DNA from: Heptranchias perlo
Taxonomy: Eukaryota
Length of the DNA: 64,000 bases
Reading direction: 5' to 3'
NCBI RefSeq assembly: GCF_035084215.1
Contig: NW_027138407.1
Location: 1,364,001-1,428,000 of the forward strand
The notes below the pieces were generated by a model, which was not told the DNA's origin, did no database searches, and saw only the letters and a program-made list of their open reading frames with translations. This document shows, in pieces, positions 1-64,000 of the stretch. Both the position numbers and the translations under genes were made by a program. Numbering within the stretch: the stretch's first letter is position 1; every line of letters begins with the position of its first letter.

Positions 1-310
1 AAGGTGGTGATGAATATTCGGCTTGAACTGCTGCAGTCCGTGTGGTGAAAATGCTCCCACAGTGCTGTTAGGTAATTAGTTCCAGGATTGTGAGCCAGCG
101 GCGATGAAGGAATGGCTGATCTATGAGCAATTCGGGATGCTTTGTTTCTTGGTGGTGTTGTTCCCATGTACCTGCTGCCCTTGTCCTTCTAGGTAGTGGA
201 GTTCGCGGGTTTGGTAGGTGCTGTCGAATAAACCTTGTTGAGTGGCTGCAGTGCATTTTGCAGACAGCACACTCTGCAGCCAAGGTGCGCCGATAATGGA
301 GGGATTGGAT
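1..310 (-). mobile_element. LINE 3'-end fragment (same family as 10000-10360)
   Basis: Reverse-complement match to 10000-10360 (tgcagc..ctc..caagg...cgacagcacct...tagaaggacaagggcagc); family not identified. Confidence 0.55.
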
Positions 311-519
311 ATTTAACGTGGTGGAGGGTTGCTCATTGTACTTTAATTCTAATACATAATTAGTTTTATGAATAATAAGTATATAATATATATAAATGCA
401 GATAGATGAGTGAAAGCCCTTTATAGAGGTAACCAGGCTGATGGCTGACCGACTGATGGACAGTGGCCTCTCTGGACATCGGTCACTTGTTCTCCCTGAG
501 CTGGTGCACCAGATTTTAT

Positions 520-824
520 CAGAGTTATCCCAGTTCAGCGAAACAGGGAAAGGACTCATCGAAAACCGGGAAATGCAGGAGGGCAAAACATACTGATGGC
601 CAGAATCCTGTCTACAAAGGTGACGGAAATCCGTCACCAGCCTTGCAGTCCACAGGAACAGGAAGGAGAAGGTTTTGAAATCCGTTTCTCTGCTGAGCTC
701 CAGCACTCCGACACCTTCAGCAGTTTAACCATCTCCGGGTTGCAGTTGACTGACGCTGCCGTGTATTATGGTGTTCTCGGTGAGTCTCAGTGATGAGAAG
801 CATTTTCATCCCCTCCCATAAGCT
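520..824 (+). pseudogene. TCR V-alpha/delta pseudogene with degenerate 23-RSS
   Basis: FR3 reads RFSAELQHSDTFSSLTISGLQLTDAAVYYG (Cys104->Gly); 5' part scrambled; heptamer CTCAGTG 786-792, 23-bp spacer, nonamer CCATAAGCT 816-824. Confidence 0.8.
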
Positions 825-1029
825 GCCGTTGGGGTGCAGCTGAGAGATCCTGTCTGTTGGGGACGGTATCGAATCGCGGGTCGATGCAGCCACAATGTGC
901 AGCGCGCTGTCAGGCGCTCAAACACAACGAGAGGACGCCGAATTAAACTGGGATCAAAATGTCAACTGTTTCCAGGAGCGGCCGAGAAAATAAATTGCAG
1001 GAACCAATCGATCGGAAAGATCGATCACA

Positions 1030-4000
1030 GAACGAATGGAACAGTTAAGTTGTCCGATCATTCGTTTTTCCCTTAAATTCATTCAATTCGAAAACAGAAA
1101 TACCGATCGTAGTATCAGGAGCACTCCCAATATAAAAGTAATTTTATTCCAGCCTGTAATGGTTTGTAAATACAGCGGGTAGTAGGGAGCAATACATACT
1201 GATTATTGATGCCTCGCTGTCTTCCCGCCCACCTCTCCTTGTAGAAAAAAGCACAACGAACAACACTTATATTCGAGCTTTAAATAATAAAATAATGATA
1301 ATAAAACATGGAACTTCGGTGAGAGTAGAGCGGTTGCCTCAAATTGGCTTCGTGTGGAGGTGAAAAGAATATATTGTTTGTAAATGCTTCATTGTTTCCG
1401 ATTTCCCTCCCAGACGCTCAATAAACATCCACTCTTCCTTCCCCGCTGTTGTAACTCGTGACCAAAACAAGGGGCCATAAATATAAAGTAGTTACTATTA
1501 GGGATTTCAGGAGAAACTTCTTCACCCAGACATGGGGAACTCACTACCACAGGGAGTAGTTGAATCTAATAGCACAGGTGCATTTAAGGGGAAACCAGAT
1601 AAGTACATGAGGGAGAAAGGAACAAAACGTAATGCTGATAGGATTAAATTAAGAGGATTGGGAGGAGGCTGTTGTGGAGCATAAACACCGGCATGGACCA
1701 GCTGGGCCAAATGTCCTGTTTTTGGGCTGTATATTCTATGAAAATCCATTCAGCGCAATGCGCTAAGCATCCACAAGGCGGTGCAAGTGTTTAATGCACG
1801 ACCGGAAAGAGAAGTTCAAATTGGAAAGTGCAAACAGCAAATGCTGGGCATTCGCAACTTGTCGATCGATCTCCGTGACCACAATCAAAAAAGTTCACGC
1901 TTCAGATATAGATTCGGCATCGGAATTGAATTTCCAAATAAAGAGCGGACTCAACACAATTACTTATCGAGACAATGACCACCGTCGTCTATGGATACCT
2001 CCCGCGTCTTACTTATTTTGAAAAAAATATATAATTAAGTTGAATTTGCCTTCGAGTTCAGGAATACTTTATTGTCGCCTTGAAGTAAAACGTCAATATA
2101 TATTCCATAAAATAATCCTATTTTGGAGTATAACTGGAAGAAATGAAGATGGAAGAAAGAAGAAAGGAAGGAAGAAATCATATCTTTGCAGTGATAATTT
2201 GAAACTGTTTTGAACTCCAACGCATTAAAGCAAAAATAGAAATAAAAGGCATTAATTTTTGGCATCGATTCTCACAGAAACCACTCAGAATTCTTCAGAG
2301 AAAATGGCTTGCTTCGGAGTAGAGTATCTGTGGACACAGGAGATTTACTTGATTCGTACCAGGGACGGGTGACTTCAGTTATGTGGAGACTGGAGAAGCT
2401 GGCGTTGCTCTCCTTGGAGCACAGAAGGTTAGGGGAAGATTTGATAGACGTGTTCAAATCATGAAGGGTTTTAATGGAGTAAAAAAGGAAAAATTGTTTC
2501 CGCTGACCGGAAGGTCACAGCATTGAATGCAATTGGCAAAAGAACCAGGGGTGAGATGAGGAGCATTTTTTTACCCACCGAGTTATTATGATCTGGACAT
2601 GCACTGCCTGAAATGGTGGTGGAAGCAGATTGAATGGTAACTTTAAAAAGGGAAGTGGATAAATACTCGAAGGGGAGAAAATTGCAGTGCTATGGAGAAA
2701 AGCAGGGAGATGTGGGGCTAAATGGATCGCTCTTTAAAAGATCCGGCACAGCTGCGATTGACCGAATGGCCTCTTTTTGTGCTGCAAGATTCAGTGATTC
2801 TATGATATTAGGGAGGATGTATAAACAAGATTTGCATTTCTATGTAGAATTTTGCTGTATAACTCTATCAAGTTCACTGTCCCTAAATTGGCAACACAGC
2901 AATTGTTTCCTACAGCACTCAAAGATATGAAGGGGATTGATCGAGTGGATAGGCAGGAACTGTTTCAACTGGTGGGAGGGTCGGTAACCAGAGGACACCG
3001 ATTAAAGAAAAGCGCCCAGCCTGTTCAGTCTTTGCTGCAAGGTAATAAGCTTATCGGTTGGCATTGAAGCTTAAAAGCTGTGAAGATTCAAGTGTACAAT
3101 TGCAGAGTGAAAGATATCACTTTAGTAGAAGTTTCTAAAATGAATTTCATATGCACGATCTTACTTTCAAAATGCACGTTGTCCATAACAATAGGCGGCC
3201 AATAGAGGGCGCCCAACATGCATACCGCCGTAGAAATGTCCAGAGAAAAGTAGAGCAATCCAGAACTGATCATATAAAAAACATCTTGTTACTCATAGTT
3301 ACTGATCAGTTAATTCCTACATAACGGAAACAAAGCTCCGACTGCTATTCTCCACCCCCTCCTCCACTCCACCCCACCACCACCCCATATACTGGGTACG
3401 AAAAGCAAACTATCAATAAAAGTAACCAATTCTGGGATATTTTGTATTTTTATAAAGGAACTTTGTGTCAAAAAAGGTAGACCGAGAGTTTCAGATTATT
3501 AATGTATCTGCTTGCTTCATATGAGAGTTAGGATTCAAATGCATTTGGGGTTGAACAGGACCAAGCTTATTGAACGGATGCTCAACTTTTATAAATCACT
3601 GCTTAGGCCTCACCTTTAGCATTGCCTCCAAAACTGGGTCTGACACTTTAGCAAGGGTGTCAAGGCCGTGGAGATGGTGCAGAGAAGATTTATAATAATG
3701 GTAACAGGGATGAGGGACGTCAGTTATGTGGACAGGCTGGAGAAGTTGTGGTAGTGCTTCTTAGATCAAAGAAGGTTAAGGGGAGAATTGACAGAGGTGT
3801 AGAAAATTATGAGAGGTAATGATAGAGTGAATAAGGAGAAACTCCACCTAGTGGCAGGAGGGTCGGTAACCAGAGGATACAGATTGAAGGTAATTGCCGA
3901 AAAAGTCCATGGGAGAGAGGAGCAGAATTTTTTTATGCAGCGAGAATTATGATCTGGAATACGGTGCCTGAAAGGGTGGCGGAAGCAGCTTCAATAATAG

Positions 4001-5430
4001 ATTTCAAAATGTCATTGGATCTATAATTGAAAAGGAGAAATTTTCAGGGCCACGTGGTTAGAGCAGGTCTGTGGGACAAATTGGACAGCTTTATCAAAAG
4101 CCGGCACAGGCATTATGGGTTTAAGGGCCTCCTGCTGTGCTGCATGATTCTCACAAGTGAGGCGTATATATTTTCTGCTTAGGCGTGTCATTCTGCGCTA
4201 TGACAGCCAAACAATGATATTACAGATGGGGTACTGTTGCACTAAGCTATTTGCAGCAGCTGAACTCACTGCACACTCTGTTTTGGATTAACTCTCCAAG
4301 TACTGGATCACCATATCCGCTTTGAAGTCAGATTATCGACTTGATAAATGCACAAACTAGAGCATGAAATTAGATTATTTCAATTGTCCTGGCAATAGCA
4401 CAATACAAAACCTTGCTTTTTTTTCTTTCTTTCTTTCATTCTGTCTATCTTTCTTTTAACTGAAACGGCACCCACTTCAGGTCACTGGGAGAAACAACTG
4501 AGACCAACTTTCGGAGTAGGCAGAAAACAGTATCTATTGTTCGGGTGCCCACTCAGGATATGCTTTAAACGGTCAGTTTTGATCGGAGTAATCCACAGGA
4601 AAATGTGAATGTCGACATAATCTTGGAGAAGGTGCATTTCCCATTCGCGTCCACTCAACCGCTGGTGTTTAGGTTGAGGTAGGAGGAACAAAGCGCCTAA
4701 TAAGTGCCATTCCCCGTTTTGAAGGGAAGTGAAGACTCGCTAGGTCAACAACTGGTGATAAAGTGAGAACAAATTTAGGCCTTAAAAGATCGGAGACTGT
4801 TTGTGGAAGGGAACAGTGTGGGGTGGACTTGCACATCTCAAAGCTCCGGAAAGAAAGAGATAGTAGATTTTGGTTCTGTGAACCGTGCACTGTAGAACCA
4901 TGGAATATTCCAGCACAGGAGCAGGCCATTCGGTATTTGAACTCTGTCCTTGTGATGTCTGTACACGAGTCAGGGCCGAGCTGGTAATTCAGGGCTCGGG
5001 AAACAGGTGAAAACCGACCCAGCTAAATTTCTGCATCTAAGTGATTTGATAGCTGCATTCTGGGCTAGCTTTTCGCCTTTACCATCTGGGCTTTGAGCAT
5101 CGCCCGGATGGGGCACAGCAAAGCAGATCCGTCGGAATGGTTGCAACGCCCAGAGCAGAACCCACCGGATTTTTGTTCCGCAAATTTCAATGGAGAGTAA
5201 TCAGGCGGACTCGCTTCCTGATGTGGCTGTAATTACTGCCCATCCCTAGTTCCCCGAGGACATTCAGAGGCAACGACATATGTGAGATTGAAATCAGGAC
5301 CGGTACCGAATTGGGTGGCTAACCCCTATCGGCCGGCGGGGTGGTCCACACCCCGGGGTTCCAACTGCCTTTCTTCCTCCACAATCCAAGGCCACGTGTG
5401 CCTTCTCCTCGCCAGATTTCCATGGTTCCC
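1030..5430 (+). repeat. Segmental duplication copy A (direct paralogue of ~10745-15050)
   Basis: Long colinear matches, e.g. gtgtggaggtgaaaagaatatattgtttgtaaatgcttcattgtttccgatttccctccc near 1350 and 11070; gtttgggtgcc-type block cgggtgcccactcaggatatgctttaa near 4540 and 14180. Confidence 0.85.
3550..4150 (+). mobile_element. CR1-clade LINE 3' fragment
   Basis: Degenerate RT C-terminus and 3' UTR (gatgtcaaggcc.tggag.gggtgcagag.agattta...ggttaaggggaga). Similar fragments near 2340-2810, 5440-5745, 11930-12420, 13180-13760 and 15800-16210. Confidence 0.7.
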
Positions 5431-5744
5431 TCCGCCTAACGGGAGTGCAGGAACACAGAGACCTGGGGGTGCACATACACAAATCTTTGAAGCGGGCAGG
5501 ACAAGCTGAGACGGCTGTTAAAAAAGCATGTGGTTTGCTGGGCTTTATTGATAGAGGCATAGAGTACAAAAGCAAGGGATTTATGCTGCAGCATTATAAA
5601 ACACTGGTTACGTCTCAGCTGGAGTATTGTGTTCAATTCTGGGCACAACACTTTCGGACGGATCACGAACAGTATTGACAGAGTGAATAAGGAGCAATTA
5701 CTTCCAGTGGCCGAAGGGTCGATAACCAGAGGACACAGATTTAA

Positions 5745-5949
5745 GGCCCCACATTCCCGCCCTACAACTTTACTTACGGGGCTTTTCTTGAGCAGAGGGG
5801 TCAGCGGCTCGATTCTAGGCATCTGTCGACGCTTCGAAAAATGAGGGGAGTTTCACCGTCAGCGGCCTGCAGCGGCCTGACAACGTGGTATATTACTGCA
5901 GGCTGAGAGACACATTGACAAGAACGAAATGGAGCCTCGAACATATATA
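5745..5949 (+). pseudogene. 5'-truncated V pseudogene (family X, paralogue of V at 35229 and 45868)
   Basis: ggccccacattc...gaggggagtttcaccgtcagcggcctg...tattactgcaggctgagaga aligns to the 3' half of V 35443-35749; 5' half replaced by a CR1 LINE; RSS CACATTG (5911-5917) + 23 + ACATATATA. Confidence 0.8.
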
Positions 5950-6687
5950 CTGCCGGAATATGACGAGGTCAACAGGATAGCGGACATAATGGGGAGAAAC
6001 AGGAACTGTCGGTACTTATCACAGGAGAGTGTCGTTGTAAAAACAGGAAAATCAACAAGAATTGAACTGACAATACAGAACAGGAATGTTAATGTTCATT
6101 ATTCATAACAATAATTGTGCTGTTAATTTCAGAATACGAGGTTTGATGGGACGGTGCTTCCAATCCCTGTTTATTAAATGCGCACCGTAACCTTCAACCT
6201 TAAGGAAAAAGTATTCAACCATTTCTCATTCTGTGGCCACGACCTGTTGCCTCAGTCGGCAGGAAATGAAATGAACGGCAAGAACACATTCGGTATCAGT
6301 TCGTTCTGCAGAAAGCACCCGAAATGAATGATGAGCACAGGCACAATGGGCCGATGGCTACCTTCTGTGTTGTAGCAGTCAATGAACTGCCGAGAATCAG
6401 ATCCATGTTATTCACCTACTCAGCCCATTGTTGCAACACTGGTATTTTCCAAATGTTTCCTTATAAGGAGGTTCTGACGAAAGGCCATCCACCTGAAAAG
6501 TTAACTGTTCTTCTCTCTCCACAGATGCCGCCTGACTTGTTGAGTATTTCCAGCATTTTCTGTTCTTATTTCAGATTTCCTGAATCCGCAGTATATTGCT
6601 TTTCTTTCCTTATAAGGTGTGTGTTAGGGTTCAGTTCCTGCCAATCAGATTGCATGTCAACCCGTCTGATCAGCGGGTGAAGATTTC

Positions 6688-6695
6688 TGACGTCA
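6688..6695 (+). promoter_or_regulatory. CRE (TGACGTCA) in V promoter
   Basis: Perfect palindrome ~170 bp upstream of the leader ATG at 6862; CRE-like elements are typical of TCR V promoters. Confidence 0.55.
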
Positions 6696-6861
6696 TGTGC
6701 TCTCTTGTCCACGCCTTCTCTGACCCCTGAAGATGCCGTTTCACCAGCTTTTAATTCAAGCTGCAACTTGTGTTTTGCAGTGGGAAATAGACGCACACTT
6801 TCTCTCTAATATCGAAGGACAGTTTCTCACAAGAAAGCGGCGACACAGCTCAGCTCAGGCA

Positions 6862-7320
6862 ATGGCTCTCATGTTAATGGCGATATATTTGCTGAGGACA
6901 CTTCCTTTTTTGTTCCCGGGTGAGTATTATTTTTAGTGACAAGAAAAAAAATGCATCTTAATCTTTCAATTTCCTCTGATTTCATATTTACATTTGATGT
7001 CACTATTGCAGCGGTCCTGGTTAATGGTCACAGTGTGACACAGACGGTGCCTTTATTAATGCGGAAAGAAGGAGCGACCGTGACATTAAACTGCACTTAT
7101 TCCACAAGCTACACAAGCTATTACCTGAATTGGTACCGACAACATCCACAGAAAGGACCGGAGTATCTCCTGCAGAGACATACTAATGGTAACGAATATA
7201 AAGCAGATAATCTCGGAGAACGGTTCTCTTCAGTGCTGACAAAAGCGGACGGATTCACCAGTCTGACCATCTCTGCCTTGGAGCTGACTGACAACGCCGT
7301 GTATTACTGTGCGCTGAGCT
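6862..7320 (+). CDS. TCR V-alpha/delta gene segment (family Y), apparently functional; inverted relative to and downstream of C-delta
   Basis: Leader exon 6862-6919 (MALMLMAIYLLRTLPFLFP|gt), V exon 7012-7320 (SVTQ..TLNC..WYRQ..YYCALS), consensus RSS CACAGTG 7321-7327 + 23 + ACAAAAACC 7351-7359. Confidence 0.95.
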
Positions 7321-7659
7321 CACAGTGACTCAAACTGCAGGCAGCCTCGTACAAAAACCAGCTTCCTGTTTCTACCCGAACAGGGCGATCTTGAGATTCT
7401 GCTCCAGAAATAGAACAGGTTTGCATCACCTGCTGGGATCTTAATACGGCTATTTTAGAAATACGGTGTTTACAGCAATCCGGTTTTAAATAAGCCACGT
7501 TATTGTTACTTTTTTACAAAATATATTCATAGCTTTTCGTTGAGAATTTTTTTTCCAAATTACCTGAATACGAACCTATTTTGTCCAGGTGTTTGCTCCA
7601 CAATTGATCAAAATGAAGCTAGGGAAATCAGATTGCCAGGAGCATCGCATGGTGTCTGG

Positions 7660-8005
7660 CGTGGCTCAGTCGGTCGCACTCTCAACTTCTGAGTCGGACG
7701 TTCGTGAGTTCTAAGCCCCACTCGAAAGATTTGAGCACAGAGTCCAGGCTGACGTTTCGGAGCCAGTACTGAGGGAGCGCAATACTATCGGAGGTGCATT
7801 TTTCGGATGAGACATTAAACCGAGGCACCGTTAGCGCTCTCCAACAGACATAAAGAAACGACGGCCACTATTGGATGAAAAACAGCGGAGTTCTTCGGTG
7901 ACTTGGCCAATATTCAACTCACAACGAAACAAATATTGGTTGTTTCGCTCATTGCTGTATGTGGGATCTTGCTGTGCGTAAATAAGCTGCCGCGATTACA
8001 ACATT
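7660..8005 (+). mobile_element. tRNA-derived Deu-domain SINE (SacSINE1/AmnSINE1-like)
   Basis: tRNA-like head (tggctcagt..gttc) and core tttcggatgagac.ttaaaccgagg. Further copies at ~21085-21550, 37265-37640, 41760-42120 and 49760-50205, and on the minus strand at ~29350-29520 and 45010-45290. Confidence 0.7.
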
Positions 8006-8769
8006 AAATTCTGTTTTTCCTGAGAAAGAGTTCACTGAAAAGATTTTTGTTGAAGAAGTAGCTGAGTTATATTAAAGAAGGAGGAAATTCCGACGAAACT
8101 CTGGGACCTGGATTAATGTCCACGGTCGGGGATAGAAATCTCTGTTCAAGAGGCGAAACACGGGATTTCACATGAACCCTTAAGCTTCCCTGAACGGGCT
8201 CCTCATTCACAACACTTTACTTGAAAGTAAACTTATTTTTCCATCAGACAGAGAGATCAAACCGACGCTTCCTGCAGCGGGACAGCGCGGTTCCCTCATC
8301 ACTGCCAAACTGCGTTCATAGCACATCATCGCGGGTCAATGAACTGTAAACCTCCAACAGTTAAACCTCTGTATGCGGTGGAACAGCTAATTTCTACTTC
8401 CCAATTCTCCAATCGAACACATGTGTTACCGTTTTTACTTTGTGTTATTTTCTATCGATGTCACTGAAAACAGTGCCTGAGTTCTGTGAATATAATAACA
8501 TTTCAATTTCACCTCACGACCGTTTTGTTGGCTGCACGGGAGAGAGAGAGGAAGAAATAGAGATAAAGAGAGACAGAACCAGAGAGAGAAAGAGCGAGAT
8601 AAGAAGATTGTCACGGATATGTTGTTCTGCAGTAGGAATGTTTAAGACGCGAGGCCGAGGAAAGAGGAGAGGTAAAAGTAGTGAAATGGAGATAAAGCTA
8701 TTCAGATATCTTGCTGTTATGCTGCGGGTAGAATTTACTGAACAAAGAAAGAGATAGAGAGGGACCACA

Positions 8770-9270
8770 ACAACAACAACTTGCATCTATATAGCGCCTT
8801 TAACGTCGTAAAACGTCCCTAGGCGCTTCACAGGAGCGTTAGAAAACAAAAATTGACACCGACCCACATAAGGAGATATTCGGACAGGTGATCAAAAGCT
8901 TCGTCAAAGGGGTAGGTTTCAAGGAGCGTCGTAAAAGAGGAGAAAGATGTGGAGAGGCGGAGAGGTTTAGGGAGGGAAGGCACGGCGGTCAATGGTGGAA
9001 CGATGAAAATCGCGAATGCGCAATAGACAAGAATTGGAGGAGCACAGAGATCACGGAGGGATGTAGGGCTGGCGGAGGTCACGGAGATAGGGACGGTGGT
9101 GAGGCCATAGAAAGATTTGAAAAGAAGGATGAGATTTTTAAAATCGAGGCGTTGCCGGACCGGGAGCCAAAATAGGTCAGCGAGCACAGTGGTGATGAGT
9201 GAACGGGGCTTGGTGCGAGTTAATTTACGGGCAGCAGCGTTCTGGATGAGCTCAAGTTATAGAGGGTGGA
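8770..9270 (-). mobile_element. L2-clade LINE 3' fragment
   Basis: ORF 8828-9187 has the L2 RT C-terminal motif LADLFWLPVRQRLDFK; tail shared with the SINEs; another copy at ~19550-19910. Confidence 0.7.
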
Positions 9271-10456
9271 AGATGGATCCTCAGTGAGATTCGGACAGAG
9301 AAAGGGAGTGAAATTCAGACACATTGAAAAAGAAGGCGTGAGAGACAGAGAGCGACAGACAGATAGAGATAGACAGATGAAAAGCGAAGATCGACATAAA
9401 CCATGGAGACAGAGACAGACATTGATAGAAAAGGGGAATGTCAAACAAATGGAGAAAGAGGGAGAGAAAAGTAAAGATCGAAAAAGGTAAACAAAGATAG
9501 AATGAGCAAGAGAGAAATAATAATATTAGGTCATGGAAATGGATAGAAACATATGATACTGTTCTTTTAGATGTTGAGGAAGTCAGACTAGGAGAGAAAA
9601 AGACAGAGGAAAAGAGAAAAACAAAGATAGAAATAATGAAAGACGAACAGAGAGAGAGAAAGGAGAGAAAGGGTGTATGAAATAGGATTACAGTTATGTC
9701 TCTTCATAAGTCTGTCCTTCTTGCCAAGATTTAATATTCAAGACTATTTCTGTTCGAACGGTAGCTTAACAAAACAGCATGGGTTCGTTAATTAGAATAG
9801 CACAGATGCATTTAAGGGGAAGCTAGATAAATAGACGAGGGAGAAAGGAACAGAAGGATATGCTGATAGGGTAAGATAACATAAGAAGTGTGGAGAATAA
9901 ACACCGGCATGGACCAGTTGGGCCAAATGGCCTGTTTCTGAGCTGTAACATTCCATGTCGTACAATGTGTAATCATCCACCACGTTCAACAATAACTCCC
10001 GCTGCAGTGTGGAACATATACAGGATGCATTGCAGCAACTCGCCAAGGCTTCTCCGACAGCACCTCCTAAACCACCAACCTTTACCATCTAGAAGGACAA
10101 GGGCAGCGGCTGCATTGGAACACCATCACCTCCAAGCTCCCCTCCAAGTCACACACCATCCCGACTTGGACATATATCGGCTGTTCCTTCATCGTCCTTG
10201 GATCAAAACCTGGAACTCGCTGCCTAACAGCACTGTGCGAGAACCTTCACTGCACGGTCTGGAGCGGTTCAAAAACAAGGCAGCTCACCATCAACTTCTC
10301 AGGCGCAACTCGGACGGGCAATAAACGATGGCCTTGCCAGCGACGCCCGTATCCCGAGAATGGATAAAACTAATGATCACAAATAAACGGACCAGCTGAG
10401 ACTCGTCCCTCATCACACTGTTATCCCAAAGCTGATATATTGAGCGACGCTCTGAC

Positions 10457-10515
10457 AGTTTTTGTGCAGGGTCAGCCCAGCTCCGTGTCTCTGTGGAGCT
10501 CAGTGCGCAGTAATA
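10457..10515 (-). pseudogene. Orphan V 3' end (YYCALS, 20 bp) with intact 23-RSS (family Z remnant)
   Basis: Minus strand: TATTACTGCGCACTGAGCTC + CACAGAG (10489-10495) + 23 + ACAAAAACT (10457-10465); nearly identical to the 3' ends of V 42389 and V 50460; rest of the V is absent. Confidence 0.85.
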
Positions 10516-10744
10516 GTCAAATATCTGTATGTCCCTAACTACCTATTTATCTCTCTGCCTATCTACGTAGCTCCCGTCGAGCATAACAAATTGGTGTTTC
10601 ATGCACTATGTGGGTTGATGGTTAGATGCATACATTGGTCGAGATATACATGCACGCAAACGTATATGGAAACAATATATAGATACATCACTGCATCGGT
10701 ATTATACAAAACATGCCACAGATATTTGACTTATAAATAGGTAA

Positions 10745-13700
10745 TGTGGAAACTGTCATTTGTCATATTTCCGTTTTTCTTAATATAATATTCTGGAATG
10801 AATTGAATTTGAAAGCAGAAAGACTGATCGTAGCATCATAGCTCACCACCCCAAAGTGATTTTGTTCCAGACAGTAACAATCTGAAAATACAACGGGTAT
10901 TAGGGTGCAATACATAATCATCATGGACACCTCTCCAACTTCCTGTCCACCCAAACTTGTAGCAACTGGCACAATGAACAACATTTATATTCGCGTTTTA
11001 AATAATAAAGTAATGATAAAAAAACATGGAATTCGGTGAAAATAGAGCAGTTAATTCAAATTGGCTTGGTGTGGAGGTGAAAAGAATATATTGTTTGTAA
11101 ATGCTTCATTGTTTCCGATTTCCCTCCCTGTTGCTCAGTGAACATCCACTCTTTCTTCTCCGGTGTTGCAACTAGTGACGAAAACTAGGGTCCATAAATA
11201 TAAGATATTCACTAATTAATCCAATAAAGAATTCAGGCGACACTCCTTTAACCAGCGAGTGGTGAGAATGTGGAACTCGCTACCACATGGAGTAGTTGAT
11301 GCGAATAGCTTGGGTGCATTTTAGGCGGAGCTAGATTAGTACTTTTGGGAGAAAAGGACAGAAGGCGATGCTGATCGGGTTGGATGAGGAGGGTCGGGAG
11401 GAGGCTGGTCTGGAGCATAAACACCGGCACGGACCATTTCGGCCGAATGGCTGTTTCTTTTCTGTTCATTCTTTGTAATTCTACAGACTCAGCATCAGAA
11501 TTTAATTTCCAAATATAGAGCGGAATCAACATAATTAATTGTCGAGACAATGGCCACCGGAGTCTGCAGATACCTGCCTCGCATTACTTACTTCCCATGT
11601 AAAATATATAATATATTATAATTTGCCTTCCAATGCAGGAACACTTTATTGTTCGTTTGAAGTAAAACGTCCATATTTCTTGTATACATTAATCATATTT
11701 TAGATTGTAACTGGAAGAAATGAATTTGAAGCAAAAAAAGGAAGGAAGAAATCGTATCTTTACAGTGATAATTTGAAACTATTCAAACTCCAACGCATTA
11801 CAGCAAAAACAGAAAAAAACAGCTTTGGTTTGTGCCATCGATTCTCACGTCTCACAAAACTCGCTCAGAGTTATTCAGGAACAATGGATTATTGCGGAGT
11901 ACGGTATCTATGGACAGAACATTGTTAGATATGTAAGAGGGTGCAGAGGAGATTTACGAGAATGGTACCAGGGTTGAGGGAATTCAATTATGTGGAGAGA
12001 CTGGAGAAACTGGGGTTATTCTCCTTAGAGCAGAGAAGGCTAAGTCGAGATTTGATCGAGGTGTTCAAAGTCATGAAGGGTTTTAATTGAGTAAGTAAGG
12101 AGAAACTTTTTCCAGTAGCAGGAGGATTGCTGAATTTAAGGTAATTGGCAAAGAAGCCAGAGGTGAGGTGAGGAGAATTTGTTTTACGCAGCGTGTTATT
12201 ATGGTCTGGAAAAGCATTGCCTGAAATGGGATGGAAACAGATTCAATTGTAAATTTTAAAAGGGAAGTGGATCAATACTGGAAGGGGAGGAAATTGGAGA
12301 CCTATGGCGAAAAGCAGGGGGAAGTGGGACTAATTGGATCGCTCTTTAAAAGAGCCGGCATATGCATGATGGGCAGAATAGCCTCCTTCTGTATCGTAAG
12401 ACTCTGTGATTCTATGATATTAGGGATGATGCATAAACGAGAATTGCATTTCTATGTTACATTTTGCTATTTAAATCTATCAAATTCACTGTCCGTAAAT
12501 TTATGTCACAGCAATGTCTTCCTACAGTAATCAAAGACATGAAGGAGTTTGCTGACGCGGATAGGCAGAAACTGTTTCCACTGGTCGGATGATCAGTAAC
12601 CAGTGGACACCGATTAAAGAGGGCCCAGCCTGTTCGGTCTTTGCTGATCGGTGTAATCTAATCGGTTCACATCGAAGCGTAGAAGTGTGAAGATTCAAGT
12701 GTGCAATTGCAGAGTGAATGAGAAAACTTAAGGAGACGTTTCCAAATCCGTTACATTTGCACGAACTTACTTTCAAAATGCTCATTAGCCATAGCAACAG
12801 ACAACAAATAGAGGGCGCCCGACATGCATCCCACAGTACACAGAGAGGAAACTTACAAGGCAAGTTGCGCCATCCAGAACTGTCATATAAAAAATAAATC
12901 TGGTGGCTCATAGTTACTGATCAGTTAGTTCCCACAAATCGGAAACAAAACCCCAACTGCGATTCACTCACTCCACGCTGCACGACCTACCCCCCACCCC
13001 GCCACATACTGGATACAGAAAGGAAACTAACAATAATAGGAATTAATTTTGCATGTTTTATTTTCATAAAGGAACTTAGTGCCAATAAAGGTAGACTGAG
13101 GGTTTCAGATTATTAATCTATCTGTTTGCTTTATATGAGGGTTGGGATTCAAATGGATTTGAGGCTGAACGGGGTAAAGCATTGTAAACGGATGCTCAAC
13201 TTTGATAAATCACTGGTTGGCCTCAGCTTTAGTATTGCGTCCAATATTGGGCACCACACTTTAGGAAGGATGTCAAGGCCTTGGAGATGGTGCAGAGAAG
13301 ATTAATAAAAATCGTTGCAGGTATGAGGGACTTAAGTTATGTGGGGACATCAGAGCAGCTGGGATTGTTCTCCTTAGAGCAGAGACGATTAAAGGGAGAT
13401 TTAATAGAGTTGTTCAAAATTATGAAGGGGTTTGATCGGGCAACAAGGAGAAACTGAATCCACTGGCAGGAGGGTCGGTAATCAGGCAATGAAGATTTAA
13501 GGTAATTTGCAAAAAAAATCCAGAAGGGAAAATTAGACATTTTTTTATGCAGCGAGTTGTTAAGATCTGGAATGCAGTGCCTGAAAGAGTGGTGGAAGCA
13601 GATTCAACAGTAGCTTGCAAAAGGGCTTTGGATATATATTTCAACAGAATAAATGTGCAGGGCTATGGGGTTAGAGCAGGTGTGTGGGAGTAATTGGAAA

Positions 13701-15050
13701 GCTGTTTCAAAAGCTGGCACAGGCATTAATTGCTGAAAGGGCTCCTCCTGTGCTACATGATTCCAACAAGTGAGGCGTCTATATTTTCTGCTTAGGCATG
13801 TCATTCTGCGCAATTGCAGCCAATCAATGATATTACAGATGGGACACTGTTGCACTAAGCTATTTGCAGCAGCTGAGCTCACTTCACTCTCTGTTTTGGA
13901 TTAAATCTCCAAGTACTGGGACAAAATATTCGCTTTCAAGCCAGATTCTCGTCTTGATAAATGCGCAAACTAGAGCATGAAATTAGATTACTTGAATTGT
14001 CCTGGCAATAGCACAATACAAAATCTTGTCTTTCTTTCTTTCATCCTTTCTTTTCTTCTTTCTATCTTTCTTTCCTTCCTGCTGTCTTATTTCTTTTAAC
14101 TGCTACGGCAGACACTTCAGGTCACTGGGAGAAAAAACTGAGACCAACTTTGGAAGTAGGCAGAAAACCGTGTCTATTGTTCGGGTGCCCACTCAGGATA
14201 TGCTTTAATCCGTCAGATGTGATAGGAGTAATCCACTGAAAAAATATGAACGTCGACATAATCTTGGAGTCGGCGCATTTCCCTTTCGCGTCCAGTCACC
14301 CACTGGTGTTCAGATTGAGGGAGAAGGTCCAAAGTGCCATTCCCCGTTTCAAAGGGAAGTGAAGAATAGACTCGCTAGGTCAACAATTGCTGATAAAGTG
14401 ATGACAATTTTGGTCCTTAAAAGCTCGTAGGCTGGCGGAAAAAGGGAAGAGTGTGGAGTGGAATTGCACATCTGAAAGCTCCGGGAAAAATTAGATAGTA
14501 TACCGTGGTCTTATGAAATGTAGACTATAGAATCATGGAATATTCCAGCAGAGGAGCTGGCCATTGTGTATTTGAACTCTGGGCTTGTGATGTTTCCACA
14601 CGAATCAGGGCCTAGCCGATACTTGAGGGCGCGGGAAACAGGTGAAAATCCACCAACCTAAATTTCTGTACCTAAGTGCTTTGCTCACTGCATTCTGGGT
14701 TAGATTTTAGACTTTACCCTTTGGGCTTTGAGGGTCACTCGGATTGAGCACAGCAAAGGAGATCTGCCGAATTGGTTGGAATGCCCAGAACAGAAGCCGA
14801 CGGATTTTGTTCCGCGAATTTCAATGGAGGGACAATGAGTTGGGTTCACTTCCTGGTATGGCAGTAAATACTGCCCATCCCTAGTTCCCCGAGGACATTC
14901 ACAGGCAACGACATACTGTGAGATTGAAATCAGGCCTGGTACCAAATTGGGTGGGGAACCCCTATCGGCCTGGGGTCCAATTGCCTTTCTTCCTCCACAA
15001 TCCAGTGCCACGGGAGCCTTCTCCTCCTGGCCAGATTTCCAAGTTTCCTT
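10745..15050 (+). repeat. Segmental duplication copy B (paralogue of ~1030-5430)
   Basis: Colinear identity with copy A, including shared LINE fragments; lacks the ~1745-1905 segment. Confidence 0.85.
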
Positions 15051-16799
15051 CCGGCTCTGCTCTTCTGTTCTCACCACTGACACCGCGTCTGGACCTAACT
15101 TTTGTTTCTTTACTTGTCCCATTATATTTGCCTTGCACTATCATCTCTTTTCTCATTTAACAAATCTCCTGACGCTCCATCTTAACGCTGAGTTTCCCTT
15201 TTGTTCTTCTTTCCCTGCACCACTCCCCTTTTATCCCCCTGGCGCTGTACTTGCTTAAAAACTGTTCGTCTCTAACATGTTCCAGTTCTCATGAAATGTC
15301 ATCGACCTGAAACGTTAACTCTGTTTCTATCTCTACAAATCGTGCCTGACCTGCTGAGTGATTTCACCATATTGTCTTTTTATTTCAGATTTTCCGCATC
15401 CGCAATGCTTTGTTTATGCATTGGGGCAGGTCGCTCCCCTGAAAGATATTAGTGGCCCATTTCGGTTCTTACCACAATCCCACTGTTTTCATTGTAATTT
15501 TATCTGGAACTAGCTCGCAAATTAACGGATGTTTTAAAAATTCAGTTTTACGAGTTGCCAGTGGTGGAATTTGTACTCACCACGACTATATGGATTTTAG
15601 GAGGAAGGGATGACTAAGGGGGCTGAGAAGGAACTGTTCCTAAAGATCCTTTGTGGAAGCGGAGGAACATGTAACAATTAAACCTGTAAGTTTGGTGATA
15701 TCTTGTGTGAAGTATATAAACAGGTCGATCCAAGTATACTGTATGGCTGCATTCAGACTTTACATTTTAATGTTGCTTCAGGCAACAATTTAATCGATTG
15801 TGGAGAGACTAGAGAAACTCGGATTCATCTCCTTAGACAAAAGTAGGTTAAGGGGAGATTTGATAGAGGCGTTCAAAATAATGAGGGGTTTTGATAGAAT
15901 AAATAGGATGAATCTTGTCTCCAGTGGCAGAAGGGTAGGGAACCAGAGGACACAACGATTTAAGATAATGAGAAAAAAAATCCAGGGGAAATGAGGAGAA
16001 TATGTTTAAGCAGTTGGATGTTCAGGTCTGCAATGCACTGCCTGCGATGATGGGGGACGCAGATTCAAGAGTAACATTCAAAAGGGAATTGGATATACAC
16101 TTGAAAAGGAGATGGGGAAAGAGCAGGGGGGAGTGGGGCCAATTGGATAGCTCTTTGCAAGAGCCGGCACGGGCACGATAGGCCGAATGCGCTGTATGAT
16201 TCTATGATTTACGGCAATGAACAAGTGCATTCACAGGATTGCAACATGGCCAAGTGTTTTTGATTGACTTTACTTGCAGTCTAAATAACAGATAAAATTT
16301 ACGCTTTAAAGAAATGTGCCCTAATCTCTGTTGCTCAGAAAGTCACTTGCTAATGTCGCTATTATTTTATGTCCCTGCTCATTGCAACATCCGCCCTCCC
16401 CTCCCCGCCTAACTGCCACCTCGCTGCTTTAGATTCCAGCCCCAGGCGATTAAACCGCAGTTTGCCCATGTGTTCAAACTGACAGATTCCGTGACCTTGT
16501 TCGCTGAAACAGCACCTTCAACGCATTTCCTGCTGCCCCTGGTTGCCTTGTCAACGGAGCTCTGGTTCCTCCAGTCAAGAGACAACTCGTGAATCGTTAG
16601 CCCTCAACAGTTGCGGTCGAAACACGGAGCCTAAAGACAATTAACCTTTCTGCTGCCGCATGATTTAAAATAAACCGATGGAAAAAATAAACCTGGTGAC
16701 TGATCGAGCGCCGGAGACTTTTATGTCATCCAATAATTTTAGATTAGAGAGCCCCAAATTTCCCCTTAAAATTCAAAGAGAAAGGATAGCTCATTCTAT

Positions 16800-17115
16800 A
16801 TGTTGAACAAAAGTAAAACCTTTATTCACATTGTGGTACAAGTAGACAAAAAATTAAAACCGCGCATCATTAAAGTTACCAAAAGCATTGTTAATTAATT
16901 GCAGTACAACCAAAAAATCAAGGAGAAAACGATTGCAGCAGAGCAGAAGAGGCGCCAATTGCGAACAGAGGGTAACTTCTCTCCACGTTTAGCACGGTGC
17001 TAATGCGAGGCGACCAGAGAAAATCTCCCTCCAAAATGGTAAAGGAACAGTGACATGGCAACAGTTCAGACTCAACCCTTGAGTTGAACGGTTTGCTTCC
17101 AATGCAGACAGATGT
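16800..17115 (-). other. TRDC: Putative TCR-delta C exon 4 (3' UTR) with polyA signal
   Basis: Acceptor tttctttgacag (17116-17127, minus) and AATAAA at 16821-16826 (minus); the TM exon ends TAA G|gtaag, so a non-coding last exon is expected. Confidence 0.5.
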
Positions 17116-20100
17116 CTGTCAAAGAAATGCATCTGGCGCTCTTAGGTGATATAAAATAAAAACAAACTCAATTTAAAATAACTTTCAGAGAAAAGCAAAC
17201 ATTTGCAGGTGTTTGGGGAAAGAGCAGGGTGAGTGCGATTAATTGGATAGCTCTTTTAAACAGCCAGCGCAGGGACGATGGGCCAGATGCCCTCATTCTG
17301 TGCTGCAAGATTCCATGATTATAAGAAATGCATGTAAATTTGTGCACTAATTGCAAGCTAAAGTGATATTTTGGAAATTTCTTTTGACGAATTCAAGCAT
17401 AGAAATATAATTTTGAACTCTACCTATAAAAATCTATGATTTTATGCATGTGATCAACTTGTTTTCTTAATATATGCAATGAGCATTCGACAAAACAATG
17501 ACTATAAAATCAATATGTCACAGAAATTGGACAAACGTTTTCTAAAGGAGAAGGTTTAACAGTGGCAGGAGCAGAGAATTAGCCGATTAACACCTGCGAT
17601 ATTGAACTAAAGTAAATTGAGTCAGTTGAACTCGATGTCTCGGGCTCTGAATTCCCAGTGGGTTGTGCTCACGCTGGAATCCATTTCATCGGAGAGAATT
17701 CCTGTTTGAATAAAAGCACCAGATGTAATCAGTGGACTGCAAGAAGTGACATCGAACAGTGCACGTGAAAAGAGCGGATTTAGATGTTGAACGTATTTCA
17801 GTCTTTAACTCTCCACCTTGGAAAATTCTGCCGTGCATATGCTCAAACGCTTAACGCATGCATATAGCTTGCCTCTGTTATGCATAGAATTACATAGAAT
17901 GTACAGGATAGAAACAGGCCATTCTGCCCAACTGTTCCATGTCTGTGTTTCTGCTACACACGAGCCTTCTCCCACATGTCTTCATCTCAGCCTATCAACA
18001 CATCCTTCCATTCCTTATTCCCTCATGAACTTATCGAGCTTCCCTTTAAATGCATCTGTGCTATTTGCCTCAAATATTCCACGTGATAGCGAGTTGCAAG
18101 TTCTCGGGGTAAAGTATTTTCTACTGAATACCCTATTGGATTTGTTGGTGACTATCTTTTATTTATGGCCCCGAGATTTGGTTTCCCTCACGAGTGGAAA
18201 CATATTCTCTACGTGTAACCTATCAACCACTTTCACAGTCCTAAAGACCTATATCAGGTCACCCCTCAGCCTTCTGTTTTCCAGAGAAAAGAGGCCCAGC
18301 ATGTTCAGCCTTTCCTGATAGGTATATAATTGCCATTGTAAGTTGCTATGTCAACATTTCCTGTCCATTTTTTCTCATTCCACTGTAGCAATGCATTTTT
18401 TCTAAAAAAAAATCTCGGGATATGGGCGTCGCTGGCACGGCTGGCATTTCTTGCCTATCATTAGTAGCCCTAGAGAAGTGATGGTGGGCCTTTTGATTGA
18501 AGCGCTGCCGACCACGTGGTGAAGAGGCTCCCATAATGCTGATAGGTCGCGAGGCCCAGGATTTGACATTTGACTCAGCGACCATAAAGGTATAGCATTG
18601 CAATCTCTTTAAATTCATTGTATATTGCAACCTGTAAATATAGATGGCACCGGAATTCTGTACCAGGGCGTTGTGGGCTCGTACCGAACATAGGAACATG
18701 AGGAACAGGAGAAGGTCATTCAGCCCATCGAGCCTGCGCCGCTATTCAATGAGATCACGTCTGATCTGTGCCTCAACGATATTTTCCAACCTCCGTTGAT
18801 ATCCCTGTCTAACAAAAAGCAGTCTATCTCAGTCTTGAGAGCTCAATTGCTCCAGAGCATCCACAGCCCTTTGGGAGAGAGAATTTTAGGTTTCTACTAA
18901 CCTTTGTGTGAAAAAAATGCTTCCTGATTTCCCTCTTAAATTGCCTGGCTCTATTTGTAAGATTATTTCGCCTCGTTGTTGATTCCCCCACCAGATAAAT
19001 AGTTTATCTGCATCAACCCTATCGACTCCTTTTAACATTTTAAAGAATTCGAACAGATCAATCCTCAGTCTTCGATACTCAGTGGAATACAGGCCATGTT
19101 TACGCAATCTGTCCTCAGAAATGGCTGAAGATTAGAAATTAATAGAGTGCAGGTAGTTAATGTTTTTTCAGCTTAAGAAAATGTGGCTGGTGGGATGTGA
19201 GTACATTTGGTGCTTGTACCGCTCTTGATATTCATAGAAATACTTCATTTGGATATGGGCGTGAAGGAGATATCAAATTTGCTGACCTTATAATTTTGGG
19301 GGTGGGGACATGGAGGAAAAAAATGGGGCAGGTTGCAGGAGGACATGCGCCGTTTAGAAGAGCGGGGAGATATATGGCAAAGGGAAATCATCGTCGACAT
19401 GTGTGAGCTCGAACATGTTTGGGGGAAAATAATCGAGTATGGAAATATGAGCCGAATTGTAATCAAGTAAACAAACCGAGAGATCCAGGGGCCAGAGATA
19501 GACAGATATTTAAAAGTAGGGTCAATGACAGAAATTATGCTGTAACAACAACAGCAACAGCAACTTTCATTTATACAGCGCCTTGAACGTAGTAAAACGT
19601 CCCAAGGCGCTTCACAGCAGCGTTTCCAAACAAAATTTGAAACATAAGGAGATATAAGGTCAGTGACGATAAGTTTGGTCAAAGAGGCAGGTTTTGAGGA
19701 CTATCTTCAAGGAGTGGCGATATGGAAAGGCGGTGAACTTTATGGAGGGTCTAGGCAGCTGAAGGCACGGCCGCCAGTGGTGAGGCGAAGGAAGTGGTGA
19801 ATACACAAGAGGAGGGAATTGGAGGGATACAGAGTTCTCGGAGGCTTGTACGGGTGAAGGACGTTATGGAGATGGGGAGGTGCGAGGTCATGGAAGGATT
19901 TGAGCACAAGGTTATGCTAAACAAGGGGACTCATCATCCCAAGTAGCTGATGACGCACTTGTGCAAAGCGTTCTTTGGGTCTCAACTGGATTAATATGTG
20001 GACCTGTGGGAATCTTGTTTTCAAACTGGATATTCAAGCAATGAAGATGTGCAACAGAAAATAAATAGATTAATAACGGCATGAGCGCATTTATTGATGA

Positions 20101-20503
20101 GGAACTTGGCAAATGTAATGTGGCACAGAAATACATTAGAAAAGTTCCAAATCTGGACAAGTTTCAGAAGACATAGGGACTACAATTCAACGTCGATGGG
20201 TCGCAAAATGGGCAGTAGAGGGATCGGTTGATCATTATACTACAAGGCAACGGAAAAGCGGACAGGGTGTAGAAGCGGAGGCCAATACTCAACCCGCCAT
20301 TTTGCGCCCCCGCCGAAGTTGCATTTTACACCCAAATAGTACGAGACTATTTTCAGTGTCTGTTTTAAGAGTTTCGTTGCGGGTCGGCCGCCGGTTATCG
20401 GAATGGGAATCGAGCATTTACGTTATTGATTGCCAAGTTCATTGCTAAAATATTGTAAATAACAAATTATATTCTGCATGTGCATTGGGGTGATCAATCT
20501 TAC

Positions 20504-20614
20504 CTTAAAATAAGCACACTCTGGCCGTCAGCAGGACACTGAAAGCGACGCACTTCAAAAAGAGAACTCTCAATCCCATCACCGTCAAAGACAGAAAATT
20601 CACCCTCGGTAGAT
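20504..20614 (-). CDS. TRDC: TCR-delta C exon 3 (transmembrane/cytoplasmic)
   Basis: cttacag|(D)LPRVNFLSLTVMGLRVLFLKCVAFSVLLTARVCLF* G|gtaag; carries the Arg and Lys CD3-association residues and closely resembles the TRDC TM pattern (VN.MSLTVLGLR.LF.K). Confidence 0.93.
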
Positions 20615-20835
20615 CTGTAAGAATCATCAACTTAAAGCGTTGATTTGGTTAAACAATCCCACTGTATTTCACTAAAATACAAATATCTGCACCACAAAAT
20701 TGGAATGTATTGCTCTATCTATCCAGCTGGCTGGTTAATATACAACTATCCAAGTATCTATCTATCTGTCTAGCTCTCCTTTTTTCTGTCTGTCTTTCTG
20801 CCTTTACCGAAACATATTTAAAATAAGGTACTGAC

Positions 20836-20907
20836 CTGTTTGGGCGTCCTTCGTCCCTGCTCTGAAATTATTTGAACGTTTTCCACAATCAGGCTTTCTG
20901 CCGGGGC
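20836..20907 (-). CDS. TRDC: TCR-delta C exon 2 (connecting peptide with interchain Cys)
   Basis: ttagcag|..PGRKPDCGKRSNNFRAGTKDAQT G|gtcagt; phase 1-1 exon, in frame with the TM exon. Confidence 0.85.
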
Positions 20908-21573
20908 CTGCTAACAAACATTTAAATGATTTTTTGAGTAAGTGACTTTGTTGTTGCTATTGTTGTCATTATTATCACTGTTATTATTGTCGTTATTTGC
21001 AGCAATAATGGAGGAAGTAGTAAAAAAGCTGTAGTATTGATTCTTTGGCCTTTTTATTAATTACAGTCGGACTTCGAGAATTGTGCCAGCCCTGGTTCAG
21101 TGGTAGCAATGTGGCTTCTGAATCGGAAGATTGTGGGTTCCAAATCCCACTCCAGAGACTTGAGACCATTATTCAGACCGACACTGCCAGTGCCAGCATT
21201 GTGAGAGCGCTGCACTGTAGGAGGTGCCGTCTTTCGGGTGAGATGTTCAACCGAGGCCCCGTTTGCCCTCACCGGTGGACCTGAAAGACCCCATGGTATT
21301 TCGAAGAAGAGCAAGGGTGTTCTCCTCAGTGCCCCGGTCAATCTTGATCCCTGAATCAGCGTCACTAGAACAGATGAACTGGTCATTATCACATTGCTTT
21401 GTTTGTGGGATCTCGCTGTGCGCATAATGGCTGTTGTATTACCCTACATTAAAGCAGTGACTACACTTCAAACAGTACTTCATTGGCTGTAAAGCGCTTT
21501 GGGAATTCCCGATACCTCAAAAAGGCGCTTTATAAATTCAAGTTCTTTATTCATGAAACATTTTATTACTCAC

Positions 21574-21895
21574 CGGCTGCAGATTCCTGGCTGTCGCTTA
21601 TTTGCATAAAAAGATCGAGCCCTGTGTTTTGCCTCACACGTGACATTTACTGAATGTTTGGATGAATTGAAAGAGAGGAACCCTGAGCTCCTGTAATACC
21701 CGTTGTTTAATAAGTGACTGGATATCGTGACATCGGTCTTTGGGACAGTGGTTGTATCCATGAAGAGCCCAATCTCTTTGGGGGTGAATTCCGATACCAA
21801 ACATACCACCGCCGTGTCAGTACTCTCCCCGTCCCCTCTTTGTATCGCGGGCGGGTAAAAGACCGACACGGTTGGCTCTTTCGGAGTTTTGTCCT
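21574..21895 (-). CDS. TRDC: TCR-delta C exon 1 (C1-set Ig domain); splice-phase anomaly at its 3' end
   Basis: ttcag|(K)DKTPKEPTVSVFYP..AVVCLVSEFTPK..NGYY..VTCEAKH..|gtgagt; 322 bp, enters in phase 1 and exits in phase 2. Confidence 0.9.
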
Positions 21896-23441
21896 CTGAA
21901 AATTAAAGAATAGAACGGGGAAATTATTTTGACTTCATTAATGTTGAGCACAGACCGATACATCAATAAATGACTGATAATGAAATTCGACAATAAAACA
22001 ATAGTGCACAGAAATTTAAAGGAAAACAGCCAATCGAGCCTGTTCCACTATTCGATTTGATCATGGCTGAACTGTATCTTAACTCCATTTACCCGCCTTG
22101 GTAACGTAACCCTTAATACCCTTGCCTAACAAAATCTATCAATTTCAGTTTTGAAATTTTCAATTGACCCCAATCCTAAGCAGTTTTCCGTGGAGACAGT
22201 TCCAAATTTCCACTGCCATTTGTGTGATGAAGTGCTCCCTGACATCACCCCTGAACGGCCTGGCTCTAATTTTAAGGTTGTGCCCCCTTGTTCTGGACTC
22301 CCCCACTATAGGAATAAGTTTCTCTCTATCTACCCTTTCAAATCCTTTAATCATCTTAAACCCCTCAACCATTCTCCATTCAAAGGCATCCCATTTTCCA
22401 ATAGCTCCCTGTGTTCAGAAATTTCTCTCATCACCTTCGCTTAGTGGCTATTTCAAATTGATGACTCCTCCTCGCCTTAAATTGTTGTTAGTTGCTCAAA
22501 TCCTTATATAACGTGGCAGACGTTATTTCTTCATCCACTGACTCTAGTCCGCTGCATTAAAAATATGATTTCCCGTTATTTTCAGCAAATCAAGATTTTT
22601 GTTTTAATTCCATGGACCACCATTATTCTCGCGATCAAATAATTTGGCTTTTACGGATTAGTTGTGCTTGTGTAAGGTTGGCTTTTGCAAGAAAAATCAA
22701 CCCCATAATATCTAAACGTACATAGATCGCTAAATTTCGGCACACAATGATCTGTGAATCCAGATTATTGATTTTTTTTTTGCAATTAATGTGTATGAGA
22801 CATGGGCTATTTGAACTTACTCAAATCCACACTTCAACACAGGAACATCTGTACATCCACCGACAAACACGGTGTTAAATTTCTGTGCACAGCTGAAAGT
22901 TTCTGCATAAACTGCACCAAATGAATGGGAACACAACACAACGTCTCAAATATGATTGTTGCATGCAATGATTTAAGGTCCCCTATAACAATCCTGGAGT
23001 AATGATTCAACAAGCAATATCTGGAATGATTCCGCAGACACTGAAGCCACCGCTGGTTTCCTTTCCATCGCGGTAATGCGGATGTAGTAAAACTCTCAAT
23101 TGCATCCAATTTGTTATCGTTATGGAAAGAATGTAAACTCGCGCACAATCGCTGGAAAATTGCGTCTGATATCGAAGGGTAAACTATCAGATTATCTGGT
23201 CGTTATCACTTTGCTATTTGGAAACCTTGCTGTGCGCAAAATGCCTGCTGTGTTTCCTGCATTACAACAGTAAAGCAGCTTCAGACGTCCTGGGGTCGCG
23301 AAAGGCGCTTTCACAATTGAATGTATTATTTCTTTCTAAAAAATCATTTCCGAGCTCGTCCCCCAATATTTAGCAGATACCTTATGGCATGAATCTTTTA
23401 TTGTTACAAAAGGGCGTGTAATTTGCTTAAATGTTTCTTAC

Positions 23442-23503
23442 TTGTCTGTACAATCACTTCAGTTCCGTCTCCAAATGTTAGTTTAGCAGCATAACCTAAT
23501 CCA
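23442..23503 (-). other. TRDJ: J-delta segment, the only intact J of the cluster
   Basis: GLGYAAKLTFGDGTEVIVQT A|gtaag (FGxG intact); RSS CACAGTG 23504-23510 + 13 bp + TGTAAAACC 23524-23532; splices in frame to C exon 1. Confidence 0.92.
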
Positions 23504-23583
23504 CACAGTGATAGGTACCTAACTGTAAAACCCTCTCTGCGCCACCAGGTCTGATTCCTGCGCATTGCTCCAGAAAGAGGACA

Positions 23584-23650
23584 GGTTGTTGGAAAAGTGA
23601 ACTGGGTACCGCAGACCCCCGTTAATGGGGCAAATTATCTTAACCGCGAT
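23584..23650 (-). pseudogene. Possible highly degenerate J
   Basis: Reads PLTGVCGTQFTFPT, echoing PLxFGxGTQLTVxP; no donor or RSS recognisable. Confidence 0.35.
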
Positions 23651-23750
23651 TTAATAATAGATACCTGGTCTCTCCAACAATATTCACCAGAAGGCAACAC
23701 GTGTTCACAAGGGGGGGAAGAACGATACAATGTTCTTATATTTTGCTTAC

Positions 23751-23804
23751 CCTGTTGTAAAATAATTCTGGCCTCACTTATGAATATTAGTTTCATGGCC
23801 GTAT
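23751..23804 (-). pseudogene. Pseudo-J
   Basis: DTAMKLIFISEARIILQQ G|gtaag: KLIF and donor kept, GxG lost, RSS degenerate. Confidence 0.6.
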
Positions 23805-24123
23805 CTCAATATCCTGCCAATTAACAGCTGAACAGGCAGAAACCTGTTCCAGGAGCGCTGTAACTGTCTGGACTGTAGCGTAAAAGTAAAACCAAAAGCT
23901 TCAACTGTGGCCTCATCTTGCTGAATTGCGTACTGGACATCTTTAGAAGTGTGGCTTAATTGCCTTTCGCCATTACACACACAGTTCAGTGAAACATCTC
24001 CCTCTAGCACATACGTGTGTGTTCGTGCTAAGGACTGGATATCAGTTTAAGGAATAGACACTAACTTTGCATCATCCACTAAATCGCCCTGAATTGAGAT
24101 TAAGAAGACCCAAATCTCCACAT

Positions 24124-24186
24124 TCCGTTGCACAATCAATCTGGTCCCCGGTTCCAAATGTTAGCTTATCACCCCGCCCATACTCT
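24124..24186 (-). pseudogene. Pseudo-J
   Basis: EYGRGDKLTFGTG(+1 G)TRLIVQR; frameshift, donor GT lost, no usable heptamer. Confidence 0.75.
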
Positions 24187-24299
24187 ATTATGTAAAAATA
24201 TAACTGTGCGACTCTGCGTCTTGATTGAGTCCAATTTGAAACCGCTAAATATGAAAAACAGAAAAAGTTGAGAGACCAAATTGGGGAGTAGGTACTTAC

Positions 24300-24364
24300 T
24301 GGGTTCCGCAATCAGCCTGTCTCCATTCCAAAACGTGAGCTTTTATTTGTCTCCGTATGTCAAT
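24300..24364 (-). pseudogene. Pseudo-J
   Basis: ..GDK*KLTFWNGDRLIAEP A|gtaagt: in-frame TAA and FG->FW; RSS CACAGTT 24365-24371 with only a 10-bp spacer to ACAAGATCC. Confidence 0.75.
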
Positions 24365-24697
24365 CACAGTTGATCCCTATAACAAGATCCCTTGGAATCT
24401 CCTCCACATCTCCCAGCAACTGATCATCTTGTTCAAGAAGGATAGGGCTGGTGAGCTTAATTGCATGTCTTTATTCACCAGCCGTCTTGGAGCGTTCCCG
24501 CAATGTGATCACAGCAATAAATATCCAGGGAAAATAAAGTAACAAAATGAACAGAATGTAAAACGGTAACGCTCCGGGGGTAACCGTTGCTTGATTGCAA
24601 CTGGGCCGTCCCCGGGGCTTGTTGAGAATGTTGTTGTGCCGTTCTGTGTAGATGGGAGGTTATTGTACGAGCACTTAAGCAGACTGAAACCACTGTG

Positions 24698-25008
24698 CGC
24701 ATCGGTGCGCACACTCACAGCACAGTGATACACAGCGGAGTCACTCGATTGTAATTTGGAGATGATTAACCGGCTGATTTTCTTGACAGGATCGATAGAA
24801 GCAGAAATTCTGCCCACGGCAGCGTTTTCATTGTTCCCTGCTCCTGAAGTGTGTCTCTGTAGGAGGTATTTCGGAGCCTGCCCTGGGCACTGACTGTACC
24901 AGTGTACTGTGTACGGACAGACCCCTGACAATTTGCAGCTTAAAGTAACGGTGTCACCGGCAGCAGAGGTTTGTCGAGGCAATCTCTGGGACACAGATAA
25001 ACTGGAAT
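24698..25008 (-). CDS. Leaderless NAR-TCR supporting V-delta (STCRDV-type)
   Basis: cctgcag|(D)SSLSVSQRLPRQTSAAGDTVTLSCKLSGVCPYTVHWYSQCPGQAPKYLL..AVYHCAVSVRTDA; CDR1 Cys; no leader exon found upstream, in frame with the NAR J donor; RSS CACAGTG 24691-24697 + 24 bp + ACAATAACC 24658-24666. Confidence 0.9.
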
Positions 25009-27624
25009 CTGCAGGATGAAAATTGGGAGATTAGTATTTCTTTAGCTGCCGTTTAGACACTTGTCAATCGCATGATTAGCTCTGCCTCTTGCGGTAATGT
25101 TTTTCATCAGAAGCCGGTTCGAACTTTATTCACTTTCATTGGAAAAAGTACCAGAGGGGAGATGAGGAGAATGTTGTGTTATGCAGCGAATTGTTATGAT
25201 CTGGAACGCACTGCCCGAAAGGGTGGTGGGAGCAGATTCTATAGTAACTTTCAACACAAAATTGGATATATACTTGAAAAGGAAAAATGAGCTTGGCTGT
25301 GGGTGAAAGAGCAGGGGAGTGGGTCTAATTGGAAAGCTCTTTCAAAGAGCCGGCACAGACACGATGGGCCTCAATGTCTCCTTCTGTGCTGAATGATTCA
25401 ATGATTTCTATTAAATTTCGACTTCTATTTTTCTTGCTGAAGACGAATCCGAAGAGACATTTTGAACAATCCATTCTTCTCTTCACTGAGACAATCACCT
25501 CGCAATAATTATGGACTGAGAGTAGCCCGGGTGTGTTATGTTTTACTGCGCACAGCAAGATCCAATTGAAAGTAGTGAGATCCTTTATCAATGGTCTTTG
25601 TTGTGAGCCGGAGCATGTCCGTCGCAACCTTTTAACTTGGACAGAACATCAGCAACGATTGACCCAAACTGACACTGAATATCTGTGGGTCAAAGGTCAG
25701 ACTTTAATTGCACGTCACGGGAGCTCCAGTCCGCCGCTCGCTCTATTTTTCTATTTTCTTGCCTCATTGGGTTCACTTTTGTCCAATTCACTTTAATCTG
25801 AGTTATTTTCAGTTACTTTCATTTCTACATCTGGGTCGCTCCCTTTCTCCCGTTTTTGGTTTCCCGCCATCCTGAGAACTTATCCCAAAGTCTCTCATTT
25901 ATTGGTGGGATCAGTCTGTGCAGTTTTGCAGTGGTTTTACTGTTACTCACTGGGAACTGTCTCTTCCTAGGGTCTAATAATGTCAATTACTTCATACTAT
26001 TGTTGATCCTCTCCCGTGTTCTCCGGGCAGAGTTTTCTCTGAGTTTTACACCATACAGAATCTGTACAACAGAAAAAGGCCATTCGGCCCAACTGGTCTA
26101 TTCTGGTGTTTATGTTACAAAACAACCTCCGCCCGCTCCAATTGTCTCTTCCCACCCTGACCACCACGGATCCACCCCACCCCACCGCGCTATCTCTCTA
26201 TTCCTTTCTCTCTCAAGTATACGTCATGCCTCACCTTAAATGTGTCAATCTTATCTGCTTCAACTATTCCACTTGGCAGCACGTTCCACATTCTCACCAC
26301 TCTCTGAGTAAATAAATTCCTCCTACCTTCTTTATTTTTTCTGTTAACGACTATTTAATATTTATGGCCCCTTGTTATGGACTCACCCACAAGTGGAAAC
26401 GGTTTCTCCACATCCACCCTATCGAACACTTTCATAATTTTAAAGACCGCTTATCAGGTCTCCTCGTGCTCTTCTCTTTTCCAGAGAAACGAGCCCCGGC
26501 CTGTTCAATCTTTCCTGCTGCTGGTATCTTTTCTCAGGCGTTTTAGAAATGCAAAGCTGCGAAAAGGCCCTGATCCCAATCGAAGCCCATCTCTCGGGTA
26601 AATCTAACTCCATCGGTGCCGGATTGTACTTTCAACGGCCCAGGGGTCGGTGTCTCCACACTTGCCCGGCAATGGGCGATATTTCACTCCCTTTTAGTGA
26701 ATTAATTCTTGCTGGTTCTAAATGGACTTTTCTCCAGCCTGTACTTGTTCCCTCGGGTGCTCCTGTTTTCCTTTATAAGAACATTTGCGCCTCGCACTCA
26801 CTCTCTCACTGCCCAATGTTGTTTCAATTAACATTAACGAAGACGCCAGATAAATTAATGCAAACCGATCTCACAAACATTGACAGTAAATATAGAAAAA
26901 TGTCTGTCGTTGGATGCTTTCAAATTTAGACTTAAACGCGGAGCATCGAGAAAAAAATGATTGTTTATTTGAAGGGAATTGAAATAAATATTAGATAAAA
27001 TGCAATTAATTTCAGTCACTGGGTGTCCAATCATGAAATGCCATCTAGACCTACAGCTGATCTCTTGTATCTGAAGCCCCGCCGTGTTATGCTCCAGTGT
27101 TTCTGCCGCTGCAGTAATCGGATGGGCCACTGTAGTGTTGGGTTTACTCGTCCGGTACCTCATTCACACTGCCCAGCTTGGACTGTAATCTCCTGCCCAG
27201 GAGAGAGATCTGTAGCCTCCCTTGTGCTCACAGGGACAGGCAGGTCTCCCTCAGTCACAAGTTAACACTGAGAGCGGATGCCGGAGTGCGGACAATCTGC
27301 GCTCATTTACATCAAATTGGGATCAGAGTAAGAAAGAGTCCGCGATGTTCATGGGATCCCCGAGGTCCCCGTTAAACCAGTGATGGTCCAGATGGGGTCA
27401 AACCCCAGTCTGCCTGTTCGTGGGGGGTCTCACAGCTCCTCCCTCCGAACTCACACCCGGTTCATATTCTGGTGCGGAATCTATAACTGCAATGGAAATG
27501 TCCCCTTAGAAAACCGCTATATTTTACTTTGAAGGGGAATGAGGTGATACCAATCACAATAAAAAAACTGCCGGTGAATATTAACCGGAACCTCTGTAAC
27601 ACGGCGGGGTTTGGAGTCACTTAC

Positions 27625-27701
27625 CGGCTGTGACGGTTACCACCGTCCCGGATCCATCCAAATAACAATATCGCCCCTCGTAATATCCAGCACCACAGTA
27701 A
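27625..27701 (-). other. NAR-TCR J segment (IgNAR/IgH-type, 23-RSS), 77 nt
   Basis: YCGAGYYEGRYCYLDGSGTVVTVTA G|gtaagt; RSS CACCGTG 27702-27708 + 23 + ACAAGAACC 27732-27740. Confidence 0.9.
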
Positions 27702-28091
27702 CACCGTGACACCGCTCTCAGTCACCCCGGTACAAGAACCACAGACACCTCAATCTGCTGGTCACACATCACCATAGAGTCCACGCTGCTCAATTATTCC
27801 AGGGATTTTAGATCAATAAACAATATTCCATGTTTCACAGTCCCAGTCGGTTCAAACTCTTCTTTCTGAGACTCTCGGCTCTTTGTAAAATGGCCCCGGT
27901 ACACGGGCAGGAGATGGGCGTTTAATATAAACGGAGAAAATGTCAAAGAAAGATCACTGAAAGCAGGAACTTGCAATAAAATTAATCCAGATTACAGCGA
28001 TAATAACATCAAACCTACAATTCAGGATCCGGACCAGGAGAAGTGATATTTTAATTGTACAGAGGTATTTGCTGAGGTCTCTTCCACTGTG

Positions 28092-28104
28092 ATTTTCCCA
28101 TAAA
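28092..28104 (-). other. NAR-TCR D segment (12/12 RSS)
   Basis: TTTATGGGAAAAT, open in all three frames (FMGK/LWEN/YGK); 3' RSS CACAGTG 28085-28091 + 12 + GCAAATACC; 5' RSS CACAGTA 28105-28111 + 12 + ATAAAATCC. Confidence 0.9.
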
Positions 28105-28492
28105 CACAGTACTTCAAGTCAGCATAAAATCCCCCAGTCTTTAGTGATACGTTGGGACATTAGTTAAACGGCGGGGATTGCGGATCTCGGTTCCAGCTGT
28201 TAGAACAGGATCCCATCTGGTGTTAAGGACTTGTAAATGGGATCAGTCATTCCCAATCGCCATTCATTGACACCAATCCCAGGAAAGACATCATCCGCAC
28301 AGAGTCCGCAATTATAAAACACAAGATGTGAACTGTAATAATCCAAACTCATTATTAACTAGAGTGTGGGGCAGAAGGTCCGAGGCGGACCTGTTGGGTT
28401 TAATCGTAAATAATCTCTGTTTTTCCATTTGTTTCCGTGACAATCTGCAGTGAGAGTTTTTGTATCACGGGAAGCCGAGACCTATCACTGTG

Positions 28493-28967
28493 GTCTTCAT
28501 ACTTTGCTTTACAATAATAGGTGGCGCTATCTTCAACTCTCGTATCCCTAATTTCCAGCGAAAATATATTTTTTGCATAATTCGTTGAAGCAGCAAATCG
28601 TCCTCCGCCGTAGATCCGCTTCCGCTTTGTCCCGCTCTGAGTTTGTTTGAAGAAATCCCCACTCTGGAAATAATAATACGAAGCATCTGCTTTGAAAACG
28701 CAGGTGATGGTGAGAGACTGACACTCCTCCCTGGTCTTCGCTGCCGGGGTCTGTTTCACTGACTGACCGAAAGAGCCTGGAAATTAAACAGAGAGAGAGT
28801 TTAATGAGACATCAGAGCCGAACCACACAACGGGGATAAAAGGGTGACCGTGTCTGCAATTTGAATGGTCAGGGCAGCGTTGTTTTAAATTCACACATTG
28901 TACGTTTGGTTGAACGGTACTCACGGGGTAAACAGACACACAGGATGAAAACAAGGAGGATTCCCAT
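28493..28967 (-). CDS. NAR-TCR V (IgNAR-like V domain) with leader
   Basis: Leader 28967-28925 MGILLVFILCVCLP|gt; V exon 28776-28493 QSVKQTPAAKTREECQSLTITC..GGGRF..FSLEIRDTRVEDSATYYCKA; only 62 aa between canonical Cys (VNAR-like CDR2 loss); a-b loop Cys; RSS CACAGTG 28486-28492 + 22 + ACAAAAACT. Confidence 0.92.
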
Positions 28968-28991
28968 CGTTCTGCTGCCCGGAGCTGATGG

Positions 28992-29092
28992 TTTATATGA
29001 CGGGGAGCTGGAGACTGCAGCCCGGGACTGCCCTGGGAGACTGTACCTCAGAGCTGTACTTAAATACTTTAGGGGATCGAGTTCATTTGCAC
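28992..29092 (-). promoter_or_regulatory. Putative NAR-TCR V promoter: TATAAA and octamer-like GTGCAAAT
   Basis: TATAAA at 28992-28997 (about 25 bp upstream of the ATG); GTGCAAAT at 29085-29092, one mismatch to the Ig octamer. Confidence 0.45.
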
Positions 29093-30693
29093 AGGGCAGT
29101 GTCCCGGAGATCATTAATGGTCCGCACGGTTCCCGGAGCTCTGGCTGTGCGTTGTGTGAATAAGCGACAGGTTTAAAGACGGACCTGCAGTTTTATGGCT
29201 TTCCTTTCGGTCTCTGGGCCCTATCTGAAAGCCCCTCCCACATTAGTCTGATGTACAGGAGGGGTTGACTTGTTCTGTCAGCAGAGGCTGCCGCCTCCTT
29301 TGCCCCACAGTGTTGAACTGGGCGGTCGATTCATGTGTTTTTATTGGGTGATGTTTGTTGAGGGTGAAATGTTGGCCCAGGACACCGGGAGAATCCCCCC
29401 GCTCTTATTCCAATAGTGCCGGGGGATTCTTTAACATCTCCCTGAACCGGCTGACGGGACCTCGGTTAAACCTCTCATCCGTAGGACCATGCAGAGCTCC
29501 CTCAGTCCAGCAACTGAGAGTCAGGTTACAATATCAGACAGTCCAGTGCCATTTTCAATATACAGGCAGATATACACAATATATAGAGAGAATAAACTGT
29601 CACTGTAATTTAAACAAACGCTTCGTGCACCGTCCCCTTCTGTAGTTTGCATTAAAAAAATCTGTTTACGTTATTTCTGATGAATTCTGACCTTGATTGT
29701 GTCTGTACGATTTATTTCAAGATCCCCAATCTTCAGATTTTCCTATTGCAATTTAAATTGCATTAATAATTCGTAATAAAATTAAAACATAACTCAACTT
29801 CCATTTTGAATTAATGCCTTTATTTCCAAATCTGCTTCTTTAATCGATTTTCTTAAGTAAAGAACTGAAAATTGTTTACAGGCTGCAACTCGGCCCCACA
29901 CTGAAACCAACACAGTGAACACATCCTCCCACTGACTATATATAAGTACAAGTTTAACCAGAGTTGGAATCTGCCCCGGAGCTGCTCTACTGGGAAAACC
30001 AGCAATAAAGTTAGCCGTGTGCCGTACATGCACAGGAGCTGATACTGAGTCACAATAACAGACGGGAGTGAATCGTTCCCTTTTACCCTCTGTCTGCTGT
30101 GCATGTACAGGAGCTGACACACGGTCATTGTTTCTCTCTCTCCATCTCTGTCCCTCTCTCACCTCCCTCCCTTTCTCTCAATCTCTCGCCACTACCTCGT
30201 TCTTCCTGTGTCTTTCCTGCTCAACCATTGCTGCTTCTGTATTTCTCTTCCTCCCTGTCCCTATCTCTGTCCCCGCTCTCTTTCTCTCTCTCTCCCGCCT
30301 CCTCTGCTCCTATCCCCCCTTTCTTTCCCCATATCTCTCCTCCTCGCTTTCTCTCTCTGCTCTTAACTCTCATCCTCTGCCCCATCTTTCTCTCTTTCTT
30401 TCATTCTCTCTCTCACTCCTCCTATCTCTCACCCGATCACTGCCTCACTCGATCTCTCCTTCTATCTCCCACTCTGCTCCTATGTCTTCACCGGTCTCTT
30501 CCCTCTCTCTCTGACGTGTCTCTGAATTTTACTTGATTGAAACACATCCTGTATAAAGCAAGTACAAATCTCATTTCTGTAGCATTTTATATATATGAAA
30601 GTTTCAATTAGTGGATGGAAATCTGTCGGGTAGATCTCATCTTGAAAGATGTCAGTGTTCAAAATTTTGTTGAGACGTGATTCTCCGATGATG

Positions 30694-31190
30694 AGATCAG
30701 GGCCTTTACCCAGTAAACTAGCGAGGAATCAGCACAGAGCAGATATCATGGCCTTTATCCAATGAACAATCAGGTGAATGAACACAAACCAGGGATCAGG
30801 GCCTTTACCCAGTGAAACATCAGGTGAATCAGCACAGACTACGGATCAGGACGTTTACCAAGTAAACCACCAGGTCAATCAGCACAGACCAGGGATTAGG
30901 ACGTTTACCCAGTAAACCATCAGGTCAATCAGCACAGACCAAGGATCATGGCCTTTACCCAGTAAACCTCAGATGAATCAGCACAGACCAAGGATCAGGG
31001 CCTTTACCCAGTAAATCATCAGAGAATCAGCACAGACCAGGGATCAGGGCCTTTACCCAGTAAACCGTCAGGTGAATCAGCACAGGCCGGGGATCAGGGC
31101 CTTTCCCCTGTAATCCATAAGGTGAATCAGCACAGATGCGGAATCAGGACCTTTTTCATCTATAAACCATCATGCCAGGGTGTCGGGGCC
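30694..31190. repeat. Minisatellite, ~50-bp unit, ~10 copies
   Basis: ggatcagggcctttacccagtaaaccatcaggtgaatcagcacagaccag repeated head-to-tail (unit starts at 31041 and 31091). Confidence 0.9.
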
Positions 31191-31429
31191 TTTCAAATTT
31201 CTGATAAAATTCAATTGCATTTGCACAAACTTAAAATCTTCAATGAACCAGCGCAATTGGGCAGCGCAGTAGAACGGTATGAGGTGGTGGTGGGGTGGGT
31301 GGGGGGCTGGGTGTTGCACTGGGGGAAGTGGGGCTGTTTTTCTGGTGGTCTTGGAATTTCTTTCACTGGGGAGGTGGGTGTGTTTCTCTTGGTGGTTTTA
31401 CATGGGGGGAATAAAGGAGATCGATGGCA

Positions 31430-31670
31430 TGGGGGAATACACAGGGGGATTACATGGGTGTTTACAAGGGGTGGATTACACGTGGGGGATTACACGGGGG
31501 GATTACACGTGGGGGATTACAAGTGGGGGATTACACGGGGGGATTACACGTGGGGGATTACACGGGTTGGATTACAAGGGGAGATTACACGGGATAATTA
31601 CACAGGGGGTATTACACAAAACCATTACTCGGGGGGGATTAGACAGGAGGGATTTTATAGTGGGATTAAA
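31430..31670 (+). repeat. G-rich simple repeat (GGGGGATTACAC-like)
   Basis: Short degenerate tandem units; larger reverse-complement array at 63370-63920. Confidence 0.85.
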
Positions 31671-33398
31671 CAGGGCGGTACAAATGGCACGGGAAAACAA
31701 GGAGAGAGAAAGAAAGGAAGGAGACCGAAAGAATGGAGGAGAGCGAAAGAAAATAACAATGCGATAGTCATGCTGCAAATGGGTGCTGCTCCCACACGGC
31801 AACACATCGCCTCACATCATTGGGGGTGGCGGCGGTGGGCGAACAGACCATGAGCAGGACTTGCAAACTGGGGCAAGGACGGGAGGAAGGAAGGGCAGGA
31901 GCTAGATCGAGTCTCACACACACACACTCACAGGGTGAAACACATTCACAACAGGGATTCTCACACACACCGTCCTACAATCATCCTCGGCACTCTTTAA
32001 ATACATGCATTGAGACAGAAACAGAGGGTTTAAAGATATACAGACACACACCCTGTCCAACAATACATTTTCATTACCTGTGCAGTGATACAGAGAGTTT
32101 AAAGCGACGCAGACACTCACACCGTCCTACAATACATTTTAAATATGTGCGCAGTGATACAGAGAGTTTAATGATACACAGCCACCCACACAGTCCCACA
32201 ATACACTGTATATACCTGTGCAGTGAGACAAATAAATTAACGATGCAGGAACATTCATCAATCTGACTTCAGCAGCACATCCCAGGAACAAGAAAGAGGG
32301 TTTGGTTGGTCTGACCTCCCCTATATAGCACAGAGTTGTCACTCAAAATCCGCCCTCCGCCCAGGACAAAGCCCCTCACCTAACAGGTAACTGCATCCTG
32401 TGCCTGAGAACCCGCCCTCCCAGGTGTGGGAGAGAAAAGGTGAGTCTGTATGTATCCGGGGTTGGGGTGGGGGCGGTAGTGCCTTCTGCCATTTGCCAAT
32501 GTTCCAAATGGTTGCTTCCTGGGCCTGTGTGAGGCCTCTTCCAGCTGGGATCCGGATCTCAGGGATGCTACCTGGGGATAACATTTTAACCATTGAGCGC
32601 AGGCAGGCACTGGGCTGGTGGGCTGAGTGGAGCGTCACACACCTGCACAGGTATATTGCTCAGATATTTAACAATTGAGTACAAGCAGAGATTGGGCTGA
32701 TCCAACGAGGGAGCCTCACTTACCTGCACATGTACATTGCTCATATCTTTAACCATTGTGTATAGGCAGACACTGAGCTGATCCACCATGGGCGCATCTT
32801 CCTTGCATTCAATCCCTTCCATTGTCCTATTTCATAAGTTTCTTTGTTTTATTTTAACTTTCTGTTTCTTTTCCTGTTACCTGTCTGTTTTTAACCTCGC
32901 GTTCCGGTAATTTTTTTCCCAACTGTTCTGATTTTCGCTCTGCTCTTTTATCCCTTTACAAGCCCCACATTCCCACCCATTTCCAAGCCACCTTGTGACA
33001 ACGTGCAATGGAGAGACAACGGGAGAGAGGAGTGGTGAAAATGAAACCGCCGTGAACAGAGAGAGAGAGATACCTCGAGTTCGACAGACATAGTGATATA
33101 GGCGGATAGAGATAACGAGAGAGAGAGACAGAGAGAGAGAAACAGATTGGCATTCATACAGATGGGCAAGGAAATAATTTGGAGGGAACCGACAGTAAAA
33201 TTTCCACAACTAACAGTGATTAGTGCACAGCTGGCGTCATTTGTGAGAAACCAGCCAATCGTGTCCCTGGGAAACGCCCCTCAGTTTCCCAATATGTGAA
33301 TCCTGCCCTGATCTGAGTTTACTTTTTAATATCAGACTAGAAGTGTCAGCATAATTAAAACATTTTGCTATTTTCTGTCGAACCCTAAACCAGACACC

Positions 33399-33837
33399 AT
33401 GTGCTTCTCATGTTCCTAACTGGTAATAATGGTCTTGCTGCCCGGTGAGTCTATGATTAAATGGTCAGTGTGTGTTTCATGGTTTTTTTTTGCTCCCAGA
33501 CTTTTGACACATTCTGTATTTTGTTACAGGAACGAGTGGCAAAGACACAGTGTCCCAGGATCCGCCTGAGTTAACGGTTCAGGACGGACAGACGGTAATA
33601 CTGGACTGTAGTTACTCGGCAGCAACCACTGACCCAACTCTCTTCTGGTACGTCCAGTATGCTGGGGAAGCTCCGAGATATTTAGTGGAAAGATGTAGCT
33701 CGGGGCAGGGAGATAAGTCTTCAGATTTCCCAGGCCGGTTTTCTGCTGATGTGGACAACAACGAGAAAACGGTTCCTTTAAAAATCACCGAGGCTCTTGT
33801 CTCTGACTCTGCCGTGTAGCTCTGTGCCATGGAGCCC
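33399..33837 (+). pseudogene. TCR V pseudogene (family W, paralogue of V 59540-59977)
   Basis: Leader MCFSCS* (TAA); V exon from 33530 with TAG at 33817-33819 before Cys104; RSS CACATTG 33838-33844 + 23 + AAAAAAACA. Confidence 0.9.
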
Positions 33838-34630
33838 CACATTGTTACCGGGGCGCAGTCAGTCCGTAAAAAAACAGCAAAGGTCTCTCATTGAAGCAGA
33901 TCGATGACCTGGATTGTGATCTGATAATAGAACAGAAACCAAACCATAAAAACAAGCAAAAGAGTCAATAAATAGATGGATAGATAATTAAAAAGATAGA
34001 CAGAGAGGGAGATAAATAAAGTCTCACTCTCCTCACTTTCTCTCTCAATGATCTCTCTCTCCTTTGTTTGAAAGTATCCATCTCACGCAAACTAAACCCA
34101 GCCCGTGTAAATTACAGCTGCGGAGTCTGCGAGTGTAAGATACGGTGCGTTTAACAGCTCAGTAACCAGCTTGTTCCCGTTAGCTTGGGAGCTGAATGAT
34201 GAGATAGTTGGACACTAGAGTTGTTTCAATCATCATCCCGAGTGACCGACTGCAGTGACCCCAAGAGATAGATCAGATTGTGAACAGGCTAAAAATGTTA
34301 ACGCGGAATATTGCTTTAAATTAAACTTTGTAAGTAGCACCTGGGGACACGGGTTCAAACCAGGACAGGTCATTTCAGGAACTGATATCAGGAAATTCTT
34401 CAGTCACAGAGAGCGCTCAATGTGTGGAGTCAGGTTCCAGATGGAACAGCGGAGGGAAAAACCCGGGAATCATTTCAGAAAATGGGGGAGAGGGTGTTAG
34501 GATCTCTCTGGATGGATGAACTAAGAGCGTCCGAATTCTCTCTCCCATCCGGAATTATCCTGTGATCTTTTGAACTGCAGCGAGGCAGTCGTTGCCTCTT
34601 GGAATTGTACCTTGCAGTTACATGTAGTCG

Positions 34631-34644
34631 CCACCAGAGGGCAG
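34631..34644 (+). promoter_or_regulatory. CTCF-like motif
   Basis: CCACCAGAGGGCAG ~600 bp upstream of, and co-oriented with, V 35229. Confidence 0.6.
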
Positions 34645-34975
34645 TAGGCGACCGTGTTCACTGTGTTGGTTTCCGTGTAGGGCCGAGTATAGACTGAGAA
34701 CATTGTTCAGTTACTTTATTTAAGTAAAGGGATTAAAGAAAGAGGTTCGGAATTAGAGGCATTAATTTCAAATGGAAGTTGTGTGATAATTTAAATCTTA
34801 TTATATGTTACTAAAGGATTATTAATGACCACATGTTGTAAATATTTTACTGAGCAGCTTACTCCCTTCACTACCCCGTCTTACAGACTGATCCTGTTAA
34901 AAGGCCAACATGGGGTTTAATCCACGTCCAGTATCTGTTGTGACGACAAGTTCCCGACGTTCTCTGCTCTCCCTC

Positions 34976-35130
34976 TGACGTCATCAGTTGGAGAACAAAG
35001 AGCCTGTGAGCTAATTGGATGATATGGAGAACAAGGAGCTGTGAGCTGATTGGATGAATTGAAGAACAAAGGAGCAGTGAACTGATTGGATCTCACCTGC
35101 TGACTCTGATAGGAACCAACCAATCGGCAG
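34976..35130 (+). promoter_or_regulatory. V promoter module: CRE plus tandem ~36-bp CCAAT/AACAAAG units
   Basis: TGACGTCA 34976-34983 followed by repeats of ctgtgagctgattggatgaattggagaacaaagg; same module at ~43140-43292 (-), 45652-45760 (+) and 51470-51659 (-). Confidence 0.6.
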
Positions 35131-35228
35131 AGAGCCCAGCTATTACTAAACATCTTACTAAATCTTGACGAAAATAATTCCAGGTTCAACCCGTTTCTGT
35201 TCAAATCCACCATCAACTCTCGGCAAAC

Positions 35229-35749
35229 ATGTTGAGTGTTACTTTTTATTTATTCGTCACAGCTGCAGCTCGACTCACTGGTAAAGTTTACAATCTTCCT
35301 CTTGCGCGTGCCATTGAGATAGAGAATGTTTCTTTTACTGCTGTTTCCTCTCTATTTTCAATGCATGCTGTCACCTTTATGGCATTAGTTATAATAAGAT
35401 GAATATAAAAGCTCAAAGTTCTGCATTTTTAAATTTCTACAGGTGTTAATTGTGTAGACTCGGTCTCACAGTGGCCGGTTGCAGTGATGCACTCTGAAGG
35501 GGACACGGTGACCATTAATTACAGCTATTCTACGACTGGTGATTCTTATTCCTTACAACTGTACCGTCAGGACGGGGCCAACGGCCCCACATTCCTGATC
35601 TACAGCCCTTCCTACGGGGATGTTTTCAGAGCAGATGGAGTGGGTGCTCGATTTTCCGCAGCTCTCGACACTTCGAAAACCGAGGGGAATTTCACCATCA
35701 GCGGCCTGCGACTGAGTGACAGCGCTGTGTATTACTGCGGGCTGAGAGC
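35229..35749 (+). CDS. TCR V-alpha/delta segment (family X); open frame but Cys23->Tyr and Trp41->Leu
   Basis: Leader 35229-35280, V exon 35443-35749 (DSVSQ..TINYSYS..LQLYRQ..DSAVYYCGLR); RSS CACAGTG 35750-35756 + 23 + ACAAAAACA. Confidence 0.88.
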
Positions 35750-36567
35750 CACAGTGACAGGAACTGGAGGGGGCCTCGTACAAAAACACTGCCGGAATGT
35801 GACAACGTGAATGGGATAGCGGGCAGTATGGGGAGAGAGAGAGGAACTGTCCGTACTTTTCACAGGAGAGTGTCGGTTTAACAACAGGCAAGTCAACAAT
35901 AATCCGGCTAACAATACAGCATTTGAATAATCATGTTCATTGTTATTAATAATAACCGTGCTGTTAATTTCATAGTAAGAGATTTGATGGGACTGTGCTT
36001 CCAATTCCTGTTTATTTAACGGGCAACTTAACTTTCAACCTTAGGGAAACTAATATAATACCGGTTCTCATTCTCTGTCTCAGACCTTTTGTTCCAGGCG
36101 GCAGGAAATGAGCTGAACGGAGGGAATACATTCGGTTTTGGTTTGGTCTGCAGCAAGGCCCCTAAATGATTGACAAGAACGGCCGAGAATCAGATCCCCG
36201 TTACTCCGCTCCTCTGCACATTGTGGGGAACACTGATGTTTTTCCAGCTATTTCCCTATAAGGTGCGTTTAGGGTTTAGTTGCTCCCATTTGGATAAATG
36301 TCAAATCTCTCTGATCAGTGGGCGGAGCTTTCTTCTGCCACGTGATCTCTGCCTTCCGTTGTCCCTGATGAGGACGTTTGTCAAAAAGATCGGTGGGAGG
36401 AGCTTTCTTCTCTCAGGCAGCCTCTTGTCCACGCGTTCTCTTGACGTTTCACCAGCTTTTAATTCCAGCTGCACCAGGTGCTTTGCCCTGGGTTGGACCG
36501 ACACTTTCCATCCAATACCCAAGGGCAGCTTTTCGCAAGAAAGAGTCGATACAGTTCAGCCCAGGCA

Positions 36568-36974
36568 ATGGCTCCCATGTTAGTGCAGATATATTTGCTG
36601 TGCACGCGTTTCTTTTTGTTACCGGCTGAGTATTTTACTTCAGTGTATCCACTTCTTTTGGCTATTCAGAGGTCCAATTAATTAGGAAAGTTTGACACAG
36701 ACGGAAACGTTATTACAACATACAGAAGGAGAGACATTAAAATCTACTTTTTTCCACAAGCTACAGAATCGATGAGCTGGATTGGTACCGACAACATCCA
36801 CAGAAAGAGCCGAAGTATCTCCTGAAGAGACACATTAACGGTTACCAAAATAAATCACATAGTCTCGGAGAACGGTTCTATTCAGAGCAGAAAGCAACTG
36901 ACGGTTTTAACACCCTGACCACCTCTGCCTTGCAACTGGTTGATAGCGCTGTGTATTACTGTGCACTGGAACCT
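36568..36974 (+). pseudogene. TCR V pseudogene (family Y)
   Basis: Leader MAPMLVQIYLLCTRFFLLP with damaged donor; FR1 deletions/frameshifts; WYRQHPQK..YYCALEP retained; RSS CACAGTG 36975-36981 + 23 + ACAAAGACC. Confidence 0.85.
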
Positions 36975-38074
36975 CACAGTGACTCAAACTGCAGGCAGCC
37001 TCGCACAAAGACCGGATTCTTGTTTCTATCTGAACAGGGTGATCTTAAGATCCTGCTCCCGAAATACTGAGAGGTTTTCATTACCTGCTGGAACCTTTAT
37101 ATGACTATTTAGAAATATGATGTTAACCGCAATTCGGTTTTAAACAAGCCGTGTTATTGTTGTTTTATTTACAAAATATTACCATAGCTTTCCGCTCAAT
37201 TTTTTCTAATTACGTGAAAGATTCAATTTTATCCATGTGTTTTGTCCACAATTGATCAAAATAATTGCTGTTCGCATGACAAGGCCTCAGCCGTGGCTCA
37301 GTGGTATAACTCTCGCCTTTGAGTCGGAACGTCCTGGTTTCAAGCACGCCTCCAAAACCTTAAACACAGAATCTGGGCTGACACCCCCGGTGTCAATACT
37401 GAAGGAGTGCTACACGCTGCTACCGTCTTTCGGATGAGATGTTAAACCGAGCTCCCGTCTGCCCTCTCAGCTGGACGTAAAATATGCATCTGCCCCTATT
37501 GGAAGAAGAGCAGGGGAATTCTTCCTGGTACCCTGGCCAGTATGTATCCCGCAAGCAACAGATTATCTGGTCATTAGCACATTGCTGTTTGTGGGATCTT
37601 GCTGTGCGCAAACTGGCTGCGGCGGTTACAACAATAAATTCTATCTTTCCTGAGAAATATTTCATAGCACAGTGGACGATACGATGTGCTTCGTGTCCAA
37701 GAATATCAAAGGCAAAATGGTTACACGTTTAAGAATTGATCCTGGACCAGCGCGTTTTAATGAGATTATCAAAGTCCCAGTCCGCAAATGTGGCAAACCA
37801 TTTGAGAATAAAGTCCTATCATTTGAAATAGAATTGTAAAGGTTGCAGTGAGTGGGAGAGAAAAATATTCCGAAAATCTCAGTGAAAACTCCGACATAAC
37901 ACTTCAAAACCAATTTCACTTTGTACAATTAGAAGGACCATTCCGACCGGCGGACTTGCTGCTGGTGGATGTAATTTCCTACCAGTCAGTGCTCGGACTC
38001 ACACTGGGCACGGCGTGCTGTCTCCGCCGCCGTTCACCAGGCAGGAGAGGCTGTCGCTTTATTTGGTCACTGTG

Positions 38075-38712
38075 AGGCCGACTGCCCAGTAACACATGGC
38101 AGAATTCGACGGCAGCAGCAGGGAGATGGTTAATCTGCGGGAAGTATTGATTTTAGTCGGAAGTACAGAAGCGTCAGCGAAACCTATTTGATCTTCCTGA
38201 TCAAATCCCAAGTATCCTGGAATTGGTGTTTGTCTGGGATTTCCGGAACTATAATCATAATAGTAATAATAGTAATAACAGTAATAATAGTAATAATAAT
38301 TAATAATAGTAGCAATAATAGCAATACTAATAATGATAATAGTAATAATAGTGATAATTATGATAATAGTAATAATAATGATAATAGTAATAATAATTAA
38401 TATTGTTTGCAATAAGAGCAATAATAATTATATTAGTAATAATAATTAAAGTGGTAGCAATAATTGCAATAATAATGATAACAGTAGTAATCGTAATAAT
38501 AGTAGTAATAACAATGATAATAACAATAAGAGTAACAAAATTAGTCATAATAATGATAATAGAATTAATAATAATAATAGTAATAGTAATAAACCAATAG
38601 CCACTGTTGGTATTGGGGTAGGTACCGGTTACAGTCAAAGCTTCTTCTTTCATTTTAGTTGCTGGAGGCAGAGGTTCAGTAAAATAACGGCACCCACTGA
38701 AACTGAGAATAC
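38075..38712 (-). pseudogene. Degenerate V pseudogene interrupted by a (TAA)n microsatellite
   Basis: 5' part ..KEEALTVTGTYPNTNSGYW; 3' part ..RLTISLLLPSNSAMCYWAVGL + CACAGTG (38068-38074); nonamer lost. Confidence 0.65.
38249..38592. repeat. Degenerate (TAA/TAG)n microsatellite
   Basis: About 340 bp of aat/agt/gat trinucleotides. Confidence 0.95.
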
Positions 38713-40155
38713 CTGTAAATAGTTACCTCTGACATAGAAATTGCAGCACAAAAGCAGGCCATTCGGCCCAACTGGTCTATGCCAATCTTCCGATATATAA
38801 TACTATATGTTGGAAATATATCTGTAATGATCTATGCCGGTGTTTATGCTCCACACGAGCATCCTCCCACCCTACTTCATCTCTCTCTATCAGCACCCCC
38901 TTCTATCCTTTCTGCGTCATGTACCATTAATATATTTTTAGGGTATGATGAATAGAAATAGACCGCAAGTTATAGAGAAATACCGAGAGTTGTGGAGAGA
39001 ATTAGATACGTTTTTATAGAAAGATTTAGAAAGCTAGATTTTTATAGAGAGCGCGATTTAGTGTAATTTAGGGATGGAAAGAGTTGGAGAGAAAGAGTGA
39101 GCGAGAATTAGGGAGAGATTTAGAAGGAGGCACTCGGCGATTAATTTTAGTTTGAGAAATTGCTCAGCTATATGAAGGAAGCAGGAATTTCAACGAACCG
39201 CCAGGACCTGAAGTAATGTCCACGGTCTGGAATACAAAGCTTCTGTTCAAACAGCGAATAAGGGGATTTCACACGAACCGTTAAAGATTCGAATCTTGGT
39301 ATCCCACGGGAGGTGGGGGGCGGTGACTGAAGATTCATGTCCCCGAACGGTTTCCTCTTTAAATGAAAGTAAGCTTATTTTCCGTCAGAATGAACAGAAA
39401 GAGATAAATTAAACCGTCGCTTCCTGCTTGCCAATGAAATGTAAAACCCAAACTGTATGTCGTGAAACAGCTTATGTCGACTTCACAAATCTCAAGTCCA
39501 AAGGGAGCAGCGAGGTACACGTGCCAACGGCGCCCTCTGGCGGATATGATGGGAGATTTTACACAATTTGGAGACTGGAAGAATACAAGCAGTAAGTGTA
39601 TTTATGGGCCACTTTCCAGTGGCAAATGAGGGGGAGGTGTATTGCGGTGATACTAATTGCGAATTCCGAGCCTTGTACACCAACACTTACATAAAAATTA
39701 ATCAGATCGATTAATTGGACCGTGGAAATTCGCAGCTTCTGCTCGCAGATTTGACCCTTTCTGATCGGCACAATAAGCAACAACAACGCACAACCCGCAT
39801 TCACAGCAACTGACTTTAATTTCCTTTCAGTTCAACAGGTGCCGGATGCCCCCTATCGTTGTGCGCAGTATGTTTTTTGCTCCCGCATTTTCCAGTTTCC
39901 AGTGATCCCTTTTTCTGTGTAACAGCACTGAGGGAATCTGAATACAAACCTCCGCGCCCCTGCTCAGGGAAAGCAAGTGACCGATTCTCAGGCAGGCCGC
40001 TGTCGAGCTCTCTGTCAGTCATCAGCTGGTTACCTCTATCCAGCTATATATATTATATATTAATTGCGAATAAATGTAGATGTGTATTAGAATGAGTAGC
40101 ATACGTACCAGCTGTCAGTCTTGGCTCAGTTGATATCACTCTCCCTTCTGAGTCA

Positions 40156-41760
40156 TAGGAACAGGAGTAGGCCATTCAGCCCCTCGTGCCTACTCCGCCA
40201 TTTGATAAGATCATGGCTGATCTGTGATCTAATTCCATATACCTGCCTTTGGCCCATATCCCTTAATACCTTTGGTTGCCAAAAAGCTATCGATCTCACA
40301 TTTAAATTTAGGAATTGAGCTAGTATCAATTGCCGTTTGCGGAAGAGAGTTCCAAACTTCTACAATCCTTTGTGTGTAGAAATGTTTTCTAATCTCGCTC
40401 CTGAAAGGTCTGGCTCTAATTTTTAGACTATGCCCCCTACTCCTAGAATCCCCAACCAGCGGAAATAGTTTCTCTCTATCCACCCTATCTGTTCCCCTTA
40501 ATATCTGATAAACTTCGATCAGATCACCCCTTAACCTTCGAAACTCGAGAGAATACAACCCAATTTGTGTAATCTCTCCTCGTAACTCAACCCTTGAAGT
40601 CCGGGTATCATTCTAGTAAACCTACGCTGCACTCCCTCCAAGGCCAATATGTCCTTCCGAAGGTGCGGTGCCCAGAACTGCTCACAGTACTCCGGGTGCG
40701 GTCTAACCAGCATAACTTCTGCCCCCTTGTACTCTAGTCCTCTCGATATAAAGGCCAGCATTCCATTAGCCTTATTGATTATTTTCTGCACCTGTTCATG
40801 ACACTTCAATGATCTATGTACCTGAACCCTTAAGTCCCTTTGGACATCCACTGTTTTTAACTTTTTGATCCAAAGTGGATGACCTCACATTTGTTTACAT
40901 TGAATTCCATTTGCCACAGTTTTGCCCATTCACCTAATCTATCACTATCCCTTTTTAATTTTATGTTTTCATCTACACTGCTTACAATGCCACCAATCTT
41001 TGTGTCATCGGCAAATTTAGATATGAGACTTTCTATGCCTTCATCTAAGTCGTGAATAAATATTGTGAATAATTAAGGCCCCAAGACAGATCCCTGCGGG
41101 ACTCCACTAGTCACATCCTGCCAATGTGAGTACCTTCCCATTATCCCTACTCTCTGTCGCTCAGCCAACTTCCTAAGCAAGTCCGTACTTTTCCCTTGAT
41201 TCCATCGGCTTCTATCTTAGCTAACAGTCTCTTACGTGGGACCTTATCAAATGCTTTCTGGAAGTCCATATAAATAACATCCATTGACATTCCCCTGTCC
41301 ACTACTTTAGTCACCTCTTCAAAAAATTCAATCAGGTTTGTCAGGCACGACCTACCTTTCACAAATCTATGCTGGCTCTCTCTGATTAACTGAAAATTCT
41401 CGAGGTGTTCAGTCACCCTATCCTTAACTACAGACTCCAGCATTTTCCCCACAACAGATGTTAGGCTAACTGGTCTATAATTCCCCGGTTTCCCTCTCTC
41501 TCCTTTCTTAAAAAGAGGAGTAGCATGTGCAATTTTCCAATCTAGAGGGACAGTTCCTGATTCTAGAGAACTTTGAAAGATTATAGTTCGGGCATCCGCA
41601 ATGTGCTCACCTACTTCCTTTAAAGTCCTGGGATGGAAACCATCTCGTCCTGGGGATTTGTCACTGTTTAGTGCTATTATTTTCTTCATTACTGTTGCTT
41701 TATTTATGTTAATTATATCGAGTCCCTGTCCCCGATTCAATATAAGTTTTCTTGGGATTT
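40156..41760 (-). mobile_element. 5'-truncated CR1-clade LINE (RT fragments) inserted into a SINE
   Basis: ORFs 41147-41779 (PLFKKG..NYRPVSLTSVVGK..SCLTNL..DFQKAFDKVP), 40531-40851 and 40229-40558; the flanking SINE halves are contiguous in the paralogous copy at 49760-49860. Confidence 0.92.
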
Positions 41761-42388
41761 CCAGAGACTTGAGCCCCATAAATCAGGCTGACACGCCAGT
41801 GCAGTTCTGAGGGAGTGCTGAACTGTCGGAGATACCGTTTTTCGGATAAAGCTTAAAATCGAGGCACCGACTGCCCTCTCATTCGGACGATAAGGAAATA
41901 GCCCATGGCCACTATTTTGAAGAAGAGCAGGGGAGTTATCCCCGGTGTCTTGGCCGACATTTATCGCTCAAATAGATTATCTAGTCATTATCACCTTGCT
42001 GTTTGTGAGACCCTGCGTTTGCTAAATTACAACAGCGAGTACAATTCAAAAGTACTTAATTGCCTTTCAAGAGCTTTAGGACGTCCTGGGGGTCATGAAA
42101 GGCGCTATATAAATGCAAGTTCTTTCTTTCTTTCTCTTTTTCTTTCATTCTTTCTCTCTTTTCTTTCTTAGTTCTCTCTTTCGTTCTTGTATCTGAATTT
42201 ATATATATATATATATATATTATGAGTAAAGGTAAATATGTACTAGAAATAACAGCACAATGTACATCCACAAACGCAAGAATCAGCTCAGACTCGCCGC
42301 TCATCACAATGATCCCCTAAAGCGCCGATATGTTGAGCGACGCTCTGACAGTTTTTGTACAGGTTCAGCCCAGCTCCGTGTCTCTGTG

Positions 42389-43040
42389 GGGCTCAGTGCG
42401 CAGTAATACACCGCGGTGTCTGTCAGTTGTGTTTCGGATACATTCAGTGGAAATGTTCTCTTCACTTTATCAACCTCCGCCGAGAAACGTCGCTCTGCAA
42501 ATTTTGCTTTGTTAACTCCACTGAACGTGTTAGTCCACAGTACATACTCTATAGATCCGTTGGGATACTGACGGTACCAGAATAGATTAGGATTGCCGGT
42601 GGTTGTATAATTACAGAGCAACTGAACATCACCTCCTTCGCTTACTGTCGTTGTAGTTGCTGTCTGTGAAACAGAGTCTCCTCGGCAATGTCCTGAAAGA
42701 GGACAGAGCGATATTAAATTAAATAATTTCACTTCACTGTGTCTGCTCCCCGGAATCAGCCCTCCCTCTTATTTGATTGTAATTTGAACGCCACCCTTCC
42801 ACTTTTACTTCATGGGGGAAGTTTGTCGAGTTTCTCCAAACAGTGTTTAATGTGAGTGAAGATGGATCCGCATGGTATTCCTAATTTCGGATCAATCTAA
42901 TGATATACTTGTGTTCAGGGAAATGATCGATTAAATATAATGTATGAGAAAGATGTGAAACATAGTTTTGCTTTACTTGTGAACTTACCAGTTAAGAGAG
43001 CGACGGCTGCGACGAATAAATAAAAGGTAACACCCAACAT
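42389..43040 (-). CDS. TCR V-alpha/delta segment (family Z), apparently functional
   Basis: Leader 43040-42989 MLGVTFYLFVAAVALLT|gt; V exon 42692-42389 (DSVSQ..LLCNY..WYRQ..YYCALS); RSS CACAGAG 42382-42388 + 23 + ACAAAAACT. Confidence 0.93.
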
Positions 43041-43863
43041 GTTTGCAAAGAGTTGATGGTGGATTTGAACAGAAAAGGTTGAACCTGGAATTATTTTAGT
43101 CAAGAGTAGGGAAGATGTTGAGTTATATCCGGGCTCTCTGCCGATTGGTTCATCCCGGACAGAGTCAGCAAGTGACATCCAATCAGCTCACGGGTCCTTT
43201 GTTCTCCATTTCATCCAATTAGCTCACAGGTCCTTTTTCTCCAATTGATCCAATCAGCTCACAGTCCCTTTGTTCTCCAATTCATGACGTTAGAGAGGAG
43301 AGCCGAGAACGGAGCGAACTTGTCCTCGTCACAACAGAGAACTGGACGGGGATTAAACCCAATGTCGGCCCGTTAACAGGGTCAGTCTGTAAGGTGGTGG
43401 AAGTGAAGGGAAATATTTAATGATGTTCTGATACCAGTGCCGGAAGCTGCTCACTGACAATTAGAACTACCCACAGCCGATAGAAAGCGAGATATGGACG
43501 GCAGTGCGCCCTGAGTGATTTGAACTCAGTAAATTCGGTAAATTCATCAAACGCCACCTTTTATATGAGTGAAATGGGGAGTGACTGACAGGTCTGAGCA
43601 GCTTGGGAGGGTGCGAACAGCCGATGGGCTCAGTGATGAGGAGCGAGTTGCTTATTTAAAATACTTACAACATGTTGACCTTAATAATTACCATAATTCA
43701 CAATTAAGTTCGTAATCGCACATTGAGAACACAAACTTTCTTTTGAAATTAATGCCTGCATCTCTAAATATGTTTATTTAATGCTTTTATTAAATAAATG
43801 GATTAATAGTCTCAGTGTGCAACACGCGCCGACACAAAGATCGAGAGAGAATCCATACTCTTA

Positions 43864-43877
43864 CTGCCCTCTGCTGG
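43864..43877 (-). promoter_or_regulatory. CTCF-like motif
   Basis: CCAGCAGAGGGCAG on the minus strand, upstream of V 43040. Confidence 0.6.
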
Positions 43878-45867
43878 CGACTACATGTAAAAGTTTATCA
43901 AATATATTAAGAGAAAGTGGTTGGCGAAGGGTAATGTGGGCCGCTCAAGGACAGATGCAGGTGAACTTCGAATTGAAAATAAGGAAACGGCAGACTTGAA
44001 AAATAATTATTTTGAATCGGTCTTCACAGTAGAGGAAGAGGATAAGGTACAAGAGGTACGAGGAAAAATGAAAATAAACCTTCGGGAGGAAATTACTCGA
44101 TAAGTAAAAAAATGGGAGTGGGGAAAATTAACGTGCAATTCCTTTTTATCTCATGATCGCTGTTCCCTTATAGTTTAACAATTTCACTAGTTAGTAATGT
44201 TCAGCGCTAGAGGCTTATATCTCTACCCCTCGCCCATCTGTGATATATTTGCAGTCGCTTCTTTTCACTTATCACTGTAAAATGCTTTGAAACCTTCTAG
44301 TTCCGTGATATACAAAGAGACAGGACGGATAGTGAATTACAGTGAAGTATTTCAGGATTTGGAAAAGAATAATGAGACTAGAGAAACGCTTATTTTGAGA
44401 ATATATTGTTGCCTGATGGTGATTGGGGGTATGGGGGAGGGGTCGGTTGGTGGTAGCGGAGGAGCTAAGGAACATGTTTCTTTTGAGTTTAGAGACAGCA
44501 CCAAAGATCATTCAGTGGCAGGAGGGGAAAAAATGAGGTGGAGCTCTGTGGAATAGTGAAGATGTAGCGGGGTGTAATTTCCGCGTGATTTCCGTTGACG
44601 TAACGACGGAGACCGGAAAGTCAGACGTTAATCGTCACACTCAGGGCACGTGACGGTCTTATTGTTTTCTTTCACCTTAATAAGTGTAGAAACACGACTC
44701 ACGGTTCGGCTCGATCTTTGTTCAACTCCTGGCTGTACTCGGGCTGCCAGAGCGGAACGGAGCAGATTCCGCTTGAGCCTGCGGATGTGCTGTGTAATGG
44801 ACTTTTATGCTCTGTGGAAAATTTTAAGGCGCACAAACACGGGATTTAACCAGACCCAGGAGGGAGCTTCCAACAACCGTCCAACGGCTGTAAGTGGAAT
44901 GGTCGGGAAAGGAACAAGTCTGCAATGCACCAGTAATGTACAACTTCTCAACATGGATGATAATAATACTACTACAAATAATGATAATGTTAAAAAGAAC
45001 AGAAAGGCTTGCATGTATATATGCATTTAACGTCCGCTGGACCTCATAAAGAGCTTTACAGCGATTAAGTACTTTTTGAAGTGTACTCACTGCTATAATA
45101 TAGGAAACACAGCAGCCAATTTTGCACAGCAAGACCCCGCAAACTGCAATATGATAATAACCAAATAATCTGCTTTTAGTGAAGTTGGTTGAGGGATAAA
45201 TGTTAGGCCCAGGACGGCATGGAGAACTCCCTTGCTTTTCTTCGGATCAGTGGCCCTGGAATCTTTTACATCCACCTGAGAAAGCGGACGGGGCTCACTG
45301 AGCTCAGCTGCTGTTCGCACTCTCCCATTCTGCTCACACCTGCCAGTCACTGCCAATTTCATTCATATAGAAGTAGCGTAAGTCTAATTTACCACATCGT
45401 TGATTTCAAAACCCACTGGACCCGCTGGTTGCCTATATTGCCCCTTTTATCAGCTCGGAGTAGTTCGAATGGTCAGTGGGCAGTTCTTTTAATGGAAGCC
45501 TACGGCACTGATACCAGAACAACATTAATTATTACCCTTCAATAACCCCACCTTACAGACTGACGCTGTTAACGGGCCAACATCGGGTTTAACACCCGTC
45601 CAGTTCTCTGTTGTAAAGACAACAAGTTCGCTCCGTTTTCCGCTCCCCCTCTGACGTCATGAATTGGAGAACAAAGGGACTGTGAGCTGATTGGATGAAT
45701 TGGAGAGCAAAGGACCCGTCAACTGAATAGATATCACCTGCTGACTCTGTCCCGGATGAACCATCTTCACGGAGCTCGGATGTGACTCGACATCTTCCCA
45801 ACTCTTGACTAAAATAATTCCAGGTTCAACCCGTTCTGTTCAAATCCGCCATCAACTCTCTGCAAAG

Positions 45868-46386
45868 ATGTTGGGTGTTATTTTTTACTTATTCGTTACA
45901 GCTGCAGCTCTCTTAACTGGTAAGTTCACAAGTTACACAATCTTCGTTTTGTAGACGTCATTGACGTAGATAATTTTCATTTTACAATTGTTCATCTCTA
46001 TTTACAATGCATTCCGTCATGTTTATGAAATTAGTTGTAATAAATTGATGATAAAAGCTGTATTTCTAAACTTCTGCAGGTGTTCGTTGTGCAGACTCGG
46101 TCTCACAGCGGCCGGTTGCAGCGATGCAGTTTGAAGGAGACGCTGTGACAATTAATTACAGCTATTCGACCACTGCAACGTCCTATTCCTTACAACTGTA
46201 CCGTCAGGACCGGGACAAAGGCCTCACATTCCTGATCTATAGCCCATTCTACGGGGATGTTGTCAGAGCAGTTGGCGTGGGGGCTCGATTTTCCGCATCT
46301 CTCGACACTTCGAAAAGCGAGGGGAACTTCACAATCCGCGGCCTGCGGCTTGCTGACAGCGCAGTGTATTACTGCGGGCTGGGAGA
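45868..46386 (+). CDS. TCR V-alpha/delta segment (family X); open frame but Cys23->Tyr and Trp41->Leu
   Basis: Leader 45868-45919, V exon 46080-46386 (TINYSYS..LQLYRQ..YYCGLG); RSS CACAGTA 46387-46393 + 23 + ACAAAAACA. Confidence 0.88.
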
Positions 46387-47935
46387 CACAGTAACAGGAA
46401 ATAGAGTGAACCTCGTACAAAAACAACGCAGAATGTGACATTGTCGACGGGATGGAGGCAATGTGGGGAAAAACAGGGACCTGTTAGTGTTTATCACAGG
46501 AGAGTGTTGGTGTTAAATCAGGCAAACCAACAATAATATTAACAACAATGCAGCACAGGAATGTTAATGCTTATTATTAATAACAATAAACGTGCTGTTA
46601 ATTTCATAATAAGACGTCCGATGGGACGGTCCCTACAATCTCCGTTCATTTAACGATGACCTTAAATTTCAACCTTAGTGAAAAAAATATCAAACCAATT
46701 CTCATTCTGTATATCAGAACTGTCGCCTGTGTCGGCAGGGAATGAACTGAACGGAAGGGGCACATTCAGTAACGATTTAAGGAACCATAGAGGCCTCAAA
46801 AACCTTCACACCAATGAAGACTCCGCTGAACATTGATCCATTAGACTCCCGGCCACAAACAGGTTGCTCAAACTCAGAGAAGTTTGTCCACGATAGAGCA
46901 TTAGTCAATCGTCTGAAGTCGGAGATTGGCAGAGAGTCAGTACCCAGTAAGCGACAGGAAAGCCATCCTGGAAACTGCACAGACTGAACCACCGACAACT
47001 GAGGGTCTTTAGGACAAGTTCTCAGGATGGTGTGAAACCTTGAATAGCACAAAGTAAGCGTTACATCCGGGGCGGAGCCTCTGTCTTACAAAGCGGCGGG
47101 ACTTTCTGTACAAGGGTTTAACTTGTGAGTCTCAGGGCACAGTAATCGATCAGCTGTAGTCCCGAGATTGTTAAACTGGTGAATTTAGTCGAGGTTTAGA
47201 GTGCTGCAGAGAATTGGTTTTTAGCAAAATCTGTTTATCTTCAGAACCGCTGGCGTATTTCATCAGAATAATCACGGGCTGCGTGCTTGGGTGTTGCCGG
47301 TACCAGTATAAATAATAGCCACTCCGTGTAGTATCACAAGTACAGTTTCAAGTCACCGCTTCTCCTTCTGTCTTGATTGATGAGGACAGCGGCTGAGTGA
47401 CAGAACCTCCATGACTCAGATCAGTAAACATATTCAAACAGGAAAAGATGAGATCGGCGAGCGTTTAAAATTTAGATATAAATCATGTTTGGAAATTAGA
47501 GAAAATATGACGTGTGTTTGGTCCACAATTGCCTGTCAAAAATGCCCCCCATGCAACCCAGATGCTGAAAGGCGTGAATGTCCGCTCTGTGAAGGGGAGA
47601 TGGATGTTTGAAGCCACCCATTCTAATCCCCACCCTAAATAATCTGCTGTCCTGTCGCAGGATGCTCTCACTTCATTTCCTTCTATCACCAGTGGTGCTG
47701 TGAGACCGGTAGGTGGTGAGCTGGTTGCCAGTAACTGGACATACCCCGAGCTGGGCAACAATGAGTGTCTTTTTAGGGTGAATGTTTCCGCTTTTAGATG
47801 TGTAAAGGGCTCCTCAATATTGCAGTCAGGCACGGAAAGGGCATCAAAAGACAGAAGGGCAGTAAATGCGCCACAGGTGGCTATGTGAAGTTCAATTTTT
47901 ATTATAAATGCACGTGGTAATCATAAACTATTATA

Positions 47936-48415
47936 NNNNNNNNNNNNNNNNNNNNNNNNNNNNNNNNNNNNNNNNNNNNNNNNNNNNNNNNNNNNNNNNN
48001 NNNNNNNNNNNNNNNNNNNNNNNNNNNNNNNNNNNNNNNNNNNNNNNNNNNNNNNNNNNNNNNNNNNNNNNNNNNNNNNNNNNNNNNNNNNNNNNNNNNN
48101 NNNNNNNNNNNNNNNNNNNNNNNNNNNNNNNNNNNNNNNNNNNNNNNNNNNNNNNNNNNNNNNNNNNNNNNNNNNNNNNNNNNNNNNNNNNNNNNNNNNN
48201 NNNNNNNNNNNNNNNNNNNNNNNNNNNNNNNNNNNNNNNNNNNNNNNNNNNNNNNNNNNNNNNNNNNNNNNNNNNNNNNNNNNNNNNNNNNNNNNNNNNN
48301 NNNNNNNNNNNNNNNNNNNNNNNNNNNNNNNNNNNNNNNNNNNNNNNNNNNNNNNNNNNNNNNNNNNNNNNNNNNNNNNNNNNNNNNNNNNNNNNNNNNN
48401 NNNNNNNNNNNNNNN
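47936..48415. other. Assembly gap
   Basis: Run of 480 N. Confidence 1.
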
Positions 48416-50459
48416 TCACCATCACCATCACCTTCACCATTAAACAAGAAGAACGAATGAGGGGGAGACTAATAGAGATCGAAAAAGAGCAACAAAGATA
48501 GAATGCGGAGGAGAGAAACAATAAGTACGAAAATGGAAACAGCGTTAGAAACATATGATTCTGTTCAACGTTTAAGGAGTGAGAATGGGTGAGAACAGGA
48601 GGGAGTAAAAGAGATAAACAGAGAGAAGGAATGAAAGTAAAACAGAGAGAGAGAAAGGAGAGAAAGAGTGAGTGAAAGACGATTACATTACTGTCTGTCT
48701 ATGAGTCAGTCCTTCATTCCATATATTAATATTTAAGATTTTTTTTCCCGAACTGTAGCTATACAAAACCACAAGGAGTGGATCAGGCGAATAGCACAGA
48801 TACTTTTAAGGGGAAGCTGGAGAAACACATGAGGGAGAAATTAGTAGAAGAATAAGTTGATAGGGTGAGATGATGGCGGTGAGAGGGGGCTTGTGTGGAG
48901 CTAAACACCGGCATCGACCAGTTGGGCGTGAATGGCCTGTTTCTGCTTTAAGATTTTCAGTATTGGGAAACAAACCATGATCGTGCGAGAGAGAGATTTT
49001 TACAACGATTAGCAACCAAACCAGAGGGATTAGAAAACACTTTGCTAAACCCCAAAAAAACAGATACAGAGTCAAGCATGTTTGAAATATTGATGCATTA
49101 ACACAAATCAGGAAGAACATAGAACCGAGACCTGAGGGAGCAACGAGATACATGTGCCCACGGCGCCCTCTGGCGGACATGATGGGAAATTTTGCACCAT
49201 TTGTATACTGGAAGAGTACAAGCAGTAAGTGTATTTAAGGGCACTTTCCAGTGCCGATTGATGGGGAAATGTATTGCCGTGATGCGAATTGCGAATGGCG
49301 AGCCTTGTACACCAACATATATAAAAAAATTAATCAGATGGATTAATTGGACCTTGGAAATTTAAAGCTTCCGCTCGCAGATTTGACCCTTTCTGATCTG
49401 TACAATAAACAACAACAACGCACAACCCGCATTCGCAGCAACTGACTTTAATTTCCTTTCAGTTCAACAGGTGCCAGATGCCCCCGGTCTTTATGCGCAG
49501 GCTGCAAACTGTCAGTTTGTTTTTTTTTGCTCTCGCATTTTCCAGTTTCCAGTGATCCCTTTTCTGTGTAACAGCACTGAGGTAACCCGAATAAAAACCT
49601 GCGCCCAACTTAGGGAGAACAAGTGACCGATGCTCAGACGGGCCACTGCCCATCTGTCTGTCAGTCATCAGCTGGTTACCTCTGTACAGGTATATGTATT
49701 CTATATTAATTATGAATCAATGTACAAGTGCATTATAATGAACAATACAAGTATTGGTATCAGCCTTCTCTCAGTTTGTAGCAATCTCCCGTGTGAGTCA
49801 GAAGTTCATGGGTTCAAGTCTCACTCCAGAGACTTGAGCACCATAATTGAGGGTGACACGCCAGTGCAGTTCTGAGGGAGTGCTGAACTGTCGGAGCTGC
49901 CGTTTTTCGGATCAAACATAAAATCGAGGCACCGTCTGCCATCTCAGGCGGACGATAAAGAAATATCCCACGGCCACTATTTTGAAGAAGAGCAAGGGAG
50001 TTCTCCCCGGTGTCTTGGGCCAATATTTATTATCACTCAGATAGATAATCTAGTCAGTATCACATTGCTGTTTGTGGGATCTTGCTGTGTGCAAATTAGC
50101 TGTCGCGTTTCTTACAATACAAAAGTGAGTACAATTCAGAACTACTTAATTGCCTGTTAAGAGCTTTGGGACTCCTGAGGGCATGAAAGGCGCAACATAA
50201 ATGCAAGTTCTTTCGTTCTTTCTTTTTCTTTCTTACTTTCTCTCTTTCTTTTTTTCATTCAAGTCTCTCAATTTTATACATACACACGATATATTTATTA
50301 TGAGTGGAGGTAAACATGTAGTAGAAATCACAGTACAACCACAAACGCAAGGATCAGCTCAGTCTCGCCCCTCACCACATTGTTCCAATAAAGTGCCGAT
50401 ATGTTGAGCGACGCTCTGACATTTTTTGTACAGGTTCAGCCCAGCTCCGTGTCTCTGTG

Positions 50460-51370
50460 GGGCTCAGTGCGCAGTAATACACCGCGGAGTCTGTCAGTTG
50501 TGTTTCAGACACATTCATTGGAAATGTTCTCTTCACTTTATCAACCTCCGCCGAGAAACGTCGCTCTGCAAATTTTGCTTTGTTAACTCCATTGAACAAG
50601 TCTGTCCACAATACGTACTCCATGGATCCACTGGGATACTGACGGTACCAGAATAGATAAGGATTGCCGTTGCTTGTATAATTACAGAGCAACTGAACAT
50701 CACCTCCTTCGCTTACTGTGGTTGCAGTTGGTGTCTGTGAAACAGAGTCTCCTCGGCAATGTCCTGAAAGAGGACAGAGCGATATTAAATTAAATAATTT
50801 CACTTCACTGTGTCTGTTCCCCGGAATCAGCCTTTCATCCGCACCACTTAACTGAGAATGAATCGGGGCAGTTAAACAGAAATACATTTCCCTCCAGCTC
50901 AGGGCTGCAACGGGAAGGTGCTTGGATCGACTGAATATATTTTCCTATAATGTACTTTCAGCACCTTCCAAAGGGATCAGTTTCTCACCTCCACCCCTTG
51001 TGGGGTGAAAGGAAAATTCGAAACGGTCTGTGAGTTAAAGACACACGAGTCTGTCACAGTCTGTCATCGGCCCCGGCGTTGCGGGACAGGCCTGCCTCTC
51101 ATTTGACTGTAATTTGAACTCAACTCTTCCACTTTCACTTCATGGGGGAAGTTTCTCGAGTTTCTCTAAACAGTGTTTAATGTGAGTCAAGGTGGATCAG
51201 GATAGTTTTCCTCATTTCGGATCAATCTATTCATATACTTGTGTTCAGGGAAATGATCGATTAAATATAATGCATCAGAAAGATGTGAAACATAGTTTTG
51301 CTTTACTTGTGAACTTACCAGTTAAGAGAGCGGCGGCTGCGACGAATAATTAAACAGTATCACCCAACAT
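50460..51370 (-). pseudogene. TCR V (family Z) with a stop codon in the leader; V exon and RSS intact
   Basis: Leader ATG TTG GGT GAT ACT GTT TAA; V exon 50763-50460 open; RSS CACAGAG 50453-50459 + 23 + ACAAAAAAT; intron ~260 bp longer than in paralogue 42389. Confidence 0.85.
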
Positions 51371-52219
51371 GTTTACAGAGAGTTGATGGCGAATTTGAAC
51401 AGAACGGGTTGAACTTAGAATTATTTTAGTCAATAGTTGGGAAGATGTTGAGTAATATTTGGGCTCTCTGCCGATTGGTTCATCCCGGACAGAGTCAGCA
51501 GGTGACATCCAATCTGTTCACGGGGCCTTTGTTCTCCAATTCATCCAATCAGCTCACACGTCCTTTGTTCTCCAATTCATCCAATCAGCTCACACGTCCT
51601 TTGTTCTCCAATTCATCCAATCTGCTCACAATCCCTTTGTTCCGCAATTCTTGACGTCAGGGGGGAGCAGTGAACGGAGCGAACTTGTCGTCGTCACAAC
51701 ATCGGGGATTAAACCCAATGTTGGCCCTTTAACAGGGTCAGCAATTGAGGTGGGTGCAGTGAAGGGAAATAGTTAATGATGATCTGATATCAGTGCCAGG
51801 GGCTGCTCATTGTCAATTAGAGCTACCCGCAGCTGACATTAAGCGGGATATCACGGCCAGAGGGCGCTGAGGGATTTGAACTCAATGATACGGTAAATCA
51901 GACAATGCCCACCTTTTATATGAATGAAATGGTGAGTGACTGAAATTTCTGAGCAGCATGGAGGGAAGCGAACAGCCGATGAGCTCAGTGATACCGGAGT
52001 GAGTTGCTTAATAAAAATATAAATACCATATTGACATCAAAAATTACCATAATTCACAATTAAGTTCGTAATTACACATTTATAAAACAGACCTCCATTT
52101 AAAATTAATGCCTGCATTTCTAGATATGTTTATTTAATCCCTTTATTAAATAAATTGATCAATGTTTTCAGGATGTAACTCGCCCCTCCACCCAGATCAA
52201 CAGAGAACATGTCCTCCCA

Positions 52220-52233
52220 CTGCCCTCTGGTGG
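52220..52233 (-). promoter_or_regulatory. CTCF-like motif
   Basis: CCACCAGAGGGCAG on the minus strand, upstream of V 51370. Confidence 0.6.
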
Positions 52234-52772
52234 CGATTACACGTAAAAGTTTTTCAATTTTATTGACAGAAATTGGGTGGCTAAGGGTAATGTGGAACCC
52301 TTAAGAACTGATGCAGGTGATATTCTAATTGAAAGTAATGAAATGGCAGACTGTAATTTAATTATTTTGCATTGGTCTTCACATTAGAGGAAGAGGATAA
52401 AGTACCAGAGATAAGAGAGAAAATAAAATAAATCATTAGGAGGAATTTACTAAGTTTAATATAAGTAATAAAATGGTGGCGGAGAAAATAATGCCACTGA
52501 AGGTTGAAAAATCTCCAAGACCTGAATCATCGGTTGATTGATCCATTTGTTTATCTTCTTAGTTTGGTTTCTGTTCTACCATCAGATCACATTCCAGGTC
52601 ACATATCTGATTCAGTGAGAGGAGGTGAGAGTTCTTTGCTATTTTTGATATGTACTGTTTCCCAGAGACAGTGTTATAAAACACCCCGCGCTCTGACACC
52701 AGCACAGAATGCGAGCGGCCAGCCTCCCTGTCAGGTTTTTGTACGGTTTCTGCTGATCTTTGCTGCATTGTG

Positions 52773-53300
52773 TCTCTACCGCACAGAAATAGGTGGCGGT
52801 GTCTGTCACTCGAGCGCCGCTAACATTCAGAGCACTGCGCTTCTCTGCTGATCTGAACCGAGCCGTGATCCTTTTCTCATCTCTAGTACCGGTCACCAGG
52901 TGCTGCACGGTTCGGTTCGGGTATTGTCTGTACCATTGCATGTTCAGTACTACGACTGTGGTGGAACAGTTCAATGATGCAGTCTCTCCCTCGGTGACAA
53001 CCATCGAGTCGGGAGATTGCGATACCTCGTCACTGCCAGTGGCATCTGCGAAGCATATGGAGATATTAATGCAATGCAATAAAATGTAATTTAATGTAAT
53101 GTTATATAATATATTGCAATAAATATTATCTATATATATATATCAATAAATATAATACAAATATATATATATTTATCTAAATATATATCAATAAATATAA
53201 TTTATAATATGAAAAGTATTCCTTCCAGACAAAGATTGGGACCATACTCACACGGAGGGGAGAGTAAGAAATGCAGAGAGATAAACACGAACGCATTCAT
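52773..53300 (-). CDS. TCR V-alpha-type segment with short CDR2 region, apparently functional
   Basis: Leader 53300-53252 MNAFVFISLHFLLSPP|gt; V exon 53045-52773 (EVSQSP..LNC..WYRQ..TYFCAVE); RSS CACAATG 52766-52772 + 23 + ACAAAAACC. Confidence 0.92.
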
Positions 53301-56300
53301 GTCGGATCCTATCGACTTGTCGGCAGATCCAGGCCGAAGGAGGCGTCTGGAGAAGGCAGCGCTGTTGTGTATCAGTCTGAGTGCTACACGACGACAATGT
53401 GCGCGTCACACTCGGGTCTCTTGGACTCACAAAGTGAACCTGTGAGGTGAGGTCCCGGCTCAGCATTGATTGGGTGGGGTGGAGAGCGCAGCCGCCGAAG
53501 AAACAGCGCGTCATCCAGAATCAGACTCGGAACTGGGAACAGAGAACGCAAATCGAGATCAGCTTCAAGAACGCAATTTAAACCCGGCCACCAGGTGGTG
53601 CTGACTGAGCGCTGATCCTCACCACCGATCACGTTGCATCAACCAATTCGGACTGACATTTGTTTTAATATAAATTAATCGGAAATTCCTTTTCAACTCT
53701 CAGATTTCTGCTAATATTATACCGTTCCATTACAGTTTAATAATTCCACACGTTAGTTGACTGTAAACCAACTGGTCACCTTCAATTGGCACTGTTTACA
53801 ATTACTATGTTTCCGCTTATGAGTGACAATGGGTTGGAATTTTGTTATATTTTCCAACATCTGCTTTCACCCCCATGGTTTTATCCCAGTTCAGTGATGA
53901 TTTTTGAAGCTAATATAACAACCGCTGCAATTTCTTTCACGAGTCTGGGAGTAACGGTTCTGATAGAGAAATTGAGTTATATAATTTCCCAGGGGTACAT
54001 TATTATTGAAGTAATTTCCATACACATATATTTCATGTGGGTTGCTGAGCTGAATGCTGCAGTTGAACAAACGGCGTCAACGCCGATGGCCCCAGTCAAT
54101 GTGAACATGGCGTTTTCATTTTTATTCATTGTCACTTCAAATGAAATAAATACAAATGGATTTTACAACATTTACATCCGTGGTGCGTTCATTTCTCCCC
54201 GCAGTGACCATCCTCTCCACAGCAAACTAAATGGAAAAGATACAAATAATTCAGGGACAGAATGCTCAGTTTGACACATTCGACAGGCAAACATTTACCA
54301 GAATCCGCCACTAGTTGGCGCGCCCGACCCGTTAGGAGTTTTCACACTGATACAGGACCGAAAGGACCATCAGAAATTGTCAAATGTATAACACAGATAC
54401 AGGGTCAAAACGGAAAACAGAAATTGCCGTTTCTCTTTGTCTTATACAACGGAAGCATACAGAGCAAAGACCATACGGACGTCACGGCAAATTTCAAAGC
54501 AGACGAATAACGAAAGGAAAATATAAAATATATAATCATTTTTGAACGATTTAGGGGTACAGAAACAGAAATTGGGAAACAAGCTGATGATGCTCTAAAA
54601 GAATACGAAGTTTATAAACTGGGGCATGGATTGCAAAACACAAAGAGTTAATGCTAAACCTGCACAAATTATTGGTGAGGGCACAGTTGGAATATTTGGA
54701 ATAAAAACAGAAAATGCTGGAAATACTCAGCAAGTCAGGCAACACCCGTGGAGACAGAAACAGAGTTCACATTTCAGATCCAAGAATTTCGTTAGAATAT
54801 TTGGCTCAGTTTTGAGTGCCCATCTGTAGGATGACGTTACAATGAAGGACAGGATGAAGACGAGATTGGGAAAGATGAACCAAGTGTGAGAGACGTTAGT
54901 TCTGAGGGGAGACTTGAGCAACTAAGGATCTTTTCACGAGAATGACGAAGGTAAGGAGCTATCTGACAGAGGGGAGCCCAAATACATAAGGTTTGGAAAA
55001 GGATGAAAAGAGACCCAGTTAATCCGACATAGAGTGAGTAACTAGATGGTGTCGTTTCAGATCATCACTAACTTAACGGAGGGAGAGGTTCGAAGATGTT
55101 AGTATTCTTCCACAGAACATTGAAACGTTGATGGCAACAGAACCTATGATCGCGTTTAAGATCCAAATGGATAGATATTTGAAAAAGAAAATTGAATAAA
55201 AATTTTATAGGAGAAAGGCAGGGGATTGCGACTAAGCAGAAAGCTCTTTCGGAGAGTCAGCACAGGGGTGGGTGTGAGAATGGCCCATCTCTGTGCTGTA
55301 CAGTTCTAAGATATTAAGACCGCGATGACAATTTAAGTTAGAAATGCAACAGAGACAAAATCTTCCTGGATTATTTAATATGTCGCTACACATAGCGACC
55401 AGACAACTCCGTTCCGAGTGATGATTCAAGAGTTCTTTGGTTTGAAAATCATCCAATCCCTCAGTGGGACTGTGAATGATGTCAGGTGCAATATCCCATG
55501 TTAGGCCGATTGGTGAGACTTTCGCCCATCAGTCTCAAACCGTACGGGGTGAATGTAAAGCTCTCCCCTCTCCTCCCCCTCCCAACCATTGAAAGTCTTG
55601 GACATGTCAGCAAGTTCTAATCTGGAAATCAGAAACTTATTCATCCGCCTTAACTCCATCTTCATCGTCATGAGGAGGAAACTCACTAGAAAATCTCTCC
55701 TGCACCCTCTCCAAGGGCTTCTTAAAGTGTGGCGTCTGGAACTGAATACAATGTTGCAGCTGAGGGCTAACCGGGGATTTATAAAGGTTTCGGATAATGT
55801 CCTTACCTTTGTACTTTATGCCTCTACTTATAAAGCCTCATCAGCTTGCCTTGCTCACGAAAGTTATTAGATCAGCTGCAAAAATCTTCATCACTGAGCT
55901 GCGGTACAAATATAGGGGTGAATGCGGATGCTGGAGAATAAAAGAAAATGCCAACCCATTCCAAGTTAATTGTCATAATGATGAAATAATTCTCTAACTC
56001 TAAACAGTGTCAACTGGAAGTGCCCAGCTCATTTACAATCAACTAATGTGTGAAATTATTACACTGTAAGTTAACGATATAATATTAATGAGCTTAAATA
56101 TGAGAAGTCGATAATATTGTTTTGAAAAATTATGTTCAAACAAATGCCAGTCACGAATGGGAAACAGCGTTCTGTCAGCGCCACCTGTTGGCCGGGTTTA
56201 AGTACCTTTTTTGAGCCGATCTCACAGAACATTGTTCTCCATTTGTTATCTCTGTTCCCATTTCCGGGGCTGATTTAGGATGATGCGCTGATCCCCTGGA

Positions 56301-56359
56301 GCATAAGCTGTGTGTCCCCTGCCCCCCCTCACCGATCAATGATGAGCCCGGACATCACC

Positions 56360-56558
56360 TCACAGGTTCACTTTGTGATCACGAGTCACAGAGATCTGTG
56401 TGTGACGGGTACACTGTCGTGGTGTTCGGCTCAGATTGATACATAACAGCGCTGCATTTTCCAGGAGCCTCTTTCGGACTGCAACCGCCGGCAGTTACTT
56501 TGCACAAGTCGATAGGATCCGACATGAAACTGAGCTAGAATTTAGTGTTTATCTCCCT
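56360..56558 (+). pseudogene. Orphan promoter/leader start paralogous to V 53300, truncated by a LINE
   Basis: Inverted match to 53280-53450 (cacaggttcactttgtga..caagtcgataggatccgacATGaa..gtgtttatctc); ATG at 56524; LINE follows directly. Confidence 0.65.
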
Positions 56559-56559
56559 G

Positions 56560-57170
56560 GAAATAACATTGTAGTTAACGAGGAGAGTGAAATATCAGAT
56601 GGAATAAACATAGTGAGAGAGGGAGTATTAAAGGGTTTCGCATCTTTGAAAGTAGATAAATCGCCATGCCTGGACGAAATGTATCCCAGGCTGTTCAGAG
56701 AAGCAAGGGAGGAAATAGCGGAGGCTCTGACCATCATTTTCTAATCCTCTCTGACTACAGGCGTGGTGCTGGAGGACTGGGGGACAGCTACCGTTGTACC
56801 GTTGTTCAAAAATGGAGAAAGGGAGAGGTCGAGTAATTGCAGGCCTGTGAGCCCAACCTCGGTGGTGGGCAAATTATTGGAAAAAAATCTGAAGGACAGT
56901 ATAAATCGTGATTTAGAAAGGCGTAGATTAATCAAGGACAGTCAGCATGGATTTGTGAAGGTGGGTCGTGTCTGGCTAACTTGATTGATTTTTTTAAGGA
57001 GATAGCAAGGAGAGTCGATGAGGGTAGTGCTTTCGATGTAGTCTACACGGATTGTTGCTAGGCTTTTGATATGGCAGACTCGTCACGAGCATAAAAGCCC
57101 ATGGGATCCAAGGGAGAGTTGGATCCAAAATTGGCTCAGTGGCAGGAAGCAAAGGGTTATGGCTGTTTTT
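56560..57170 (+). mobile_element. CR1-clade LINE RT fragment
   Basis: KSPCLDEMYPRL..DWGTATVVPLFK..NCRPVSPTSVVGKLLE..SQHGFVK, with stops and frameshifts. Confidence 0.85.
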
Positions 57171-57688
57171 GTGACTTTGGCCCATCATGCCTGTTCCAGC
57201 TCTTTGAAAGAACTATCCAATTACCCCACTCTGCCAATGGCCCTGCAATGTTTTTCCCTTTCAAGTATATATCCAATTTCCTTTCGAAAGCTACTATTGA
57301 ATCATGTTCCACCACCCTGTCAGGCAGTGCATTCCAGATCACAATAACATGCTTTTAAATGTTTCACCAGAAACACTCTGTGCCTCAACAGTATATTCGC
57401 GTCTGCGTTGGATGATGTGACAGAGCACTTGCGTGCATGGGAATTAATCTGGACACCAGTCTCTCTGAGCTCATCCTGCGGTCTCTTACTTTTCTAATCA
57501 ATAGATCTGCTCAGTTCTGATGTAAATATTTTTTTTGGTTCTCTCTCTAAGATGATTATGACCAAGGCTTCAGCAGCAAAGTGGTTTGAATTGGTTGAGG
57601 TCAGGATCAGCCCGAGGAAGCTGTCCCGTTTTAGTCGAAACAGGAAGCTGGTTTTTGTATGAGGCTGCCTGCAGTATGAGTCGCTGTG

Positions 57689-58141
57689 AGGTTCCAGGGC
57701 ACAGTAATACACAGCGTTATCAGTCAGCTCCAAGGCAGAGATGGTCAGACTGGTGAATCCGTCCGTTGCTTTCAGCTCTGAAGAGAACCGTTCTCCGAGA
57801 TTATCTGCTTTATATTGTTGACCGTTACTGTGTCTCTTCAGGAGATACTCCAGCCCTTTCTGTGGATGTTGTCGGTACCAATCCAGGTAATAGATTGTGT
57901 AGCTTGTGGAATAAGTGCAGTTTAATGTCACTGTCTCTCCTTCCTCATGCTTTAATATCGGCACCGTCTGTGTCACGCTGTTTCCAAGAACCACTGCAAT
58001 AGTCAAATCAATGGAATAATAAAATCGTAGGAAAATAAAAGATAAAGGTACATTTTTTCATAACACTTAAGTAAAATACTCACCCGGCAACAAAAAGAAA
58101 CGCGTGCACAGCGAATATATCCCCACTAACATGAGAGCCAT
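57689..58141 (-). CDS. TCR V-alpha/delta segment (family Y), apparently functional
   Basis: Leader 58141-58084 MALMLVGIYSLCTRFFLLP|gt; V exon 57993-57689 (NSVTQ..TLNC..WYRQ..YYCALEP); RSS CACAGCG 57682-57688 + 23 + ACAAAAACC. Confidence 0.93.
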
Positions 58142-58875
58142 TGCCTGAGCTGAACTGTGTCGCCGTTTTCTTGTGAAAAGCTGTCCTTTGATATTAGAGA
58201 GAAAGTGTCGGTCTCTCACCCACTGCGAAACACAAGGTGCAGCTGGAATTAAAAACTGCGAAAACGTGATCTTCAGGGTCAAGAGAAGGCGTAGACAAGA
58301 GACCACGTGACATAAGAAAGCTCCTCCCACCGATCGGCTGAGCAATCGTCATCATCAGGGACAATAGTAGGCAACGACTGCGTGAAAGAAAAGAACAGAG
58401 AACTGGACGGGGTTAACCCACGTGGATTTGTACATAGTCTGCCTGTGAAGAGAGGGAAACGAAAGAACAGAAGGTTTAACGGGATCGATCTTAATTTGTG
58501 TCTATCTTTGTGTGTAACCTTCCATCTCCTAAACTGTCTCAATCACAGAAATATTTGATCTGTAATTCCATGAAGTCCCTGCACAAGTCCTTTGCATCAA
58601 TCAGCTAATCTGTGTAGTTTAATATAATCCAATAGTTACGGTCCAGCACTGGCGCCAGTATTATTAGAAACGTGTCTGACTGAATCCCCCACAGTGACTG
58701 GGAATTGAACGAGCCGGAGAGTGAGAAGGGGAGAGTCCACCCGGGGCCTGTTAAGCTCATTGTTCCATCCACACACTGCAGTGGGCGCGCCCGATTGTGA
58801 CGTGATCCGTGCTACCATCCCTATTGGCTTTGGTAATTACATCACGTGACGGTCTAATTTCCATGCATGAGTTTG

Positions 58876-58889
58876 GCGCCCCCTGCTGG
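58876..58889 (-). promoter_or_regulatory. CTCF-like motif (consensus match)
   Basis: CCAGCAGGGGGCGC on the minus strand, ~740 bp upstream of V 58141. Confidence 0.65.
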
Positions 58890-59539
58890 CGGATTCCGTT
58901 CAATCCGATTTGGAACGAGGTCATTGAATGGATTTCGGGTTTATGGATCGTATATAAAAAACACGTGTACCCAATTGTCTTTCAACGACCTGGATTAGAG
59001 CTGATTAAACCCGCTCATTATTTCTGATGCTGTGTAATCCCTTCATTTCTCTCCCATTCTATTTGTCCCCATCATTTGCTCAGTGGGCAGGAGCAGTTTG
59101 TAAACTCACCTCTCCAGACTCAACCAACGCCCTTTCCGCTCCATCAGCTCCGATTGCAGCTGAACGGCGCCGCGCACTTCCTGCTTAAACAGAGTCTTGA
59201 ATTCGCTCAGTTCTGAGACTGCGGCAGCCCCGCCCACACCTTCAGTTTGCCGCTCTCTCTCTGAGCCGCCTTTCCTTCCCTGTGTTAATGGAGAGATTGC
59301 TGCAGCTGTTCCCTGTTTGGCATTGGTTGCATCTGCAGTGCAGTTGGGCGGGCATCTGTATTTCTGCTCCAACCGAGAATTTTCCGTACTGCGCTCACTG
59401 ATCCATCTGTTCATCTTTCCAGTCTGGTTTCTGTTGTGCTATCGGATTACAATCCAGGTCACAGATCTGATTCAGTGAGAGGAGGTGAGAGACGTTTGAT
59501 GGTTTTTGTACGGACTAACTACGCCCATATAACAGTGTG

Positions 59540-59977
59540 GGGCTCAGTGCACAGTGATACACGGCAGAGTCAGAGACAAGAGCCCCGGTGATATTTAAAG
59601 GAACCGTTTTCTTGCGTTCGTCCAAATCAGCAGAGAACCGGTCTGAGAAATCTGGAGACATATCTCCCTTTCCCGAACCAGATCTCCTCAGTAAATATCT
59701 CGGAGCTTCCCCGGGATACTGGATGTACCAGAAGAGGTAGGGAAAGTTATTGCTTGTGGAGTAACTGCAGTTCAGTATTATGGTCTGTCCTTCCTGAACC
59801 GTTAATTCAGGCGGATCCTGGGACACTGAATCTTCGCCACTGGCTCCTGTAACAAAATAGAGAATGTGTCAAAACTCTGTGAGTAAATATAAGCCAAGAA
59901 ACACTCACTGACCATTTTACCATCGACTCACCAGGCAGCACGACAATTATTATCAGTAAGGAACACAGGGAGCACAT
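59540..59977 (-). CDS. TCR V-alpha/delta segment (family W), apparently functional
   Basis: Leader 59977-59932 MCSLCSLLIIIVVLP|gt; V exon 59846-59540 (DSVSQDP..LNCSY..WYIQ..VYHCALS); RSS CACACTG 59533-59539 + 23 + ACAAAAACC. Confidence 0.92.
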
Positions 59978-60787
59978 GGTGTCCTGTATAGGGTTCGATA
60001 GAAAATAGCAGAATGTGTTCAATATGTTGACCCTTCCAGTCTGAAATTAAAGAGTAAACTCAGATCAGGGCAGGAATCACGTATTGGGAAACTGAGGGGC
60101 GTTTCGCAGGGACAGGATTGGCTGGTCTATCAGCACGGACACCGGCAGTACACCAATCACTGTAAGTCGGGGACCAATTGTTGAGTTTGGTCGCGAGAGT
60201 TCCTGATTCAATCCAAACCCTTTGCTGGTCCATCGATGTAAGTCTCTCTTTCTCTGTTTGTCTCTCTCTCCCTCTGTTTGACTTGGATTCTCCTTCACTC
60301 CCTCACTTTCTTTCTGTCTGTGTGTCTCTCTGTCTGTGTGTCTCTCTGTCTCTCTCCAACTCGGTCTCTTTCACAATCTATCTGTATTTCTGCTTCTCTC
60401 TCTTTCACTCTCCAACTCGGTCTCTCTCTCTCTGTTTATCTCAGTGACTTGCTCCCTCTCTCTCTCTCATTCGCTCTCTCTCCGTTATTGAGGTGAAAAT
60501 TGAACAAAGTCTAACTCAGTCTCAATCCCCGGTATCACTGAGTTCTCTCCGCACTGAATGAGCTCCATCAATCGTCACAGCCTTAAGCCCACGAGGGACA
60601 TGATAATTGAACACTGCTCTGCACCGGGTGAGGGAGCTTTCGAAAAATGTGACTTGTCAGATCTGAACCAGATCCAGGACTTTTCCTTGTCCAGATTGGT
60701 CCTGTTATTAACCCCATAGATCTGCAGGTCTGTGCTAATAGGGGACTGGAAGTATTTGAATTTGAACCTGGATTAAAATGGTACAGA

Positions 60788-60960
60788 AATGTCACACAAA
60801 CATGGCCGACTGAACGTCACACAAACATGGCTGAATGTACGTCACGCAAACATGACCAAATGTACGTCACGCCAACATGGCCGGCTGCACGTCACGCAAA
60901 CATGCCGACTGCACGTCACGCAAACATGGTCAATTGTACGTCACACAAAAATGGCCGACC
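60788..60960. repeat. Minisatellite, ~25-bp unit (second array at 63120-63230)
   Basis: gtcacgcaaacatggccgactgtac repeated about 7 times. Confidence 0.85.
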
Positions 60961-61549
60961 GCGTTTGACCTGCATCGGATGACGCTATTAGTTTTGTTGG
61001 GACGTCAAAACCCCGTGGAAGGCTGTTTTTCCCACTGATTCAGGGTCAGGGCTCACGGGCCGTCTTCAGCAACAGCTCAGTGACAAAAAGCCCGAGTTTA
61101 TGCAGCCTGTGACCCTTGACCCAGGGGATCAGTATCGGGCATCTCAAAGGGACCTAACCTGTTTCTCTGATTTTCTGTACTTCGGAGGGCGGGGTGGGGA
61201 AGCAGGTGTCGGTGGCAGTTTGAATAAGAATTGGAAGAAAATGAAATTCAAGTCTTTTGATCTTAATTTATTCAGTTAGATTGATAAAGAGCAAGTTTTT
61301 ATGTCGGCTAATAACTAAAGATATTTTCCTGCAAGTAACATTGTAAAGTAGGATCAGAAATTTTAAAGTAATTTTAAAGGAGAACTATGCAGGTAAGCGA
61401 GGCTCCCCACGGTGAATCACCACATTCCCTGTCTATACTCAATGGATTAAGATCTGAGCAATGTACCAGTGCAGATGAGTGAGGCTCCCAGCGGTGGATC
61501 AGGCCAATGTCTGTCCACTCTGTGAACGAGCGACCGAGAGACGAGATGA

Positions 61550-61800
61550 ATAATGATGAGACTGAATGCAGTGGTGCAGAGAGACACCAACAGAGGGAGA
61601 TTGATAAAGGTGAGACTGAGTACATTGACAGAGAGACACCAACAGAGAGAGATTGATAAAGGTGAGACTGAGTACAATGAATGATACAGAGGGACACCGA
61701 CAGAGGGAGGTTGATAAAGGTGAGACTGAGTACAGTGAGTGATAAAGAGAGAAACCGAAAGAGGGAGACAGAGAACGGTGAGACTGAATACAGTGTGCGA
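61550..61800. repeat. Minisatellite, ~50-55-bp unit
   Basis: gagagacaccaacagagggagattgataaaggtgagactgagtaca repeated about 4 times. Confidence 0.8.
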
Positions 61801-63369
61801 TACAGAGAGGCGACAGCAAAGTGGGGCAAAGATTCCGATGAGCATTTGTAAATATAAAGACACAGAAAGGGGGCAGTTTTATAATCGTTGTGCTGACTAT
61901 TCCACAATGACCCCCTCATTCCGTGCAGTGAGGTAAAGGGATCCGCAATGTTCTGTGTAATATAACTGGACAGTGAGAGGGCTGATTATAAACAGCCTGA
62001 GGTACAGTGACTCACACGGGCACTGAGAGAGAGAGAGATTAACGCTGTCTGAAGATCAGGGACATGTAAACACAGACTGCAGACTGCACTTTGTCATAAG
62101 GTAGCATGGGAATGGGTGGGAATATGTGGCTTGTGAAGGGAATGGGGGAGATAGGGATAAAAGAGCAGAGGGAAAAGCAGAACAGTTTGGGAAAAATCAT
62201 CGGAAAGAGAGGTTAAAAAATAGACAGGTATCAGGAAAATAAACAGAAGGCTAAAATAAAGCAAAGAAACTTATGAAATAGGATAATGAAAGTGATTGAA
62301 TGAAAGGAAGATGCGAGCAATGTATCTGAGCAGGACAGTGAGACCGCCCCCCTCCTCCACGGTGGATCAGTTCAGTGCCCGCCTATACTCAATGGTTAAA
62401 GATCTGAGCAATGTACCTGTGCAGATGACTGACGCTCCGCTCAGTCCACCAGCCGAGTGCCTGCCTGTGTTCAATGGTTAAAATGTTCTCCCCAGGTAGC
62501 AGCCCTGAAACCCGGATCCAAGGCGGGAGAGTCCTCACACAGGCCAAGGAAGGAGCCATTTGGGACATTGCCACATGGCAGAAGGCCCATTCTTCTCCTC
62601 CACCCACGGATACAAACAAACTCACCTTGGACTCTCCCACATCTGGGAGGGCGGGGTCTCAGGCGCAGGGTGCAGTTACCTGGTAGGGAAGGGGCTTTGG
62701 ACTGGGCGGAGGGTGGACTTTGTGTGACAAGCCTCTGCTATATTTTGGGAGGTCAGACCCACCGACCAACTCGCTTTTGCTCCTGGGATGCGCTGCTGCA
62801 GTCAGATTGGTAAATGATTCTCCATCTTTAAACTCCTGTCTCAGTGCACAGGAAAATTAAAATGGATTGTAGGACAGTGTGGGTGTCTGTGTATCTTTAA
62901 AAGCACTGTCTCTTTCTCAGTGCATATATTTAAAGTGTTCTGAGGATGATTGTAGTAAGGTGTGTGTGAGACTTGATCCAGCTCCTACCCATCCTTCCTC
63001 GCATTCTTGCACCAGTTTGCCGGCCCTGATCAGGGTCTTTCCCCTCCAGACAGAGCCGTGGGTCGACGATCTGTGAGGCGATGTTGCGATGTTTTGTCGA
63101 GTGAGAGCATCACCCGTGGCCAACTGTATGTCACGCAAACATGGCCGACTATACGTCACGCAAACAGGCCGACTGTACGTTACGCAAAACATGGCCGACT
63201 GTACGTCACACAAACATGGCCGGCTGCGTGTGCGACGTGAGTATCGCATCGTTATTTTCTTTCCCTCCTCTCCTTTCTTTCTCTCTCATTCCATTCTTTC
63301 CCTCTCCTTCCTTTCACGCTGTTTTCTTCTCTTTCCCTTGTCGCCTGTTTCCCCCCTTTTTAATCCCCT

Positions 63370-63920
63370 TTGTGTAATCCCCATGAGTAATCCTCCTGTG
63401 CACCCCCCTCCTCCATGTAATCCCCACTGTGTAATCACCCCGGGTAATCCCCTCTGTGTAATCACCCCGGGTAATCCCCTCTGTGTAATCACCCCGGGTA
63501 ATCCCCTCTGTGTAATCACCCCGTTTAATCCCTCTGTGTAATCACCCCGGGTAATCCCCTCTGTGTAATCACCCCGTTTAATACACCCCAAGTAATCCCC
63601 CACGTCTAATCGCCATATGTAATCCCCACCTGTGTAATCCCCCTGTGTAATCCCCCCTGTGTAATCTCTCCTTTGTAACCACCCTTTTTTAATCTCTCCT
63701 GTGTAATCCCCCATCTTTAATCCCCCCCGTGTAAGACCACTGTTTAATTCCCCTCTCTAATCCCCCGTGTAATCCCGCTGTGTGATCCCCCCTTGTGTAA
63801 TCTCTGCTGTGTTATACCCCCTGTGTAATCCCCCTCTATGTAATCCCCTACACTGTAATCCCCCACATGTAATTCCTGCATCGTGCATTCCCCCATGTAA
63901 TCCCCCCGTATAATCCCCCC
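63370..63920 (-). repeat. C-rich simple repeat (GTGTAATCCCC), inverted paralogue of 31430-31670
   Basis: Part of an inverted duplication of ~31270-33900 into ~59440-64000 that also carries V family W. Confidence 0.85.
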
Positions 63921-64000
63921 CCCCGCAGCGAAACAAACCCCTCCCCCAGTGAAACGCCCCCGCTGAAACACCCCTCCACCTCCCCCAGTGAAACTCAGCA

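What the first reader, a model, noticed from the sequence alone, without database searches (positions are those of the whole stretch)
16800..28967. Self-contained NAR-TCR cluster (L-V-D-J-V-J-C) with its own C-delta: a TCR-mu-like architecture in a shark
Seen: on one strand within ~12 kb are a leader + VNAR-like V, a 12/12 D, a 23-RSS J, a leaderless supporting V-delta, one intact J and a TRDC-type C. Splice phases are compatible from leader to C exon 1. Conventional V segments flank the unit on both sides, and no J-alpha array is visible in the 16 kb downstream of C. Known: nurse-shark NAR-TCR cassettes (NTCRV-D-J + STCRDV) are described as lying among V segments and using the shared D-delta/J-delta/C-delta. 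A constant region reserved for Ig-like V domains is known for Xenopus C-delta2, the second galliform TCR-delta locus and marsupial/monotreme TCR-mu; platypus TCR-mu forms V1 by V-D-J and V2 by V-J joining. Inference: this is a second, NAR-TCR-dedicated delta mini-locus, either a cartilaginous-fish precursor or a convergent analogue of TCR-mu.
Basis: partly seen in the sequence, partly recalled or inferred. Interest (0 to 1): 0.9.

Follow-up and report, generated by a model that had tools for sequence, protein, structure and literature searches.

The report
Shark NAR-TCR cluster, broken constant gene
A shark T-cell-receptor gene with an extra antibody-like domain sits here as a compact unit with its own joining segments and constant gene, much like the TCR-mu clusters of platypus, but in this copy a one-letter insertion appears to have disabled the constant gene.

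Summary
On the minus strand lie, in order:
- a leader and a NAR-type V
- a 12/12 D
- a long 23-RSS J
- a leaderless supporting V-delta with a 23-type RSS
- three J-delta, of which one is intact
- a TRDC-type C with exon 1, hinge and TM exons

Strong RSS are far commoner than chance. Splice phases fit from the leader to C exon 1. No D lies between the supporting V and J.

It is not the only C-delta. RefSeq models of Heptranchias perlo (the closest relatives, 85-89% identical) and of Mustelus asterias join NAR/supporting V, J and C. RNA contigs of the same animal carry two other C exon-1 ends. Unchecked notes of this scan place further clusters nearby, and the canonical D-J-C-delta and J-alpha/C-alpha about 0.56-0.62 Mb downstream. 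The scan found this architecture before on other DNA of this genome.

What is new here is that this copy's C looks broken. An extra T at 21600 shifts the last codons of exon 1, so the hinge is read to a stop and no membrane anchor is made. Two near-invariant TM residues are also changed. Reads did not verify the insertion.

The C groups with its own lineage's C-delta. That favours a convergent analogue of TCR-mu, not a precursor.

The parts
28925..28967 (-). Leader exon of the NAR-type V (ATG at 28967, 43 nt, phase-1 GT donor at 28924)
   Evidence: Sequence read. tblastn of the M. asterias NAR-TCR model P0022 residues 1-17 matches 28967-28917.
28493..28776 (-). NAR-type V exon: Cys before the first canonical Cys, no Trp in the WYRQ position, YYC at the end
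   Evidence: ORF. Pfam V-set, E 5.8e-09. The best 20 PDB chains are all shark VNAR/new-antigen-receptor V domains (one filed as 'Nanobody', one as 'nanobody protein'), best E 7.9e-17. 60% identity to P0022.
28455..28492 (-). 23-type RSS of the NAR V (heptamer 7/7, 22-nt spacer, nonamer 8/9)
28064..28132 (-). D segment (coding 28104-28092, 13 nt) with a 12-spacer RSS on each side
   Evidence: 5' heptamer 6/7 and nonamer 7/9; 3' heptamer 7/7 and nonamer 7/9
27625..27740 (-). NAR J: 23-spacer RSS (27740-27702) and a long coding part (27701-27625) with two Cys and a ...GSGTVVTVTA end; phase-1 donor
   Evidence: The same ...GSGTVVTVTAD junction into the supporting V occurs in models P0022, P0026, P0027 and P0003; P0021 has ...GPGTVVTVTAD and P0028 ...GSGTVVTVTAG.
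24698..25008 (-). Leaderless supporting V-delta exon (starts at a phase-1 acceptor; Cys in CDR1; long germline 3' end)
   Evidence: Pfam V-set, E 2.8e-13. 91% identity to the supporting V of the H. perlo model P0021.
24658..24697 (-). 23-type RSS of the supporting V (heptamer 7/7, spacer 23/24, nonamer 8/9)
24300..24371 (-). J1, a pseudo-J: FWNG in place of FGNG, in-frame stop, weak RSS
   Evidence: Not found by the RSS scan or by the FGXG scan.
24122..24185 (-). J2: FGTG motif and a GT donor, but no recognisable heptamer. Probably cannot rearrange. The 5' limit is approximate.
23442..23532 (-). J3, the only intact J-delta: 12/13-spacer RSS (heptamer 7/7, nonamer 6/9), coding 23503-23442, phase-1 donor
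   Evidence: An RNA contig joins 23442 to 21895. 73% identity to the J of P0001 and P0021.
21574..21895 (-). C-delta exon 1 (C1-set Ig domain, CLXXXFXP motif). An extra T at 21600 shifts the last codons, so the exon ends in phase 2.
   Evidence: Pfam C1-set. 88.7% identity to P0001 and 84.5% to P0021 over 97 aa. All 19 conserved columns are kept.
20836..20910 (-). Hinge (connecting-peptide) exon with the interchain Cys. The acceptor is at 20910 or 20907. It is in frame only if entered in phase 1.
   Evidence: tblastn of P0001 residues 200-224, 84%. Hinge-to-TM joint 20836/20614 in RNA contigs X5 and X6.
20505..20614 (-). Transmembrane exon with stop (20507-20505). It carries N-to-S and W-to-C at positions that are 15 of 15 and 14 of 15 conserved in other C-delta models.

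Best explanation
This is one copy of a multi-copy NAR-TCR cluster. It sits inside the V array of the TRA/TRD locus of a hexanchiform shark, most likely Heptranchias perlo (inferred).

How such a unit works:
- RAG joins the NAR V (23-type RSS) to the D (12/12) and then to the NAR J (23). The 12/23 rule forces V-D-J there.
- Separately, RAG joins the leaderless supporting V-delta (23) straight to J3 (12). There is no D between them.
- Transcription starts at the NAR leader. Phase-1 splices then link leader, NAR VDJ, supporting VJ and C exon 1, followed by hinge and TM.
- The result is a three-domain delta chain. This is the layout of a platypus TCR-mu cluster [V1-D-J1-V2-J2-C].

Shown: the segments, their RSS, the splice phases up to C exon 1, and the fact that relatives of this C are spliced J-to-C and C-to-hinge-to-TM in RNA.
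Inferred: the two rearrangements themselves.

This particular copy is probably no longer self-sufficient. An extra T at 21600 shifts the last codons of C exon 1. Reading on into the hinge exon then meets a stop after about six codons, before the hinge Cys and the TM. Two of its three J are dead, and two near-invariant TM residues are changed. Its intact V-D-J-V part could still be used with a J-C unit further downstream; that is inference and was not tested.
For: - Anatomy and RSS. Five strong RSS against 0.225 expected, with 0 of 200 resamples reaching 5.
- NAR identity of V1: the best 20 PDB chains are all shark VNAR/new-antigen-receptor V domains.
- TRDC type of C: the CLXXXFXP motif is seen; the criterion comes from a passage of PMC10322711.
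- More than one C-delta, from RefSeq models: two H. perlo models lie on one 1.7-Mb contig. P0001 is J plus C. P0021 is NAR J, supporting V, J, J and C. Eight M. asterias models lie on eight contigs, and five of them carry leader-NAR V-J-supporting V-...-C.
- More than one C-delta, from RNA: RNA contigs of the same sample carry two other exon-1 ends. One runs in frame into the hinge. The other runs straight into the TM exon and, translated by hand, matches the P0021 junction.
- Splice joints at my predicted exon borders in RNA contigs: 23442/21895 and 20836/20614.
- Frameshift: the window matches P0001 in frame 0 up to ...SFYA and in frame +1 afterwards. Exon 1 is 322 nt.
- Relaxed constraint: N-to-S where 15 of 15 other models have N, and W-to-C where 14 of 15 have W.
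- Only one C lies in the window.
Against: - The extra T was not verified by independent reads.
- At 21724 the only DNA contig laid reads another letter than the window. That points to an allele or an assembly error in this same exon.
- The Ig-domain part of exon 1 is untouched: 19 of 19 conserved columns are kept. If the break is real, it is recent.
- The RNA contigs on the exons carry 1-5 mismatches. They come from paralogues, so expression of this copy is neither shown nor excluded. The supporting-V bins had no RNA at 95% likeness.
- The positions of the other clusters and of the canonical D-J-C-delta come from unchecked AI notes.
- The DNA run that holds the window is probably the assembled animal itself.
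Confidence: 0.68

Rival explanations
1. The cluster is fully functional. The extra T at 21600 is an assembly error, or is confined to one haplotype, and this C makes a normal membrane NAR-TCR delta chain from its own J3 and C.
For: The Ig domain of exon 1 keeps 19 of 19 conserved columns. The leader, both V, the D, the NAR J, J3 and all splice sites are intact. A DNA contig disagrees with the window at 21724 in the same exon, so the assembly is not letter-perfect here or the animal is heterozygous.
Against: The insertion is a T inside a run of A, which is not a simple homopolymer-length error. The TM exon carries changes at two positions conserved in 15 of 15 and 14 of 15 other models. No RefSeq protein identical to this copy turned up, while two paralogues did. 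Two of the three J are already dead.
Confidence: 0.17
2. This is simply the 3' end of an ordinary translocon TRD region. On this view it is the last NAR-TCR cassette, lying next to the only D-J-C-delta, with J-alpha just outside the window.
For: An inverted V lies downstream of C at 6924-7325, as in mammalian TRD loci (recalled). The window shows only 21 kb downstream of C.
Against: Between the supporting V and J3 no D-like pair of RSS was found. At least three other C exon-1 ends exist in RefSeq models and in RNA of the same animal. More V segments, not J, follow downstream. Scan notes put the canonical D-J-C-delta and the J-alpha array 0.56-0.62 Mb away (unchecked).
Confidence: 0.03
3. The apparent cluster is an assembly artefact, such as a collapsed or chimeric join of a NAR cassette with a J-C unit, or a haplotig duplicate.
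For: The region is rich in repeats and local duplications. Many M. asterias models sit on small unplaced contigs.
Against: Short-read DNA contigs of X1 lie on all 30 bins, and several pieces fit without a mismatch, including 23205-23466 across J3. The same order is seen independently in gene models of two other assemblies. RNA joins J3 to C exon 1 at the exact borders.
Confidence: 0.05
4. The local J and C are irrelevant relics. On this view the NAR V-D-J plus supporting V works as a cassette of the translocon: it rearranges to distant D/J-delta and uses the canonical C-delta, as in the classical nurse-shark model.
For: The supporting V has a 23-type RSS, which is compatible with any downstream 12-RSS of a D or J. 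This copy's own C looks broken. The literature I could read describes shark TCR alpha/delta as a translocon (PMC12227049 section 6; PMC6795676 passage).
Against: Gene models and RNA contigs show cluster-type C genes being spliced and carrying NAR/supporting V upstream. The canonical unit is said to be about 0.56 Mb away, with other clusters in between (unchecked).
Confidence: 0.07

Closest known systems
NAR-TCR (doubly rearranging TCR-delta of cartilaginous fish; Criscitiello et al. 2006. The paper is not held; I know it only through passages of papers that cite it and from recall.)
   Same: A leader-bearing NAR-type V with its own D and J. A leaderless supporting V-delta with a CDR1 Cys, spliced behind it. 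A C-delta-type constant region. Three extracellular domains.
   Different: [quoted passage not shown] Here the cassette is followed within 3 kb by its own J-delta set and its own C-delta, with no D for the supporting V, and this unit is repeated in the genome.
Platypus TCR-mu clusters [V1-Dn-J1-V2-J2-C] (PMC7615758, passages read)
   Same: The same order of segments. V1 is made by V-D-J and V2 by V-J without D. Each cluster has its own C, and there are several clusters per genome.
   Different: V1 here is NAR-type, not VH-related. The C is a C-delta of the shark's own lineage. The clusters lie inside the TRA/TRD V array rather than at a separate locus. The similarity is therefore convergent. 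Orthology of the C with C-mu was not tested.
Marsupial TCR-mu tandem clusters [Vmu-Dmu-Jmu-Vmuj-C] (PMC7615758)
   Same: Tandem clusters, some of them partial or decayed. The supporting domain has little diversity.
   Different: The marsupial V2 is germline-joined. Here it still needs a V-J rearrangement.
Shark Ig miniclusters (V-D-D-J-C repeated; PMC1845163 and PMC12227049 passages)
   Same: A self-contained V(D)J-C unit repeated many times, with some copies being pseudogenes.
   Different: Those are Ig loci. Shark TCR genes are described as translocon-type in the papers read.
Second TCR-delta loci with dedicated C (galliform birds; a passage of PMC3457774 names chicken and turkey. Xenopus C-delta2 is recalled from the finding text only.)
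   Same: An extra C-delta serving Ig-like V domains.
   Different: Those chains carry a single V domain, and the loci are not repeated clusters with two V per unit.

Membership tests
NAR-TCR | N-terminal V related to IgNAR V | tested here: met
   The best 20 PDB chains are all shark VNAR/new-antigen-receptor V domains (one filed as 'Nanobody', one as 'nanobody protein'), best E 7.9e-17. 60% identity to the NAR V of M. asterias model P0022.
NAR-TCR | NAR V has a leader, a Cys in the a-b loop and lacks the Trp of the WYRK motif (criteria from a PMC1845163 passage) | tested here: met
   Leader exon 28967-28925. The translation shows ...EECQSLTITC... and ...FFKQ... in place of WYRQ.
NAR-TCR | Supporting V-delta lacks a leader and has a conserved Cys in CDR1 (PMC1845163 passage) | tested here: met
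   The exon starts at an acceptor at 25008 in phase 1. CDR1 reads ...SGVCPY.... 91% identity to the supporting V of P0021.
NAR-TCR | Two separate sets of rearranging segments with compatible RSS | tested here: met
   V(22/23)-(12)D(12)-(23)J and V(23/24)-(12/13)J3. Enrichment over chance.
NAR-TCR | Constant region of TCR-delta type | tested here: met
   CLVSEFTP fits the trdc signature CLXXXFXP (PMC10322711 passage; sequence). The TM exon has the conserved R and K. The nearest proteins are shark TCR-delta-like models.
NAR-TCR | Expressed as a three-domain membrane chain | tested here: inconclusive
   RNA contigs show J-to-C and C-to-hinge-to-TM splicing of paralogues, and gene models join all the parts in relatives. 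This copy's own C is out of frame after 21600, and no RNA specific to this copy was seen.
TCR-mu | Cluster order V1-D-J1-V2-J2-C with a D-less V2 (platypus form) | tested here: met
   The definition comes from PMC7615758 passages.
TCR-mu | V domains related to antibody VH | tested here: not met
   V1 is NAR-type. V2 is a V-delta of the NAR-supporting kind.
TCR-mu | C gene orthologous to mammalian C-mu | not tested
   No C-mu sequence was available to the tree. Among the 16 shark and ray models, this C groups with the two H. perlo models at 99/98 support.
TCR-mu | Locus separate from TRA/TRD | tested here: not met
   Conventional V segments lie on both sides within the window. Scan notes place C-alpha and J-alpha on the same piece (unchecked).

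The most novel reading that the evidence does not exclude
In at least hexanchiform and triakid sharks, NAR-TCR is not a set of cassettes feeding one shared D-J-C-delta. It is a family of TCR-mu-like clusters, each with its own J-delta and C-delta and a D-less supporting V, scattered in both orientations through the TRA/TRD V array and transcribed. That would be a cluster-type T-cell-receptor locus in the oldest jawed vertebrates. It would also be a second, independent invention of the whole TCR-mu gene architecture, with copies being born and decaying; this copy would be caught just after its C broke. A bolder side reading is that the shifted frame, which ends exon 1 in ...GICS, yields a secreted chain with a light-chain-like C-terminal Cys. 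I give that side reading only a few per cent.
Probability: 0.55. Interest if true: 0.75.

Novelty: new variant of a known kind. Interest (0 to 1): 0.6.

Why it matters
Shark T-cell-receptor genes are described as translocons, and NAR-TCR as an extra V perched on the ordinary delta V-C. That wording is in PMC12227049 (2025) and PMC6795676 (2019), of which I read passages and one section.

Suppose instead that NAR-TCR runs as repeated self-contained V-D-J-V-J-C clusters. Three things would follow:
- The convergence with monotreme and marsupial TCR-mu would extend from protein shape to gene architecture.
- The supporting domain would be nearly germline-fixed here, with one J and no D, as in TCR-mu.
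- Paralogue-specific C-delta ends would give a handle for asking whether double-V chains use dedicated constant genes and a dedicated T-cell lineage.

This copy adds a dated example of cluster decay.

Tried and rejected
- A word-index protein search with C exon 1 alone found nothing. This is the known length limit, not absence. The exhaustive HMMER search then gave the relatives.
- The PDB sequence search with C exon 1 gave Ig light-chain and heavy-chain constant domains as best hits. No TCR-delta or TCR-mu chain was among the 60 listed, so it could not place the C.
- The PDB search with the supporting V gave only generic antibody V hits.
- A search for an H. perlo protein like the conventional-V Pristiophorus model P0002, meant to find the canonical C-delta of the same lineage, found none. 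The divergence between cluster-type and canonical C-delta in this species therefore stays open.
- I first took the hinge acceptor to be at 20910. A paralogue's RNA contig suggests 20907. Either gives the same frame problem.
- I considered alternative donors in exon 1 and direct exon-1-to-TM splicing for this copy. None restores the frame (worked by hand).
- Literature searches for a description of NAR-TCR clusters with their own C-delta were. No held paper describes it.
- The key papers are not held, so the claim 'not in print' is limited to what I could read: Criscitiello 2006 (PMC1458790), Deiss 2019 (PMC7039070) and Ott 2021 (PMC7909615), tried. Figure 1 and table S1 of PMC12227049 (supplements are closed) may show several TCR-delta boxes.
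- The spliced model was never joined. Every search and alignment used single exons by window coordinates.

Full report
**What is there.** The window is 64 kb with one N run at 47936-48415, which I left untouched. On the minus strand between 28967 and 20505 lies a complete series of antigen-receptor segments.
- The leader exon (28967-28925) ends in phase 1.
- A V exon (28776-28493) follows. Its translation has an extra Cys before the first canonical Cys, lacks the Trp of the WYRQ motif and ends in YYC.
- Pfam calls this exon V-set. The best 20 PDB chains are all shark VNAR/new-antigen-receptor V domains, best E 7.9e-17.
- These are the marks of a NAR-TcR V as listed in PMC1845163 (passage).

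**Recombination signals.**
- The V carries a 22/23-spacer RSS: heptamer 7/7, nonamer 8/9.
- A 13-nt D (28104-28092) has a 12-spacer RSS on each side.
- A long J (27701-27625, two Cys, ...GSGTVVTVTA) sits behind a 23-spacer RSS and ends in a phase-1 donor.
- The next V (25008-24698) starts directly at a phase-1 acceptor, has no leader and has a Cys in CDR1. It is 91% identical to the supporting V of the Heptranchias perlo model P0021. Its RSS is of the 23 type: heptamer 7/7, nonamer 8/9.
- Between this RSS and J3 no pair of signals that could flank a D was found.
- Five strong RSS lie in 20-30 kb, against 0.225 expected. None of 200 resamples reached five.

**The three J.**
- J1 (24364-24300) has W for the first G of FGXG, an in-frame stop and a weak signal.
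- J2 (to 24122) has FGTG and a donor but no heptamer.
- J3 (23503-23442) is intact, with a 12/13-spacer RSS and a phase-1 donor.

The 12/23 rule therefore enforces V-D-J for the first domain and allows only V-J for the second. It would also allow the NAR V to join J3 directly; a scan note raised this and I did not test it.

**The constant gene.**
- C exon 1 (21895-21574) is a C1-set domain. It carries CLVSEFTP, which fits the trdc signature CLXXXFXP used in PMC10322711 (passage).
- A hinge exon with the interchain Cys (20907/20910-20836) and a TM exon with stop (20614-20505) follow.
- It is the only C in the window.

**Relatives.**
- The exhaustive protein search with exon 1 gave 20 proteins at E up to 0.001.
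- The best is RefSeq XP_067833084.1 of Heptranchias perlo (P0001), a J-plus-C model on a 1.7-Mb contig. It is 88.7% identical over 97 residues.
- A second H. perlo model on the same contig, P0021, reads NAR J, supporting V, J, J, C exon 1 and then the TM directly, without a hinge.
- Mustelus asterias has eight C-delta-bearing models on eight contigs. Five carry the leader-NAR V-J-supporting V-...-C series: P0003, P0022, P0026, P0027 and P0028.
- These are automatic gene models on germline DNA. They show that the parts lie close together in those assemblies, not that such mRNAs exist.

**The break.**
- Exon 1 is 322 nt. With the one base from J it ends in phase 2, whereas the hinge and TM exons need phase 1.
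- Set against P0001, the window agrees in frame 0 up to ...SFYA. It agrees in frame +1 from there to the exon end (...SDSQESAA against ...SDSQDYAA). The shift lies at an extra T at 21600, inside a run of A.
- Read as it stands, the message runs from exon 1 into the hinge exon out of frame and stops after about six codons, before the hinge Cys and the TM. I worked this out by hand.
- Splicing exon 1 straight to the TM exon, as P0021 does, is also out of frame here.
- The TM exon has S where 15 of 15 other models have N, and C where 14 of 15 have W.
- The Ig domain itself keeps 19 of 19 conserved columns. If the damage is real, it is young.

**Reads.**
- All runs come from one sample. Four are DNA runs holding 72-76% of the sampled words, and three are probable RNA runs. 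All are Logan contigs. I laid 20500-26499.
- RNA contigs join 23442 to 21895 (J3 to C exon 1; X5) and 20836 to 20614 (hinge to TM; X5 and X6), exactly at the predicted borders.
- Two further RNA contigs follow exon 1 down to 21601 and then carry 25 other letters.
  - One continues into the hinge at 20908. By hand translation it is in frame, without the T.
  - The other continues into the TM exon at 20615. By hand translation it reads K-R-D-S-L-Y-C-A-A then D-L-P-R-V-N, which is the junction of P0021.
- This ties the sample to H. perlo or a very close relative. It also shows that at least two other C-delta genes are transcribed in the same animal.
- The RNA contigs on the exons carry 1-5 mismatches, so they stem from paralogues. 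None is shown to cover 21574-21600 of this copy. The supporting-V bins had no RNA at 95% likeness.
- DNA contigs of X1 lie on all 30 bins, some without a mismatch (for example 23205-23466). No insertion or deletion is listed near 21600, but coverage of that place is not shown.
- At 21724 the only DNA contig laid reads another letter, which would give R, as in the paralogues, instead of I.
- The insertion is therefore unverified, and the assembly or the animal varies within this exon.

**Setting.**
- Conventional V segments lie on both sides and on both strands.
- An inverted V at 6924-7325 and its 5' flank form an 83-89% inverted repeat with 57695-58335, bracketing the cluster.
- No J array lies on the minus strand downstream of C within the window.
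- Notes of this scan are AI notes that I could not check, because only the window is readable. They list further NAR-TCR clusters with their own C-delta at about 197, 153 and 69 kb before the window and within 60 kb beyond it. One of those is said to have a lost hinge donor.
- The same notes list a D-J-C-delta unit at about 559 kb and C-alpha with a J-alpha array at about 618 kb before the window.
- The hinge-less transcript and P0021 agree with the hinge-donor note. The paralogous transcripts agree with there being several C genes.

**Relation to TCR-mu.** The order of parts equals the platypus cluster [V1-Dn-J1-V2-J2-C] (PMC7615758, passages). In a tree of C exon 1 from 17 rows (16 different), this C groups with the two H. 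perlo models (99/98), and the M. asterias copies group together. Seven of the 13 inner branches are unresolved. No canonical C-delta of this species and no C-mu was available. The pattern fits duplication within lineages, or homogenisation. The similarity to TCR-mu is therefore best read as convergence, as the literature already holds for the protein (PMC3457774 and PMC7615758, passages).

**Novelty.** Five full-text searches found no held paper that describes NAR-TCR clusters with their own J-delta and C-delta. PMC12227049 (section 6 and passages) states that TCR alpha/delta is in translocon organisation. PMC6795676 (passage) says the same of cartilaginous-fish TCR genes. Criscitiello 2006, Deiss 2019 and Ott 2021 were not held, and supplements are closed, so a published map with several C-delta cannot be excluded.

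Noticed in passing
window 6668-7316 (+) and 57695-58335 (-): A V gene and its 5' flank occur as an inverted repeat, 83-89% complementary and about 50 kb apart, that brackets the NAR-TCR cluster. The copy at 6924-7325 is inverted and lies downstream of C, in a position like the inverted V-delta behind mammalian TRDC (that comparison is recalled).
   Followed up: partly
window 2620-5020 vs 12232-14655; 35421-36136 vs 46058-46770; 42262-43939 vs 50333-52295: Several direct duplications with 8-10.6 kb spacing (80-91% identity) show that the V array around the cluster grew by local tandem duplication.
   Followed up: no
window 21724: The only DNA contig laid here, and the RNA contigs, read another letter than the window. 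That letter would turn I into R in C exon 1, the residue of both H. perlo models. It is an allele or an assembly error.
   Followed up: partly
window 21100-21560, 21900-22500, 25100-25500, 25900-26500: Very high contig depth in both the DNA and the RNA runs marks interspersed repeats in the J-C intron, in the C exon-1-to-hinge intron and upstream of the supporting V. One of them looks tRNA-derived and SINE-like.
   Followed up: no
window 23442-23503 (J3): J3 ends ...IVQT where both H. perlo models have ...IVEP, the usual J-delta end. This may be further drift of this copy.
   Followed up: no
window 21574-21600, frame as read: As it stands, exon 1 ends ...QPGICS and is followed by a stop if the intron is retained. 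HMMER aligned this end with the C-terminal ...SPSEC of a lambda light chain. This is probably a coincidence of the shifted frame.
   Followed up: no
proteins P0003, P0022-P0028 (Mustelus asterias): RefSeq holds eight C-delta-bearing models on eight contigs in this triakid shark, with two C subtypes. So the cluster arrangement is not confined to the hexanchiform genome.
   Followed up: partly

Follow-up and report, generated by a model that had tools for sequence, protein, structure and literature searches.

A supporting V segment likely fused to D-delta in the germ line within six NAR-TCR cassettes of the shark Heptranchias perlo

Introduction

Shark NAR-TCR was reportedly described by Criscitiello et al. 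in 2006, and the supporting V of the known NAR-TCR rearranges in V-D-J fashion to the canonical D, J and C. The receptor consists of two independent V(D)J rearrangements on a canonical TCR-delta V-C, according to PMC1845163, PMC5931798 and PMC12227049. The TCR-mu of the platypus, as summarized in PMC7615758 and PMC3457774, is encoded by [V1-Dn-J1-V2-J2-C] clusters with VH-like Vs, a lost D and a short CDR3, while the V-mu-j of marsupials is described in the same papers as fully joined and invariant and is attributed to retrotransposition. Germline joining is also reported in PMC2193156 for the NS4 light chains of the nurse shark, with the RSS fully excised, trimming and little TdT activity.

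The locus described here, from the genome of Heptranchias perlo, resembles shark NAR-TCR in its make-up: a NAR V-D-J block, then a supporting V-delta that lacks a leader and has a CDR1 Cys, and a TCR-delta C. It differs from that system in that each cassette has its own J and its own C-delta (63% to the canonical one), and in that the supporting V appears to be pre-fused to the RSS of the D. Platypus TCR-mu is comparable in its duplicated clusters with their own C and in a second V that joins J without a free D; it differs in that here the D would have been absorbed into the V, a long CDR3 is predicted and the V is of TCR-delta type. The TCR-mu features of VH-related Vs, C-mu and a mammalian TRM locus were not found in the shark cassettes, the supporting V is closest to the TCR alpha/delta Vs of the same contig, and the two systems are of independent origin. 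Like marsupial V-mu-j, the shark locus shows germline joining of the membrane-proximal V in a TCR with three domains, but the shark V is half joined (VD), keeps its introns and RSS and still rearranges. A preliminary description of this stretch of DNA had seen in it an intermediate between D-containing NAR-TCR and V-mu-j; as a partly germline-joined segment it is a stronger analogue than was then supposed, but a convergent one and no step in the ancestry of TCR-mu. Nurse shark NS4 and partially joined IgH clusters (PMC2193156) likewise have excised RSSs, trimming, little N addition and a cluster arrangement; these are Ig loci, unlike the TCR alpha/delta locus that holds the present join. Searches of the literature brought up neither a pre-joined VD supporting V nor a cassette-specific C-delta; part of what is described here may already be in Criscitiello 2006 and 2010, Deiss 2019 and Ott 2021, and the novelty of the pre-fused VD cassette is provisional.

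Results

Six NAR-TCR cassettes on one contig

The window, by which the whole analysed stretch of 64,000 nucleotides is meant (G000:C240:1364001-1428000, where G000 is the Heptranchias perlo genome and C240 is contig NW_027138407.1), is part of a shark TCR alpha/delta locus. Its minus strand carries a complete NAR-TCR cassette comprising leader, NAR V, D, J, supporting V, Js, C-delta, hinge and transmembrane (TM) exons, and the positions given below for cassette features are on that strand. Genome searches recovered seven C-delta exons on contig C240, six at 84-100% to that of the window and one, the canonical exon, at 63%. The genome contains six supporting Vs (80-100% to that of the window, with the next match at 47%), and these, together with six NAR Vs, fall in the same six cassettes, labelled K1-K6, of which the window copy is K4. 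Outside these cassettes the searches of G000 found no NAR-TCR V pairs, and they found no unfused copy of the supporting V. The 100 kb around the canonical C-delta served as the canonical reference; this region has about ten Js and a single D-delta, the 15-nt core of which lies at C240:804583-804569.

In the window cassette the leader exon (28925-28967) precedes a NAR V exon (28776-28493) with its RSS (28455-28492, 22-nt spacer; V and RSS together 28455-28776), a NAR D (28064-28132) whose 13-nt core (28104-28092) is flanked by two 12-RSS, and a NAR J with a 23-RSS (27625-27740). The leader, the A-B loop Cys, the missing WYRK Trp and the V's own D and J agree with the diagnostic NAR V features of the legend to Fig. 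3 of PMC1845163. The supporting V (24703-25008) carries the CDR1 Cys (GVCPY) and has no leader-like exon within 600 nt upstream. The J region is followed by the cassette-specific C-delta Ig exon (21574-21895), the hinge exon (20836-20907) and the TCR-delta TM exon (20505-20614). Off-by-one RSS spacers occur behind the supporting Vs (24 nt in all six cassettes) and the NAR Vs (22 nt), and the spacer of the intact-J RSS (23504-23532 in the window) is 13 nt in four cassettes and 12 nt in K1 and K6. The 5' end of the NAR J is 14 nt longer in K2, K3 and K4 than in K1, K5 and K6 (window 27701-27680), with a second heptamer-like word inside it, the result of either a local duplication or a D-J join. 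The TM exon (20614-20505) is 92% identical to its canonical counterpart, compared with 76% for the C exon, which reflects either strong selection or gene conversion.

The end of the supporting V and its RSS

The supporting V end had been described as unusually long, and measurement bears this out: 27 nt separate the Cys codon from the heptamer in the window (CAVSVRTDA), compared with 12-16 nt in 33 ordinary V ends, 23 of which have 14 nt. The exon, including a terminal 5-nt piece, spans 25008-24698 and is followed by an RSS (24697-24658) with a 24-nt spacer and the nonamer ACAATAACC.

To judge from its sequence, the RSS behind the supporting V is that of the 3' side of canonical D-delta. Homology to the canonical locus begins 5 nt before the D 3' heptamer in all six cassettes, spans approximately 1,040 nt with J1-J3 included at 71-73%, and returns ahead of the last J, with 75-77% from there to the end of the C, hinge and TM exons. 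When 24330-24700 was searched against the DNA of the whole genome, seven matches emerged, namely the six cassettes and the canonical D-J1 stretch. The nonamer ACAATAACC is the D-delta nonamer and is found in none of 30 ordinary V RSSs; the spacer scores 14.5-16.5 against the D spacer and no higher than 11.5 with any of 30 ordinary V spacers. Supporting the same conclusion, alignment to the canonical locus shows no D 5' RSS ahead of the RSS of the supporting V. The five nucleotides preceding the heptamer (24698-24702) are a likely remnant of the D-delta 3' end, to which they match at four of five positions (about 0.016 by simple binomial). The V's own RSS, heptamer included, is absent at the joint in all six cassettes. 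Because six copies that are 8-19% diverged have the joint in common, inheritance is implied; these diverged copies and an RNA contig that spans the V-RSS junction also make misassembly unlikely. The preliminary description had noted the lack of an intact D; simple decay of the D is at odds with a V that carries the D 3' RSS and, apparently, the last 5 nt of the D.

Gene models of other elasmobranchs that read through the supporting V end help to place the other side of the joint. Thirty-two tails were examined and 22 resolved, with the heptamer placed by codon compatibility: it lies at 22 nt in 15 models, at 24 in one, at 26 in five and at 27 in one. The ends of 24-27 nt with a V-type RSS (7 of 22 models) belong to carpet sharks and a sawfish, and models that read further have in common a V-type spacer and a consensus nonamer unlike that of the D. 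The first 22 nt of the window V end (24724-24703, C-A-V-S-V-R-T) match the 22-nt type of sawshark, horn shark, basking shark and others, and four paralogues read C-A-L-S-P-R-T. By this comparison, 22 of the 27 nt would be ancestral to elasmobranch supporting Vs and the V-side break would coincide with the old heptamer border, which is placed by proxy from these relatives since no unfused copy is left in G000. The joint would then consist of the full 22-nt V end, no N bases, a D minus ten bases and the D's RSS, and no P nucleotides are visible at it. Eight N bases at the joint had been considered and were dropped once the 22-nt end was seen in the supporting Vs of other sharks.

The J segments and a candidate D

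The distance from the V end to the intact J, put earlier at about 1.2 kb, measures 1,194 nt. Of the three or four broken Js proposed for this interval, three stand. They are paralogues of canonical J1 (24300-24364; a stop, FGxG changed to FWxG and a displaced heptamer), J2 (24124-24190; a frameshift and a lost donor, canonical J2 being likewise frameshifted) and J3 (23751-23815; a destroyed heptamer and a stop). The fourth, at 23584, was not confirmed: a donor is missing, and its canonical counterpart is at best a J that is itself broken. A further pseudo-J (22867-22821, feature 22821-22874), new to the present analysis, lies downstream of the intact J; it is a paralogue of the last canonical J-delta with nonamer and FGxG deleted. 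The intact J itself (23503-23442; 23442-23532 with its RSS, 13-nt spacer) has its best canonical match in the J at C240:800789, found by a weak local alignment that was the top match for two of three queries, with no BLAST placement in the canonical locus. The J losses occurred partly through two deletions. One J dominates in all six cassettes, and the suggestion of a cluster reduced to a single usable J holds for the window copy but not for K3 and K6, which keep a second J (J1 and J3, respectively) with a good RSS, an open frame and an altered FGxG.

A weak heptamer pair at 24501-24516 had been singled out as the best D candidate in this interval. With a weight matrix derived from 30 V RSSs and 22 J RSSs of the locus, its two sides score 5.3 and 3.1 bits, compared with fifth percentiles for real RSSs of 12.3 (12-RSS, n=22) and 15.3 (23-RSS, n=30) and with 26.0 and 18.9 for the canonical D. 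It was rejected as a working D on these scores and on its 2-nt core, and the scoring revealed no functional D in the interval, in agreement with the earlier remark that none has good RSSs. A similar heptamer pair arises in 15.5% of 1,000 shuffles, and no RSS pair exists at the paralogous canonical position. The pair may yet be the vestige of a second D: its best-D score exceeds the 95th percentile (0.5) of 200 shuffles, and the pair is the best 12/23-like pair in five of six cassettes.

Transcripts

Three contig sets from one RNA sample, each with part of the region, were compared with the locus. Two loose contig ends, inspected by eye, agree with canonical D and J1 at 30 of 30 bases; the RNA therefore comes from the same organism as G000 or from one very close to it. 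In both RNA runs (X1 and X2) the NAR J end of a paralogous cassette is spliced to the supporting V at 25009. One contig joins a V end of the K1/K3/K5/K6 type, minus 1 nt, through 2 N and 2 P bases to an untrimmed intact J (by eye). Direct joining of supporting V to J, as had been predicted, is thus seen in one RNA contig; this sole V-J junction is out of frame, comes from a paralogous cassette and, as a case of one, is silent on the breadth of the repertoire. None of 27 contigs on 23400-25030 is at least 99% alike to the window, and the set is uninformative on expression of the window copy. Unrearranged transcripts of paralogous cassettes were also observed in which the donor of pseudo-J1 is spliced to C (window 24300 to 21895), and this donor may serve germline transcription.

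Diversity and state of the copies

The supporting domain had been expected to have a short, largely germline CDR3 of low diversity and to be drifting to invariance. The V end and the J, untrimmed, would give 52 nt from Cys to Phe, or approximately 17 amino acids, and the one junction available contains N and P bases. The six supporting Vs are 76-89% identical, thus differing by 11-24%, with a dN/dS of 0.98. A short CDR3 is thus not predicted, and a drift to invariance is not supported. The NAR Vs are 63-82% identical (dN/dS 0.83) and C1 is 84-95% identical (dN/dS 0.45). The 27-nt V end is identical in K1, K3, K5 and K6, where its flanks are 82-92% alike, which could reflect constraint or gene conversion.

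Three copies carry lesions. The C exon of the window has 322 nt, compared with 321 in its five paralogues, and the extra base, a +1 frameshift at 21600, puts the hinge out of frame with a stop after 6 codons, so that the chain ends before the TM; this copy is likely a pseudogene, although the base may also reflect an allele or an assembly error. In K3 a stop codon interrupts the NAR V (C240:1294810-1295085), and K6 has lost the hinge donor (C240:1477660 region). The C frame is open in K1, K2, K3 and K5, and in K1, K2 and K5 the frame stays open all the way from the leader to the TM.

Discussion

Origin of the fused supporting V

The supporting V was likely fused to the RSS and J region that follow canonical D-delta by a germline V-to-D join of RAG type, the part played by RAG being one that we infer. 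V would have been joined to D once in the germ line, within an ancestral block of NAR V-D-J, supporting V and D-J-C; point decay, together with two deletions of about 2.6 and 7 kb, would afterwards have shrunk the J set, and the block would then have been copied to six places. T cells would build the supporting domain by a single VD-to-J join and, as this would leave a single junction in place of two and for the most part a single J, the diversity of CDR3 would be lowered, not abolished. All six cassettes are colinear with the canonical delta locus (V end, 5 nt, D 3' RSS, J1-J3, C-delta). At the joint both intervening RSSs have been removed, as seen directly on the D side and by proxy on the V side, and the break falls at the coding-end border, which for the V was placed by means of the 22-nt end that 15 of 22 models of other sharks have. 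A second and independent V-D join is present in K1, in which the NAR V is joined in frame to the NAR D (C240:1166123-1166070); here the V is trimmed, about 7 untemplated bases and a D remnant follow, and the D's 12-RSS is kept. Weighing against a RAG-type fusion of the supporting V are a D remnant of only 5 nt, the V ends of 24-27 nt with V-type RSSs in 7 of 22 elasmobranch models, the untemplated bases of the K1 join, unlike the TdT-poor NS4 joints, and a lone RNA junction that is out of frame and paralogous. Retroposition is ruled out by the introns and RSSs that are kept. A crossover at a 12-nt word common to V FR3 and the D 5' RSS was also rejected, because YHCALS likewise ends the closest ordinary Vs (13 of 14 nt).

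The same fusion could have arisen without RAG, through a plain deletion in the germ line or a crossover at a microhomology, and have been retained for its working RSS, but this is judged unlikely. Short words common to the V end plus heptamer and the D end plus heptamer would permit such a crossover, the five remnant bases are similar to the first ones of the V-type spacer deduced for other sharks (a resemblance that also weighs against the RAG-type join), selection alone would let breakpoints survive only within some tens of bases, and visible P bases are lacking. These points are countered by a V break at the 22-nt ancestral coding end, a D break within the 15-nt core and the complete loss of both intervening RSSs, as well as by the second V-D join in K1; moreover, a crossover in the spacer would retain the V heptamer, which is absent. 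It is very unlikely that a D decayed in place at 24501-24516 while the supporting domain moved to invariance and the long V end took the place of the D. Canonical D maps to the RSS of the V, 188 nt from this pair, which has a 2-nt core and is missing from the canonical paralogue, and 22 nt of the V end are ancestral; the divergence and dN/dS of the supporting Vs and the N and P bases in the junction argue against it as well, even though the pair ranks best in five of six cassettes and exceeds 95% of shuffles, four copies have an identical 27-nt end despite flanks that differ, and a single J dominates throughout. That the cassettes are dying duplicates, whose D and J losses have no functional meaning, is hardly credible. 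The lesions in three of six (the window C frameshift, the K3 stop and the K6 donor loss) and the out-of-frame RNA junction would fit such decay, but the fusion and J losses are common to all six and are thus older than the lesions, three copies are open from leader to TM, C1 has a dN/dS of 0.45, the cassettes are transcribed, spliced and rearranged, and no NAR-TCR V pairs were found in G000 outside them.

Clusters in other sharks and wider meaning

A RAG-type join of the supporting V would add a third route, besides D loss in the platypus and retroposition in marsupials, to fewer recombination steps in a supporting domain. With two separate V-D joins in a single shark TCR locus, the genes on which RAG acts in the germ line would come to include those of TCRs. 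Whether the supporting CDR3 is selected for low diversity or only for fewer joins becomes a testable question because six natural copies with a dedicated C exist.

In Mustelus asterias up to eight C-delta models are linked to NAR-TCR Vs (P0018, P0020, P0021, P0028 and P0035-P0038), and six of these models also include a supporting V, although some of the eight may be haplotigs. Model P0036 reads through a V-type RSS, and fusion is therefore not evident in Mustelus. In a C-domain tree of 17 rows the cassette Cs of G000 group with the canonical C of G000 (93/89), and the AU test rejects a single clade that unites every cassette C (p = 0.017, with long branches in this tree); tree and rejected clade together point to an independent formation of clusters in G000 and Mustelus. 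A broader reading is plausible but tentative: RAG may have repeatedly cut the germline of the shark TCR alpha/delta locus, with one join turning NAR-TCR into self-contained, Ig-like clusters with a pre-joined VD and a diverged C-delta. These would be a separate TCR-delta isotype converging on mammalian TCR-mu, and clusters would have formed independently in at least one other shark lineage. The elephant shark supplement contained no NAR-TCR matches, and Table S1 of PMC12227049 lists one great white shark model as 'NARTCR V(gj)V(gi)V', a label that the rows concerned leave unexplained.

Broken alpha/delta Vs occur on both strands among intact ones in the window (500-793, 10495, 33508-33838 and 36741-36975). 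Use of Ig-like Vs in shark TCR-delta would predict IgH-like Vs near D-delta, and IgH-like V segments with a CARR end lie at C240:826000-817000, just upstream of the single canonical D-delta.
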